48,538 nucleotides of DNA from positions 1 through 48,538 of the forward strand of contig JBDTZW010000236.1 of NCBI GenBank assembly GCA_040004905.1, in the 5' to 3' direction. The notes under the pieces are model-generated. The model made no database searches. It was given only the letters and a program-made list of their open reading frames with translations, and was not told where the DNA came from. This DNA comes from Acidobacteriota bacterium (lineage in GTDB: Bacteria; Acidobacteriota; Blastocatellia; Pyrinomonadales; Pyrinomonadaceae). Positions 1 through 48,538 of this stretch are shown here, in pieces. Within the stretch, counting starts at the first letter, position 1; each line of letters begins with the position of its first letter. The translations under genes were made by a program, and so were the position numbers.

Positions 1-741
1 AAACTGCAGCAGAGTAACCGCGAGCTGCAGGATTTCGCCTATGTCGCATCACACGATCTGCAGGAGCCGCTGAGAAAGGTGCAGGCATTTTCTGACAGGC
101 TAAAAACAAAATATGCCGATAAGTTGGAAGGGGACGGATTAGATTACCTCGAAAGGATGAGAAGTGCGGCGCAGCGGATGCAACTGCTTATTCAGGACCT
201 GCTCACTTTTTCACGCGTGTCGACAAAGGCTGCTCCTTTCGTCGCTTTGGATCTGGAAACGATCGCGCGGGAGGTATTATCCGATCTTGAGGTCAAGATC
301 GAGGAGACCGGAGCTGTCATCGAGATCGGGAGCTTTCCCCCCATCGAAGCCGATCCGACTCAGATGCGTCAACTGATCCAAAATCTAGTCGGCAACGCTC
401 TGAAATTCCAGCGAAAAGATTGTAGGCCGAAGATCGAGATATCGGCTTCAGCAACTGGACAAGGGGCCAATGGCAACGGCGAAATGTGCCGAATCACCGT
501 CAAAGATAACGGCATAGGTTTCGACGAGAAATATCTGGATAAGATATTTGCCGTCTTTCAGCGTCTGCATGGGCGGACGGAATATGAAGGGTCGGGTGTC
601 GGACTATCGGTCTGCCGTAAGATCGCCGAACGTCATCATGGCAGTATTTCCGCCGCCAGCTCGCCGGGCGAGGGAGCCACATTTATTGTAAATCTTCCAC
701 TAAAACAGGCGGTCACAGAGGTAACAACCAATGAAAACTAA
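1..741 (+). CDS. sensor histidine kinase, C-terminal portion (5' end outside window)
   Basis: Frame 1 is open from nt 1 (KLQQSNRELQDFAYVASHDLQEPLRKV...), so track ORF 79..741 is only the Met-initiated part. H-box SHDLQEPLR, N-box LIQNLVGNALKF, G1 VKDNGIGF, G2 GSGVGLSVC. Stop TAA 739-741. Confidence 0.9.
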   Translation, partial: KLQQSNRELQDFAYVASHDLQEPLRKVQAFSDRLKTKYADKLEGDGLDYLERMRSAAQRMQLLIQDLLTFSRVSTKAAPFVALDLETIAREVLSDLEVKIEETGAVIEIGSFPPIEADPTQMRQLIQNLVGNALKFQRKDCRPKIEISASATGQGANGNGEMCRITVKDNGIGFDEKYLDKIFAVFQRLHGRTEYEGSGVGLSVCRKIAERHHGSISAASSPGEGATFIVNLPLKQAVTEVTTNEN

Positions 742-1189
742 AAAAGCAATAACGATTCTCCTCGCTGACGACGATCCCGACGATCGGATGTTAGCGAAGG
801 ACGCATTCGCAGAAAGCCGCCTTCTGAATACTTTCGAGATGGTCGAGGATGGCGAAGAGCTGATGGAATATCTTCAGCGACGCGGAAAATATACCGGGAA
901 AATGGCCCGGCCGCTGCCGGGACTGATACTCCTCGATTTGAATATGCCGCGCAAGGATGGCCGCGAGGCCCTCAAAGAGATCAAAAGCTGCCCCGAATTG
1001 CGACGCATACCTATCGTCGTGTTGACGACGTCAAAGGCGGAAGAAGACATCCTTAAAACTTACGATCTCGGTGTCAATTCCTTTGTTGTGAAACCCGTTA
1101 CATTTGACGGTCTCGTGGATGTAATTAAGACGGTTGGAAAATACTGGTTCGAAATAGTTCAGCTTCCTCCGGACGAAAGCGTTCATTAA
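731..1189 (+). CDS. single-domain response regulator (CheY-like receiver)
   Basis: ADDDPDD acidic pocket, phospho-acceptor in LILLDLNMPRKDG, VVLTTS, conserved Lys in SFVVKP. ATG 731 overlaps the upstream kinase by 11 nt. Confidence 0.9.
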   Translation: MKTKKAITILLADDDPDDRMLAKDAFAESRLLNTFEMVEDGEELMEYLQRRGKYTGKMARPLPGLILLDLNMPRKDGREALKEIKSCPELRRIPIVVLTTSKAEEDILKTYDLGVNSFVVKPVTFDGLVDVIKTVGKYWFEIVQLPPDESVH

Positions 1190-1192
1190 TTT

Positions 1193-2824
1193 ATGACAGA
1201 CCTAACTCTTAAAGTTCTGCTCATTGAGGACGACGAAGACGATTACGTTTTGACGGTCGACCTTTTGCGCGATGTGAAGGGCACTAATTACGAGATCCAG
1301 TGGGTCTCGAAGTATAACGAAAGTCTCGATGCGATCCTTAGCGGCAAACACGAGATCTGCCTGGTGGACTATCGTCTTGGGGAGGGCGACGGTATCCAGC
1401 TTGTTCGCGCTGCCGTGATGAATGGCTGCCGTATGCCCCTGATACTGCTGACCGGCCAAGCCGAGCGGGCAATCGATATAGAGGCGACCGAAGCTGGCGC
1501 GGCGGACTATTTAGTTAAGGGACATATCGACTCACAGCTTCTCGAGCGCTCGATCAGATACGCGATCGCCAGGGGCAAAATGCTCGAGACGCTTCATGAA
1601 TCCGAAAAAAAGTTTCGATCGGTCATAGAGTCGGCAAACGACGCGATCATTCTGACAGATCAACACGGCAAGATAGGCTCTTGGAACGATAGTGCTCATT
1701 CAATTTTCGGTTATTCCGTTGATGAGATTTTCGGACAACCTCTGTCAACACTATTTCCATCCGCCTATCGGAATGGCGTATCCCCTCACGGCGATACGGA
1801 TCCCCTGATCGCCTCGGGATTGCTGCATTCGAAAAGCAGGGCGATCGAGCTTATCGGTCTTAAGAAAGATGGGTCGGAATTTCCGCTCGAAATTTCTCTG
1901 TCGTCATGGAAGACGGCGGAAGGGATTTTCTATAGTGGGATAATCCGTGACATCTCCGAACGGAAGCTGATGGAGGAGCAGTTGATGCGTGGGCAGAAAC
2001 TGGAATCTATCGGACAACTCGCGGCGGGAATTGCGCACGAGATCAACACGCCAACTCAATATGTCGGAGACAATATACGTTTCCTCAAAGACAGTTTTGA
2101 AGATCTGGCCGTCGTCCTTGAAAAAAACGGTGAGATGTTTGAGGCGTGCAAAACAAACGGTGTCGACCCGAAACTACTCGATGAAATGCAGAGTGCTGTC
2201 GCAGATGCGGACATCGAATATCTCACAGTGGAAGTTCCGCGAGCGTTTTCCCAGGCGCTCGATGGCATCGGCCGGATCGCCAAGATCGTTCAATCTATGA
2301 AGGATTTTGCTCATCCAGGCTCTGGCGACAAAAAAGTTGCGGCGGATCTGAATCGGGCCATTGAAAGTACGATCACCGTAGCAAGTAACGAATGGAGATA
2401 TCTCGCTGATATCGAGACGCATTATGACCATTCCCTGCCAGCCGTTCCATGTCTGATAGGTGAAGTAAATCAGGTGATCCTCAATATGATCATTAATTCG
2501 ACGCATGCCATCAGGGATGTCGTCGGCGACGGTTCGAACGGAAAAGGAAAGATCGTCATCAGCACAAAATACAAGGAACCGTGGGCCGAGATCAAAATCA
2601 CCGATTCTGGAAACGGAATACCCGAGAATATTCGGCAAAAGATATTTGATCCGTTCTTTACGACAAAAGGTGTAGGAACAGGTACCGGGCAGGGCCTCGC
2701 AATCTCGCATTCGGTGATAAGTGAAAAACACCAGGGAACGATCTACGTTGAAAGCGAGGTCGGCCGCGGTTCGACGTTCACTATCAACCTGCCTTTGCAT
2801 GACTCCGATGGTGTCCCGACTTAG
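1193..2824 (+). CDS. hybrid REC-PAS-histidine kinase
   Basis: N-terminal receiver ([30 protein letters not shown]). PAS region ([16 protein letters not shown]...[12 protein letters not shown]). H-box [12 protein letters not shown]-box [14 protein letters not shown]-boxes TDSGNGIP and [11 protein letters not shown]. Stop TAG 2822-2824. Confidence 0.9.
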
Positions 2825-2884
2825 CGTCGAAACGTCGCGTTTGATAAAGCGCCCATCGGAAATTTTGAACCGCGCGACCCTCAC

Positions 2885-5053
2885 ATGACTGAAAACAACA
2901 TAAATGTCCTGCTGATCGAAGACGATGAAGATGATTACATCCTCACGGTCGATCTGCTTGCCGAAGTGGTCGGTACTAAATACTCGATGACATGGGTATC
3001 AAGCTATGCGAAAGCAAAGGCGGAGCTTTGTAACGGGGATCATGATGTCTGCCTGGTCGACTATAGGCTAGGCGAGGGGAACGGCATCGATCTGATCCGC
3101 GACGCGATCGCGAGTGACTGCCGCGTACCGATGATCCTGCTGACCGGACAAGGAGACCGGGAGATCGATCTCCAGGCCACTGAGGTCGGAGCGGCTGACT
3201 ATCTTGCAAAAAGCCGGCTCGATGCTCAGCTCCTTGAGCGTGCGATCCGTTATGCGATCGCTCATGGCCGAACGCTGGAAACGCTTCGCGAGTCAGAGAA
3301 CCGCTTCCGCTCCCTAATGGAATCGGCAAATGATGCGATCGTTCTAACGGATCAATCCGGAATGATCTGCTCGTGGAACAAAAGCGCCCAAACGATCTAC
3401 GGATATTCGAGCGACGAGATCCATGGGAAACCATTATCGGCCCTTTTTCCGACCACTCACGGTGAGTCGATCACGGATGGCGCCTTGGCCGACCCAGTCC
3501 TGGTGTCGCAAATGCTGCACGCCAACAATAAGGCCGTGGATCTTACAGGCCAGAGAAAAAATGGCACCGAGTTTCCTCTCGAGATCTCGGTATCATCCTG
3601 GCAGACCGTTAAGGGTACGTTTTATAGCGGCATAATTCGCGACATAACCGATCGCAAAATGCTGGAGCAGCAATTGACCCATCAAGCGCTTCACGACCCT
3701 CTAACGAAGCTCGCCAATCGTGTTCTTTTCAGGGACCGAGTAGAACATGCAATTAATCGGGCCGGCCGCAAACAAGCTCCGATCATCGTGATGTTCCTTG
3801 ATCTGGATAATTTCAAGTCTGTTAACGATTCGCTTGGGCATGCAGCTGGCGACGAACTCCTTGTATTGGTCACGCAGCGTCTGGAGAGTTGTTTGCGAGG
3901 CAGCGATACGCCGGCCCGCCTTGGTGGGGACGAATTCGCCATCCTGGTTGAAGACGTAGAAGTTCCGGGCGAAGCAAATGCGATCGCCGAAAGGATCCGT
4001 TCCCGTCTGCGAGCTCCATATACAGTGTGCGGGACTGAGGTATTTATCAGTGCGAGTATAGGGATCGCGACATCGGCGAATGATGCCCAGTCTCCCGAGG
4101 AACTTCTCCGCAACGCCGACCTGGCGATGTACATGTCGAAGGGAAACGGGAAAAATCGCTGTACAGTTTTTGATGGTCAGATGCACGATCTCTTGATCAA
4201 GCGCGTCCAGTTGGAGACGGATATGCGGTTGGCCATTGAAAAGCGGCAGTTTGAGCTTTACTACCAACCCATAATGGACCTTCATTCCGAAAAGGTCATC
4301 GCCATGGAGGCTCTCGTACGCTGGAATCACCCCAAACACGGTTTGATACCGCCGCTCGATTTCATCCCGCTTGCTGAAGAGATCGGCTTGATCGTGCCGC
4401 TAGGTACTTGGATACTGAACCAGGCATGCATCCAGACGCAAGCATGGCAGATCGAGCACGGGCTTGAAGGGGTATTATCGATAAGTGTCAATGTCGCCGG
4501 CCGCCAATTCCAGGAAGAAGGCCTTGTGGAAACCGTTGCCAACGCCCTTTTCAAATCAGGCCTCCCCGCAAGGAGTCTGATACTGGAAATAACCGAAGGA
4601 ACGATGCTTCTGAATACGGATGCGACTATCGAGACACTCAACGCCCTTAAGAGTCTCGGCGTCGGATTGGCGATCGACGACTTCGGCACCGGATATTCAT
4701 CGTTAAGCTATTTACAGCGGTTCCCCGTCGACATTCTTAAGATCGACAAATCGTTCATAGATAAACTTGCCACCGGTCGAGAAGGCGCCGCCGTCGCGAA
4801 GGCGATCATCACGATGAGCGAAACGCTCAACCTTAAGACAATTGCCGAAGGCATCGAAAGCTTGGTCCAGCAAACCGAACTTCAAAGCCTCGGCTGCGAG
4901 TTTGGACAGGGTTACCATTTTGCGAAACCGCTGCGCACGGCTGACATGAACGATTTTTTGTACATCTCTCACAAGAAGCCATTTTCTACCGCAATCACGC
5001 CCGTTGGCTATATCGGACGGCTGCCCCGCCCTGCTCTGGTAACCCCAACTTGA
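2885..5053 (+). CDS. REC-PAS-GGDEF-EAL c-di-GMP turnover protein
   Basis: The receiver and PAS domains are paralogous to the preceding gene. Intact GGDEF (ARLGGDEFAILV). Intact EAL signatures (MEALVRW, DDFGTGYSS, KIDKSF, EGIES...GCEFGQGY). Confidence 0.92.
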   Translation: MTENNINVLLIEDDEDDYILTVDLLAEVVGTKYSMTWVSSYAKAKAELCNGDHDVCLVDYRLGEGNGIDLIRDAIASDCRVPMILLTGQGDREIDLQATEVGAADYLAKSRLDAQLLERAIRYAIAHGRTLETLRESENRFRSLMESANDAIVLTDQSGMICSWNKSAQTIYGYSSDEIHGKPLSALFPTTHGESITDGALADPVLVSQMLHANNKAVDLTGQRKNGTEFPLEISVSSWQTVKGTFYSGIIRDITDRKMLEQQLTHQALHDPLTKLANRVLFRDRVEHAINRAGRKQAPIIVMFLDLDNFKSVNDSLGHAAGDELLVLVTQRLESCLRGSDTPARLGGDEFAILVEDVEVPGEANAIAERIRSRLRAPYTVCGTEVFISASIGIATSANDAQSPEELLRNADLAMYMSKGNGKNRCTVFDGQMHDLLIKRVQLETDMRLAIEKRQFELYYQPIMDLHSEKVIAMEALVRWNHPKHGLIPPLDFIPLAEEIGLIVPLGTWILNQACIQTQAWQIEHGLEGVLSISVNVAGRQFQEEGLVETVANALFKSGLPARSLILEITEGTMLLNTDATIETLNALKSLGVGLAIDDFGTGYSSLSYLQRFPVDILKIDKSFIDKLATGREGAAVAKAIITMSETLNLKTIAEGIESLVQQTELQSLGCEFGQGYHFAKPLRTADMNDFLYISHKKPFSTAITPVGYIGRLPRPALVTPT

Positions 5054-5454
5054 TTGAACACCGCTTTGACCAAAGTATTTCCGAACTACTCATAAAGACC
5101 GCCTATCGATCGACTTGAAACCCAGGAAGATAGGCTGTTTCAATTGTCGTCGCGGCAACGCCGCCGCCGACCAGATACTACGATTTCGCGCTTTGGCATT
5201 AACTCCTCCTACGTCCCCCCGCCACCGAAGTGTGTGGGAGCCTACCGCGAAGTTGTGAGCGCAGCCTAATGTTTCGCCAGATTTTTAACCGGCGATCCAA
5301 CCGGCAAATTTAGAAGGTCTACTTCAGCGAACCTTACTTTTCACTTACCGGTACTCAGATCGGAGTGCGTGCGGACACAAAGGCCGCCAGTGTTGGTTAT
5401 GCCAGAAGCTTTTCGCGTCCGCCTCACCTACTGAGAGTCGGCGGTCCGCCAAGG

Positions 5455-6021
5455 TCAACGTATCAAAGCACCACAGATCTTTCTCATCTGATGTACGTGC
5501 CGCTGGCTGTGATACAAAACAAAATGAAGCATCTCCAATTTGGTTATTGGCCCAACAGGAAGATCGTTTACCAATTCGGTTATGTCCGCCCCAGAGGTGT
5601 TGTCCTTTAGCTTTGCGAAAGCTCTGCTCAATTCCATAATGACGTGCCTTTTTTCGTACGGTCCGTCTTCGGGCACGATAAAGTCAGGCGATGTCATTGT
5701 GGTTGAGAGATCGAGAAACGTTTCCCTTAGCTCGACTATCTTCTCGCGCGGATCCCTGGTTGCAGGTTCTGCTTCGCTGCCGATGCCCGTGGCAAACGCG
5801 TCGATCGATTTTGCAACGTGCCGGATCAGTTGGGCCGCCGTCCAGCTTCCTGCGAAGGGAACCGTGTTGACCTTGCCTTCATCGACGGACGACATCAAGA
5901 GCAGCAGTTCGGATACGGGTCCGTCGATCGCCGTTAGAAGTTCGTCTTTGGTGGCAGACTCGGTTATCGAATCCGCAGGTGTGACCTGCTCGGATACTTT
6001 TTGTAATTTTGGTGCGTTCAT
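5455..6021 (-). CDS. DinB-family (four-helix, metal-binding) protein
   Basis: Track ORF 5455..6156. I prefer ATG 6021 (MNAPKLQK...), which follows a GGAG motif about 8 nt upstream. The His-containing motifs LIRHVAKS and HSQRHVHQM resemble DinB/DinB_2 proteins. The family call is from memory only. Confidence 0.6.
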   Translation of the reverse strand: MNAPKLQKVSEQVTPADSITESATKDELLTAIDGPVSELLLLMSSVDEGKVNTVPFAGSWTAAQLIRHVAKSIDAFATGIGSEAEPATRDPREKIVELRETFLDLSTTMTSPDFIVPEDGPYEKRHVIMELSRAFAKLKDNTSGADITELVNDLPVGPITKLEMLHFVLYHSQRHVHQMRKICGALIR

Positions 6022-6603
6022 AAACTGCTCCTTTTTCTTAAATCTGCTGCAAGCGTGGGCTTTTGTACCTTCATTACCGCACGAATCCCACCCGCCTGTC
6101 TGTTGGATTGCGCACGAATGGAATACAGGCGGGCGTGTCCGGCCGCCTTCCCGCAATGGCTTTAATGCCCCGTTTCGATTCCGCCAAGTGATTGCGATCC
6201 GGCGAAGGTCGAATTTGTTCCAGACGAATACGATTTCCCTTCTTGTTCGTTATTCGCGAGTCAAAAGGTGCTTTGGTAATTTTCCGATTGCTATTGTATG
6301 CATCCACACAGACACGGCAAAAGAATCTATATAAGCTTGCATTATCGAGTTATTAAACACGATCACACTTCCCGATCGCGGGCAGTTTCCCCTCCAAAAC
6401 CTGGCTCGCTCCTATGGCGGGTTTATACAGACGGATCACATTAACCAAAATATCTTGTTGAATTGGAACCTTTTCTAAAACGGATTTTGGGCAACAGAGC
6501 ATATTTCTCTGGCCGTGTATGTTTGACACCGCACGGAATGAACGGTCGTTAAACGGCTAAAGTTAGTTATGGCCATTTGCGGATATAATATGAGGAGACT
6601 GCT

Positions 6604-7512
6604 ATGAAAATCTTGATTGCCCACGACGGTTCGCCCGGAGCTGACGAGGCCATTAATGATTTGCCGCGTGCGGGCATGCCTGGTGAAGCAGAGGCTCTAA
6701 TTATTAATATCAAAGAACTCTGGTTGCCGCATTTTTCGAAAAAACCGGAAATAAACCACTTTGTGGCTTCATCGACGTCGTCGGCGGCTAAATACGCACC
6801 GGCCCTCATTGAAATGCCAATTGACGCACCGGTTGAACAGTTGAAGATCCTGAATTTGGCTGCGGAGCTCCTTCATTCGAAGTTCCCGGATTGGAAAACA
6901 GAAAAACTCCATCTTACGGGCTCCCCTGCTCGTGAAATACTTGATCAAACTAAGGTTTGGGGAGCAGATCTGGTTATCGTGGGTTCAAACGGAAGCATGG
7001 GGTCAAAACAGTATGTGCTAGGTTCCGTCTCACAAAAAATTGCCAATGAAGCGAACTGCTCAGTTCGTGTTGTAAGGGGAGAATCTTGGAAAAACGGGTC
7101 CCCGAGCAGACTATTGATTGCTCTAGACGGAACGACATCGTCACTTGCGGCAGTTACGGAAGTCACTCGTAGAATGTGGAGTATGGGGAGCGAAGTCCGT
7201 CTCCTTATCGTGCAGGATAGTTTACAAGACGTCTCGGGAAGCGTTTGTGAATATGTCGAGGATGCGAAAAAGCATTTGATCGCCGCAGATCTTTCGGTGA
7301 CGGAATTGATCGAAGAAGGCGATCCAAAACAACTGATCGTTTCAGCCGCTGAAGAATGGGGTGCCGATTGTATTTTTCTTGGAGCGAACGGATCGGGACG
7401 TTTTTATGAGGATCTTCTCCTCGGCAGCGTTTCAACGGCCGTGGTCGCTCGGGCGCACTGCACTGTTGAGATCGTCCGAAAAAAAATGACCGGTACAACC
7501 CCAGGTGTTTGA
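6604..7512 (+). CDS. tandem universal stress protein (2 x Usp domain)
   Basis: Two Usp halves, each with the ATP-binding-type motif (VGSNGSMGSKQYVLGSVSQKI and LGANGSGRFYEDLLLGSVSTAV). GAGGAG RBS at 6592-6597. Confidence 0.85.
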   Translation: MKILIAHDGSPGADEAINDLPRAGMPGEAEALIINIKELWLPHFSKKPEINHFVASSTSSAAKYAPALIEMPIDAPVEQLKILNLAAELLHSKFPDWKTEKLHLTGSPAREILDQTKVWGADLVIVGSNGSMGSKQYVLGSVSQKIANEANCSVRVVRGESWKNGSPSRLLIALDGTTSSLAAVTEVTRRMWSMGSEVRLLIVQDSLQDVSGSVCEYVEDAKKHLIAADLSVTELIEEGDPKQLIVSAAEEWGADCIFLGANGSGRFYEDLLLGSVSTAVVARAHCTVEIVRKKMTGTTPGV

Positions 7513-10500
7513 ATTTCTACGCTTCGGCCAAGCTGATATCATTCAACCAAGTCTGGCAGTAGAAATCGATTCGTCCTTGGATAATGATGTCTTCAGTCTT
7601 GATCGTCTTCAAACGAGGGCCGTGGAACTTGCCGCGACACATCAAGTCCGGGATGACGGAAAGCGTGGTTTTGATCTCCTTGCCCGACTCGGCGACAATA
7701 AAAATGAACTCATTAAAGCATATCGAGCTTTAACCGACCCGGCACAAAACGAACCCCTTACGCCTTCCGCTGAATGGCTAGTTGATAATTTTCATGTTGT
7801 CGAAGATCAACTTCGAGAGGTTCGACAGGATTTACCCCTCAAATTTTATCGTGAGCTGCCGAAACTCGGAACCGGAATATTTGAAAGCTACCCCCGTATT
7901 TACCATCTGGCCCTTGAGGTAGTCACCCATACTGACAATCGTCTCGATGCGGTCACGCTAGGAACGTTTCTCGAAGCGTACCAAAACGGCCAACCTCTAA
8001 CTATAGGCGAGATCTGGGCGTTTCCGATCTCGCTCCGACTCGCTCTAATCGAAAATCTGCGCCATTTTGCCACTAGAATTCGGCAGGGCAGCCGGGACCG
8101 CGCCGATGCCGACATACTTGCTGACGAATTGGCAACAGTTACCGAAAAGGAATTTTCGGGTAAAACTTTTGACTTGCTTACTGAGAATTTTGACGGTGGC
8201 CGAGTGACGGAAAACTTTTCCCAGGCCTTCCTGGTTCGACTTGCCGCTCGGCTCTATGAAGGCGAGGATTTCGTTGGATATGCACTCGAAAAATTGCAGA
8301 GGCGGTTGCGTCCAGAAGGTGTAACGCTCGAACACCTCGCCCAACGGGAGCACAGCCGACAAGCAGCGGCTCAGGTTTCCGTCGCCAACATCATTACAAG
8401 TATGCGTCTACTTTCGACGCTGGATTGGCGGGATTTTTTTGAAAATGCCAGCCGCGTCGACCGGGTGCTGCGAAATGACCCGGCGAAGGCATATGGCGAA
8501 ATGGATTTTGCTACCCGCGACACCTATCGCCGTCAGATCGAACGTATTGCTAAGCGAACCCGTATCGACGAGATCACCGTAGCCCGGCGGGCCGTAGAGT
8601 TAGCGGCGAATAGGGCGAATGACGAACGTAAACGGCATGTCGGCCATTTCCTTATAGAACGCGAAGGCTTGGCGGAAATTGAAGGCTCTTTTAATTATAC
8701 CGCTAATTTTCGCGAGCGTTTCGAACGGGTTTTGCTGCGACATCCATCCTCATTTTATTTAGTCGTGATCGCGGGGCTTACGATTATTTTCCTTATCCTT
8801 ACCGCGTGCGCTGTAAGCGGATCTGACACTTCGACTTTAGCCTTAGTATTTGCCGTGATGCTTGCCGTCGTTCCGGCCAGCGAGCTTGCGGTAACAATTG
8901 TCAATCGAACGGTCAACACTATTCTTAAGCCGCGTCTTTTGCCGAAGATGGAATTGAAAAACGGCATCCCCGAAAAAGCTCGGACCGTTGTAGTCGTGCC
9001 GACCTTTTTGACGGATAGAATGACGATCGCGGAACTCTGCGGCAATCTGGAAGTTTATTACCTTGCCAATCGAGACAACCAACTCTTCTTTGCTCTTCTT
9101 GGAGATTTAAGAGATGCGGACGCAGAAAGTATTTCGTCCGACACCGAACTTCGCGATGCGGCCCGTCATACCGTGGCGGAGTTAAATCGAAAATACTTTG
9201 AGCCCGAGACCGAGCCGCAATTTCTATTCTTTTCGCGGAGGCGTGAGTGGAATGAAGGGGAAGGCAAATGGATCTGTCCGGAACGCAAACGCGGAAATCT
9301 ACATGCTTTTAGTCAGCTTTTGCGGGGTAAGACAGACAAGACCTATGATCTGGATGAGACAGTTGATTTCGAATTTCTCAAATCTATTCGATATGTCATC
9401 ACTCTTGACGCGGACACGCAACTTCCACGAGACGCAGCGAGAAAACTGATCGGCACTATCGAGCATCCTCTGAATCGACCGGTCCTTGATGCTAAAGTCG
9501 GACGCGTCACCAAGGGTTACGCAATCCTGCAACCCCGAATTGAAATTAGTTTGACCAGCAGCCTGGTCGCGCCGTTCGCACGGATTTTTTCGGACGGCAA
9601 GGGTTTCGATCCTTATACGACCGCTGTCTCGGACGTTTATCAAGACCTGTTCGGCGAAGGAAGCTACGTCGGAAAGGGACTATATGACGTCGACGCGTTT
9701 GAATCCGCTCTCGATCGGCGAGTGCCGAAAAATAAGCTCCTTAGCCACGATCTTTTTGAGGGACTCTATGCCCGTGTCGCCCTTTTAACGGACATTGCTC
9801 TATATGACGATTTTCCTACCACCTATGAATCTTTTGCAAAAAGGCAGCATCGATGGGTACGGGGCGACTGGCAAATAGCGGGCTGGCTATTACCTTCCGT
9901 ACTGAACGAAGATGGGCAGGTTGTAAAAAACTCACTTCCTCTGATCGCAAAGTGGAAGATCCTTGATAACTTGCGCCGCAGCCTAGTAGCTCCGGCTCTC
10001 CTGCTTTGGCTCTTTTCCGCTTGGACCTTTGAAAGTATTTTGCCTCTTGCAGCCACAATTTTTGCGCTGATCGTTTTATCGGCACCGCTTTACCTTCATG
10101 TTGTAACGACCCAGATCCCCCCGACGGAAAGCAATAGATGGAAAAATGCGCAGATACATTTTTCAAATCTTTGGGCGGATGTGAAAACAATCGTTACCCA
10201 ATTGTTTTTTCGTTTTGCCTTTCTTGTTCATGAGGCCTCGTCGACGACCGACGCAATTCTTCGCGTCTCATACCGAAAAATGATTTCCGGACGATACTTA
10301 CTTGAATGGGTCACTGCGGCACAGAGTGAAGAGTTGAAAGGGCAGGATTTGATTGGCTATTTTTCATTCATGGCGTCATCCCCGATCATTGCCTTTGGTC
10401 TGTTTATCGCCATTTCAGTATTTCATCCGGAAGGATTGATCACTGCTTTGCCGTTCTTGGCGATTTGGGCCCTGGCTCCCTTTATCGCGTTTCGCCTGAG

Positions 10501-13500
10501 CCTTCCCAGGACTGAAAGCACCGGGACAGACGAACTCAGGGATGTCGATATCAGTTGGCTGCGGCTCGCAGCCCGGCGCACATGGCGTTACTTCGAAGCA
10601 TTCGTAGGTGAAAGCGAGCATTGGCTTCCGCCGGACAACTTTCAGCAGGATCCCATGGACCGAATAGCCCATCGGACGTCACCAACCAATATAGGACTGT
10701 TGCTGCTTTCGACGCTTGCGGCACGGGATTTCGGTTACACCGGAACGCTCGAAACGATCGAGCGGATAGAATTGACCTGCATGACTCTTGAACGCCTACG
10801 GCGTTTTCGCGGTCATTTCTATAACTGGTACGACACGCAAACTCTTGAGCCATTGGTGCCGGAGTATATTTCGACCGTGGACAGCGGCAATCTCGCGGGT
10901 CATCTCATCGCCGTCGCCGAAGGATGTCTGGAATTCGCAAATGATCCGCTGTTTGGCGAACATACAATTAAGGGCTTCCTCGACGCGTTCCTATCTCTCA
11001 AAAGTGAGGTTGGGCAGCTAGTAAAGGGCAATTTGGTCATCGCACCCTCCCAACTAAGTGTTATTAAAACCGCCATCGACGAAGCTGAAGCATTGCTCCA
11101 CAAAACCCAGCCGCTTGATCGAAACGGATGGCAACGCTTTTTTTCAATTTTGGCGCAAGACGGTGAAGCACTCACAAATTTAATAAAGAACTGCCCGATG
11201 CCAAAGGACGAGGCGGCCGAATTGATCTATTGGACTACGGCCATCGTCAGGTTGGCAGATAATTGCGACCGCGATCTGCAGATGTTAGTGGTTCCCGAAC
11301 CTTCCAGCGACCGAAGGGAGCAAGTGGAACTAGCTAGGCGCCATTTTGCTGAGAGACTGGAAAGCGTTGCGCGTCTTTGTCGCCGCCTTTCCAGGGAAAT
11401 GGATTTTGCATTTCTCTATGACGACGAGCAGAAGGTTTTAACGGTCGGCTATCGTCCGGCAGAAAACGTACGGGACAATTCCTTTTATGATCTGCTTGCC
11501 TCCGAAGCTCGCCTTGCGAGCTTTATTGCCGTTGCGTCAGGCGCTGTCGAGCAGGAACACTGGTTTCGACTCGGTCGAGGGCTTGTCAAGGCTGACGGCC
11601 GACGGGCGCTCGTATCGTGGTCGGGCACGATGTTTGAATATCTAATGCCGCTGCTGGTGATGCGAAATTACGAACGCACCTTGCTAAATGAGACTTACCT
11701 AACTGTCGTGCGGCGGCAAATCGACTACGGAAAGGAAAATAACGTGGCCTGGGGCGTTTCCGAGTCGGCTTACAATGCCCGGGATCTGCAGCTAAATTTT
11801 CAATATGCTCCATTCGGCGTTCCCGGCCTGGGATTAAAACGAGGCTTGGCGGAGGATCTTGTGATCACGCCCTACGCAACGGCCCTTGCTCTACCACTGG
11901 CACCGGCGGCGGCCATAGCAAACCTTCGCCGGCTTGCCGATGAGGGAATGTTTGCACGCTATGGTTTCTTCGAGGCAGTCGACTATACACGTAACCGGCT
12001 CCCACCAAAACAGATCTCCACCCGGATCGAAACCTATATGTCGCATCATCAAGGTATGATCCTGGTCGCGCTCGATAATGTGTTACAGGACAACGTGATG
12101 CAAAAGCGTTTTCATCGCGAGCCGATGATCGAATCCGCAGGCCTTCTTCTTCAGGAACGTGTACCGCGTTTTACCGAAGAAGCGGAGCGTCCGGGCGGTA
12201 CCGAAACGATGGGCGGTAATAGCAACGATCGCTCCCGTGCTCTTGTTTCTCCTGTATCTCGCCGTTACACTTCCGCAAATCAATCGACACCGCAGGTTTG
12301 CCTTTTATCAAACGGTAATTACACCTCGATGCTGACTACCGCGGGAAGTGGCTTTTCGCGCTGCGGCAACTGGGCGGTGACGCGTTGGCGCGAAGATGTC
12401 GTTCGTGACGATTGGGGTCAGTATTTCTACCTTCGCGACGTTCGAAGCGGGGCGATCTGGTCAACCGGGTTTCAACCCACACTTCGCGAACCGCAGGATT
12501 ACGAAGTAACCTTTACGGAAAGCAAGGCCGAATTTAGGCGACGCGACGCAGGAATTTCCACCCGCATGGAAGTGATCGTGGCAACCGAAGACGACGCGGA
12601 ATTGCGTCGTATCACGGTGAAAAACGATTCGAGCCGGACTCGTGAGATCGAGATCACGAGCTATGCGGAGATCGTTCTCAGCGAACAAGCCACCGACGAG
12701 GCTCATTTGGCGTTCAACAAGATGTTCGTGGAAACGGAGTATGTTTCAGCGCAGCAAACCATACTTGCCCGCCGCCGCCCGCGTTCTACCGATGAATCGG
12801 AAGTTTGGGGAGCACAAACAGTCGCTGTTGAAGGCGCCATGATCGGGGAAGTAAATTTTGAAACCGGCCGGCTTCTCTTTCTCGGCCGAAACCGGACAGT
12901 TCAAAACCCGGCCTCGGTTTCCGACGACACCGCGCGATCCGGAACCGCCGGGGCGACTCTCGATCCGATTTTCAGTTTTCGTATGAGTTTTGCGATGGAG
13001 CCCGGGGAATCATTCACGGTGGTCCTTTCAACGGTAGTCGCTGCTTCGCGTGACAAGTCACTTGCCTTAGCCGACAAATATCGTGACCCAAACTCATTTA
13101 GCCGAGCCGAAAAACTGGCGTGGACCCGTTCGCAGGTCGAACTGCGTCATCTCAGCATTACGACGGACGAAGCCAACCTATTCCAGCGTCTCGCGGGCCA
13201 CCTCATATACGCGGATGAAACATTGCGGCCGCGCGCCCGGGTCTTGAAACTCAATAAGGGAACTCAGAAAGATTTGTGGAAATACGGCATCGGTGGTGAT
13301 TTGCCATTGATGATCGTTCGCGTCAGCGAGGGCAAGGACGCGCGGTCGGGGATTCGCCAGATCCTGCGCGGACATGCCTATCTGCACGGTAAAAGACTCT
13401 TGTTTGACCTTTTGATATTGAACGACCAGCCGACCAGTTATGAACAATCCTTCAATGAAGATTTGCAGTCGATGATTCGTTCGGGGGGTATGCAAACTCG

Positions 13501-16132
13501 GATGGATACTCCCGGCGGCATTTTTTTGCGGAGAGCGGACATCATGACGGACGCAGACCGCCTTACGCTTCATACGGCGGCGCGGGTGTGCTTTGTTACC
13601 GAACGCGGAACGCTTGAAGAGGAACTGGCACGAAGTATGAAGGAAGCGGAATTGCCGCGGTTGTTCATCCCAAAACAATCGTCGCGGGTATATGCCGATA
13701 CGGCCGATATAGAACCCGAAATTGATCTTAAAAATGAATTTGGCGGTTTCACTGCGCTGGGAAGCGAGTTTCGCATAAAACTTGAACAAGATAGATCGAC
13801 CCCGGCACCGTGGTCGAATGTTATTTCTAATGAGAAGGGATTTGGTTTCCTGACCACAGAAACCGGTCTGGGCGTAACCTGGTCAAATAACAGCCATGAA
13901 AATCGTTTGACGGGATGGTCAAATGACGCCGTGGGCGATCCCCCATCGGAGTGCATCTTTTTGCGTGACGAAGAGACGGGCAGCTTTTGGACGCCAACAG
14001 CTCTCCCTATACGCGAAACGTTTCCTTACGTCATAACGCACGGCAGCGGCTATTCGATCTTTGAACACACGAGTCACGGAATCACCCAGGAATTGCTGGT
14101 TTTCGCCCCCGTGTATGAAAACGTTAAGATCTCTCGGCTGCGATTGAAAAATCTAACTTCACGTACCCGCCAGATCTCCACCACATATTTTGCCGAACTG
14201 GTGCTTGGCGTAAACCGGGCCCACTCTGCTCCGTTTATCATCACGGAAATTGACTCTGCGACCGGGGCGATCCTCGTGAAAAATCCGTACAACGGTGAGT
14301 TTGCCGATCGCATTGCGTTTGTCGCATCGACCGAGTCATCGCATACCTGGACCTGCGACCGTCAGGAATTTATTGGCCGTAATGGTACTCTGGCGCGTCC
14401 CGCTGCAATGCTTCGCACAAATCTATCGGGAGCGATCGGCTCGGGAATGGACCCGTGTGCCGGACTACAAACCAAGATCGAAATCGAACCGGGTGAAACG
14501 CGCGAAATAGTTTTTCTGCTCGGTCAGGAGGATTCTCTTGAAAATGCTAGACGCTGCGTCTCACAATATCGCCAAAAACGACACGTGGAGGAAGAGTTTA
14601 CCCGGGCCAAAGAGTTTTGGAATAAAACGCTGGGTGCAGTTCAGATCAAGACGCCAGATGACTCTATGAACTTGATGATGAATCGCTGGCTGCTTTATCA
14701 GACCTTAGCGTGCCGTTTCTGGGCGCGGACCGCGTTCTACCAATCCAGCGGAGCATTCGGTTTCCGCGACCAACTCCAAGATTCAATGGCTCTCGTCTAT
14801 ACACGGCCGGATCTTGCCAGGGCCCATATTTTGCGGGCTGCCGCACACCAATTCAAAGAAGGTGACGTTGAACATTGGTGGCATGAACCGTCAAACGCAG
14901 GGACCCGGACACGCATTTCCGACAATTTGATCTGGCTCATTTATGTTGTTTGTTTTTACGCTGAAAAAACCGGCGAGACCGATATTTTTGATGAGGTCGT
15001 TCCGTTTCTGGACGCACCCGTCTTAGCGATCGGTGAGATGGAAACGTATATTCGACCGATCGTTTCAGGGGAAAGCGGAACTATATTTGAACACTGTGTT
15101 CGGGCTCTGGAGATAAGCTTACCGACTGGTTCGCATGGATTGCCGCTGATAGGCGCAGGCGACTGGAGCGACGGCTTGAACCGCGTCGGTGTGGCGGGCA
15201 AAGGCGAGAGCGTCTGGCTCGCTTGGTTCTTGGCAAAGAGCCTGAATGATTTTTCGACGGTTTGCGATCAACGTAATGAGGTCGATCGGGCCGAAAAGTA
15301 TCGCGGTCACGCGAAACTTCTTATCGAGAATCTGGAAGAAAGCGCATGGGACGGCGATTGGTACATCCGGGCGTTCTTCGATGACGGAGTGCCGCTCGGC
15401 TCGAAACAAAACGACGAAAGCCGTATCGATTCGATCTCCCAAAGCTGGAGCGTGATCTCCGGAAAAGGCAAAAAGGAACGTGCCGAGCTCGCGATGCGGT
15501 CGGTTGACGAGCATTTGATCAAACGGGAAGAAAAATTACTTCTCCTGCTCGATCCGCCATTTGATAAGGGCGTCCTTGAGCCCGGTTATATCAAAGGATA
15601 TCCGCCGGGAATTAGAGAGAACGGCGGACAATACACACACGCGGCCGCATGGACGATAATTGCCTTCGCACTTTTGGGCGACGGCGAAAAGGCGCATGAA
15701 ATATTTTCGCTTTTGAATCCGATAAATCATACGCGAACAAACGAGGACGTTGCGAAATACAGAACGGAACCGTATGCTGTCGCGGCCGATATTTATTCTA
15801 ATCCGATGCACGTCGGGCAAGGCGGCTGGACTTGGTACACGGGAGCGGCCGGATGGATGTACCGCGCTGCACTCGAAAACATTCTGGGATTCAAAAAGAC
15901 GGGCGATACTCTATCGATCGAACCGTGCATCCCGCGGGAATGGAAAGAATTTGAAATCGTGTATAGCTACAGATCGACGATCTATCAAATAAAGGTCGAG
16001 AATCCGCACGGGGTAAGGAGCGGTATTTTCAGCGCGGAGTTAGACGGAAAAAAGCTCTCAGTTAACCGCGTCGAACTTGTTGACGATGGAGAGACACACG
16101 CAGTAAGGATCATGCTCGGCGCAGGGGATTAA
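7505..16132 (+). CDS. ndvB: cyclic beta-1,2-glucan synthase (GT84 + GH94-like, NdvB/ChvB/Cgs type)
   Basis: Single 2875-aa ORF whose size and layout match NdvB/ChvB/Cgs. It has multi-TM blocks, transferase motifs ITLDADTQLP and QHRWVRGDWQ, a central GHFYNWYD / VDSGNLAGHL region, and a C-terminal GH94-phosphorylase-like domain (FGFRDQLQD, GDWSDGLN, GGQYTHAAAW). GTG 7505 overlaps the USP stop, but the exact start is uncertain. Confidence 0.9.
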   Translation: MFEFLRFGQADIIQPSLAVEIDSSLDNDVFSLDRLQTRAVELAATHQVRDDGKRGFDLLARLGDNKNELIKAYRALTDPAQNEPLTPSAEWLVDNFHVVEDQLREVRQDLPLKFYRELPKLGTGIFESYPRIYHLALEVVTHTDNRLDAVTLGTFLEAYQNGQPLTIGEIWAFPISLRLALIENLRHFATRIRQGSRDRADADILADELATVTEKEFSGKTFDLLTENFDGGRVTENFSQAFLVRLAARLYEGEDFVGYALEKLQRRLRPEGVTLEHLAQREHSRQAAAQVSVANIITSMRLLSTLDWRDFFENASRVDRVLRNDPAKAYGEMDFATRDTYRRQIERIAKRTRIDEITVARRAVELAANRANDERKRHVGHFLIEREGLAEIEGSFNYTANFRERFERVLLRHPSSFYLVVIAGLTIIFLILTACAVSGSDTSTLALVFAVMLAVVPASELAVTIVNRTVNTILKPRLLPKMELKNGIPEKARTVVVVPTFLTDRMTIAELCGNLEVYYLANRDNQLFFALLGDLRDADAESISSDTELRDAARHTVAELNRKYFEPETEPQFLFFSRRREWNEGEGKWICPERKRGNLHAFSQLLRGKTDKTYDLDETVDFEFLKSIRYVITLDADTQLPRDAARKLIGTIEHPLNRPVLDAKVGRVTKGYAILQPRIEISLTSSLVAPFARIFSDGKGFDPYTTAVSDVYQDLFGEGSYVGKGLYDVDAFESALDRRVPKNKLLSHDLFEGLYARVALLTDIALYDDFPTTYESFAKRQHRWVRGDWQIAGWLLPSVLNEDGQVVKNSLPLIAKWKILDNLRRSLVAPALLLWLFSAWTFESILPLAATIFALIVLSAPLYLHVVTTQIPPTESNRWKNAQIHFSNLWADVKTIVTQLFFRFAFLVHEASSTTDAILRVSYRKMISGRYLLEWVTAAQSEELKGQDLIGYFSFMASSPIIAFGLFIAISVFHPEGLITALPFLAIWALAPFIAFRLSLPRTESTGTDELRDVDISWLRLAARRTWRYFEAFVGESEHWLPPDNFQQDPMDRIAHRTSPTNIGLLLLSTLAARDFGYTGTLETIERIELTCMTLERLRRFRGHFYNWYDTQTLEPLVPEYISTVDSGNLAGHLIAVAEGCLEFANDPLFGEHTIKGFLDAFLSLKSEVGQLVKGNLVIAPSQLSVIKTAIDEAEALLHKTQPLDRNGWQRFFSILAQDGEALTNLIKNCPMPKDEAAELIYWTTAIVRLADNCDRDLQMLVVPEPSSDRREQVELARRHFAERLESVARLCRRLSREMDFAFLYDDEQKVLTVGYRPAENVRDNSFYDLLASEARLASFIAVASGAVEQEHWFRLGRGLVKADGRRALVSWSGTMFEYLMPLLVMRNYERTLLNETYLTVVRRQIDYGKENNVAWGVSESAYNARDLQLNFQYAPFGVPGLGLKRGLAEDLVITPYATALALPLAPAAAIANLRRLADEGMFARYGFFEAVDYTRNRLPPKQISTRIETYMSHHQGMILVALDNVLQDNVMQKRFHREPMIESAGLLLQERVPRFTEEAERPGGTETMGGNSNDRSRALVSPVSRRYTSANQSTPQVCLLSNGNYTSMLTTAGSGFSRCGNWAVTRWREDVVRDDWGQYFYLRDVRSGAIWSTGFQPTLREPQDYEVTFTESKAEFRRRDAGISTRMEVIVATEDDAELRRITVKNDSSRTREIEITSYAEIVLSEQATDEAHLAFNKMFVETEYVSAQQTILARRRPRSTDESEVWGAQTVAVEGAMIGEVNFETGRLLFLGRNRTVQNPASVSDDTARSGTAGATLDPIFSFRMSFAMEPGESFTVVLSTVVAASRDKSLALADKYRDPNSFSRAEKLAWTRSQVELRHLSITTDEANLFQRLAGHLIYADETLRPRARVLKLNKGTQKDLWKYGIGGDLPLMIVRVSEGKDARSGIRQILRGHAYLHGKRLLFDLLILNDQPTSYEQSFNEDLQSMIRSGGMQTRMDTPGGIFLRRADIMTDADRLTLHTAARVCFVTERGTLEEELARSMKEAELPRLFIPKQSSRVYADTADIEPEIDLKNEFGGFTALGSEFRIKLEQDRSTPAPWSNVISNEKGFGFLTTETGLGVTWSNNSHENRLTGWSNDAVGDPPSECIFLRDEETGSFWTPTALPIRETFPYVITHGSGYSIFEHTSHGITQELLVFAPVYENVKISRLRLKNLTSRTRQISTTYFAELVLGVNRAHSAPFIITEIDSATGAILVKNPYNGEFADRIAFVASTESSHTWTCDRQEFIGRNGTLARPAAMLRTNLSGAIGSGMDPCAGLQTKIEIEPGETREIVFLLGQEDSLENARRCVSQYRQKRHVEEEFTRAKEFWNKTLGAVQIKTPDDSMNLMMNRWLLYQTLACRFWARTAFYQSSGAFGFRDQLQDSMALVYTRPDLARAHILRAAAHQFKEGDVEHWWHEPSNAGTRTRISDNLIWLIYVVCFYAEKTGETDIFDEVVPFLDAPVLAIGEMETYIRPIVSGESGTIFEHCVRALEISLPTGSHGLPLIGAGDWSDGLNRVGVAGKGESVWLAWFLAKSLNDFSTVCDQRNEVDRAEKYRGHAKLLIENLEESAWDGDWYIRAFFDDGVPLGSKQNDESRIDSISQSWSVISGKGKKERAELAMRSVDEHLIKREEKLLLLLDPPFDKGVLEPGYIKGYPPGIRENGGQYTHAAAWTIIAFALLGDGEKAHEIFSLLNPINHTRTNEDVAKYRTEPYAVAADIYSNPMHVGQGGWTWYTGAAGWMYRAALENILGFKKTGDTLSIEPCIPREWKEFEIVYSYRSTIYQIKVENPHGVRSGIFSAELDGKKLSVNRVELVDDGETHAVRIMLGAGD

Positions 16133-16625
16133 TGCTAGTCGAAGAACTAACCGAAAGAGAATGTTTCAAATTCTTAAAGGAAAAATGGCTCGGAAGATTG
16201 GCGACCTCGCAGGACGACCAGCCATATATCGTACCGTTCCAGTTTGTCTTTGACGGGGAACGCCTTTTATACGCGTTTTCGACACTCGGTCAAAAATTGA
16301 GTGGATGAGGGAGAATCCGCTGGTTTGTGTAGAAATCGGAGATGCCGCCGTCAACCAGTCCAATTGGACCAGTCTGGTTATTTTCGGGCGGTACGAAGAA
16401 TTGCCCAACACGTTCGACCTTGAAGCAGAACGCAAGCACGCATACGACTTGCTTTCGAGCCACCCGATGTGGTGGCAGCCCGCGATCGCCCGTCGAACGC
16501 ATTGAAATCAAAACGTGACTGAAGAACCTATCTATTTTCGGATTCACATCGGATCAATGACAGGACACCACGCCTCGCCACTGACTCCGATCTATGATAT
16601 TAGTGCACGGGTAGTTTGCTCCTGA
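16132..16625 (+). pseudogene. PNPOx-like (pyridoxamine 5'-phosphate oxidase family / Pyridox_ox_2) gene with a 1-nt deletion and an in-frame TGA
   Basis: ATG 16132 overlaps the ndvB stop (TAATG). The frame reads MLVEELTERECFKFLKEKWLGRLATSQDDQPYIVPFQFVFDGERLLYAFSTLGQK and then stops at 16306-16308. Adding one A to the A5 run at 16292-16296 gives GQKIEWMRENPLVCVEI..., joining it to track ORF 16305..16505. After the TGA at 16503-16505 the same frame continues with the family-typical tail EEPIYFRIHIGSMTGHHA up to TGA 16623-16625. Confidence 0.7.
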
Positions 16626-17294
16626 TGTCGCTTCTAATTCGCAGTTGCGCCTTCTCGCCGACAAAGCGCGGATTTCAACCTCTAAATTTACTCCATATTC
16701 CCCAAGTGTCTTTACGATTCGAATCTTGCCGACTTATAAGGTCGCTCCGTGCTACATAAAGGCCACAAAATATTTTGATGGGATTGACAGCCATCTATTA
16801 GTGGTCTACAACCGCATAAACCTTACGGACCTAATGAGACATCTTAAACTAGAAGATCGTTATCGAAGGTGTTGTAAGGTGCATCGACACTCTAGGCCCT
16901 GATGAGTGAAAAGACTATTCGATCGGAACATAATTTTCTTACTCAACTTAACCGTTTTTTAAGGCTCTCAGATCCTCCGAGTCCGTTGTGGTATTAGACC
17001 GCCCTTAACTCGCCTATATGGCCTCGGAATTTACATCCGAGAGGAACATAGAAAGCGATACGGACAAACCCTCGGCGATTGACGCGGAGGTACGAGGTGA
17101 GTCTAAAAGATTGTTAACACTTTTACTTAGCGTGAGTCGTTGACATTCCATGGCAGTCGATCTTTCCTCCTATTAAGCCAAAGGTTGTTAGATTGGACTT
17201 CTAAATACGGATAGTTTCTTCAAAAAGCTCGGGGCAGCCAGGCGATCAACCATTTGAATGATGTCAAAAGGTGAATAAAAGGGTGGATAAAAGA

Positions 17295-17316
17295 AAAACC
17301 GGCTATCGCCGGTTTT
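17295..17316 (-). terminator. stem-loop immediately 3' of the tRNA fragment (intrinsic-terminator-like)
   Basis: aaaaccggc-tatc-gccggtttt is a perfect 9-bp stem with a 4-nt loop. It is flanked by A/T runs on both sides and lies 17 nt downstream of the tRNA CCA end on the minus strand. Confidence 0.5.
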
Positions 17317-17332
17317 AACTTTTTAATTTTAA

Positions 17333-17382
17333 TGGTGATCCGAGAAGGACTCGAACCTTCGACCCAATGGTTAAAAGCCATT
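17333..17382 (-). tRNA. 3' fragment of tRNA-Lys(UUU) (anticodon arm to CCA), not a full-length tRNA; probable att remnant
   Basis: The reverse complement reads AATGG-CTTTTAA-CCATT (anticodon arm, UUU), GGGTC (variable region), GAAGG-TTCGAGT-CCTTC (T arm), then TCGGATC-ACCA. The required 5' acceptor strand GATCCGA and a canonical D arm are absent from the next ~40 nt (17383-17420). Confidence 0.75.
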
Positions 17383-17481
17383 TCTAGCTAATTCTACCTG
17401 ATGCAATAGGATACACAATCCAGCATTTTTGGGCATTTCAGCTTGATACTCATACTAGCTGAAGCTATATTATCTATGTCA

Positions 17482-17505
17482 AATAGTCCCTAAAATAGTC
17501 CCTAA
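17482..17505. repeat. perfect tandem 12-mer (AATAGTCCCTAA x2) about 40 nt upstream of the integrase ATG
   Basis: Read directly: 17482-17493 and 17494-17505 are identical. A near-tandem pair GGTGAATAAAAG/GGTGGATAAAAG also lies at 17270-17293, on the other side of the tRNA fragment. Function unknown; possibly recombinase or regulator binding sites. Confidence 0.6.
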
Positions 17506-17545
17506 CATTACTGCAACTCAATGTGTGGAATTCGGGATAATCACT

Positions 17546-18733
17546 ATGTCAAAACCCCGTCGAGCAAGATACGGAAACTACGCTTTTAGGGACGCCAATG
17601 GCAAACTGTATGCTCGCGTCCAACTCCGGCAGGCTGACGGAAGCCTCAAGACCTACAAGAAGCGTGCGATAAACCTAACCCATGTTCAACAGTTGGCAGA
17701 GGAGATTCTCTCACAGTATAAACAACGTGGCCAAGCCTATATTGACGGGCATGGGATGACCCTTGAGAGATTAGCTGAATGGTACAAGATCGAATATGTC
17801 ATCCCACCTGTATATGTGGATGGCGTGAAGATTGAAGGAATGCGAACTTGGGAGTCCGAACGTAACAAGATCGATCGAATAGTAAAAACAATCGGGGGAG
17901 CTAGTCTGATCGCTGAGCTTGATGAATCATCCTTCCGCACCTTTAGAAAGAAGCGCATTAACCAAGGCGTAACCATCACTACTGTCAACCGTGATTTTGA
18001 ATCGATTCGCGCGATGATGCGAAAGGCAAAGAAGAAGAAGTGGCTTAAAGAACTTCCCGATTTTGATGGTTTTATTCAGAAAGGATTAGAAAATCGAAGA
18101 ACTGTAACAGTTACGGGCGAGCAGGAAAAACGGATCCTTGCTGAAGCTCGTAAAGTATTGAATACAGCCCCGCGCTTATATCCATTAATTATATCGCTTA
18201 GGGATTCCGGTGCCCGACCGAATGAACTCTATCCGGTCAATGACAATGATACGGATTACTCAAATGACGCTAACACTTTCTACGAACCTATACGCTGGCG
18301 CGACTTATTTGATGATATCGGCAGGTTTAAAGATTTAACTACACTTGTATCTTACAAAGGTAAGCGACGTGAAGTCCGAAAAGCTATCGTTTCTGAAAGG
18401 ATGAAAAACGCCCTTCGGGAATTGTGGCAACGTTTAGAGACGAGCAAGGTGATTCCTGATCACGCTGCTCATCCAGATAATTTGATCTTTCCGTATACTA
18501 CATTCAAGAAATCGTGGACTATTGTTCGGGAAGCTGCAGGGATGCCCGGATTGCGATTGCGAGATTTGCGACGAGACTGGGTTACCCGCCTGGGGCGCCT
18601 CGGATATTCCGACAAGTTAGCCCAGCGTGGAGCTGGTCACAAGAAAATGCAGACCAGCTTTGAATATACTGAGTTCGACGAGGCCGCCGCTCTTCAGGCT
18701 AAGTTGCTGATTGATACTGATAATCTGTCGTAA
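17546..18733 (+). CDS. tyrosine recombinase / phage-type integrase
   Basis: Box-I Arg in LRDSGARPNEL, second Arg region RLRDLRRDW, and C-terminal GHKKMQTSFEYTEF (His...Tyr). I prefer ATG 17546 (MSKPRR...) over the track GTG 17525. It lies adjacent to the tRNA fragment. Confidence 0.85.
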   Translation: MSKPRRARYGNYAFRDANGKLYARVQLRQADGSLKTYKKRAINLTHVQQLAEEILSQYKQRGQAYIDGHGMTLERLAEWYKIEYVIPPVYVDGVKIEGMRTWESERNKIDRIVKTIGGASLIAELDESSFRTFRKKRINQGVTITTVNRDFESIRAMMRKAKKKKWLKELPDFDGFIQKGLENRRTVTVTGEQEKRILAEARKVLNTAPRLYPLIISLRDSGARPNELYPVNDNDTDYSNDANTFYEPIRWRDLFDDIGRFKDLTTLVSYKGKRREVRKAIVSERMKNALRELWQRLETSKVIPDHAAHPDNLIFPYTTFKKSWTIVREAAGMPGLRLRDLRRDWVTRLGRLGYSDKLAQRGAGHKKMQTSFEYTEFDEAAALQAKLLIDTDNLS

Positions 18734-18885
18734 CTATGCAAAGATTATTTTGTGCCGGTTTTGATCAACACTGCGGAATTCTCGCACCCCAACCAATCTA
18801 GGCGCGGATCATAAGTTCTCAAATTCGCTTACAACACTCTAAAATCGACACTCTTCTGCATCAACCAAAACTTACACATCAGTGT

Positions 18886-18948
18886 GAATCGATATAACTG
18901 CAACCATTTTGCAGCCAACTAGGCCGAATCGATTCACCGAATCGATAT
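18886..18948. promoter_or_regulatory. cluster of three GAATCGAT boxes with an adjacent hairpin (candidate operator)
   Basis: GAATCGATAT at 18886-18895, the perfect palindrome GAATCGATTC at 18926-18935, and GAATCGATAT at 18939-18948. CTGCAA-ccatt-TTGCAG hairpin at 18899-18915. All lie in a 715-nt ORF-free spacer. Confidence 0.35.
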
Positions 18949-19475
18949 CCAAATTTGCAGTGATTGATGCCGTGTCCGGCGAGTAACATATCGTACTGGC
19001 ACCGTGCACCGCCCGCGTTCGACGACAATAAAGCATTCTCGAACTGCGAGATAGAATTTTTGATGTGCCAGACTAAAAAAAAATGAAAGGTTTTGCCTGA
19101 TTTTCTCATTACTAATGAGAAGGCAAATCAAGTACACGAATATGGTGGCAGCATCACTCGTGTTAGCGAGCAGGGGATAGTGGCGGGATCGTAATGGTTA
19201 TGCTTGCGTTTTTGAAAAACTGTTGTACACTTTTTCAAATTCAAGTAACAGCGTTCTCACTTAGGTGGCTTGAGGAGATCTTAAGCTTTACTCCCAAACC
19301 TTGGCACTTATTTTTAGCAGCTTGAACTGAGTCAATCCCAGGCTTAACCTGCGGTTCCCACAGTTTTCGACAAGCTCATTCCTTAAAACGAATACAAGCG
19401 GCTTATCTTTGTCCGTAGGTACGCCGTATTTAAATTCATCAACGCATTTTGCCGAAAAAACATCGGAGGAAAAAT

Positions 19476-19883
19476 ATGCCGGTCAAAGCAGTAGCTATCA
19501 CAGAATCGACTCCCAAGCCCTGCACGGGATTTACGCTTGAGGTCAAAGTAGTTCCAAAGAAAGATCTTAAGCTTCATGTCGTTGTCGACAAGACCTGTGT
19601 AAATAATCAACCCCGTTGGGGGCTGATTTTTGAACTCGATAAAAATGATGTGCAAATCGTGTTCGTATCCTATCAGCCAAAGCTCGATGATACTCAGGCC
19701 CAGGGCGGTATCCAAAAGATGCTTGCCGATAAGAAAATAACGAAGGAGCAGCAGGCGGTCGCAAAAAACGAGATCCTGCCGGCCACGGCCGCCATTGAGG
19801 GTGTTGAGAATCCGACGCCGGCCCAAAAGGCCGCGATCGAACAGGCATCCAGAAAGATGACCGTCCTTCACATCGGCGGTTGA
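19476..19883 (+). CDS. hypothetical 135-aa protein ending in ...MTVLHIGG (C-terminal Gly-Gly)
   Basis: ATG 19476 is preceded by GGAGGA (19466-19471). The track ORF starts at TTG 19449. The N-terminal half looks beta-rich and the middle helical. I recognise no family. Confidence 0.6.
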   Translation: MPVKAVAITESTPKPCTGFTLEVKVVPKKDLKLHVVVDKTCVNNQPRWGLIFELDKNDVQIVFVSYQPKLDDTQAQGGIQKMLADKKITKEQQAVAKNEILPATAAIEGVENPTPAQKAAIEQASRKMTVLHIGG

Positions 19884-19987
19884 TTGTCAGTCCGGAGACC
19901 GTGGAGTCTCGGGGCTTCACCTTGTGGCGATAGAGCGTATTGGCAAATAAGCCAATTGCTTTTCAATACTTTTTGGAGCTTAAGGTC

Positions 19988-21811
19988 ATGCTTGCTTCCA
20001 CACAATTCATTGGTCGCCTTTTTTTGGCGATCGTCATAGTGCTTTTGATCGCCACGTTCGCCGTCTTTGCACAAACCCGGCCGAGTCCTGGAGCCCAGGC
20101 TGGTACGTGTGACGATAGCGATTCGGGACCCCGCTACGTCGCCCGCTCCGTAAAAATAGTTGCACGGTGGGCTCCTCTAATACAGCTACCCCTAAAGCCA
20201 AATGATCCTTTCTCACCAGAGAAGATCAGAGAAACACGCCTTGCGTTTCTTAAAGCGATGGTCGCGGAAAAGGGCACCTTCAATGCGGAATCTATCAGCC
20301 TTGGGAAACTTCCGATCGTCGATGTGAGGTATGTCCGAGTTTGCGGAAGGGTGGTGCCGGAGCCGGACTGCTTTAAAGCGGGTCTTGCGAAAGATTGCGT
20401 TGACGTGGAGGTTCGCCCATTTGCCCTTTCGACTGATCCGGCTTTTCTCGCATCCGTCTTTCAGCCAATTCCGCGATCGAATAAGTTTAGCTTTCTAAGC
20501 AATGTCTCGCGTCCTCTTCGCCTACTTAACCCAAAATTCAGCCTCGAGCGGGATGAGAAACTAGGAACGATGCCCGGGTTTGAAGTTTCAACTGATTTGT
20601 TGTCTCTGGGGAAAATTGTACATGGCGAACCCGGCGAAGCAAAAAAAGTCTCGTTGATGCTCGCGGCAAATGCTCGCAAGTCAATTGGACGCGATTTCTA
20701 TAATTCTCAGACACAGCTGGCGTTAAAGGTGAGTGAGCCGAATGAGAATATCGAGAGTTTAGGACTAGATACCGCTTTTACCTCCGATGCCGAGCCACAA
20801 CGCGACTCCGTTTATCATCGCAATATGTTTAGCATCGGTGGGCACATCGCATTTACTCCGGCAGTCGGGGTCGTAAATCAGATCGTCGTGAGCGGAGGTT
20901 ATCGCCGGTCAGAAAATAACCTCGCGGGAGATGGGGTGAGGCCACGAATTTCGAGATCCGAAAACTCGTTTGAAGGCCGTGCATTTTTTGACGGGCGCAT
21001 TGCAGAAGGTTTTGCCCGCTTTGGAATTTGGTTTGAGCGCAGTTCTCCGGCGGCCTCCTCCTCCCGCTACAACCGAGTCGCAGGGCTCATCGGCTATCAG
21101 AAAGAGATCCCCGTCTCGGGAGATGCCATCGGTATCGAGGCTCTTGCCGGTACCGGATGGGCGTCGAACTCAGCACCGGAATACGCATTATTTTATGGCG
21201 GCAATGGCCTTAATAATTTTCTTTATGAGGAACCCCTTGATTTCGAGATAAGCCGGATGCCGGCGGGGCCGCTCATGCGTTCGTTTGGCAAGAACCAGGC
21301 CGGTCTCCCCGCCACTCTCAATCGCCAGGTAGGCGCAAATTCGTACCGGCATCTCAATCTGACTGTCAGCATTCCTATCCCCGGGCTCTCAAAGCCTTTG
21401 ATCCCCGATGAGGTCATAAATGAAAACCCGCGAATCACGCTTCGCGATGTCGTCGATTTTGCTGTCAATACAGGAGAGGAAGCATTGAGTTCAAACCTTC
21501 AGGACAAGGGTCTAACGGAAGAGGAGGCGGACAAGAAGGCGGCAAAAACATTTGGTCAGATAAGACCCGGTGTAAGATTTCTGACAAATTACGCAAAGAT
21601 ATATGCAGTCAAACCGCTCGTCATGTTTGACACATCGAGTATGAGGCAGAGAGGCACAAACTTTCTGACCAGATACGCCATTGGCGGCGGCATTCAACTG
21701 ACACTGGCGGTCGCAAAATTTGAACTTGGCTATATGCACAACACAAGGCGATTTGCGGGCGACGCCAGAGGGAATGTGGTCATGCGGCTGGTATTTCAGA
21801 ATCTGTTCTAG
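19988..21811 (+). CDS. outer-membrane beta-barrel protein (Omp85/surface-antigen-like)
   Basis: Signal peptide MLASTQFIGRLFLAIVIVLLIATFAVFAQ. Alternating beta-strand pattern through the C-terminal 400 aa. Terminal beta-signal ...VVMRLVFQNLF ends in Phe. ATG 19988 follows GGAG. Confidence 0.7.
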   Translation: MLASTQFIGRLFLAIVIVLLIATFAVFAQTRPSPGAQAGTCDDSDSGPRYVARSVKIVARWAPLIQLPLKPNDPFSPEKIRETRLAFLKAMVAEKGTFNAESISLGKLPIVDVRYVRVCGRVVPEPDCFKAGLAKDCVDVEVRPFALSTDPAFLASVFQPIPRSNKFSFLSNVSRPLRLLNPKFSLERDEKLGTMPGFEVSTDLLSLGKIVHGEPGEAKKVSLMLAANARKSIGRDFYNSQTQLALKVSEPNENIESLGLDTAFTSDAEPQRDSVYHRNMFSIGGHIAFTPAVGVVNQIVVSGGYRRSENNLAGDGVRPRISRSENSFEGRAFFDGRIAEGFARFGIWFERSSPAASSSRYNRVAGLIGYQKEIPVSGDAIGIEALAGTGWASNSAPEYALFYGGNGLNNFLYEEPLDFEISRMPAGPLMRSFGKNQAGLPATLNRQVGANSYRHLNLTVSIPIPGLSKPLIPDEVINENPRITLRDVVDFAVNTGEEALSSNLQDKGLTEEEADKKAAKTFGQIRPGVRFLTNYAKIYAVKPLVMFDTSSMRQRGTNFLTRYAIGGGIQLTLAVAKFELGYMHNTRRFAGDARGNVVMRLVFQNLF

Positions 21812-21928
21812 GGTATGGTCACTTTTGATCTGTTGAAAGAAGAGTTAACTGCCAAAATCACGTCTGACGCGTGATAGACACACCAGCTTTCGGTGGTCAA
21901 TTGGGCTGAGGGCGTCTTTGGAGGAAAT

Positions 21929-22660
21929 ATGGATGCATTTAATTATTCTTGGAAAGCACTCGGAGCTTTTGCCGCTTTTCTGGCCATATTTGGCCTCATG
22001 GTTGCTCTTCTTTGGTGGCTCGATAAGCTTGGAGCAACGTGTTATATCAATCTGCCGGAAAAGGCCGATTTGTTTTCGCTTCTTACGACGCTCCCTTTTG
22101 TTGCGTTCTATCTTGTCGTGCTGATCGGGGCTACCGCAGGCTATGCCCGCTCGGCGATCGTCGCGGACACATTGCCGATTTCGAAAATGTTTGATGCGGA
22201 GCTGTCAAAACGGACGATGAACAGCGCCTCGATCAAAACCAAGGTGCGAAGCGGCGGTCAGATAAAAGCAGATGATACTTTTTCAAGGGCAATGGATAAT
22301 CTGATCTCTTCAAGAGTGCCGATCTTAGCGGTCGTTGACGACGACAATAAGGTAACAGGTGTTGTCACCGGCGTCGATATTATGAAGATGCTCCAAACAG
22401 AACTCGACAAGACGGACGGGACACCCTTAACCGATCGACTAGAGAATATATTGGTCAAAGACCTCCAACCTCGTCCGCCGGTCGTGGCCGCGACCAGCGA
22501 CAATCTCCGTCAGGTCGCTTTTAAGATGATCGTCAACCAGTTTACAAAGCTAATCGTTGTTCAAGACGCAAGCTCAATGAAATTTGCGGGCACAGTCGAT
22601 ATGCTCGATCTGGTAAGCGAGATATTTGACGGCGACGAAGAGAAGAAAAATCAGAATTAA
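21929..22660 (+). CDS. membrane-anchored CBS-domain-pair protein
   Basis: Two N-terminal TM helices (ALGAFAAFLAIFGLMVALLWW, LPFVAFYLVVLIGATAGY), then two CBS-like units (VPILAVVDDDNKVTGVVTGVDIMKML; FTKLIVVQDASSMKFAGTVDMLDLV). ATG 21929 follows GGAGGA. Confidence 0.8.
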   Translation: MDAFNYSWKALGAFAAFLAIFGLMVALLWWLDKLGATCYINLPEKADLFSLLTTLPFVAFYLVVLIGATAGYARSAIVADTLPISKMFDAELSKRTMNSASIKTKVRSGGQIKADDTFSRAMDNLISSRVPILAVVDDDNKVTGVVTGVDIMKMLQTELDKTDGTPLTDRLENILVKDLQPRPPVVAATSDNLRQVAFKMIVNQFTKLIVVQDASSMKFAGTVDMLDLVSEIFDGDEEKKNQN

Positions 22661-22695
22661 TCTGAATTTAAGACAAACAAGGAATCATAAAAGCC

Positions 22696-23316
22696 ATGAA
22701 AAAAATTACAACATCCCAGCTCCATCTTCTGGCACCCAACCTGCGATCGGTGTATGCGACGGCCTTTCAAACGGCTGACGCACTTCTCGCCGAATATTAG
22801 ATCAATGAGAACGGGCTCCGTCTATCTCATTTTATGGCCCAGATCCTTCACGAATCGGGTGCATTTACGATCCTCGAAGAAAGTCTCAATTATTCGGCCA
22901 AGCGAATGACCCAGGTCTGGCCATCGAGATTTCCTACGGTTGCCGATGCCGAGCCTTTTGCGCACAATCCACAGAAACTTGCCAATAAGGTTTATAACGG
23001 ACGAATGGGCAATGCTCAGGGGTCGGATGACGGCTGGCATTATATCGGCCGCGGTCTGATGCAGATCACCGGCCTGGACTCATATACGCACTTTGGAAAC
23101 AAGTTAGGAATTGACCTTGTTGGTAATCCCGCCGTCGCCTATTCATCTGCTTCGTGCCTAAAGATTGCGGCCGAAGAATGGACCGAGAATGGTTGTAACG
23201 CCTTAGCTGACGCGGACAAAGTCGTAAGTATTACGATCAAAATAAATGGTGGCAAGATCGGGCTTGCCGAGCGGAAAGAATGGCTTCTTCGGACCAAGCA
23301 TATTTGGAACGCTTAG
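22696..23316 (+). pseudogene. GH19-family (phage-endolysin/chitinase-like) gene interrupted by an in-frame TAG
   Basis: ATG 22696 gives MKKITTSQLHLLAPNLRSVYATAFQTADALLAEY, then TAG at 22798-22800. The same frame continues INENGLRLSHFMAQILHESGAF...YNGRMGN...GWHYIGRGLMQITG, the typical GH19-like signature. Track ORF 22834..23316 is the distal part. Confidence 0.8.
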
Positions 23317-23439
23317 ATTTCAGTCTTAAAACATATGACTTACGAACTTAGAGCTTTTAATGCCCAAAAAGGTTTAAATTTCTCGCAATCAAAGTTTAAA
23401 CTAGCTGTCATGATTTCGTTACGACGGAGGTAGTAATTG

Positions 23440-24996
23440 ATGGAGATACCTGACCAATCCTTTGGCAACATTGCCCTCTCGCTTTCCGGAGGCGGATACC
23501 GAGCCGCGGCGTTTCACCTCGGTACGCTCGAAATGCTCAACGAGCTCGGGCTGCTTTCTTCGGTGACTATCCTTTCAACCGTATCGGGGGGCACGATCAC
23601 GGGAATGGCTTTCGCACTGGCTGATATGTCCGGGGAGGATGCTTTCAATTCTGTCAAAAATCTTTTGTACGATTTTATGCTTTTTGGCGGAAAGAATGTT
23701 ATCACTGCCGCTCTTTCACAACTCGAACCCTCCTCACACATTAACAACGATGATTTTATGCCAAGCGTTATAAGGGCCGCAGCATCCATATACGCATCGC
23801 CCAAATTGTTCGGCGAGAAAACCTTTGACGCATTGCCGGTCGCCGGATCGCGTCTGAGAGAGATCTCATTTAACGCCACGGATTTTAGAAACGGAAGTAG
23901 TTTCCGATTTCAGAAGAGCGCTGGCGGGTTCGCCCCGAGCGGAAGCGATCACGCGGCGATCCCGCCAGGTAGGGTCCTCGAAGCGGTTCGCCTGGCCGAT
24001 ATTGTAGCGGCCTCCTCCTGTTTTCCGGGCGGATTTGAACCTCTTCGCTTTCCGTCGGATTTCGTTTGGACGGATCCAGCTCTTTCCTACGTCCAAACGG
24101 CGTTAAAAGATAATTTTGGCGAGATACCGTTAATGGACGGCGGCGTGTTCGACAATCAAGGCATAGATAGCATACTAAATGTATTACATCGGCAGAACGT
24201 TCTGGCGGATCTTTTGATCGTCTCCGACACGACCCATCGAGCCAGTACCTTATTAGAGTTTCCTACGGCGCCTCGACGCCGAGGCATATCGCTTCGATCG
24301 ATAGCGATATTACTTATCGCGGCGTTTATTTGCTCGATAGTTACAATCGGAGCATTTCTTCAAGAGCTTTGCGAGTCGATTGCAAACGGAGGCCCCGGAT
24401 GGTTTCGCGGAACTTTCATGTTCGGCTTTCCTTTGGGATTGTCAATTTTGACTGCAGTTCTGCTCGCGGGAGCAGGCTGGGGTTGGTGGTGGGCGAGTCG
24501 TCTCACGTATGAGAAAACAGGTGTTAAACTCTGGCGCGACGCCGGTAAACTGACGATCCCACAAATCATCGATTTGATAGGTGGAAGGGTCAAATCGGTA
24601 TTAGTGATGACAAGTTCGGTGTTTATGGGCCGGATACGGGCTCTCGGCTTTGACCGGGTATATACGGACCCGAATATTCGGCCTACAGTGATGCCAAATT
24701 TGATTTATGACTTAGATAACTCTCCGCTGTGGGGTAAAGAGATCGTCGATCGAAAGCTATCGCCATCAGATCACCTGCGAACCGTAGCGAAGCAGGCCGA
24801 ATCATTCCCGACTACTCTTCGCATCGAAAAAGATGAACTCGATAATCTCATTTTATGCGGCAGGGCGACGACATGCTTTAAGGTGATCAAATACCTGCTC
24901 CAACACCGGGCAGATAAGATCGATGATGGCGTGTCACCAGAATTTCATCTGTTCTCTCATGCCACGAATATTTGGAAAGATTTGAACCGACGGTGA
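23440..24996 (+). CDS. patatin-like phospholipase with internal TM segments
   Basis: Oxyanion motif LSGGGYRAAAF, nucleophile elbow STVSGGT, catalytic Asp in MDGGVFDNQG. Two hydrophobic helices follow the catalytic domain (IAILLIAAFICSIVTIGAFL; PLGLSILTAVLLAGAGWGWWWA). Confidence 0.9.
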   Translation: MEIPDQSFGNIALSLSGGGYRAAAFHLGTLEMLNELGLLSSVTILSTVSGGTITGMAFALADMSGEDAFNSVKNLLYDFMLFGGKNVITAALSQLEPSSHINNDDFMPSVIRAAASIYASPKLFGEKTFDALPVAGSRLREISFNATDFRNGSSFRFQKSAGGFAPSGSDHAAIPPGRVLEAVRLADIVAASSCFPGGFEPLRFPSDFVWTDPALSYVQTALKDNFGEIPLMDGGVFDNQGIDSILNVLHRQNVLADLLIVSDTTHRASTLLEFPTAPRRRGISLRSIAILLIAAFICSIVTIGAFLQELCESIANGGPGWFRGTFMFGFPLGLSILTAVLLAGAGWGWWWASRLTYEKTGVKLWRDAGKLTIPQIIDLIGGRVKSVLVMTSSVFMGRIRALGFDRVYTDPNIRPTVMPNLIYDLDNSPLWGKEIVDRKLSPSDHLRTVAKQAESFPTTLRIEKDELDNLILCGRATTCFKVIKYLLQHRADKIDDGVSPEFHLFSHATNIWKDLNRR

Positions 24997-25037
24997 AACG
25001 TTTTTTCTAAACGATTCTCTCTGTTCGACCCGAAACT

Positions 25038-27293
25038 ATGATTGACATTACCAAAACCACTGTTCAGATCCCTGTACCAGTATACCGGCTGCTGCGTGGG
25101 TATAGCTTTGATCCAAGCTTGTCTGTCCAACTCGACACGGCTCTAATTAACGAGGCTGTTTTTAAGATCGTCTGGGAAAAGGGCCTCCAGCCAGGTCCGG
25201 TCGGTGAATATCTCGAGGTGATCGACTTCGATCCCGCGAGTGGTTGCTTTTACGAACCGGTCGATCTTAATGACAAATACATTCTTGCGACCGACGGGCT
25301 TGTGCCGTCCGAGAGTAATCCTCAGTTTCATCAGCAGATGGTTTATGCCGTCGCTATGACTACGATCCAAAACTTTGAAAAAGCTTTGGGCCGGCGTGCC
25401 CTCTGGTCGTCCTATCGGAAAGTACAGTCCGATAACCTAACTAAAAGTGCGGAATATTACGACGAATTTTACCAACATCTTCGTATTTATCCTCACGCCT
25501 TGCGACAGGCCAATGCCTACTACAGTCCGGCCAAAAAGGCTCTTCTTTTTGGCTATTTTCCAGCATCGGCCAATGCTCCCGGCGAGCATGCTCCCAACGC
25601 CGTGGTATTCACCTGTCTGGCTCATGACATAGTCGCCCATGAGACGACCCACGCACTTCTTGACGGCATACACCGGCGATATATCGAACCGAGTCAACAG
25701 GACACTCTGGCATTTCATGAGGCCTTTGCCGATATTGTGGCTCTTTTTCAGCATTTCTCGTTTCCCGAGGTACTTAGGCATCAGATCGCAAAAACGCGAG
25801 GCGACCTCGCATCCCAGAGCCTGCTAGGTCAGTTGGCTCAGCAATTCGGACGTGCCATCGGACAATATGGAGCCTTACGCGACGCGATCGGAGAATTTGA
25901 CGTAAAAGAAAACAAATGGGAGCCAAAACAGCCCGACCCGAATGATTACCAGACAATTGTCGAGCCACATGCCCGAGGAGCCATCTTGGTGGCTGCCGTG
26001 TTTGAGGCGTTTATATCTATCTATAAAAGTCGTGTTGCCGATCTTTTACGGATCGCTTCGAATGGTACCGGGGTCTTATTGCCCGGCGAACTCCCACCAG
26101 ATCTGGTCAACCGTCTTGCCGATACAGCCGCTAAATCGGCCCAGCAAGTCTTGAATATGTGCATTCGTGCTCTCGACTATTGCCCGCCCGTCGATATCAA
26201 TTTTGGAGACTATTTAAGGGCGATCATTACCGCCGATTCCGATCTGATCCCGGATGACGATCTCGGCTACCGAGTCGCTTTTATCGAATCATTTAGGAGG
26301 CGGGGCATCTATCCACGCGATCTGAGGACGCTATCGGAGGACAGCCTTTCCTGGAACCGAATCCGCGACGACCAACAACAGTTTATTTTCCGTCATCTCG
26401 CATCCCGCGTTCGATTTTTCGTACACCAGCTTACTTATTTGAATGAATTTCCAAGAATCGAAAATCTGCAGGATTTAAATGACCACGTTATCGAACTTAC
26501 TAACGAAAATATCGACTACTTGAAAGGAAAGTTGATACCCCGGATCGATCAGCGTTGGAGCGAGATCCCAAAAGAAGCCAAGGAAAACGCAAGGAAGGAA
26601 ATTCTGGGTGAAGGTTCGGTTCCCCCAGATAGATGGCAATCGGTAAAGAAACAAAATATTTGCGATCACAAATACACAGACCGGGAACTGGCCGAAATGA
26701 TTATCTGGGAAACTATGTCGGACCGCGAAAGGATATTTGCATTGTCGCATACGGCTCAAGGGGCTCTTCATTTCTGGCTCGCGACATTCAAACAAGATTC
26801 CAACTCCGATGATGTAAAGAAATTCGAAGAACTTACAGGCCTTCGCTTCTGGCAATCACCGGAAAAGGACGAATCAGCACTCGGGTTGCATTATAAGAAC
26901 GGCAAATATGCGTTCGAAGTTCATGCGTTTCGGGCGGCCCGCCGTGTCGGTCCCGATGGCGAACGGGTTGACGAGGTCCTTATAACGATAACGCAAAAGC
27001 GCGACGTGGGCATAGTTGCGGATCTGCCTGCGAGTTACTATGCAACACCAGAGGATGAACGCGACGAATCGCAAACCTTCGAATTTCGAGGCGGATGTAC
27101 ATTGATCCTTGATCTACAGACATTGAAGCTTAAGTACGTAGTTAAAAAACTAATCACTGACAACGAACGTGTGAAACGTCAACGCGAATACCGAAACGGC
27201 GAAGAACAGGCGTCGCTTTACGCCACGTATTTTGGACGGCCGGGCCAAAGTGGAGATGGAGAACCCTTTGCACTGCTGCACCAGGAATTTTGA
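25038..27293 (+). CDS. cytoplasmic thermolysin-like (gluzincin) metallopeptidase, 751 aa
   Basis: HExxH in IVAHETTHALL, with the third ligand motif FHEAFADIV 23 residues later (M4-like HExxH...EAxxD). No signal peptide. Long uncharacterised N- and C-terminal regions. Confidence 0.8.
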   Translation: MIDITKTTVQIPVPVYRLLRGYSFDPSLSVQLDTALINEAVFKIVWEKGLQPGPVGEYLEVIDFDPASGCFYEPVDLNDKYILATDGLVPSESNPQFHQQMVYAVAMTTIQNFEKALGRRALWSSYRKVQSDNLTKSAEYYDEFYQHLRIYPHALRQANAYYSPAKKALLFGYFPASANAPGEHAPNAVVFTCLAHDIVAHETTHALLDGIHRRYIEPSQQDTLAFHEAFADIVALFQHFSFPEVLRHQIAKTRGDLASQSLLGQLAQQFGRAIGQYGALRDAIGEFDVKENKWEPKQPDPNDYQTIVEPHARGAILVAAVFEAFISIYKSRVADLLRIASNGTGVLLPGELPPDLVNRLADTAAKSAQQVLNMCIRALDYCPPVDINFGDYLRAIITADSDLIPDDDLGYRVAFIESFRRRGIYPRDLRTLSEDSLSWNRIRDDQQQFIFRHLASRVRFFVHQLTYLNEFPRIENLQDLNDHVIELTNENIDYLKGKLIPRIDQRWSEIPKEAKENARKEILGEGSVPPDRWQSVKKQNICDHKYTDRELAEMIIWETMSDRERIFALSHTAQGALHFWLATFKQDSNSDDVKKFEELTGLRFWQSPEKDESALGLHYKNGKYAFEVHAFRAARRVGPDGERVDEVLITITQKRDVGIVADLPASYYATPEDERDESQTFEFRGGCTLILDLQTLKLKYVVKKLITDNERVKRQREYRNGEEQASLYATYFGRPGQSGDGEPFALLHQEF

Positions 27294-27312
27294 TCTTTTG
27301 GAGAAAGAAACT

Positions 27313-28779
27313 ATGCCAAACAATAACGGCGCCTCAGTTCGAATCAGGATGTACCGTCACGGATTAGGCGATTGTTTTATGCTGACATTTTCGGCGGAGG
27401 GCAAACGCGACTTCGATATGATGATCGATTGCGGTTTACTCGTCGGCACCAAGAATGGGGACGCAATTATGCAGGCAGTTGCCGCAGATATCAAACAAAA
27501 TTTGGCCGCCAAAGAGAAGGTTGATGGAAAAGAACCGATCGATGTTGTAGTTCTGACACATGAACACGCCGACCATATTTCCGGCTTTACGCAGGCTCAG
27601 GCAATCTTCGACCAAATTCACCTTGGTGAGTTCTGGGCTGGATGGGTTGATGATGTCAATAATCCGAATTATCAGGCTGTACGGGATCGTTTCAAGAAGC
27701 AGATCACAGGTCTTAAGGCAGCGGTGGCGAAGATGTCGAATGATCAACAGTCTTTGAAAGATACTATTAATGCTCTGACAAATGAATTTTTTATGGACGA
27801 TGTCCTGGGAGCAAACGGGTCCACTACCGGACGGTCGCCGGCATGGGATTACGTAACCGATAAATCTGCGTCCCAGCGTTATTTCAGCCCCGGTGATATG
27901 ATCGAGATACCTGGGTTTGAGGATCTTCGCATATATGTATTGGGGCCACCTGAGGATTTCGAAACATTTACCCGCGTTGATCCTCCCAGTGACGAAACTT
28001 ATCGAGATAAGGGCTCCAATTTCACGCTTGCGGACAGTTTTTTTGCGGCGGTGACTCCAAGTGCCGACTCGCTGACTGGTGAATTGTGTCAGCCGTTTGA
28101 AGGGCATTTGCGGATCGAAATAGACCGCGCCGCCGATGATGACTTCTTTGAAAATAGATATGGATTTGCCGAAAACGCGCCGAATCAATGGCGCCGGATC
28201 AATGATGACTGGCTTTCTATAGCCGGCGGACTCGCACTCAATCTGGACTCGTATACGAACAATACTTGCCTCGCACTCGCAATTGAATTCGTCAAAAGCG
28301 GCAAGGTTTTGCTTTTCCCGGGCGATGCTCAATTTGCCAATTGGATCTCATGGCAGAAACTGTTATGGCAAATTCCCGACGGAACCGGCGGTAAGCGAAC
28401 GGTTAAGACAGAAGATCTCTTAAATCAAACCGTTTTTTACAAAGTCGGTCATCACGGGAGCCATAATGCCACTTTAAAGACGCATGGACTCGAAATGATG
28501 ACCAATTCCGAACTCATTGCGATGATCCCGGTCAGCCGCACCAAAGCAAAGTCCAAAAAATGGGAAATGCCCGAAGAGAATCTCTTGAATCGCCTCGTCG
28601 CTCGAACTCGTGGCCGCGTTATTTTCGCCGACGAAAGCGATATTACCGCTTTAGAATCCAGAAGTCTCGATCCGGATTTCACAGCCAAGGTGAAATTCGG
28701 CGATAAAACCTTGGTACGAGATCAGGACAATCCAGAGGTGTTGGAGCCGATTTACGTAGAATTCACGATTGCGGGATAG
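27313..28779 (+). CDS. MBL-fold metallo-hydrolase, 488 aa
   Basis: VVVLTHEHADHISGF (HxHxDH) and distal KVGHHGSHN. ATG 27313 follows GGAGAAAG and lies 19 nt after the peptidase stop. The track ORF start 27232 sits inside the upstream gene. Confidence 0.85.
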   Translation: MPNNNGASVRIRMYRHGLGDCFMLTFSAEGKRDFDMMIDCGLLVGTKNGDAIMQAVAADIKQNLAAKEKVDGKEPIDVVVLTHEHADHISGFTQAQAIFDQIHLGEFWAGWVDDVNNPNYQAVRDRFKKQITGLKAAVAKMSNDQQSLKDTINALTNEFFMDDVLGANGSTTGRSPAWDYVTDKSASQRYFSPGDMIEIPGFEDLRIYVLGPPEDFETFTRVDPPSDETYRDKGSNFTLADSFFAAVTPSADSLTGELCQPFEGHLRIEIDRAADDDFFENRYGFAENAPNQWRRINDDWLSIAGGLALNLDSYTNNTCLALAIEFVKSGKVLLFPGDAQFANWISWQKLLWQIPDGTGGKRTVKTEDLLNQTVFYKVGHHGSHNATLKTHGLEMMTNSELIAMIPVSRTKAKSKKWEMPEENLLNRLVARTRGRVIFADESDITALESRSLDPDFTAKVKFGDKTLVRDQDNPEVLEPIYVEFTIAG

Positions 28780-29010
28780 AAAGGGTGTGCCTCATCTTGT
28801 GAACTTTCGAAACTATTTAAATGGAGCGAAGACTCCGACGAGCCGAGAAACATCTAGGATGAATTCGTCCCCGATTAGTTTCCCGGGCTAGGAACAGGAC
28901 GCATCACGGTACCAGACCTCGGAGTCTCGGCCACCCCGTTCGGGATAAAATTACCTAGAAAAAAATGTCTCTGATGGTTACGACTCGTCTAGGGCGTCAT
29001 TCGTGGCTCC

Positions 29011-32000
29011 TTAGTAATGAGAATTGTTATCTAAAATTTTCTTGATTATCGTATCGACATAATCCTCTTTCGACAGCAATTGTTCATATTTTTCCATGGC
29101 CTTAATCCTAAAGCCCCATTTCGCATACTTGAGCATGAGAGCGAGCTGAGCTTCGGAAGTCTGTTCCGCTTCCGATTGCTGATCAAAGATTTTGGCGAAA
29201 GAGGATATGTCGATCTCAACGACCCACCCGTTTTTTACACGCCTGGTTGCGATCAATGGAAAGTTACTGTCGCCTCCATTCATGTATGACTTAAAAAGCG
29301 TCGTTGAACTAAGGTCCGCAACTCCTATACATGTCGAATTTCTTTTATCAGTTGTCGAGCCGCACGGCCAACTTGCCTTCTCGTAGATTATTTTATTCTC
29401 ATCTGACCTCGCTTCGAACCACTCGACTCCTTTAGTAAACACATTTGTACGCTTCGATCTCAATTCATGTCTGATCAACGAGTAGGGCTTTGACTTGATC
29501 TCGAAGCGAAGCATTCCTCCCGATGGAACCGAAATGTTTGTCAGTTCACCGTCTTTGACGACGACATGTTCCAAGCCGGGACCCGATTTCACGTCTTCCT
29601 GAGTTGCCCAGAAATGAAGGTCTTTATTGTCTTTCTGAAATACTATTTTTTGAGAAGGCGACAATAAAAGCCCGTTCTTTAGAGCATTTTCAAAAAAACC
29701 AGCTTGCACTCCGAGTATCACACCGCCATGAATCTCGATCGGCTCATACATGGTGTGAGGAATGAGTCCGAAACTTCTCCCTGTCGCCGGCGTCTTAGAC
29801 TTTGACGGAATTGTTTCTAATATTCTTGCACCACATTGGGATGAAATTTTTCGAACCAGGTCCCTCATCCAGCCATCGATGAACGCATCCCCAACCCCGC
29901 TATCCGGGCTTTGCCAACCACGTTTATCCTCTTTGTGGAGCCCGTATAAAGGGAAAGTATTATATTGATCGTCCCACAGACCTTTGATGCAGGACATGGT
30001 TCCTGGTGAAGGATTTGCAAAATGAATGCTTGGAAAAATGGAGCCTTGGTAGTTCTCTTCCAGCTGAACAAAAGGAGGTAGTCGCTGCGTCCGGATGCCA
30101 GAAGTCCATTTCGGGATTTGATACCGTACGCTTGAATGCATTCGAGCTACTTCCTGCTTGAATGCCTCCGATGCGACTATTTCATTATTTTTTGCCCACA
30201 CAATGAAATTTTGCATCTCAGCCAGACGTCTTAGGTCTTTAAGAGTTCGATTGGTACCGCTCGGCAGATTCGCTTGTCGCTGAAGTGTTGCCGCAACACT
30301 CTTTGGCTCTCTGCACCATTTACCCTGCGGGTAATCTTCTAATTCGCCGTTAACCAATCTCATCGGCTCCGAGCGCGCGATCACCGCGTTACCGTTGAAA
30401 ACTATATTCCCCTGGCCATTGATCGATATCTGCTGGTCTCCGCTGGCCCAGTACAATCTGCACCATCGGTCTTGGCTTGGTACGGCAGCGTTCAAAAACA
30501 TCTCGACAGGATCTTCTTTAGATGAGTCTGGAAATCTGGTCAAGTCCGTTGGAACTTTTGCCTCTGAGGCGGACGTTCCGGTCATCACATTAAACCCCAA
30601 AGACTGTGATTTGAACATAACGTCGGATTCCCAGAGGATCTGCCCTATCCGCGAATTTGCGATATCGCCGTGCGTCACTACCTCGTTAAGATAAAGTGAT
30701 TTGTCGATCTGGTCATTCTCAGTGCGAAGTTTGTCGGTCGGTATTCTTTTAATATCAGTATCGAGACTATTGATCATTCTCTTTGTCGGATTGATACTGA
30801 GATAGAACGAAGGAACATTTTCATCTACAACCTTTGACCATACATCCGAAAATAGAGCGTCCATCCCAAAAGGAAGCGAGTATGCCGTAGTGCTGTCGCC
30901 TACTCTAATACAAGGTTTTTGACCGCAGAGATCCAGAGTCCCCCCAATCAGGTTAGTGGTCGACCCGATCGGTATGAGGCGACCGCCGCTCAGATACACC
31001 ATGCCACCCCTGGGCACGGGCATTTGGAAATCAGTCAGGTCAGGTTTGCTCAAGACAACTGGAAAACCACTTCTAGTCACGGCCAAGACGTCGACCTTAT
31101 TTGGCGATTTTCCGGACAGCGATGCATCGCGCTTTGCTCTTTGAATGGACTCAATCTCGGTATCTTTAGTTTCCTCCGTCGGCACCTCGAACATAACGGT
31201 GGTAGAAGCACCTTCTCGTGCTGCAAATATGCGCCCGTCCCGAATCGAGGAAACAGCGTCTTTCTGGCTTATCGAAACCGAACCAAAATCGAATTCCGGG
31301 CTGAGGATAGAGCCGGTCGCTAAGATCCTTTCTTTTAGCATCGAGTTTCCATCGCTCGGTGACGAAAACGGCGAAGGCGGGTCATCGTTTGGGCTTCTCG
31401 GCGCACCTAAAGGCGGAGGGCTATCGCCCGGATCCTGCATCGCGATTTCAGCTACTTGCCCATACATCGCGAGAGCCTTGTCGATAGTTGCCATCGCGGC
31501 AGGGCTTGCTTTTGCTTTTTGTTTTTGCAGCCGCTCCATGTTGGGCTGAATAAAGAAGGCAAAACTGTCGCGTTGAGCGGCCGTGTGGTGAGCACCTTTA
31601 ATTCCATTCGAGCTAATAACGAGAGGATTCGCCGAACCGGTAAAAACAGTGTTTTCCGCACCTAACCTTTTGACACACTCCAATAGAATCGGTGCGGCGG
31701 GATGGCCATATCGGTTCTGGGCGTTCACCGTAAAAATCGCAGTTTTTGGTTTTAGATCAAATATTGGGGCAACATCGTGATAGGCCGATCCATGGTGGGG
31801 TGCCGTGAAGCTATCAATTTGCGAAATGCCCTGGGCCTTCAAAGTTTCGACGGCGGCACGAACCGCGTTTGTCTCCGCATCGTCCGTGTCCAGATGGCGG
31901 TATTTTCCGTTAAGTGTGACCAGTGTGATAATCGCCCGTCCATGCGAACTTGCGCTCGTGTTCGTAAATGGGTACGGAACGGTTTCTATGTATACCTGGT

Positions 32001-32496
32001 CAGTCGGTTTTGAGTTCTCGGCGAAAGCATTTTTTTCACCAGCGCTTATTCTCGTCAGCTCAATTTGTGGATACCTTTTGAGGGCGGTCTGAACCAAATT
32101 CGCAAGCTGACTAGCCTTTGGCATCCCGTTGTCGATCACTCTGATCTTCTTCAGAGTCGGGGGCAATTCCTCGGTGCCTGCGATAACTGCCTTGAAATAA
32201 TCTGTAATTCCCTTCACGTGATCATCATGAGGATGGGAACATTGAAGAACGAGTTCTTCAATCATCTTTTCCTTAAAAAGATTCATTTCTTTTGCGAGCC
32301 GGACCTCGCCGTCTTTAGCACCACCATAATCAAAAATGATTCCCCGATTCTTTTCCGCGTCGTAAATGACGCCTGCCTGCCCCTCCTTATCAAGCGGAAC
32401 ATAAACTATGTCCTGCGCGAAAATGGTTGCAAACAGACAGCAAAAAACTACTCCGATCATGACCGCTCGGGTGAGTCGATGGTTTGATTTCGTCAT
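29011..32496 (-). CDS. secreted 1161-aa protein: N-terminal MBL-fold (ComEC/Rec2-type) domain plus ~800 aa unknown region
   Basis: ATG 32496 (MTKSNHRLTRAVMIGVVFCCLFATIFAQD, signal peptide) follows GAGGA. MBL motifs CSHPHDDHVKG and FTAPHHGS. A Pro/Ser linker (DPGDSPPPLGAPRSPNDDPPSPFSSPS) precedes a large region I do not recognise. Confidence 0.8.
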   Translation of the reverse strand: MTKSNHRLTRAVMIGVVFCCLFATIFAQDIVYVPLDKEGQAGVIYDAEKNRGIIFDYGGAKDGEVRLAKEMNLFKEKMIEELVLQCSHPHDDHVKGITDYFKAVIAGTEELPPTLKKIRVIDNGMPKASQLANLVQTALKRYPQIELTRISAGEKNAFAENSKPTDQVYIETVPYPFTNTSASSHGRAIITLVTLNGKYRHLDTDDAETNAVRAAVETLKAQGISQIDSFTAPHHGSAYHDVAPIFDLKPKTAIFTVNAQNRYGHPAAPILLECVKRLGAENTVFTGSANPLVISSNGIKGAHHTAAQRDSFAFFIQPNMERLQKQKAKASPAAMATIDKALAMYGQVAEIAMQDPGDSPPPLGAPRSPNDDPPSPFSSPSDGNSMLKERILATGSILSPEFDFGSVSISQKDAVSSIRDGRIFAAREGASTTVMFEVPTEETKDTEIESIQRAKRDASLSGKSPNKVDVLAVTRSGFPVVLSKPDLTDFQMPVPRGGMVYLSGGRLIPIGSTTNLIGGTLDLCGQKPCIRVGDSTTAYSLPFGMDALFSDVWSKVVDENVPSFYLSINPTKRMINSLDTDIKRIPTDKLRTENDQIDKSLYLNEVVTHGDIANSRIGQILWESDVMFKSQSLGFNVMTGTSASEAKVPTDLTRFPDSSKEDPVEMFLNAAVPSQDRWCRLYWASGDQQISINGQGNIVFNGNAVIARSEPMRLVNGELEDYPQGKWCREPKSVAATLQRQANLPSGTNRTLKDLRRLAEMQNFIVWAKNNEIVASEAFKQEVARMHSSVRYQIPKWTSGIRTQRLPPFVQLEENYQGSIFPSIHFANPSPGTMSCIKGLWDDQYNTFPLYGLHKEDKRGWQSPDSGVGDAFIDGWMRDLVRKISSQCGARILETIPSKSKTPATGRSFGLIPHTMYEPIEIHGGVILGVQAGFFENALKNGLLLSPSQKIVFQKDNKDLHFWATQEDVKSGPGLEHVVVKDGELTNISVPSGGMLRFEIKSKPYSLIRHELRSKRTNVFTKGVEWFEARSDENKIIYEKASWPCGSTTDKRNSTCIGVADLSSTTLFKSYMNGGDSNFPLIATRRVKNGWVVEIDISSFAKIFDQQSEAEQTSEAQLALMLKYAKWGFRIKAMEKYEQLLSKEDYVDTIIKKILDNNSHY

Positions 32497-32740
32497 TTTT
32501 ATCCTCGCGTTGTTAGAAATTGGGAACAGCACACAAACGGGAAGAGCTACAATCACAGGGGATTTGAACGGCTCTTATGAGTTTTTGCGACAAGTATTCT
32601 ACTCTATGAAAAAGATTGTACTTTCTCAAAGAAATTGTGTAAAGATTGTCACCGTTTGCCCTACAACGAAGGTCGAAGCAAATCTGAAACCCATAGAGGG
32701 GAGATCGCGTAGGCAAGTCAATATCTCAGGGTTCCCTTGT

Positions 32741-33226
32741 CTATATATCGAGACGTTTTACCGCCTCAACCAGCAATTTGTCAGCTGTCTGAGCGTAAAT
32801 CGTGGTTATGCTCATATCGGAGTGGGCAAAGAGGTTCTGTACTATAAGTGGGTTGGTGTTTCGCCGAATCAATTCGCTAGCAAAGTAACTTCGCAGATCG
32901 TGGAAATGATAGTTCTCCTCTCGGGTTCCATCTCTTTTGTTGATGCCGGCATTTCGAAGAGCTGTGTACCATCTCTTTCGAAAGTCTTTCACCGGGAATG
33001 GCAACTGTTCATCTTCAATCATCGCACGGAGTACCTTCGTTGCGGTGGCGTTAAGAGGAACAAGATGTGGCGGTCTTCCCTTCGAACCGATTACCAAAAT
33101 CTGTTCATTGTCGAAGTCGTTCACATCCTCAGTAATGGCCATTGGCTGATCCTTTAGCGTTCGAATTGTGATTTGAGATCGACCAGCTTTCCAATTCGCT
33201 TGACGATAGTCCCTGGACTTGGGCAT
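32741..33226 (-). pseudogene. truncated tyrosine recombinase (catalytic domain only)
   Basis: Contains the HxxR box (FHDLRSYFAS), the His...Tyr tail (AHSDMSITTIYAQ) and a possible box-I Arg (KAGRSQITIRTL). It lacks any N-terminal core-binding domain. The frame overlaps the upstream gene's 3' end by 73 nt. An alternative ATG at 33142 follows AAGGA. Confidence 0.65.
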
Positions 33227-34311
33227 TTGCCCGTAATGCTTGCACGTCTTAGCTCACGATAAGTTGGCATACGGCGATACTGTTTCGATAACTTTCGAAT
33301 TGCCGACAAGATCTCGTCATTGGTATATCTACGCGAGTTTGGCGCTACCTCGGAATAGCCTGCGGCCTTGTATGCACTCGGCAAGCTACCAAACATGCTC
33401 GCAAATGTGGTCGCAGCAGCGCATTCGCCGAGCTTGCTTGCGGAATTGATATCCCGGTCTGTCGGCTTTTTGCCAAGCTTGTTACATAACGCCTTAAGCT
33501 GAGTGATTAATTCTTCCTTCGTATATTTCTGCCAGTATGCTGTCCGCTCCTTCGCTTTACGATAAGCCGTCTGTGTTCTGGCGGCACGACGTGCTTTCGA
33601 TAGCGTCCCGAACTCCTTCAGAAACATCTTCACCGATGGCCCTTTACCGGCGTCATACAACCTCCAAATATCCGTTTGCTGTATTGGGCGGTCGAGTGTA
33701 GCGTCCAACATGCCAAGGATCGCAATCATCTCCTCGCGAGTGTAAATCTTTTTGGCGGCACCGGCCACCTCGATTGCGGCTGGAACCGACCCGAACGCTC
33801 GTACAAAATGATAAGGAGGTGAAACCTCTTTTCTCCGTCTCGCCTCATCAACGTCTTCGTCGAAAAGAGTTCGGCCCAATTTCAGCTGGAGTTGGCGAAG
33901 TTGATTCAGAAGTTTTTCGCGATCAGATGCGTCAAATTCCTGCTTATACCTGGGCTTCAGTTTTGCCTGCTTCAAAGCCGTAAGAAAGCTGCCGAATACC
34001 GCATAGTAAATATATAAAGGATGAACGCGCTCCTGTTCTCTTAGAGCCGGCCAATCGTTTGTTATCGGTGTCCTTCCCAATTCGCTCGCGACCTCTTTCA
34101 ATTCCGCGATTAAATATTGCTTCGACGGAAGGTCTGCCGTTCCCCGCCGCTTGTTTTTACCGGTTCTAATCTCAGGGTTCTCAAGGAACCAACGGCGGCA
34201 TGAACGGCAATAGAACCTTCGCTTCCGATGTTTCCCAAATCCGGCCATGCAAGTTGCACCGCTACCGCAGTGGTAACAAATAAACCCCGATGGAATCGCT
34301 GGTCGCCCCAT
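33154..34311 (-). CDS. Zn-ribbon protein with five homing-endonuclease-associated-type (HEAR/HNH_repeat-like) repeats
   Basis: N-terminal CxxC...CxxC (CYHCGSGATC...YCRSCRRWF). Five ~55-aa repeats start at LIAELKEVASELGRTP, LLNQLRQLQLKLGRTL, MIAILGMLDATLDRPI, LITQLKALCNKLGKKP and ILSAIRKLSKQYRRMP. Most of the repeats end in a FGS/FGT motif followed by an ...A.. segment. No nuclease domain is visible. The start overlaps the radical-SAM stop (TAATG). Confidence 0.65.
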   Translation of the reverse strand: MGRPAIPSGFICYHCGSGATCMAGFGKHRKRRFYCRSCRRWFLENPEIRTGKNKRRGTADLPSKQYLIAELKEVASELGRTPITNDWPALREQERVHPLYIYYAVFGSFLTALKQAKLKPRYKQEFDASDREKLLNQLRQLQLKLGRTLFDEDVDEARRRKEVSPPYHFVRAFGSVPAAIEVAGAAKKIYTREEMIAILGMLDATLDRPIQQTDIWRLYDAGKGPSVKMFLKEFGTLSKARRAARTQTAYRKAKERTAYWQKYTKEELITQLKALCNKLGKKPTDRDINSASKLGECAAATTFASMFGSLPSAYKAAGYSEVAPNSRRYTNDEILSAIRKLSKQYRRMPTYRELRRASITGKCPSPGTIVKRIGKLVDLKSQFER

Positions 34312-34991
34312 TATTCAATAGTAACATCGGCGATAAATCTTTGATTTCGCGAACCGCGATACTCTCCCGCGCTTTCTTGCTGGCTGACCACGAATGGTCC
34401 GTCGATCAGCAAATCGATGTGGCAAAGAATATAGTCGATGCTTGGCACTCGTTTCTGTATCAGCTGCTCGATCGTATATCCGGAATATACAGTAATATGA
34501 ATACCCTGGTTCTTCAGCCTAGATACAATCTCGGCAACGGATTCGGGTTGGTCGAATGGCTCTCCGCCAAGAATGGTTACACCGTCATGCTCGATGGAGT
34601 GTGAAACGACCGCATCTACAATCGAAGCGATAGAAACCAGATTCCCATTACCTCGCTCGTGAGTCTGAGGTACGAAGCAGTGCCTACAGCGAATTGAACA
34701 TCCAGAGGCTTGGATTACGCTGCGGCGGCCCGGGCCGTCAACAACCGAGTTGTGATAAAGCCGGTAGAGCCAGATCGAAAAAGAATCTGAATCGAGCTTA
34801 TCCTCAGATGACCGAAAAGACTGCAAAACGGGCAAGTATCTCTTATTGTCAGCCGGCTTGGCACAATTCACGTCAGTGCGCCGTCCGAGATCACTCGCAA
34901 TATCATTTGATGCCTGTGCCGAAACCTGGGAGATCTCGACAGTCACGCGTCCCGCGTCCGGCTCCAGTACGAAGACTGCTTCTTTATTCAT
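34311..34991 (-). CDS. NrdG-like radical-SAM activating enzyme with ~80-aa N-terminal extension
   Basis: VVDGPGRRSVIQASGCSIRCRHCFVPQTH (CxxxCxxC preceded by DGPG), TILGGEPF, and size and order typical of anaerobic-RNR/PFL activases. ATG 34991 overlaps the DUF2997 gene by 8 nt. Confidence 0.8.
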   Translation of the reverse strand: MNKEAVFVLEPDAGRVTVEISQVSAQASNDIASDLGRRTDVNCAKPADNKRYLPVLQSFRSSEDKLDSDSFSIWLYRLYHNSVVDGPGRRSVIQASGCSIRCRHCFVPQTHERGNGNLVSIASIVDAVVSHSIEHDGVTILGGEPFDQPESVAEIVSRLKNQGIHITVYSGYTIEQLIQKRVPSIDYILCHIDLLIDGPFVVSQQESAGEYRGSRNQRFIADVTIE

Positions 34992-35178
34992 TGGAGCCTA
35001 CCCGCCTCTGCACCGCTGGCTTGACCTGATACTCGGCCGTTTTCCGATCCGTCATCGGTGCCCCGAGTACCTCCTTCAACTGGCGAGCGGTTTTCTCGCA
35101 TGCCGGTCCCTGAATACCGTTGATCTGTGTTTCGCATTTTCCGGTTTCGGTATAGATCGTAAATTCGATTTCGGGCAT
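34984..35178 (-). CDS. DUF2997-family small protein
   Basis: MPEIEFTIYTETGKCETQINGIQGPACEKTARQLKEVLG...TAEY matches the DUF2997 pattern as I remember it. It occupies the expected position after DUF1257. Confidence 0.75.
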   Translation of the reverse strand: MPEIEFTIYTETGKCETQINGIQGPACEKTARQLKEVLGAPMTDRKTAEYQVKPAVQRRVGSNE

Positions 35179-35195
35179 GGTTGGACTCCTGATTG

Positions 35196-35594
35196 CTAGA
35201 ATTTAACTCGAATTTTTACGGTCTTTCCGATCCGCTCTTTGACCAGAGTTCCGCCGAGTTTCTTTGCCATTTTGCGAGCGACGGCTTCGTGATAGGAATT
35301 CTGGATCCGGACAACGAAGTCCTTCCCAAGACGGTAATCAAGATCCATGTCATCGACCACCGCAACGTAACCCGAAGAGGTTTTCTGAAAGCCGATGTCT
35401 GCCAGAAGATGATGGTTCCTAACATCTTTTCTCCGAATAATGATGTCGGCGGTTCGAGCATTTCGCTTATCCCAGCCGTCTAGCGGGAGCTCCTTTCCTT
35501 CAGTCACCGCCGTAAAACCCATTTCGGATAACGCCTCAAGTAATAACTTACCGTTCGCAAACGACTGTGATTCGAATGTCATATATTTGGACAT
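35196..35594 (-). CDS. DUF1257 (Ycf35-like) protein
   Basis: 132 aa. MSKYMTFESQ...LLLEALSEMGF...ADIIIRRKD...DIGFQKTSSGYVAVVDDMD...IQNSYHEAVARKMAKKLG follows the DUF1257 layout. Confidence 0.75.
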   Translation of the reverse strand: MSKYMTFESQSFANGKLLLEALSEMGFTAVTEGKELPLDGWDKRNARTADIIIRRKDVRNHHLLADIGFQKTSSGYVAVVDDMDLDYRLGKDFVVRIQNSYHEAVARKMAKKLGGTLVKERIGKTVKIRVKF

Positions 35595-35615
35595 GACTCA
35601 ATTTGGCCCCCTACC

Positions 35616-37235
35616 TTAGAATTCATAGATCCGATCACCTCGGGTTCCTGCTATACCTGAGCTGTCGATCTTGCCGGCAGCTCCTTTGATATTGTTCCGC
35701 GCCCATTTGCGAATCTCTTCGATCTTTTCGCTCATCATCTGGGCGGTTGGCGAGATGCTCTCGACGGCCTTGAGAATGTCGCGCGTTTCAGCTGAACGGT
35801 CCCCGTCGATGAATGCCTCAAGGACTCCATCTTTTACCGCTCCTTCAATCTCCGCTCCGGAAAAGTCCTTGCTTTTCTCAACTAACTTATCGAGATCGAA
35901 ACGGTCAGGCTCAAGCTGTCTTTTCTTTAGGTGAACTTTGAAGATCTCCGTTCGATCTTCATGATCGGGCAAATCAACAAAATGAATATAAGAAAATCGG
36001 CCGATGCGGAACTGCTCCGACTCGAGCTCTCGAACATCGTTGGCGGTAGCGAAGACGAGAACATCGCGATTGTCCTGCATCCAGTTGAGAAGATAAGAGA
36101 TCGTTCGGGCCGTTTCGCCGCCGTCGGTTTTGTTCGAGGATTTCATTCCAGAGACAGCTTTCTCAAATTCACTGATCCCGAGAATTCCCTTGATCGTTCC
36201 GGCGATCGACAAAGCTCGCTTTATGGACATTGCTGACGATCCGATCACGCCCCCGCCCTCGCCCATGATCGATCCGAAGTCGAGGTCAAGAAGCGCACGA
36301 TTTGTGATCGAAGACGCGACCCGCTTGCAGAGGTCCTTCCCGCAGCCAGGCAATCCAACAAGGAGAATCCCCTTGCATGGCTCGACGTGCCGAGCCTTAG
36401 CTTGCGGGCTGAACGTATATGCAGCACGTTCCAGGATCGCTCTTAAGGACTTATATCCGCCGAGATTGCTCGCTGGCTCGGGATGTACGTATGTCAGGGA
36501 ACCGCTGCCGCGAATGACATTCTTCTTCTCTTCGAGAATCACACTGATCGACTCGCGATTCAGGCCGTTACAGCTTATTACTGCCTTCGCTATGACATTG
36601 CTGATCTCGCCGGCAGTTAAACCGAGAAGTGACTGCAGCAACGCTGTCTGCGTTTCCTTTTCAAGGTCGATGGCAAGGCCGCTCGATCGCAGGTTCTCAA
36701 GCTGGAGCTCGATCGATTCTTCGATCTCGGTTTCCTTAGGAAGATCCAGCTCTATCTGCGTGATCTCCTTTTCGAGAGTCTTGAGATCTGGAAAGTTTGG
36801 TCCGACAAAAAGGACTGTCGCTTTTGTCGATTTCAGCTTCCAAGCTATTTCGCGAAGCCTGCGAACCAGCAACGGATCTTCCTGACCATACGGAGAGATA
36901 TAAGGGGCATAATCGCAGAGGAGAAAGATTCCGGTCTTTTGATCCCCGATGAACCCAAGTACACTTTCTGGATCTTCCGTATCGCCGACCGTGGTCGGAT
37001 TCTGCTCTACACCTTCCTTGGGATCAACGATCTTTTGCAGGCCCGTGGGACGACTCCAGAAATATAAAGGTTTCTCTTTGTGTCGATCCTGGAAGACGAG
37101 ATCGATCAAAGCCTCGCGAACTCTGTCCTCTTCGTAGGTGTTGATTGCGATAAGCGGATATCGGGCCCTTATACGGATATCCAGTTCGTGCAGAAACTTC
37201 TGGATGCTATCGGCATCCGTTTGCTGGTCGGTCAT
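35616..37235 (-). CDS. Ycf46-like AAA+ ATPase with non-canonical Walker A/B
   Basis: N-terminal IRARYPLIAINTYEEDRV (Ycf46-type). AAA core GILLVGLPGCGKD, ILGISEFEK, VLVFATAN, FRIGRFSYIHFVDLP, and lid FSGAEIEGAV. Confidence 0.9.
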   Translation of the reverse strand: MTDQQTDADSIQKFLHELDIRIRARYPLIAINTYEEDRVREALIDLVFQDRHKEKPLYFWSRPTGLQKIVDPKEGVEQNPTTVGDTEDPESVLGFIGDQKTGIFLLCDYAPYISPYGQEDPLLVRRLREIAWKLKSTKATVLFVGPNFPDLKTLEKEITQIELDLPKETEIEESIELQLENLRSSGLAIDLEKETQTALLQSLLGLTAGEISNVIAKAVISCNGLNRESISVILEEKKNVIRGSGSLTYVHPEPASNLGGYKSLRAILERAAYTFSPQAKARHVEPCKGILLVGLPGCGKDLCKRVASSITNRALLDLDFGSIMGEGGGVIGSSAMSIKRALSIAGTIKGILGISEFEKAVSGMKSSNKTDGGETARTISYLLNWMQDNRDVLVFATANDVRELESEQFRIGRFSYIHFVDLPDHEDRTEIFKVHLKKRQLEPDRFDLDKLVEKSKDFSGAEIEGAVKDGVLEAFIDGDRSAETRDILKAVESISPTAQMMSEKIEEIRKWARNNIKGAAGKIDSSGIAGTRGDRIYEF

Positions 37236-37249
37236 AACTTTATTGGCAA

Positions 37250-37669
37250 TCAGGAAACAGAGTGGACAGCCGTGCGTCCGTTCTGGGCGCGATAGCCGTT
37301 TGCTCCGTTGGTCTTTGGGGGATCAGTGGTCATCCGCTCGACTTTCTGCATTTCCTCGCGAGACGCTAATCCGTTCTCGATCGAGAAGCCGAGGATCGCG
37401 AGGCCGCGACCTACGGCACTCGTCTCACAGTTCTCGACAAATGAGGTCGTATTAACGTAACCCTGGTTACGTATCTCGAAGGCGTGGCCCGTTCCGCTCG
37501 GCTCGGCGTCGTCCGGCTGGCGGAAGACATTCGCTTTCATACATACGAAGCCGGTTTCCTCATTCAGACGCACGATCTCGGTGACAATACGGCCTTGCGG
37601 ATACTTTATGTAAAACTCCGCAATACGGGAATGAACGGGATTGTATTTGCTTAGATCGAAGCTCGCCAT
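37250..37669 (-). CDS. small phage-type protein, possibly a Rad52/Sak-like single-strand annealing core
   Basis: VHSRIAEFYIKYPQGRIVTEI...GTGHAFE...VENCETSAVGRGLAILGF resembles the Rad52-family pattern (...A.TDA.KRAL..FG). This is a low-confidence family call, but the ORF is well packed in the operon. Confidence 0.55.
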   Translation of the reverse strand: MASFDLSKYNPVHSRIAEFYIKYPQGRIVTEIVRLNEETGFVCMKANVFRQPDDAEPSGTGHAFEIRNQGYVNTTSFVENCETSAVGRGLAILGFSIENGLASREEMQKVERMTTDPPKTNGANGYRAQNGRTAVHSVS

Positions 37670-37700
37670 TTATAAACCTCGTTGGACAAATCTTAGTGAG

Positions 37701-39170
37701 TCAGAGTTCAAGCGCTGATAAACGATCTTCGTCAAGAAGTTTCCTGGACTGGACCGAAGTCAGTCGCAGAAGATCGTCGAGAGCGGTTCGCATTTCTTCC
37801 GGAGAGCGCTGCTTCACTTCGCGCCCCGCTGCGCCCTCAAGTTTGCTCAACACGTCTTCGAGCGATGTGTCGCCCGTAAAGTTCATTAGCTGATACCATT
37901 CGCACATCTGCCGTGCTCGTTTTGCGAGAGAACCGGGCACAAACTTCGCGTCCTTCAACCGCTGAGACATCTCCGTTGCCGCTTCGAAGATCTTTGAAGC
38001 GATCTGAGCAAAACCCTCCTTTACCGGGGATACGGCCTCTTCCGCCTCGCGTCTTGCGGCCTCGATTTTCATGTTGCGGATGCGTTCCTTGACCTCTCGC
38101 TCGCGGCGCGTTTCGTCTGTTGCTTCGTTAATCTTCAACTGTTCGATTTGCCGTTTTGTGTCCGCCTCAAGTTCCAGAGCGGTTCTCTCGGCGTTCAGTT
38201 TTGTCGTTTCGATTGCAAGTGTTCGCGCCAAGTTTCTCTCAGCGATCATCTCGGAGCCTAGAACGATCACCTTCGGCTTCATCGTTATCACGAGCCCGTC
38301 GCTTAGCATCTCTTTAGTTGGCACCATCCCGAGGGCTTGTGCGGTCACCGCCTCGACGAACTCATTTCGATTGAAAGGTTCGTCGACCGTTGCCAGCAGC
38401 CTGTTTGCCGAGTCCTCGGCAAGCTCGCGAAAACTGTCGGTCAGAATTTCAATAATATCGTCGTATTTTTCGAGAACTTCGGCCTTGGCCCGCGAAAGCG
38501 TTTCGCATGCGCGAAAGTACGCCTGCTCGAATTGCTCGAATGCCGTCCAGGGGATCCATTTATACTCGCTGGTCCCCCAGACGGTCTCACATAAAGTGAA
38601 GCGGAAACCGTACTTATTGAGAGCGTTATGAGCTTGAGCCGCTCCGCGCATCAGTTTGTTTCGAGATACATCGGGCAGCAGTCCTGCTCTTGGTGGGCTA
38701 ACGCGAACCGCGGCTTCTTCTGGAAGTTTTACTCCAAGTGTTCTCCATTCCAACTGCCGGATCAGACTGCCGAAACCACGACAGTCGATATTCATGAAGA
38801 TACCCTCGCTCTCCAGCGTCGAAAGGTCGAAGGGCAATGACTCGACCTCGTTTGCACCGATACCGAGTTCTGCGGCGGCCCGTTCTTTTCTTGCATCAAG
38901 ACGCCTAAAAACATCATGAGCCAAGCTCGATTGCGAGATCGAGTCAGCGGAAGGCGTGATTTCAAAAGAATCGATTGCCTCGGCAGGTTTCGATTCTTCG
39001 GGCGCGTTCCGCCTGTCATCAGACATCGGCAACGCTGTTTCTCTATTTGAGTTGGCGAGGCCATTCCGGCCGAAAATATTCTGTAAGACCGATGAGGCCA
39101 GCGAATTCGGTTTAGTGACCGATACCGGCGTACCGGCACGTTCTGCTAACTGTTGAGTTTCCATCTTCAC
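37701..39170 (-). CDS. hypothetical 489-aa protein with C-terminal coiled-coil region (possibly DUF3150-like)
   Basis: The long ORF fits the operon spacing. The central region (FMNIDCRGFG...KYGFRFTLCETVWG...FEQAYF) vaguely recalls DUF3150 proteins of ICE/plasmids. The C-terminal half is Glu/Arg/Lys-rich and helical. Confidence 0.7.
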   Translation of the reverse strand: MKMETQQLAERAGTPVSVTKPNSLASSVLQNIFGRNGLANSNRETALPMSDDRRNAPEESKPAEAIDSFEITPSADSISQSSLAHDVFRRLDARKERAAAELGIGANEVESLPFDLSTLESEGIFMNIDCRGFGSLIRQLEWRTLGVKLPEEAAVRVSPPRAGLLPDVSRNKLMRGAAQAHNALNKYGFRFTLCETVWGTSEYKWIPWTAFEQFEQAYFRACETLSRAKAEVLEKYDDIIEILTDSFRELAEDSANRLLATVDEPFNRNEFVEAVTAQALGMVPTKEMLSDGLVITMKPKVIVLGSEMIAERNLARTLAIETTKLNAERTALELEADTKRQIEQLKINEATDETRREREVKERIRNMKIEAARREAEEAVSPVKEGFAQIASKIFEAATEMSQRLKDAKFVPGSLAKRARQMCEWYQLMNFTGDTSLEDVLSKLEGAAGREVKQRSPEEMRTALDDLLRLTSVQSRKLLDEDRLSALEL

Positions 39171-39234
39171 ACTCTTCTGTCATCCGCCTGTTTTCTGGGT
39201 CATGAGCTAATTTCCATGCTTTGCGTTAAGAGGC

Positions 39235-39534
39235 TTAGCATATGCATGTGCTAAATGACATCGACTCAAAATACAGGTCTCTCTCAACTTTTAGACCACT
39301 TATTTCAACTTCTTCCAGCTCCCGCAATGTAAAATAACCCCACTCGGATTCGAAACCGATAACGTGGCCAAAGAATAGGAACTCGTCGGCCTGGGCTTCG
39401 CCTTTGGTTACAAACCAGGTCCATCCGGATGCCGGAAAGAAGAACTTCGCGTATACGGTAGGGTCCGAAGAACTTTCTTGTTCGCCCAATTGCGGTAGAG
39501 CACTCCGAAGAGCGTCGTCGAGAAGGATTGACAT
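39235..39534 (-). CDS. DUF2958-domain protein
   Basis: DPTVYAKFFFPASGWTWFVTKGE...FLFFGHVIGFESEWGYFTLRELEEV...KVERDLYFE is a close match to the DUF2958 consensus found on ICEs and plasmids. Confidence 0.85.
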   Translation of the reverse strand: MSILLDDALRSALPQLGEQESSSDPTVYAKFFFPASGWTWFVTKGEAQADEFLFFGHVIGFESEWGYFTLRELEEVEISGLKVERDLYFESMSFSTCIC

Positions 39535-39540
39535 ATCTGG

Positions 39541-40404
39541 CTATCTTTTCTTTGAGACTGCGGCCGCGATCTGATCAGGGGTGCAGTAAAGGGAGCGGCC
39601 CGTGCCACTATCGAGATCGAAATATGTGGCGAATCTCTTGAGCGATCTTGTGAGGAACATCTCGCAAAGCATCTCAGCCAATTCAATTGCAACCCGCTGA
39701 TTTATGTTGAGACTTTGTTCTCCAAGACGAATCCGGTCAGGGCAGGAAAGTCTTTCGAGGTCTTCTGATCTGGCCGGCTTTTCTGGCGCAAGAAGATCGG
39801 GATGCACAAGCGATGGGGCAGGGAGAGAGCGGCAGATGCTTGTCGCCGTGAAATGCTGATCCGGCTTTATCCGCTTCGTATTCGAGCCGAGAAGAACCTG
39901 TCCCGATGATCGGCCATTGCCGCCATCTATCCACCATAAATCGGGAGCATCCGAAGAACCGTATCTCCGATACTTATCGATCGCAAGATGAATATCGCGC
40001 CGCGCGAAATGGTTGTCGACGCAGCCGACGATAATCGTCATCGAACGATAGTCGCTGGTCGAAGCCCTAAGATGGTTCTCGCCGTCGAATAACTCATTTG
40101 CGTAATGGCACTCCAATCCCCATGCAAGGGTTATTCTCTTTGCAAGAGACTGTGCCTTGAAACTACCTATCTCCGCCGCACAGAAGTTGCTTCTCGGTAT
40201 ATTGCCACTCTCTACCATATCCGGATCGACTATCAACATCTCGACCGGCTTACTTTTCTGTTTCAATTCAAACATCAGCCTTGCGATCGCGGGGACCACA
40301 AACGATCCTGTTCCGCCCGCTCCGACGACGATGAAGCGAAGGCTGCTGTACTCTCTAGGCATCACAACGGCAGCCTGTGAGAAACTTAGATCGATCTGCT
40401 TCAC
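39541..40404 (-). CDS. ThiF/E1-like adenylyltransferase (PRTRC ThiF-type)
   Basis: Rossmann motif FIVVGAGGTGSF, then LIVDPDMVESGNIPRSNF and IIVGCVDNHFARR. GTG 40404 overlaps the JAB stop (GTGA). An alternative ATG lies at 40365. Confidence 0.9.
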   Translation of the reverse strand: MKQIDLSFSQAAVVMPREYSSLRFIVVGAGGTGSFVVPAIARLMFELKQKSKPVEMLIVDPDMVESGNIPRSNFCAAEIGSFKAQSLAKRITLAWGLECHYANELFDGENHLRASTSDYRSMTIIVGCVDNHFARRDIHLAIDKYRRYGSSDAPDLWWIDGGNGRSSGQVLLGSNTKRIKPDQHFTATSICRSLPAPSLVHPDLLAPEKPARSEDLERLSCPDRIRLGEQSLNINQRVAIELAEMLCEMFLTRSLKRFATYFDLDSGTGRSLYCTPDQIAAAVSKKR

Positions 40405-41057
40405 AACAACATCTCCACAAGCGCGTCTATCTCGTCGAGGTCGATGATCTCTTCCGGCATTTCACCGACCCAAAGCGCCGGGATCGGAACGAGGTGGTCG
40501 TAAACACCGCAACGGAACCTTATCTTCGGCTTGTCGTGAACATCCATCAGGATGCCGAAGATCCTGAACTTGCCTAGTTCATCCGCGTCGTCCGCTCTGC
40601 TGAAATTCAACGCCCCGGGCGGGTGCGTATGCAGTTCGATGCAGCAGTCTGCGTATTCCCGCAATGCATCGTCGGCGATGGTCGATACCACGCTGTGTTC
40701 GCGGCCGGCCGCTATCCATTGCCAGGCGCCACGTTCCTTGTCCCAGTAGATGAGGTAAATCTCTTCCCTAAAATTCGAGGATGTGTGCGCTCGCCGCGCG
40801 TGCAGGAATATATCAAGCCACAAAGACGCTGGTATTTTTGGTTTTGTCCACGTGATACCGATCGAGGCATTCGGGAGGCCCCATACCTTTTGCATACTGA
40901 GCGGCAAAGATACGGAAAACTCCCGGCGTTTCGCACGAACGAATAAACCATTTCCGGTGAGAAGGTATTCATAGAGAGCCGCTTCTATCGGGTCATTCTC
41001 ACTCACGGCGATGCGGTGCCCGACCAGTTTTGGCAGGGCGATAAAATTTGGAGTCAT
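40401..41057 (-). CDS. JAB/MPN (JAMM) metallopeptidase (PRTRC protein A-like)
   Basis: Complete JAMM signature ELHTHPPGALNFSRADDAD (HxH-x7-S-xx-D). Confidence 0.9.
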   Translation of the reverse strand: MTPNFIALPKLVGHRIAVSENDPIEAALYEYLLTGNGLFVRAKRREFSVSLPLSMQKVWGLPNASIGITWTKPKIPASLWLDIFLHARRAHTSSNFREEIYLIYWDKERGAWQWIAAGREHSVVSTIADDALREYADCCIELHTHPPGALNFSRADDADELGKFRIFGILMDVHDKPKIRFRCGVYDHLVPIPALWVGEMPEEIIDLDEIDALVEMLL

Positions 41058-41072
41058 ATAATGGAATTGGGT

Positions 41073-41762
41073 TTAGAAGCGGCTGTCGTATCGGTTTCGC
41101 TCGACGATTGATTCCCATGCGTCCTCGACAGTGCTCGACGACATGATCAATTGGGTCGCCGGGAACTTCTTCACCTTGTCCGAAGCCAATTTTGCGAGCA
41201 AAGTGCGAACGTCACCTTCCGTCTGGCATCTTCCCGTCGAATGATCGCCATTGAATGGAGCGTCGAAGATGAGCTTCCAGACATCCTGCAGCATCGAAGG
41301 ATGCGTCTCCGGGACCTCGTTCTGCCCGAAGCAGATCTTTCCCGAGCCGATATTCGGTAACGGCGCGACGGCCAGTCGAGTATTCCGGGTGACCTTCGAA
41401 CTCGATGCGGCCCACAGGTAGTAGTCCTTCCCTTTCCCGAGAAGGATCAACGTCGGGAGAGGCAAGATTAAGGTCTCTACACGATCGCCCGGAAAGACAA
41501 TTGCTATAGTTCGCGGGGCCGCCGGCAGATATGAAAGGATCGCGTTGCCGTCCGTCGCTTCGCGATACCGCAAGACCCGTCGATCTATCCAACCCGTGTC
41601 CGTTTGCAGATCGCGAAACGCCCGCGTCACCTGAGTACTCGATAAAGCCTTTAAGGCGTGCCGGTTCTCCCCGAATGTCTCGAACAGATACTGTCCGGGC
41701 AGAAAATAGAGTGCCGCGGCAGCATCCGGCGGTACAGTATGATTCCTCATCGATTTATTCAT
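41073..41762 (-). CDS. E2/UBC-like protein (PRTRC protein B / Prok-E2_B-like)
   Basis: APLPNIGSGKICFGQNEVP...WKLIFDAPFNGDH parallels the ApYwN...vC.Gs..iP...W...FF.S.FtH core of PRTRC-B proteins as I remember them. It sits directly upstream of the JAB and ThiF genes, as in PRTRC. Confidence 0.75.
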   Translation of the reverse strand: MNKSMRNHTVPPDAAAALYFLPGQYLFETFGENRHALKALSSTQVTRAFRDLQTDTGWIDRRVLRYREATDGNAILSYLPAAPRTIAIVFPGDRVETLILPLPTLILLGKGKDYYLWAASSSKVTRNTRLAVAPLPNIGSGKICFGQNEVPETHPSMLQDVWKLIFDAPFNGDHSTGRCQTEGDVRTLLAKLASDKVKKFPATQLIMSSSTVEDAWESIVERNRYDSRF

Positions 41763-42600
41763 CCGAAGATCGAACTGGACCGGAGTCCGAACCGGACAGC
41801 CCCAGATCGGGATGCTCTCCCGTGTTCCAGAAGTCGATAAGTGCCCGCAGCATCTTTTTCGGTTCTGCCTCTATCATTTCATCGAGCTTATTCAATCTTT
41901 CTAAGATCTCATTTGCCGCCTTGTATTCCGCCGTGAGCACTTCGATCGTTTCGCGGTCCCAGGAGTACCAGTCGGCGGTTTGGCAATAGTTCGAATCGAG
42001 CCACGGATTGCCGGTTGAGTGATCCACCAACCGCAAAAGTTCTCCGATAAGTCCGATAAGAGAGCCGCTCTGCGCCGCCCAGACATTCTGATGGGGACTG
42101 GAATGGATCGAGGGGAAATCCTTTCTCGACAGCTTGTACTGATGGTCGAGGAAATCCCAGGCGTCGTCCGGAAAGTAGAAGATCAATGCAGCGGCGTAGC
42201 TCACCTTCAGATTGTCGAAATATATATCTTCACAGCATAGATCGATATTTAACGGCGGGATGGCGAACTGTTCGAACTCGTTCTCCGGGTCGTCGTAGGC
42301 GAATTCAAGCAGCGGGAAACACTTTTCATTCACCAGATTGAAAAGCTCGTTGATCCGCTCGCTGTATTTCCCGTAGTAGCCGCGCCTGTAAAGACTCGCT
42401 TTGGAGCGCTCCCATTCGTTCGGAAATATCTCCCGATACAATCCATATTTCTGCTGCTCGGAGAGGACACGGGCGACGAGATCGTATGCGGTAATTGCAT
42501 TGTGACTCCGAGCCTTGAAGCTCAGGTACTCAAGAGATTTTGAAAGCCGTTCGGCAAACCCAAGTTCCTCCGACAGTCGCTCTTTAGGCATCGAGTACAT
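41755..42600 (-). CDS. hypothetical helical 281-aa protein (position of PRTRC protein F)
   Basis: Aromatic-rich ORF predicted to be helical. It overlaps the E2-like start by 8 nt. I recognise no motif. The PRTRC-F equivalence is positional only. Confidence 0.7.
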   Translation of the reverse strand: MYSMPKERLSEELGFAERLSKSLEYLSFKARSHNAITAYDLVARVLSEQQKYGLYREIFPNEWERSKASLYRRGYYGKYSERINELFNLVNEKCFPLLEFAYDDPENEFEQFAIPPLNIDLCCEDIYFDNLKVSYAAALIFYFPDDAWDFLDHQYKLSRKDFPSIHSSPHQNVWAAQSGSLIGLIGELLRLVDHSTGNPWLDSNYCQTADWYSWDRETIEVLTAEYKAANEILERLNKLDEMIEAEPKKMLRALIDFWNTGEHPDLGLSGSDSGPVRSSDE

Positions 42601-42612
42601 ATGCCGTTTACC

Positions 42613-42882
42613 CTAAAACCCTGTTGGAACGTGAATCGACGGACGTGCAGGCGATCTCTCGAAAGCCGCGATCTGACGTCGTATCGTTTCGATCTCGCTT
42701 CTGCCTTCGTCCAGGATCTCTTCTGCGCGGTTTATTTCTTCAGCGCTCAGAAGGTCGGCGGCATTTCTTAACATGAACTCTTCGGCCAACAGGATCGTCG
42801 GATTCACCCGTTCCGTTTCTGCGATCAGGATATCGAACGGAGACTCGTTCCCGTTCACAGAACCGCTGCTTAGAATTTCCAT
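42613..42882 (-). CDS. hypothetical 89-aa protein (first gene of the operon; track ORF extends to 42981)
   Basis: ATG 42882 (MEILSSGS...) follows GGAGG with 9-nt spacing. The 33 codons upstream (42883-42981) look like read-in from the decayed Rhs cassette. The protein looks helical, not beta-grasp. Confidence 0.5.
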   Translation of the reverse strand: MEILSSGSVNGNESPFDILIAETERVNPTILLAEEFMLRNAADLLSAEEINRAEEILDEGRSEIETIRRQIAAFERSPARPSIHVPTGF

Positions 42883-42984
42883 TTTTCCCAACCTCCGCAT
42901 TCTGGCAGCCGCTCTTTTTTGTTTTACAAAAACAGATTTGACAGGAATTTTGCTCGCGATGTGGGATCTAATCAGATTCATTAT

Positions 42985-43612
42985 GAGACGCCCGAGCCAG
43001 CTGAAAAATCCTAGTCCGCTTGGGTCAAGGTGGTTTATCGATCGTTTCCGCAGAAAGCGTAAAGGTTCAGCGTCTGCGGACTCGCGAATGAAACAGCATT
43101 CATGCCCGCCGGATCGACTTGAGTAAATCTGCCTTGCTTCGAGTCGTATGTCCGGTTGACAGCGTAGTCGAGTTCAGTTCGCGAGCTTCGTTCGTAGCTG
43201 GTGAACCGTTTTGGATTTGTGGTTAGGGTCGATTCGGCGTTGAGTGCAGTGCCGAATGGCAGGTGGGCCTGTTCGTAGCTAGTTCCGGCTGTCTGATTGG
43301 TAACCAGCCTGGTTCCCAAACGGTCGGGGCGGTTGTATTCGGTCGTCTAGCCACCTGAGCCGTTTGGCGTGATCGTCGAGAGAAGACTGTCGCCTAAGTA
43401 AATGCACGTCTTTGACCATGAAAGAGTGCCGTTTCCGTTTGTCTCGGAGTATTCAACCGCGTCGCCATACCAGGTCGTCAGCCACGAAACGACGTCGGTC
43501 AAAGCGATCCGCTCATTGCCGACACCGAACTGCTGACTTTCGATCAGTGTACCATCATTCGGTTCATTGCCCTGTTTGATATTCACGCGACTATTCGCCG
43601 CATCGCATCCAA
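42985..43612 (-). pseudogene. orphan Rhs C-terminal cassette 3 (core-end only, decayed)
   Basis: Homologous to the main rhs gene from ...DAAN.RVNIK... to ...CGND(P)INHLDPSGLGFF. In-frame TAG at 43347-43349 (GAG in the main copy). 1-nt deletion after 43040 (tatcgatcg versus tatcggatc in both other copies). Track ORFs 43347..43586 and 43035..43319 are its pieces. Confidence 0.8.
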
Positions 43613-43640
43613 AGCGCAGCCGCTACGTAATTCAGAATCT

Positions 43641-44075
43641 TTACTTTGGAAAACCCCGTTGAACGACGGTAAAATCTTTCTTACTAATATGATAAACTAC
43701 GTCAATTCCATTCTCGGTCTCCCCACCAACATAAACCTGATTCGGTTCGCGTTTGACCAAAAGCGTTCCGACCAGCAGATCAGTGTTGGAAGCTTTATCC
43801 TCATGTATCTCTAATTTATAGTTGGCAAGATTTTTCTTACCCTCGGGAATCTCTTTATCATTTTTGAATGCGTAAAGTATCGAATTAACTACTTGAAGTT
43901 GTTCCGAGCTAAGCGCAATTTCGAGCTGAGAACCCTTTAGGGTTTGTATGTCTCTTACTTGCTCTCCGTTTGTTGGAGCGATCAGTTCATCATTTTGAAG
44001 CCTTTTGCCGGAATCTAAAGATCCGCACGAGGCGAAAAGCACAGTCATTAAAAAATAGGGAATTATTTTTGTCAT
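43641..44075 (-). CDS. exported/lipoprotein immunity candidate for orphan cassette 2
   Basis: ATG 44075 overlaps the toxin stop (ATGA). MTKIIPYFLMTVLFASCGS is a signal peptide with a lipobox-like LFASC. Confidence 0.65.
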   Translation of the reverse strand: MTKIIPYFLMTVLFASCGSLDSGKRLQNDELIAPTNGEQVRDIQTLKGSQLEIALSSEQLQVVNSILYAFKNDKEIPEGKKNLANYKLEIHEDKASNTDLLVGTLLVKREPNQVYVGGETENGIDVVYHISKKDFTVVQRGFPK

Positions 44076-45447
44076 TTTATTTTTGTCCTCCCAACTGTCG
44101 CAACTTGCCAACCTGCCGGGTTTCTACTGTACCGCATAAGGTTTCCAGAAGGAGTTGCAAGCCAGCTTGGAAGATTACCGCCCTCGGCTGAAGCTACATC
44201 GCCCGGAATTGGACTCCCAGGAAGTCCCGAAAACTGTTCATTCCAGTCAGTCCCCCCTATGACGCTACTTTCTTCCCAATGAGCGTGGGTATGGTATAAA
44301 CCGGCCAACTGACTGTCTTTCGGGCACGTATTAGGAATTCCACCACCGGCCGGCCCCAAAACTACAGGAACCGTAGAAATAAATACACCGGGCTTTAGTT
44401 TGCAAATAAATCCTGCAATTTCTCTATTTATCCTAATGGATCGTGCATTAATCTCCTGGAGTATCGCTATGGCAGCCTGCTGAGCGGTTCGATACCTCTT
44501 TCTTGGCTTGCCTTGAACAAGACTATTCCCAACGGCACTTCCGGCTCTGACACCGCCAAGGAAAACTTGCCACCATGATATATGTGAGGCAGATTCTCCA
44601 GTGCTGGCAAGGTTCACAATGATGGAATTAGCTATATTTGACGAGGCTCTGATCGCCGCTATTCCTGCGCCAATCCCCGTTCCAATTGCAATCCAACCCA
44701 AAATTTTTGCAGCCGTAGTATAACCAAGGGCACTCATAACCGACGATCCGGCTGAGGCAGTAGCGCTGACAGCAGCCAATATGCCTGCGATGGTTGCAGG
44801 CGCTGCTACTATTGTTAGAATAGCCACGACCACAGCAATTATTGCTACAATCCATTTGAATAGTTTCTTCAGGAAACTGAAAAAGCCCAGCCCGCTTGGG
44901 TCTAAATGATTTATCGGATCATTCGCACAGTAAACATACAGATTGAGCGTTTGCGGAGCGGCAAGGCTTGTCGCTTCCATTCCAGCCGGATCTACCTGGG
45001 TGAAGCGACCTTGTTTACTGTCATAGGTCCGGTTGACGGCGTAGTCGAGTTCGGTTCGCGCACTTCTCTCATAAGAGGTGAAGCGTTTTGGATTGGTGGT
45101 CAGCGTCGATTCGGTGTTGAGGGCAGTGCCGAAAGGCAGGTGTGCCTGTTCGGAGCTTGTGCCGGTCGCCTAATTGGTTACGAGCTTTGTTCCCAAACGG
45201 TCTGGGTGATTGTATTCTGTCACCTCGACACCCGCTCCGTCCGGCGCGATCGTGGAAAGCAGGCTGTCACCGAGATAGGTACAGGTCTTTGACCATGCCA
45301 GGATTCCGCTGGTGCCGCTTTCGATATATTCCATCGAGTCGCTGTACCATGTCGTTTGATTCGCAACCGTATCAGTCAAGGCGATCCGCTCATTCCCGAC
45401 ACCGAAGGTCTGACTTTGAAGAAGAGAACTGTCGCTGGCCTTTTTGA
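44072..45447 (-). pseudogene. orphan Rhs C-terminal cassette 2: core-end + TM-rich linker + DUF4329-like toxin, interrupted by one in-frame TAG
   Basis: A single frame from ~45447 (LVNIKKASDSS...). TAG at 45170-45172 (CAG in the main copy). It continues ...RFTQVDPAGMEATS...NDPINHLDPSGLGFF, then a Gly/Ala-rich hydrophobic stretch, then YRTAQQAAIAILQEINARSI...GLYHTHAHW...FSGLP...ATPSGNLMRY (DUF4329-like). The intact distal ORF is 44072..44980. Confidence 0.8.
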
Positions 45448-45699
45448 TGTTTACAAGGCTCTTCCCATGAAACTAGTACTTCCCGTATTCCTTCTAATCA
45501 AGATCGTTTCGTTTTCTCAAACCCTTTATGATTTGGCAAAAGACCAAATCCAACACCTAAATATCAATCCAAAGGTCGATCGGTGCGCGAAAGACGGCAA
45601 TGGTTCTGACAAGGCGCTGAATCTTGCAAGGAACCGAATCGGCCTTCCCAAGGACCCTTTCGAATTGATCAGTAACGACTATCGTTTTTTTATGTTTCT

Positions 45700-46293
45700 T
45701 TATTTCTGAACATTTTTTTTAGTTTCTTCTAGAAGGGCTTTTCGCTTTTCCCAATATACTGCATCAACTAATTTTAGAAGTTGAACTAACGAATCTGGGT
45801 AGACTCCCGAGCTTTCAAGATGAACGTGGCTGTCGTTTTCTTCAATTATTATTTTCTTCATAGCATTATCGGATAAATAATTGACGGTGACACGAATTTT
45901 CGAATCCAAGATGCGCCTAGTCGGAGTGTACATTGTCTTTGGTTCATCAAAACGCATCTTGTCAAAGATCGTTAAAAAAGCGTCAAATTGCTCTCCGGTT
46001 ATTGCCGAACGTTTGAGTTCCGTTCTAAACGGAACGCCCGCGAGATCTGGTCCATATTGAGGAAAAAAATCAAACTCAATCGCCGCGTCGCTATAAAGTC
46101 GAAGCGTCAAAGTTTTTCCGGGCGGATACACCGGCCCCTCAGACTCACTTACGACTTCCAATAGAAGCCTTTCGTCTCCATTGGTAGCGTTTGTGTATCT
46201 TGAAGACGAGCAGCTCGCTGAAAAGGCGAGAGAAGCAAAAATAAAAACAATCAAAAGAGAACTCACAATATATTTATAGCAATACATACTCAT
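45700..46293 (-). CDS. exported immunity candidate for the main Rhs toxin
   Basis: Starts 36 nt after the rhs stop. The N-terminal hydrophobic leader IVSSLLIVFIFASLAFSASCSS suggests a signal peptide, possibly a lipoprotein. Confidence 0.6.
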   Translation of the reverse strand: MSMYCYKYIVSSLLIVFIFASLAFSASCSSSRYTNATNGDERLLLEVVSESEGPVYPPGKTLTLRLYSDAAIEFDFFPQYGPDLAGVPFRTELKRSAITGEQFDAFLTIFDKMRFDEPKTMYTPTRRILDSKIRVTVNYLSDNAMKKIIIEENDSHVHLESSGVYPDSLVQLLKLVDAVYWEKRKALLEETKKNVQK

Positions 46294-46329
46294 TTTTCTT
46301 AGCTCCTACTTGCCAAAAAGGTCGTCCGG

Positions 46330-48538
46330 TCAAAAAGGAAGACCCTCTTCTACCGGAGGAAAATCTACCCCAAAACAGTGTTTTGCGATTCCTCGATTGA
46401 AATAATCATCATCCCGATTAATCTTTCCATCTCGCAATACTTGATCATGTGGTGTTCCGGTCAAATGTTTCACTTCGTGAAGCAAAATAAGGGTTCTCGT
46501 GTTGGCCGAATTAAGAGTTCCGGTCCAACCACCAACGCCACTATCGAACCAGGGGGCGCCCAATTGAATATGTCCGCTAGATCCTCCGTTTAAGGGTGAT
46601 TGAGCAACCGCGCCACCAATATCATGAAACCTGGGGATGTCCTTTCCAATTTGACCCTTATTATAGACGTCGGTTAAAATTTTCGCTGGATCACCCTTAA
46701 ATTCTTCTTGAAGAAATTTCTTACAGTCAGGCTTGCTATTGATTCTCCAGAGAGCGCTGTTAACGGCCGCACGGACGAGGCGATCATTCTTAGAATCTCC
46801 TTTTATACTCTTTGCAAAACTATTAGCAATTGCACCGACGGAACTTCCCGTTACAAGGATGCCTGATCCTATAACGCCGGGCGGAATTCCTTCCGCAACA
46901 AAGCTAAAAATGCCGCCAAGGGCGTGACCAACAGCCCCAACAAAATTTCCTATCGTTGCCGGAATGCCAGCTATAAAAGTAAGCGCTTGTCCTAAGAGCG
47001 TATGCACAAAAGCTGCCATTGCCATCGGTGTCAAAAATGTGCCAACGACGGTCAGGATTGCAACAGCGATTGTAACAGCGAGCATTACCCATTTGAATAT
47101 TTTAGAAATCCAATGAAATAATTTCCCCCAAAATAGCCCGTTTGGATCAAGATGGTTTATCGGATCATTTCCGCAATATGAGTAGAGATTTAGACTCTGC
47201 GGGGCCGCTATGCCAACCCCCTCCATTCCCATTGGATCGACCTGTGTAAATCGTCCCTGTTTGGAATCGTAGGTTCTATTTACTGCGTAATCGAGTTGAG
47301 TTCGCGCACTTCGCTCGTAGGAGGTGAAGCGTTTCGGATTAGTCGTTAATGTCGATTCGGCGTCGAGGGCTTTGCCGAACGGCAGATGGGCTTGCTCCAA
47401 GCTTGTGCCGGTCGCCTGATTGGTTACGAGCCTTGTTCCCAAACGGTCTGGGTGATTGTATTCTGTCACCTCGCCGCCGGCTCCGTTCGGTGTGATGGTG
47501 GAAAGCAAACTGTCACCGAGATAAGTGCAGGTCTTCGACCATGCAAGAGTCCCGTTTCCGTTGCTTTCCGTGTACTCAACCGCGTTGCCGTACCACGTGG
47601 TCTGGTTTATCACATTATCCGTCGAAGCGATCCGCTCGTTCCCAACACCAAACGTCTGCATCTGAAGCAGCGAACTATCGCTTGCCTTTTTGATGTTCAC
47701 AAGGCGATTCGCTGCGTCGTATTCGAAGAGGTCCCACGTGCTTCCATCCTGATCAAGAGCCTTGGTTTGGTTCCCCGCAACATCGTACTCGAACTGCCCG
47801 GTGGCATTCGATGTCGTGACCTGATTGTTTGCGGTATTGAAGGCTAGATTGGGAATACCGTCCGCCGGCATTGTCGTGTTGTCGGCTGCGACGCCCGTGG
47901 CCGCAACGGACGTTCTATTGCCGTAACGGTCATAGGTGTAGGTCTGGCTCCACAAAGCGCTGTTAACTCCGCCCTTTGCCAAGGTCAATCTCCCAATCGC
48001 ATCGAACTTATATTCACGATCTTTGTTGTGATCGAGATTATTGCTGATCTTCGTCAAATGTCCAGTCTTGCCGCTCAATGTGCCGATCGAGTTATTTCGG
48101 TTGTAATCGTAGGTCAGATCGAGCAGAGTCTTGCTGCTGCCGACCGCCTTTTGATTCGTCAGTAATCCTGTCTGCGGATCGAACGTATACTGCTCGTTTA
48201 CCTGGTTTGCGCCGGAGGGTCCGATGTTGATCGATGTCGTTTGATCCGCCGCGTTATAGACAAGGTCACCGGCTTGCTGCACCTTATTCAGGGCTGTTCC
48301 GTATTTAAGCGTAGTAAGACGGCTAGACGAATCGTAAGTGTAATAGACAAACTTTCGCGGAGAGCCTGACAAGCCGTACTGTGCCGGAAGCCGCATCGTG
48401 GCTGTCCGGTTAAGAGTGTCATACGTGTAGCTCGTGATCATCGGATAACCCGTGCGGGTCAAAAAGGTCTTGGTCTCGTCAGACACCCGCCCTTCCGTAT
48501 CGTAAGCAAGCTCATCGGTGCTCACGCCCGCCGAGGTG
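46330..48538 (-). CDS. Rhs/YD-repeat toxin (5' end outside window) with HExxH-type C-terminal domain
   Basis: The frame is open to the window edge. YD repeats (YTYDTLNR, YTYDRYGNR, FEYDVAGNQ, FEYDAANRL). Core-end motif NDPINHLDPNGL. A hydrophobic Gly-rich stretch, then a C-terminal domain with LILLHEVKHLTG. Confidence 0.9.
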   Translation of the reverse strand, partial: TSAGVSTDELAYDTEGRVSDETKTFLTRTGYPMITSYTYDTLNRTATMRLPAQYGLSGSPRKFVYYTYDSSSRLTTLKYGTALNKVQQAGDLVYNAADQTTSINIGPSGANQVNEQYTFDPQTGLLTNQKAVGSSKTLLDLTYDYNRNNSIGTLSGKTGHLTKISNNLDHNKDREYKFDAIGRLTLAKGGVNSALWSQTYTYDRYGNRTSVAATGVAADNTTMPADGIPNLAFNTANNQVTTSNATGQFEYDVAGNQTKALDQDGSTWDLFEYDAANRLVNIKKASDSSLLQMQTFGVGNERIASTDNVINQTTWYGNAVEYTESNGNGTLAWSKTCTYLGDSLLSTITPNGAGGEVTEYNHPDRLGTRLVTNQATGTSLEQAHLPFGKALDAESTLTTNPKRFTSYERSARTQLDYAVNRTYDSKQGRFTQVDPMGMEGVGIAAPQSLNLYSYCGNDPINHLDPNGLFWGKLFHWISKIFKWVMLAVTIAVAILTVVGTFLTPMAMAAFVHTLLGQALTFIAGIPATIGNFVGAVGHALGGIFSFVAEGIPPGVIGSGILVTGSSVGAIANSFAKSIKGDSKNDRLVRAAVNSALWRINSKPDCKKFLQEEFKGDPAKILTDVYNKGQIGKDIPRFHDIGGAVAQSPLNGGSSGHIQLGAPWFDSGVGGWTGTLNSANTRTLILLHEVKHLTGTPHDQVLRDGKINRDDDYFNRGIAKHCFGVDFPPVEEGLPF
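47146..47700. repeat. ~0.56-kb Rhs core-end segment present in three copies (also ~44890-45447 and ~43010-43612)
   Basis: The nucleotide similarity is visible by eye, e.g. gttacgagccttgttcccaaacggtctgggtgattgtattctgtcacctcg (main) against gttacgagctttgttcccaaacggtctgggtgattgtattctgtcacctcg (cassette 2). Confidence 0.85.

Follow-up and report, generated by a model that had tools for sequence, protein, structure and literature searches.

A ubiquitin-like conjugation set and an AAA+/radical-SAM set side by side in a probable remnant of an acidobacterial tRNA-Lys integrative element

Does a tightly packed run of genes that joins an E1-E2-JAB triad to a Ycf46-like AAA+ ATPase encode one protein-tagging and remodelling system, or two modules that travel together? 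In the window (the whole 48,538-nt stretch of acidobacterial DNA that was analyzed), the ORF listing places the co-directional minus-strand run at positions 33154 to 42981. It comprises 13 ORFs, or 14 if one includes a 161-aa integrase C-terminal stub (32741–33226) that overlaps the 3′ end of the HEAR gene. The first-pass annotation had described 14 ORFs running from 42882 to 33142: the packed run is real and the start at 42882 is probable, the homologues of the first gene being 80 to 81 aa long, but the count and the downstream end needed correction. Gaps never exceed 64 nt (12, 15, 6, 64, 31, 14, 21, and 17 nt), four ORF overlaps (41762/41755, GTGA at 40404/40401, 34991/34984, and TAATG at 34311) lie exactly where they had been reported, and the quoted motifs (GAGGTGS, DPDMVESGNIPRSNF, HTH-x7-S-xx-D, and GSGKICFG) were all found. 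Because a promoter and terminator scan of the run gave scores no better than those of shuffles, however, the earlier description as a single transcription unit holds as a statement about spacing only.

We define module A as g281-E2-JAB-E1, with g122 as its first surviving gene, and module B as g489, a variable slot, the AAA+ gene, DUF1257, DUF2997, and an NrdG-like radical-SAM gene. The features are as follows:

42613..42981, minus strand: g122, small helical protein (from the ORF listing; 89 aa if read from the probable true start at 42882)
41755..42600, minus strand: g281, uncharacterized, always preceding E2 (HMM matches upstream of E2)
41073..41762, minus strand: E2-like conjugating enzyme, Prok-E2_D (Pfam PF14460, 3e-22, 79.6 bits)
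40401..41057, minus strand: JAB/JAMM metallopeptidase with an N-terminal extra domain (Prok-JAB, 3.6e-4, and motif)
39541..40404, minus strand: E1-like adenylating enzyme with a single ThiF/MoeB-type domain, 287 aa (ThiF, 6.6e-11)
39235..39534, minus strand: DUF2958 protein, at the module junction (PF11171, 1.4e-9)
37701..39170, minus strand: g489, mostly helical, with a long coiled coil and the C-terminus ...DRLSALEL (homologues)
37250..37669, minus strand: Slr1353_N-like small protein in a two-state variable slot (phrog_11717, 3.6e-34)
35616..37235, minus strand: AAA+ ATPase, Ycf46-like, with an N-terminal domain of ~270 aa, core of module B (AAA, 6e-13, plus AAA_lid_3)
35196..35594, minus strand: DUF1257 protein (Ycf35 family), AAA+ partner (PF06868, 1.5e-8)
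34984..35178, minus strand: DUF2997 small protein with one invariant Cys (PF11211, 5.5e-7)
34311..34991, minus strand: NrdG-like radical-SAM enzyme of the glycyl-radical-activase family (Fer4_12, 2e-27; Radical_SAM, 3e-10)
33154..34311, minus strand: Zn-ribbon and HNH_repeat (HEAR) protein (HNH_repeat, 7.5e-36, three stretches)
32741..33226, minus strand: tyrosine integrase C-terminal stub (Phage_integrase, 4.6e-16, profile positions 49 to 170 only)
17333..17413, minus strand: tRNA-Lys, likely the original attachment site (ARAGORN; match in locus L102)

Within module A, the E2 protein (411 homologues, mostly from Pyrinomonadaceae) had been likened to Prok-E2_B, but its Pfam match is to Prok-E2_D, and it scores 64 bits against PRTRC_B (cutoff, 131); on these profile matches, it belongs to group 6d of Iyer 2006, PRTRC-like yet under every PRTRC cutoff. 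Its predicted catalytic Cys sits in GSGKICFG and is invariant in the E2 alignment. The Prok-JAB match is below the Pfam cutoff, as is the 40-bit match to PRTRC_A (cutoff, 102), but the JAMM motif is intact (H-x-H-x7-S-x2-D, conserved in a Chlorohelix homologue annotated as Mov34/MPN), and the protein is presumed to process the tail of a ubiquitin-like protein (Ubl) and to reverse conjugation. The E1 protein reaches 130.9 bits against PRTRC_ThiF (cutoff, 144.75), and its motifs (GxGGxG, DxDxV..N..R, GCVDN, and one invariant Cys in LSCP) are conserved across three lineages. The first-pass assignments of E1, E2, and JAB stand, and the triad is of the PRTRC-like type. Upstream, g281 has no Pfam match, though its family has been described (PMC1779556); its HMM matches the ORF immediately preceding E2 in all acidobacterial loci and on plasmids of Chroococcidiopsis (6.6e-12) and Chlorohelix (3e-6). 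Although g122 has no Pfam, NCBIfam, or PADLOC match, its homologues sit just upstream of g281 in relatives, and an HMM built from them matches 47 ORFs in related loci, plus the window's g122.

A Ubl gene is present in 46 relatives, where it encodes ~100 aa with the C-terminus ...TIVKRAQHKG followed by 0 to 16 variable residues, a "conserved Gly plus variable tail" pattern like those of Type II BilA (10.1101/2023.09.26.559546) and the 6d Ubl (PMC1779556). Our search of the related loci and the window found no Ubl gene in the window and none in locus L001. The window therefore contains no self-contained tagging system and, as the element's entire 5′ half has gone along with the Ubl gene, module A is incomplete in this copy unless a Ubl reaches it in trans. 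E2, JAB, and E1 are intact in both the window and L001 despite the missing Ubl, which is unexpected if a Ubl is needed; in the KF762 MAG, E2 and g489 homologues lie on different contigs, and supply in trans from other copies of the element is possible.

The AAA+, DUF1257, DUF2997, and radical-SAM genes of module B are real neighbors with confirmed domain matches, and we found no published description of the set. The AAA+ core is closest to p97/VAT D2 and PAN, and the full-length family (phrog_8638) has 2,129 representatives at ≤1e-30 and occurs on 668 plasmids; a Cdc48-like unfoldase, as had been suggested, is nonetheless not established, the pore loop (G-V-I-G) being aliphatic and the pairing of Walker A (GKD) with Walker B (ISEFE) unusual. 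Its most constant partner is DUF2997, adjacent in 10 of 11 mobile-element lineages examined, IncC plasmids included. DUF1257 (AF2 model pLDDT, 43.5) adjoins the AAA+ gene in Bacillus, Paenibacillus, and Pseudanabaena plasmids, Rhizobium phage RHph_I4, and viral contigs. Far from being an orphan, as first described, the radical-SAM gene is a regular partner that adjoins the AAA+ gene in 7 of the 11 lineages (Paenibacillus, Rhodococcus, Bacillus, and Treponema plasmids and a phage among them); homologues lie within 3 kb of it on nine plasmid records listed in both gene searches and near it in L085, L088, L090, L091, L096, L100, and L101. The protein carries CX3CX2C and GGEP, has PFL activase as its best PDB match, and scores 101.9 bits against NrdG TIGR02491, below the cutoff of 126.1. 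No family matched g489 (336 homologues; low-confidence AF2 model, pLDDT 56) in profile searches; we assign it to module B from its neighborhood, a 417-aa homologue (E = 3e-30) occurring on phage contig L096 with the radical-SAM, AAA+, DUF1257, and DUF2997 genes. The variable slot holds the Slr1353_N-like protein in 27 loci (phrog_11717 is a function-unknown family, and PF27148 Slr1353_N is the annotation its homologues carry) and a WGR-like protein in 8 to 10 loci. The HEAR gene, which had been counted as a component of the system, follows the radical-SAM gene solely in L102/L103, L145, L152, and L160/L161 and is absent from L001 to L004, L097, and L098; judged by this distribution, it is lineage-specific cargo outside the conserved system. 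Its product also shows a weak IS1-type Zn-ribbon match.

Comparison with L102 points to the source of the cassette. There, the full order is helicase, sigma54-type AAA, 406-aa protein, Ubl, 81-aa protein, g281, E2, JAB, E1, DUF2958, g489, Slr1353_N, AAA+, DUF1257, DUF2997, radical SAM, HEAR, Xis, integrase, and a tRNA-Lys fragment. In place of the window's stub, L102 has HTH_17 and a full 363-aa integrase, followed by 50 nt (L102 18017–18066) matching window positions 17382–17333, in the tRNA-Lys gene, at 98%. The window retains g122 through HEAR plus the integrase stub only: helicase through Ubl are replaced by Rhs fragments, Xis is missing, and a second integrase island (integrase at 17525–18733) now lies between tRNA-Lys and the cassette. 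By this comparison, the window copy is what survives of an acidobacterial integrative element that has been cut short on either side. The cassette thus sits within a composite island at a tRNA gene, beside an Rhs locus. Genes neighboring the element include a methylase, a Sno-type helicase, ERF, a Mom-like gene, and DUF2958; L102 is bordered by TIR and ThsB-like genes, L160 contains an insertion of Abi_C/Metallophos genes, and related copies L002 and L003 have frameshifts in g489 and Ubl.

Linkage of the two modules extends beyond the window. Among ~70 related loci compared, the block is intact, with A and B adjacent, in 28 of the 32 acidobacterial metagenomic loci with enough flank, and it is also conserved in L001 to L004, L097 to L099, L102, and L160, having been kept across E2 identities of 69 to 100% and three different flanking contexts. 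In an independent case, on the Bacillus licheniformis phage-like plasmid pBL141-2, Prok-E2_D and ThiF genes lie 1 to 7 kb from radical-SAM, AAA+, DUF1257, and DUF2997 genes (a weak Prok_Ub match was also obtained), so it is not the case that the modules are never linked elsewhere. The E1/E2 lineages in the acidobacterial and Bacillus juxtapositions are unrelated: E1 and E2 of the window share 38% and 33 to 34% identity with the B-less Chlorohelix/Chroococcidiopsis versions, versus 23% and not alignable for the Bacillus ones. The Bacillus co-residence could reflect selection for both modules on one element.

Each module nevertheless occurs without the other. Module A stands without B on the Chlorohelix (g281-E2-JAB-ThiF) and Chroococcidiopsis (g281-E2) plasmids, and on two plasmids carrying both E2 and AAA+, the genes are 25 to 34 kb apart. 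Module B stands without A on Paenibacillus pPPM1a (AAA+/DUF1257/DUF2997/radical SAM, in the window's order), a Rhodococcus plasmid, in B. cereus and B. thuringiensis, in Treponema (as radical SAM-AAA+), on phage contig L096 (which also holds tape-measure and lysin genes), in Rhizobium phage RHph_I4 (where the AAA+/DUF1257/DUF2997 trio lies beside DnaB and PolI), and in the IncC plasmid backbone (AAA+ and DUF2997); most module-B loci have no E1/E2 within 10 to 15 kb, nor does B. thuringiensis pd, the sister plasmid of the Bacillus case carrying both. Within the acidobacterial block itself, module A proteins are 53 to 77% identical to those of L102, with dS saturated, whereas DUF2958 through HEAR are 88 to 98% identical (dN/dS, 0.04 to 0.23), placing a recombination breakpoint between E1 (77%) and DUF2958 (89%), which on this evidence shares its recent history with module B. 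In relatives, 0 to 4 kb of variable cargo is inserted between the modules, on either side of DUF2958, marking an insertion hot spot, and opposite-strand genes lie there in L133 and L160. Judged from these comparisons, in a distant-locus sample that is small (~11 lineages for module B and ~4 for module A), the modules are evolutionarily separable and separately mobile, each usually occurring without the other. Their functional coupling, as tagging plus remodelling, is possible.

The reading that best fits the cassette's observed anatomy, distribution, separability, and intact catalytic motifs, and to which we give a probability of about 0.55, is that of two separable modules in the remnant of a ~25-kb tRNA-Lys integrative element, common in Blastocatellia/Pyrinomonadaceae (Acidobacteriota), both serving that element. 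By analogy with characterized bacterial Ubl systems, JAB of the group-6d (Prok-E2_D, PRTRC-like) conjugation set would cut the Ubl precursor behind its conserved KG and so remove the variable tail, E1 would adenylate the exposed Gly, and the Ubl would be handed to the E2 cysteine and from there to a lysine of the target, with JAB also able to reverse conjugation. In module B, which is widespread in phages and plasmids, an AAA+ hexamer of the classical clade, partnered by DUF1257 and DUF2997, would probably remodel a target that is either a protein or a nucleoprotein, and the NrdG-like enzyme, using SAM, probably puts a radical on a protein partner or otherwise modifies it. Both modules most likely help the element to establish, replicate, or counter host defenses, rather than defending the host. 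One point against this two-module reading is that E2, JAB, and E1 remain intact in the Ubl-less window and L001. Also weighing against it are the A-B neighborhood maintained in 28/32 loci despite recombination and insertions between them, the pBL141-2 co-residence, and the contiguity of the modules in the window with gaps of ≤64 nt.

The maintained neighborhood, the co-residence, and the contiguity, together with the four overlaps, the range of E2 identities and flanking contexts, and an AAA core nearest to p97 D2, VAT, and PAN, favor one integrated system, which would parallel Ub-Cdc48, SAMP-PAN, and Pup-Mpa: E1/E2/JAB would tag targets, the AAA+ protein with DUF1257 and DUF2997 would recognize and unfold or extract them, and the radical-SAM enzyme would be an accessory activator. 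We consider this possible but doubtful, given that most module-B loci (B. thuringiensis pd included) lack nearby E1/E2, that the 6d sets inspected on Chlorohelix and Chroococcidiopsis plasmids lack an adjacent module B, that E2 and AAA+ lie 25 to 34 kb apart on the two plasmids with both genes, and that a breakpoint, an insertion hot spot, and opposite-strand genes (L133 and L160) separate the modules; further, AAA+ is 96% identical to its L102 counterpart (dN/dS, 0.04) and E1 is 77% identical, and so there is no sign of their co-evolution, the window and L001 are without Ubl, and the pore loop and Walker motifs of the AAA+ protein are atypical. A role as island cargo in defense against phages or mobile elements, with a logic akin to Bil, Bub, and type II CBASS, appears quite improbable, even though characterized bacterial E1/E2/JAB systems act in phage defense (10.1101/2023.09.26.559546; 10.1101/2024.11.21.623966), the setting is a composite island at a tRNA gene beside an Rhs locus, TIR, ThsB-like, and Abi_C/Metallophos genes accompany L102 and L160, and the AAA core matches IetA models weakly (72 bits). 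PADLOC searches of the cassette proteins, proposed earlier as a check for a known defense system, matched only generic ThiF, AAA, and radical-SAM cores, with no specific model and no known system; module B lies beside replication genes in phages and in conjugative-plasmid backbones, on conjugative plasmids, relatives of module A adjoin T4SS, primase, and helicase genes, and the methylase, Sno-type helicase, ERF, Mom-like, and DUF2958 neighbors resemble establishment or anti-restriction cargo.

That the cassette, or at least module A, is a nonfunctional relic of a decayed element in the source genome is suggested by truncation on both sides (helicase through Ubl gone, integrase reduced to 161 aa, and Xis lost), by the second island separating the element from its tRNA-Lys site, and by the frameshifted g489 and Ubl in L002 and L003. 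We judge it unlikely: none of the 13 ORFs is disrupted and the catalytic motifs are conserved, dN/dS against L102 is 0.04 to 0.23 from DUF2958 through HEAR, a Ubl could come in trans from another copy in the genome (homologues of E2 and g489 occupy different contigs of the KF762 MAG), and L001, in a housekeeping context, independently retains E2 through radical SAM without Ubl.

Thirteen ORFs follow one another on the minus strand between positions 33154 and 42981 of the window, with gaps of 12, 15, 6, 64, 31, 14, 21, and 17 nt and with overlaps at 41762/41755, at 40404/40401 (GTGA), at 34991/34984, and at 34311 (TAATG), all four exactly where the first-pass annotation had placed them. Its count of 14 genes is reached only if a 161-aa integrase stub (32741–33226) is included. 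The tight spacing and the overlaps agree with its reading of the run as a single transcription unit, but a promoter and terminator scan of the window returned scores like those of shuffled sequence, so the case for one operon is a case from spacing. We divide the run into module A (g122–g281–E2–JAB–E1) and module B (g489, a variable slot, AAA+, DUF1257, DUF2997, and an NrdG-like radical-SAM gene). The features referred to by name or position are as follows.

42613–42981, minus strand, g122, uncharacterized protein
41755–42600, minus strand, g281, uncharacterized protein
39235–39534, minus strand, DUF2958 gene at the junction of the two modules
37701–39170, minus strand, g489, uncharacterized protein
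37250–37669, minus strand, Slr1353_N-like gene in the variable slot
35616–37235, minus strand, AAA+ protein
33154–34311, minus strand, HEAR gene (Zn-ribbon plus HNH_repeat)

In Pfam searches, the E1 ORF matches ThiF (6.6e-11; PF00899, 42.2 bits, above the cutoff of 28.1), and the E2 ORF matches Prok-E2_D (3e-22; PF14460, 79.6 bits, the cutoff being 25), which replaces its earlier assignment to Prok-E2_B. The JAB ORF reaches 3.6e-4 and 20.8 bits with Prok-JAB (cutoff of 25), its H-x-H-x7-S-x2-D motif being intact. Further profile matches are to DUF2958, AAA plus AAA_lid_3, DUF1257, DUF2997, Fer4_12/Radical_SAM (2e-27), and three HNH_repeat units in the HEAR ORF, whereas g122, g281, g489, and g139 have no match to a Pfam or NCBIfam family. 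Apart from E2, the domain calls made from the sequence are therefore supported by the profile searches (that of JAB by a below-cutoff Prok-JAB match and the intact motif); the observation itself is real, with corrections, and its interpretation as a whole is partly supported.

Profile matches place the triad in group 6d (Pfam Prok-E2_D) of Iyer, Burroughs, and Aravind, a group described as a ubiquitin-like protein (Ubl), a JAB protein with an N-terminal domain, an E1-like and an E2-like protein, and a fast-evolving alpha-helical protein (PMC1779556). Likenesses to this group include an E2 above the Prok-E2_D cutoff, a ThiF-type E1 above its cutoff, a putative extra N-terminal domain in the JAB-like protein, an uncharacterized but conserved gene (g281) ahead of E2 that may correspond to the alpha-helical protein, relatives with a small candidate Ubl ending in a conserved glycine, and carriage on a mobile element. 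Two features set the window apart: the Ubl gene is missing, and DUF2958, g489, and the AAA+ module come after the set, a combination absent from the 2006 description. Neither “AAA” nor “radical SAM” is mentioned in the 2006 paper (PMC1779556).

The first-pass annotation had called the triad PRTRC-like, and the best NCBIfam models for E1, E2, and JAB are indeed PRTRC_ThiF (130.9 bits against a cutoff of 144.75, a near miss), PRTRC_B (64.1 against 131.45), and PRTRC_A (40.1 against 101.8). Since every score lies below its cutoff and the PRTRC_C, D, E, F, and ParB-family models match no ORF of the run, the triad is a divergent relative of PRTRC (TIGR03734–03742) and not a member.

Module A also resembles the Bil, Bub, and type II CBASS systems in being a conjugation set of E1, E2, and JAB (plus Ubl). 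It differs from Bil (types I and II, BilA–D, with a CEHH-type E2) in that its E2 belongs to another Pfam family (6d) and its E1 is one 287-aa ThiF-type domain rather than the IAD, AAD, and CYS domains of BilD; no Bil-specific PADLOC match was found in the window, and DUF6527 is absent from the set. Unlike in type II CBASS (Cap2/Cap3), E1 and E2 are separate genes, with no E1–E2 fusion and no CD-NTase. PADLOC E1–E2 models score at most 30 bits and cover the nucleotide-binding (ThiF) core only. Groups 6A and 6B are now known as type II CBASS, 6C (CEHH) as Type II Bil, and 6E as Bub (10.1101/2023.09.26.559546; 10.1101/2024.11.21.623966). Experimental work on group 6d was not found in the literature searched, in which subscription journals are thinly covered, and 6d is apparently the only prokaryotic E1/E2/JAB operon class defined in 2006 that lacks such work.

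Conservation of module A was followed across ~70 loci with HMMs that combined the window genes with the first distant homologues of each. In these searches, g281 precedes E2 throughout, including on distant plasmids of Chroococcidiopsis and Chlorohelix (the latter ordered g281–E2–Mov34/MPN–ThiF, with module B not nearby). The E2 cysteine is invariant, and E1 retains its nucleotide-binding and Mg-binding motifs plus one invariant cysteine. JAB, which has an N-terminal region of ~90 aa and is homologous to the Chlorohelix Mov34/MPN protein, conserves the JAMM motif. In 46 acidobacterial loci, a candidate Ubl gene of ~100 aa with a low-complexity N terminus lies two genes upstream of g281. Its product ends in an invariant TIVK(R/K)AxxKG followed by 0 to 16 variable residues (none, A, VR, FR, YAA, YAGR, and GPDLHRILQSVLGKLR were seen), a hallmark of Ubl precursors whose tail is cut off to leave a terminal glycine. 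A conserved C-terminal glycine with a variable tail also fits the description of the group 6d Ubl (PMC1779556) and recurs in the Type II BilA precursor (10.1101/2023.09.26.559546). The 46 candidates have no Prok_Ub match, and PDB sequence searches with the candidate and with E2 returned none.

By analogy with the characterized Bil and CBASS pathways, JAB would trim the Ubl tail, E1 would adenylate the exposed glycine, and E2 would carry it as a thioester and transfer it to a target through an isopeptide bond. An HMM search of all window ORFs of at least 30 aa found no Ubl gene, and the gene is likewise absent from L001, a related locus; the window thus holds a module A pathway without its Ubl. 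With a clear candidate Ubl precursor, the series of ~70 acidobacterial loci makes group 6d testable.

The center of module B is the AAA+ protein, which we take to be of Ycf46 type on the strength of full-length similarity rather than of a score against a curated Ycf46 model. Matches in 2129 representatives span residues ~10 to 525, and so include the N-terminal domain; a chromosomal gene of Tolypothrix (L005) matches over its full length, the one relevant locus from a genome-contig scan by a Walker-A pattern, whose other matches were generic AAA proteins such as FtsH. The AAA core belongs to the classical clade, nearest to p97 D2, VAT, and PAN, and has intact arginine fingers, while throughout this subfamily GKD replaces GK[ST] in Walker A and I-S-E-F-E replaces hhhhDE in Walker B. 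Judging from the alignment, the GKD/ISEFE pair may reflect an exchange of the Mg2+ ligand. The first pore loop (G-V-I-G) has aliphatic residues and no aromatic one.

The AAA+, DUF1257, and DUF2997 genes of the window belong to the same families as the Ycf46, Ycf35, and DUF2997 genes of cyanobacteria and plastids, but they lie on a mobile element beside g489 and an NrdG-like radical-SAM gene, and their AAA+ belongs to a subfamily with Walker A GKD and Walker B SE. To our knowledge, no function has been established for the Ycf46, Ycf35 (DUF1257), or DUF2997 family, and a function found for the mobile version would probably account as well for its chromosomal relatives, Ycf46 and Ycf35, which have long gone unexplained in cyanobacteria and plastids. 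A duf2997–ycf35–fed7 cluster exists in cyanobacteria (PMC4284462), making the window a second case of DUF1257 and DUF2997 beside a 4Fe-4S protein. Furthermore, ycf35 and ycf46 have been lost together from red-algal plastids (PMC5940233), supporting context for a link between the AAA+ protein and DUF1257.

The radical-SAM protein is best matched by NrdG (3e-29) and the PFL activase (5e-19; PDB 3c8f), and it shares with these activases the CX3CX2C and GGEP motifs and a similar size. It differs in having a 75-aa N-terminal extension and in falling below the NCBIfam NrdG equivalog cutoff (101.9 bits against 126.1); the cassette has no NrdD- or PFL-type partner gene. Although it was at first regarded as an orphan, it recurs beside the AAA+ gene across plasmids and phage and so belongs to the module as a rule: in a small sample of distant lineages, it is linked to AAA+ and DUF2997 in seven mobile-element lineages, and the AAA+ and radical-SAM match lists share nine plasmid records on which the genes are no more than 3 kb apart. 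In Paenibacillus polymyxa pPPM1a, the gene order (AAA+, DUF1257, DUF2997, 4Fe-4S radical SAM) is that of the window; a Rhodococcus plasmid carries AAA+, an unassigned gene, DUF2997, an HhH protein, and radical SAM; Bacillus cereus has radical SAM, a weak DUF1257, an HhH protein, AAA+, and DUF2997; and in Treponema pTRESU01, radical SAM is immediately upstream of AAA+, all four lacking E1/E2. Likewise without E1/E2, on the phage contig L096, radical SAM, a g489 homologue (E = 3e-30), AAA+, DUF1257, and DUF2997 accompany tape-measure and lysin genes.

The trio without radical SAM occurs in Rhizobium phage RHph_I4 (beside DnaB and PolI), on two further viral contigs, and on a Pseudanabaena plasmid (beside GrpE and Hsp70), whereas the IncC plasmid backbone has AAA+ and DUF2997, DUF1257 not being detected there. 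Full-length AAA+ relatives are present on 668 plasmid records, 571 of them conjugative; together with phages and the IncC backbone of clinical Enterobacteria, these give the reach of the set, which often includes the NrdG-like gene. Viral-contig scans with single AAA+ and single E2 queries returned no match; a three-sequence alignment yielded three useful loci, and a seven-sequence alignment of the N-domain was too divergent for patterns. The definition of an AAA+/DUF1257/DUF2997/radical-SAM module appears to be new: we found no paper on the function or presence of DUF1257 or DUF2997 on mobile elements or on a link to an NrdG-like enzyme in a search with thin coverage of subscription journals, and the literature searched on DUF1257/DUF2997, PRTRC, Prok-E2, and Ycf46 held no work on what either module does in mobile elements.

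Several smaller observations concern the make-up of module B. The slot between g489 and AAA+ has two states, an Slr1353_N-like gene (phrog_11717) in 27 loci, as at 37250–37669 in the window, and a WGR-like gene in 8 to 10 loci, as at 14082–14516 in L001. A relationship between g489 and the HhH-domain proteins found in the modules of Bacillus and Rhodococcus was considered and rejected for want of detectable similarity. DUF2997, which ends in RRVGS, was likewise rejected as a mini glycyl-radical carrier or Ubl, as its C-terminal residues vary across lineages and only one cysteine and a PE[YF] motif are conserved. A PDB sequence search with DUF1257 gave no match, and AF2 models of g489 (pLDDT 56) and DUF1257 (pLDDT 43.5), from input alignments at least 66% and at least 82% identical, were too poor for a fold search.

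A C-terminal pattern, R-x-hydrophobic-[D/E]-hydrophobic, is shared by several module B proteins from different lineages: AAA+ ends in GDRIYEF, g489 in DRLSALEL, and the phage homologue of g489 in SRFSLIE, and tails of the same type end the WGR-like protein (IDSLEF) and the HhH proteins (GRMIDF and GRRLEF). Of 131 AAA+ representatives, 16% end in this way, compared with 0.8% of 1913 background ORFs. Tail-bearing proteins were recorded at these positions.

Window 35616–37235, AAA+
Window 37701–39170, g489
Related locus L001, 14082–14516
Related locus L091, 6545–7381
Related locus L100, 14163–14903
Phage contig L096, 5795–7048

The tail may be a docking peptide. Within module B, AAA+ would act as an ATP-driven remodeler with DUF1257 and DUF2997 as partners, and the radical-SAM enzyme would act on a protein partner.

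That the E1–E2–JAB genes are linked to AAA+ elsewhere proved true of some lineages only. In favor of coupling, module A is followed by module B in 28 of 32 acidobacterial loci with enough flank, although the metagenome scan behind this count, with a distant E2 as its first seed, returned almost only the acidobacterial family and is not an independent test of linkage. Outside that family, both sets lie within 10 kb on one strand of Bacillus licheniformis pBL141-2, a linear, phage-like plasmid of 205 kb that also encodes recA, ssb, and thyX: here ThiF, a 225-aa Prok-E2_D protein (1.5e-8), and a weak Prok_Ub match (0.029) accompany radical SAM, AAA+, DUF1257, and DUF2997. Against coupling, the window E1 and E2 are only 23% identical to those of Bacillus or not alignable with them, but 38% and 33 to 34% identical to those of Chlorohelix and Chroococcidiopsis, which lack module B; the two juxtapositions are therefore independent. 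Furthermore, pBL141-2 has a sister replicon, B. thuringiensis pd, with module B and no E1/E2; neither of the two E2 neighborhoods inspected among 41 plasmid records has an adjacent module B; and on two plasmids with both E2 and AAA+, the genes are 25 to 34 kb apart.

Comparison of the window with L102, a complete relative element, reveals a sharp break between E1 and DUF2958: g122, g281, E2, JAB, and E1 are 53 to 77% identical with saturated dS, whereas DUF2958 through HEAR are 88 to 98% identical (dS of 0.12 to 0.57, dN/dS of 0.04 to 0.23). In relatives, the same junction holds 0 to 4 kb of variable cargo, including Mom-like, DUF6878, and DUF6915 genes; opposite-strand genes at the junction in L133 and L160, such as Metallophos and Abi_C, rule out a conserved single transcript. 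We read A and B, from these patterns of divergence and gene content, as two separately mobile modules that this family of elements keeps side by side.

Cooperation between the two modules is possible, if doubtful, and is not required by the data. A set with a Ubl beside a classical-clade AAA+ recalls the tag-plus-unfoldase pairs Ub–Cdc48/p97, SAMP–PAN, and Pup–Mpa, but the likeness is one of gene content only; the pore loop of the window AAA+ is nonaromatic, the modules are separable, and the cassette has no protease or proteasome partner. We assign a probability of about one in four to two further readings. In one, module B would be an undescribed, widespread phage and plasmid machine, in which the NrdG-like enzyme and the Ycf46-type AAA+ act on protein partners that may be recognized through the shared C-terminal tail. 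In the other, acidobacterial elements and the Bacillus phage-like plasmid would have recruited module B to group 6d conjugation as a tag-and-remodel pathway, encoded by the mobile element, for establishment or counter-defense. The conjugation set is of a known class, while its stable association with the AAA+/DUF1257/DUF2997/radical-SAM module appears to be new. Cooperation between A and B would make the locus a bacterial counterpart, carried by a mobile element, of AAA+ remodeling directed by ubiquitin; without it, the locus is still a clean case of cargo modules accumulating at a hot spot in tRNA-Lys.

As to biological role, the first-pass annotation had left the choice between defense and anti-defense or establishment. 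PADLOC models match generic cores only: IetA/IteA models, for example, score 72 bits (PADLOC) and 61.5 bits (NCBIfam, against a cutoff of 510) on the AAA core, which alone aligns, and unlike in IetAS, the IetS protease gene is absent. This speaks for a function that serves the element itself (establishment, replication support, or counter-defense) over host defense, as does the presence of module B in phage genomes beside replication genes and in plasmid backbones, of module A beside T4SS, primase, and helicase genes, and of methylase, helicase, ERF, and Mom-like genes as neighboring genes of the element. We infer, accordingly from gene context, that an element-serving role is the more probable.

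Close homologues of E2, of g489, and of DUF1257 number in the hundreds for each protein and come almost entirely from MAGs of Pyrinomonadaceae, Blastocatellia, and other Acidobacteriota. The A+B block, in keeping with coupling, is found in at least three contexts: a full element, a housekeeping neighborhood (L001), and the window. The nearest relative of the window cassette is L102 (g489 identity, 93%), whose genes are ordered Sno-type helicase, sigma54-type AAA, 406-aa protein, 117-aa Ubl candidate, 81-aa protein, g281, E2, JAB, E1, DUF2958, g489, Slr1353_N, AAA+, DUF1257, DUF2997, radical SAM, HNH_repeat, HTH_17, and a 363-aa integrase. After this integrase comes a 50-nt stretch with 98% identity to the window tRNA-Lys (17333–17382). 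The window lacks the left half of the element (helicase through Ubl), the end of its cassette abuts Rhs toxin fragments, its integrase is reduced to a C-terminal stub, and a second integrase island (17525 to ~32.7 kb) separates the cassette from tRNA-Lys. The window therefore contains the truncated remainder of a tRNA-Lys integrative element in a composite island, into which the second island probably inserted later than the cassette element; no att repeat matching the 3′ end of tRNA-Lys was found in a search near the integrase stub. The HEAR gene, earlier counted as part of the system, lies downstream of radical SAM only in one sublineage (L102/L103, L145, L152, and L160/L161) and is absent from L001–L004, L097, and L098.

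The Rhs locus adjoining the cassette occupies 43035–48525 on the minus strand, with these ORFs.

46330–48525, minus strand, Rhs family match (PDB 7q97, 9e-11)
44072–44980, minus strand, orphan tip cassette with DUF4329
43035–43319, minus strand, Rhs core-end fragment

The second island at tRNA-Lys (17333–32700) encodes an integrase (17525–18733), a CBS protein, and a patatin-like phospholipase (23437–24996). Its proteins of 623, 751, and 1181 aa have no Pfam or PADLOC assignment, the last having an HxHxDH metallo-beta-lactamase-like motif; upstream of the island is a 2875-aa ORF (7505–16132, plus strand). Among the related loci, g489 (14136–15580) and the Ubl gene (8146–8381) are each split by a frameshift in the otherwise intact copies L002/L003, and both genes are intact in the near-identical L004. 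L001 (CP070897.1, 6.99 Mb) is named as the cyanobacterium “Leptolyngbya sp. 7M,” yet its cassette is acidobacterial (proteins 68 to 90% identical) and its neighbors are of CarboxypepD_reg and OMP beta-barrel types; the organism label may be wrong. Relatives also have defense-type genes in or near the element: an opposite-strand Metallophos and Abi_C pair is inserted between DUF2958 and g489 in L160 (4139–6557), and TIR_2 and ThsB_TIR genes lie past the integrase in L102 (19974–21089). Beside the element in L098 (17234–20625) are dUTPase/DCD, MazG, and thymidylate-kinase/5-hmdU DNA kinase (HMUDK_hel) genes, a set typical of thymidine hypermodification.

Follow-up and report, generated by a model that had tools for sequence, protein, structure and literature searches.

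The window analysed here, a 48,538-nt stretch of contig JBDTZW010000236.1 from a Pyrinomonadaceae member of the Acidobacteriota, carries a series of tightly packed minus-strand genes between positions 32741 and 42981 (Table 1), with an E2-like protein, a JAB peptidase and a ThiF-type E1 encoded side by side. The first-pass annotation had described a conjugation cassette with no visible ubiquitin-like modifier (Ubl) and no ParB, and both absences hold. ORF layout and family searches agree that no Ubl gene lies at the E2-JAB-E1 block (39541-41762, minus strand), and neither a Ubl nor a ParB family was found among the 15 window products with Pfam, NCBIfam or PADLOC. The same annotation had given 64 nt as the largest intergenic gap, which was confirmed (39171-39234), and the remaining minus-strand ORFs of 60-126 aa within 33.1-43.0 kb are each located out of frame inside a bigger gene. 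The C-termini of the 14 products are also as it listed them and none is Gly, the first product ending in ...PTGF, with a penultimate Gly. A search of the window with the profile of the Ubl family described below returned a sole match, to the 80-aa gene's own domain.

Table 1. Features of the minus-strand gene series.
Position	Strand	Feature	Evidence
42858..42932	-	Remnant of the upstream 390-aa gene (stub): codons 1-8, with ATG at 42882, and the conserved 5'UTR	DNA alignment, blastn, sequence
42613..42882	-	89-aa product: 80-aa helical P-x-G-F protein preceded by 8 residues from the 390-aa gene; ends ...HVPTGF
41755..42600	-	281-aa protein; synteny conserved	No family match (Pfam, NCBIfam, PHROGs)
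41073..41762	-	E2-like protein, Prok-E2_D	PF14460, 3e-22, 79.6 bits
40401..41057	-	JAB/JAMM peptidase with N-terminal extension	Prok-JAB, E 3.6e-4, 20.8 bits (below cut-off of 25)
39541..40404	-	ThiF-type E1, 287 aa	PF00899, 6.6e-11
39235..39534	-	DUF2958 protein, 99 aa; syntenic across loci	PF11171, 1.4e-9
37701..39170	-	489-aa conserved protein, no family assigned; ends ...LSALEL	Pfam scan, related loci
37250..37669	-	139-aa protein, phrog_11717	PHROGs, 3.6e-34
35616..37235	-	AAA+ ATPase, 539 aa	PF00004; PAN, CDC48 and IetA-like matches
35196..35594	-	DUF1257 protein, 132 aa	Pfam; related loci
34984..35178	-	DUF2997 protein, 64 aa; C-terminus variable among loci	Pfam
34311..34991	-	Radical-SAM activase-like protein, NrdG/PflA-like	Pfam, NCBIfam
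33154..34311	-	HNH_repeat protein, 385 aa	Pfam
32741..33226	-	Tyrosine recombinase C-terminal fragment, 161 aa (full-length homologue in locus L057: 394 aa)	Pfam
35216-35461, 36245-36427, 38792-39139, 39408-39692, 39737-39937, 40712-40972, 41212-41592, 41901-42086	-	Nested out-of-frame ORFs

The 281-aa protein presents invariant residues at S69, E81, L89, F95, P96, T196, W200, D202, L222, W258 and N259, and its search of the ESM Atlas was uninformative, with a top feature score of 0.75 and TM below 0.4. The 139-aa protein alternates between loci with an ERF-type annealing protein (26 ORF matches versus 29 ERF ORF matches), and the AAA+ ATPase is 79-93% identical among loci. The 64-aa DUF2997 protein was considered as a cryptic Ubl and set aside, its C-terminus not being conserved.

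An internal deletion and the location of the Ubl gene

The cassette is carried by an integrative element that is found in Pyrinomonadaceae genomes in one to several copies, and it is syntenic across 80 related loci wherever the contig allows synteny to be judged. Intact copies encode, in order, a sigma54 activator, the 390-aa protein, a Ubl, the 80-aa P-x-G-F protein, the 281-aa protein, the ERF protein (where present), E2, JAB and E1, followed by DUF2958, cargo, the 489-aa protein, AAA, DUF1257, DUF2997 and radical SAM proteins; this order is intact in a genome of the same genus (G074). Of the 66 loci whose sequence extends 1.4 kb or more upstream of E2, 64 have the P-x-G-F gene, the two others being a truncated element (L036) and a locus in which an insertion shifts the gene off the contig (L076). 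Directly upstream of the 80-aa gene, a Ubl gene of about 60 residues, its stop codon mostly overlapping the following start codon, is present in all 66 Pyrinomonadaceae loci with sequence in that position (65 as ORFs and L002 by tblastn). E2 was detected in 23 of 151 family genomes, and all 23 also match the Ubl/P-x-G-F profile, mostly on the same contig.

In the window, codon 8 of the 390-aa gene continues in frame into codon 2 of the 80-aa gene, with the junction at about 42858-42860, as mapped by DNA alignment with four relatives, blastn and the window sequence. An internal deletion of approximately 1.4 kb has thus taken out the Ubl gene and most of the 390-aa gene, and this short deletion is the reason why the window cassette lacks a Ubl. 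A by-eye search for a sigma54 promoter (GG-N10-GC) in the remaining stub gave a result that was inconsistent across relatives. The window also lacks the element's entire left half, and Rhs fragments adjoin the stub.

The source assembly is a metagenome-assembled genome (82.6% complete, 470 contigs). Its single Ubl gene, located by profile search, lies on contig C270, which presents the left half of the element in canonical order, including the sigma54 activator, with the Ubl gene at the end of that half; the encoded Ubl is abnormal in carrying 125 aa beyond the Gly. The assembly has one E2 gene and one P-x-G-F gene, both in the window. The first-pass suggestion that the modifier is encoded elsewhere is hence borne out as regards the only Ubl of the assembly, while a Ubl-less design is contradicted by the deletion and by the Ubl of all 66 related loci. 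The genome-wide Prok_Ub search that had been proposed as a route to the modifier proved unproductive: a six-frame search of the whole 4.03-Mb assembly returned nothing over cut-off for Prok_Ub (PF14454) or PRTRC_C (TIGR03738), the top sub-threshold matches (E 0.053 and 0.42) mapping to contig C324. ParB_N (PF02195) was detected on contigs C215 and C460 only, and the products scanned with Pfam, from the window and from the element's left half in locus L026, included no ParB. Contig C270 and the window share no sequence by blastn or tblastx, so they cannot be joined by overlap. The genome may contain a second, unassembled Ubl-bearing copy, and contigs of the assembly may derive from different strains.

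Conserved features of the Ubl, the P-x-G-F protein and the enzymes

The core of the Ubl is highly conserved as far as an invariant Lys-Gly. The motif K[RK][AP][QGL][HAY]KG is present in 65 of 65 ORFs and is followed by 0-15 variable residues or, once, by a fused domain; its Gly (G62) remains invariant even in an alignment including a cyanobacterial plasmid homologue and fusion proteins. An AF2 model of a natural fusion (P0147), in which the Ubl domain was predicted as part of the fusion, gives this domain a beta-beta-alpha-beta-beta topology of two hairpins and a helix (strands 20-25, 28-33, 58-64 and 67-73, helices between; pLDDT 90-95), with Gly80 in the linker. In VIA comparisons, similarity to ubiquitin (1ubq) reached Z 3.9, with 59 residues aligned at rmsd 2.9 (residues 19-79 of the model, 1-76 of ubiquitin), that to MoaD (6jbz_B) Z 4.0 and that to protein G B1 Z 4.2-4.4; all are weak alignments around Z 4, a range that the tool itself calls common. 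A Foldseek search of the PDB returned nothing at E <= 0.001, and all 50 rows shown in a wide VIA search with the fusion model fell on the helical domain (residues ~89-162), making that search uninformative for the Ubl domain. The family is invisible to Pfam, with Prok_Ub matching 1 of 77 members (E 0.034), and no match for a Prok_Ub-type protein C exceeded its cut-off in any of the 151 family genomes. Database searches returned 619 proteins at E <= 0.001, with no Pfam domain among the 120 matches listed. Taken with the model, the conservation pattern suggests that this small, probably beta-grasp-like Ubl is the modifier of the cassette.

The 80-aa protein next to it retains the P-x-G-F end in 67 of 67 homologous ORFs of related loci and in 21 of 25 distant representatives fetched (of 45 matches), and a cyanobacterial plasmid homologue ends in ...IRGF. 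Its invariant columns are L10, N18, A24, E54, I55, P77, G79 and F80, with a mean column identity of 62%, and the AF2 model (pLDDT 88) comprises three helices and a 13-residue extended tail. It belongs to no Pfam, NCBIfam or PHROGs family, and Foldseek with the 80-aa model returned nothing at E <= 0.001. In 9 of the 25 fetched distant representatives, and also in locus L047, it is fused behind the Ubl. The first-pass annotation had named the 89-aa product as a candidate modifier; its invariant end speaks for that proposal, but the protein is helical and, in intact loci, always found beside a Ubl, and it is therefore no substitute for one.

The key residues of the three enzymes are conserved. 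C140 and H150 of E2 are invariant in 12 sequences (69-100% identity to the window E2), and the start used in relatives corresponds to residue 5 of the window ORF, giving a 225-aa protein. JAB keeps its JAMM residues (E98, H143, H145, S153, D156) in all 28 sequences compared, a set that includes the cyanobacterial plasmid homologue and in which R44 and W112 do not vary either. Across 44 E1 sequences, the invariant positions include the nucleotide loop (G28/G30/G31), R71, D130 and four Cys. Prediction of a complex of E1, the P-x-G-F protein and ATP scored 0.00 in two runs without folded controls, which counts neither for nor against such a complex. One Chroococcidiopsis plasmid match (H2) encodes an E2 with no adjoining JAB or E1.

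Relationship to known systems and interpretation

PRTRC, the ParB-related, ThiF-related cassette (NCBIfam TIGR03734-03742), is the equivalent of type 6d in the operon classification by Iyer, Burroughs and Aravind (2006; PMC1779556). Operons of this type are described as encoding an E2-like protein in which a Cys is conserved and a His further towards the C-terminus absolutely so, a JAB whose N-terminal domain bears a conserved Arg and Trp, and a small protein, standing alone, that has beta-grasp-like elements and a Gly highly conserved at its C-terminus. The window shares with PRTRC/6d a separate Prok-E2_D-type E2 with Cys and downstream His, a JAB with an N-terminal extension and invariant residues (R44 and W112) that may correspond to the published Arg and Trp, a single-domain ThiF E1 and carriage on mobile DNA. 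The small Ubl with conserved C-terminal Gly and a fast-evolving protein upstream are found in the relatives, the former being missing from the window through the deletion. The earlier comparison with canonical PRTRC stands insofar as the enzymes match the corresponding models, but every match lies under the NCBIfam cut-off: PRTRC_ThiF (TIGR03736) for E1 (130.9 bits versus 144.75; top NCBIfam match, E 4.6e-38), PRTRC_A (TIGR03735) for JAB (40.1 versus 101.8) and PRTRC_B (TIGR03737) for E2 (64.1 versus 131.45), which does pass Pfam Prok-E2_D (79.6 versus 25). Further differences are a Ubl that escapes Prok_Ub and PRTRC_C, the lack of ParB, the additional helical P-x-G-F protein, strictly linked or fused, the conserved downstream block of AAA, DUF1257, DUF2997 and radical SAM genes, and the sigma54 activator.

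Other systems offer more limited parallels. In type II CBASS, E2 and E1 are fused in one protein, Cap2, whose conjugation substrate is the C-terminus of the CD-NTase, and to our knowledge CBASS has no Ubl; E1-/E2-like chemistry and a JAB (Cap3) are shared, and the window E1 weakly matches Cap2-type E1-E2 models in PADLOC (E 4e-8 and weaker), whereas the enzymes are separate here and the family has a Ubl. In eukaryotic fusions of ubiquitin to ribosomal proteins, the C-terminal partner is freed by cleavage after the Gly of the tag; by analogy, the Ubl/P-x-G-F fusions are likely cleaved in the same way, although their partner is helical and has an invariant G-F end of its own. The antiviral ubiquitination system Bil (BilABCD) also has separate Ubl, E2, JAB and E1 and, as in the published description of BilA, residues after the Ubl Gly: that Gly is one residue from the end, and the JAB BilC is needed to expose it (10.1101/2023.09.26.559546). 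The Bil E1 is described as combining a CYS domain with two adenylation domains in tandem, one inactive and one active (10.1101/2023.09.26.559546; PMC11601603), unlike the 287-aa, single-ThiF-domain E1 of the window. No Bil model was among the PADLOC matches.

The data hence indicate, with a probability that we put at roughly 0.8, that 39541-42882 comprises the E2/JAB/E1 core and two accessory genes of a divergent PRTRC/6d-type Ubl cassette, in a derivative that has lost the Ubl by deletion. Synteny, the deletion, the position of the Ubl gene and the conservation patterns were observed directly; the fold class, processing, conjugation and any in-trans function are inferred. By analogy with BilA/BilC, JAB would cleave the Ubl after the Gly, E1 would adenylate the exposed Gly, and the Ubl would then move to C140 of E2 and onto targets. 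Conjugation itself is assumed, since a literature search at record level returned no experimental work on PRTRC-type cassettes. The window enzymes would act on the one remaining Ubl of the genome, on C270, or else have no substrate.

The last possibility, that the element is decaying and the cassette left in the window is inert, with nothing conjugated, falls only somewhat short of an even chance. The loss of the Ubl, of most of the 390-aa gene and of the element's left half, a recombinase reduced to 161 aa of a ~394-aa protein and the Rhs fragments beside the stub all point to decay, but the 13 remaining cassette ORFs are all open and 50-93% identical to their relatives, the catalytic residues of E2, E1 and JAB are intact, and a Ubl gene and sigma54 activator persist on C270. 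An assembly artefact is a far less credible source of the Ubl's absence and can be considered extremely unlikely: the assembly is fragmented and both contigs concerned terminate within repeat-rich Rhs genes, yet the junction is internal to its contig and is bridged without differences by separately assembled Logan contigs in four of four public runs, all belonging to a single study among whose samples the source may be.

The divergent-cassette reading offers no explanation for the invariant G-F with which the 80-aa protein ends. This protein could be a conjugatable tag without a beta-grasp fold, JAB removing the Phe and E1 activating the Gly, in which case the Ubl-less copy would work. The invariance of P77, G79 and F80 against a modest overall identity, the reach of the P-x-G-F end into distant homologues, the tag-like modelled tail and the fact that the deletion left the reading frame intact after a conserved start region favour this proposal. 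It is nonetheless unlikely: a Ubl accompanies the protein in all 66 intact loci, often fused in front of it, which argues for addition rather than replacement; its C-terminal residue is Phe, not Gly; and we know of no E1-E2 system that uses a helical tag. That the protein is a second JAB/E1 substrate, either such a tag or a pseudo-substrate regulator, is likewise improbable; if true, the window would be a natural 'helical tag only' variant. A further proposal, that the small upstream protein is not a modifier and E1-E2 conjugates the C-terminus of another operon protein in the manner of type II CBASS, could draw on the weak Cap2-type matches of E1 and on the conserved ends of the 489-aa (...LSALEL), AAA (...YE[FL]) and DUF1257 (...KIRVKF) proteins. 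These ends are Gly-free and no more conserved than the highly conserved proteins that bear them, whereas the Ubl combines a beta-grasp-like model with a classic conservation pattern, a fixed Gly and then a variable tail, making this proposal very unlikely. The related first-pass options of a JAB-processed operon protein or a host or phage protein as modifier found no support in the analysis.

PRTRC/6d cassettes have been catalogued since 2006, and the results outline a large acidobacterial and cyanobacterial branch of this family using a Ubl that current family libraries miss, so that annotation-based surveys would wrongly score such cassettes as Ubl-less. This Ubl is accompanied by a conserved partner, and the invariant G-F at the end of that partner lends itself readily to testing. 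Lastly, the window represents a natural Ubl-deletion copy in a genome where the gene survives elsewhere, which counsels caution in reading single copies of such cassettes as designs.

Gene content of the cassette

The ORF layout of the window outlines a tight array of minus-strand genes with intergenic gaps of at most 64 nt, and the remaining minus-strand ORFs of 60-126 aa in this region are each nested out of frame inside a larger gene. Scans of the products with Pfam, NCBIfam and PADLOC identified an E2 (Prok-E2_D, 3e-22), a JAB protein (Prok-JAB, E 3.6e-4, under the cut-off) with invariant JAMM residues in the alignment, and an E1 of the ThiF family. Their top NCBIfam matches were to components of PRTRC, the ParB-related, ThiF-related cassette, and all fell below threshold: PRTRC_B for the E2 (64.1 bits against a cut-off of 131.45), PRTRC_A for the JAB (40.1 against 101.8) and PRTRC_ThiF for the E1 (130.9 against 144.75). 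Further products include DUF2958, an AAA+ ATPase, DUF1257, DUF2997, a radical-SAM activase-like protein, an HNH_repeat protein and a recombinase fragment; the 122/89-aa, 281-aa, 489-aa and 139-aa products matched no family in Pfam or NCBIfam. Downstream of the conjugation genes, those for the AAA+ ATPase, DUF1257, DUF2997 and the activase-like protein make up a constant block; the ATPase, 79-93% identical across loci, is the best-conserved gene of the element.

The first-pass annotation had reported that the cassette lacks a ubiquitin-like (Ubl) modifier gene and ParB, and that none of its products ends in glycine. The C-termini of the 14 products agree with that description (0/14 end in Gly; the first ends ...PTGF), and neither a spare ORF outside the larger genes nor a Ubl match among the products was found in the scans. 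Its call for a genome-wide search led to the same picture, with Prok_Ub and PRTRC_C below cut-off throughout the 4.03-Mb assembly and ParB_N matches absent from the window and confined to two other contigs.

Elsewhere in the window lies another recombinase gene, of 402 aa and on the plus strand; the genes after it encode a CBS protein, a patatin-like phospholipase and a metallo-beta-lactamase-fold protein, as well as unnamed proteins of 623, 751 and 1181 aa. This segment looks like another island adjoining the element remnant.

Positions of the features discussed, in the window and in related records
Feature	Record	Coordinates or members
Minus-strand gene array	window	42981 to 32741
Segment with second recombinase gene	window	17525-32556
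Recombinase fragment at element end	window	32741-33226
Constant AAA+ ATPase block	window	34984-37235
139-aa gene (phrog_11717)	window	37250-37669
Rhs-abutting end	window	43035-48538
Rhs-abutting end	G000:C270, own genome (L087)	11877-15452
~390-aa gene	G000:C270, own genome (L087)	9394-10581
~390-aa gene	L003	6961-8133
ERF-type annealing gene	L003	9489-9989
Natural Ubl/P-x-G-F fusion	L047	8105-8659
Natural Ubl/P-x-G-F fusions	fetched proteins	P0144, P0146, P0147, P0152, P0159, P0161, P0162, P0166, P0167

A probable ubiquitin-like gene in the related loci

Database relatives of the E2 numbered 411 at E <= 0.001; among the 120 listed, the named sources were almost all Pyrinomonadaceae or Acidobacteria, with one Leptolyngbya record. 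A genome-collection scan returned 80 loci, with several in each of a number of MAGs, and the E2 was present in 23 of the 151 genomes sampled from the family. Among plasmids, the nearest relatives come from cyanobacteria, in 41 records of which 25 are typed conjugative. Analysis with tblastn and ORF calling outlined a single conserved order across loci: the ~390-aa gene, an ~85-aa gene, the 80-aa gene that opens the cassette, the 281-aa gene, in some loci an ERF gene (PF04404), E2, JAB, E1, DUF2958, a variable insert (Mom-like, DUF6878, DUF6915 or Fic), the 489-aa gene, the 139-aa gene or WGR or a 68-aa gene, and then AAA, DUF1257, DUF2997 and rSAM. Homology upstream spans the full 10 kb, which contains a methyltransferase-like gene, a Strawberry-notch-type helicase and a sigma54 activator.

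Several genes of these loci deserve separate mention. In 59 of the 60 homologues measuring 250 aa or more, the ~390-aa protein has the C-terminus Q-x-x-[LM]-F, extended by 0-3 residues, which resembles the bacterial sliding-clamp-binding motif, and a 192-203-aa gene lying between E1 and DUF2958 in seven loci (L072-L081) ends in Q[PL]SLF. The 139-aa gene, between the 489-aa gene and AAA, was called in 26 ORFs, and the ERF-type gene, between the 281-aa gene and E2, was matched in 29; the two may be alternative recombinases, and one locus (L030) carries both. A Chroococcidiopsis conjugative plasmid (L084, NZ_CP097481.1) has a Prok-E2_D gene with no adjacent JAB or E1, followed by AbiE and other toxin-antitoxin genes.

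The ~85-aa Ubl gene was present in all 66 loci having sequence upstream of the 80-aa gene (65 as ORFs, L002 by tblastn), its stop usually overlapping the start of the next gene. The core is close to identical between loci through to ...VKRAQHKG, and K[RK][AP][QGL][HAY]KG occurs in 65/65 ORF homologues, followed by nothing (4 ORFs), one residue, up to 15 variable residues or, in L047, a fused helical domain. The glycine remained invariant after distant members (fusions, cyanobacterial plasmid) were added to the alignment; on the Pseudanabaena plasmid, a 69-aa gene (...GPKG) precedes an 83-aa gene (...IRGF), a 254-aa gene, E2, JAB and ThiF. A Gly-terminated conserved core with a variable extension behind it is what characterises a processed Ubl precursor. 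In the Bil system, as described in 10.1101/2023.09.26.559546, BilA Gly97-Ala98 has to be trimmed by the JAB protein BilC.

The N-terminal domain of the fusions corresponds to the ~85-aa gene. In the AlphaFold2 model of fusion P0147, two beta-hairpins flank helices (pLDDT 90-95), followed by a linker with K79-G80 and a helical domain. Foldseek returned no match to this model at E <= 0.001, its weak rows including many Ub-like domains. On a second look (VIA), residues 19-79 aligned to ubiquitin 1-76 with a modest Z of 3.9 (rmsd 2.9, 59 residues), and comparably modest scores were obtained for MoaD (Z 4.0) and protein G B1 (Z 4.2-4.4). A beta-grasp fold is, on this model, probable for the Ubl domain, not proven. 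Prok_Ub matched 1 of 77 Ubl family members (E 0.034) and exceeded its cut-off in 0/151 family genomes, and of 619 database relatives, none of the 120 listed has a Pfam domain. The Ubl/helical profile matched every one of the 23 sampled family genomes with an E2, mostly on the same contig as the E2, with matches spanning both domains in 9 of the 24 matching genomes.

The helical partner, encoded by the first cassette gene of the window, bears a P-x-G-F terminus in 67/67 homologous ORFs of the loci; P77, G79 and F80 are three of the eight invariant columns in an alignment of 64 sequences with a mean identity of 62%. Its profile matched 45 proteins at E <= 0.001 among 1.84 billion representatives. 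In the 25 of these that were fetched, on which the tail and fusion counts rest, 21 end in G-F, two have residues added after the motif, two match the N-terminal part only, and nine fuse a ~65-residue N-terminal domain to the helical domain. The first-pass annotation had named the 89-aa product of the window as a possible modifier of unrecognised fold. The AlphaFold2 model of the 80-aa protein (pLDDT 88) has three helices and a 13-residue extended tail and is not a beta-grasp, and a Foldseek search with it found nothing. On the boldest reading, considered unlikely, JAB and E1 would act on this protein as a further substrate.

Loss of the Ubl gene from the window

DNA homology between the window and its relatives extends to 42857, codon 2 of the 80-aa gene, and the 75 bases beyond it (42858-42932) can be aligned to the 5'UTR and opening eight codons of the relatives' ~390-aa gene, including ATGGAAATTCTAAGCAGCGGTTC. 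Since the start of the ~390-aa gene abuts codon 2 of the 80-aa gene, an internal deletion has taken the rest of the former and the entire Ubl gene, leaving an in-frame 89-aa protein. The junction is bridged without difference by separately assembled contigs of 4/4 public runs, all from one study that is possibly the source of the assembly. Upstream of this stub, Rhs fragments stand instead of the element's left half, and the recombinase at the opposite end is a 161-aa C-terminal fragment, its L057 homologue (79% identical) measuring 394 aa. The truncated recombinase and missing left half point to decay of the element, whereas the 13 ORFs, every one of them open and conserved, speak against it.

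The assembly holds one Ubl gene, on contig C270, and one copy each of the E2 and 80-aa genes, both in the window. The left half of the element lies on C270 in canonical order and closes with the ~390-aa gene followed by the Ubl gene, whose homology stops directly after ...KRAQHKG, the frame continuing for 125 unrelated residues. Beyond it lies an Rhs ORF that the contig end cuts short. The far end of the window also lies inside an Rhs ORF, in compatible orientation, and the two contigs may be neighbours; no sequence overlap between them was found. The two may be parts of a single locus interrupted by an Rhs cluster, or else incomplete copies of the element; the stub speaks for a more complicated history. 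A same-genus genome (G074) retains the intact order.

Related systems and proposed mechanism

The closest system is PRTRC, operon type 6d of Iyer et al. 2006 (PMC1779556), which, in that paper's account of the type, shares with this cassette an E2 in which a His lies downstream of the Cys, a JAB carrying an N-terminal domain, a small Ubl that ends in Gly (here in the relatives' loci) and a fast-evolving protein. Since the enzymes of the cassette score below the NCBIfam cut-offs for PRTRC, ParB is absent and the P-x-G-F partner comes in addition, we regard the cassette as a variant of the PRTRC kind, not a member. The enzyme architectures of Bil, Bub and CBASS are unlike that of this cassette. 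A search of literature listings found no experimental study of PRTRC.

We infer the whole tagging mechanism as a series of steps. JAB would cleave pro-Ubl, or a fusion, after the glycine; the single-domain ThiF E1 would adenylate the exposed Gly; and the Ubl would be transferred to C140 of the E2 and then to targets. In the source genome, enzymes and tag lie on separate contigs and the tail of the tag is abnormal. The conjugation system would therefore work either in trans or not at all, with the odds about even.
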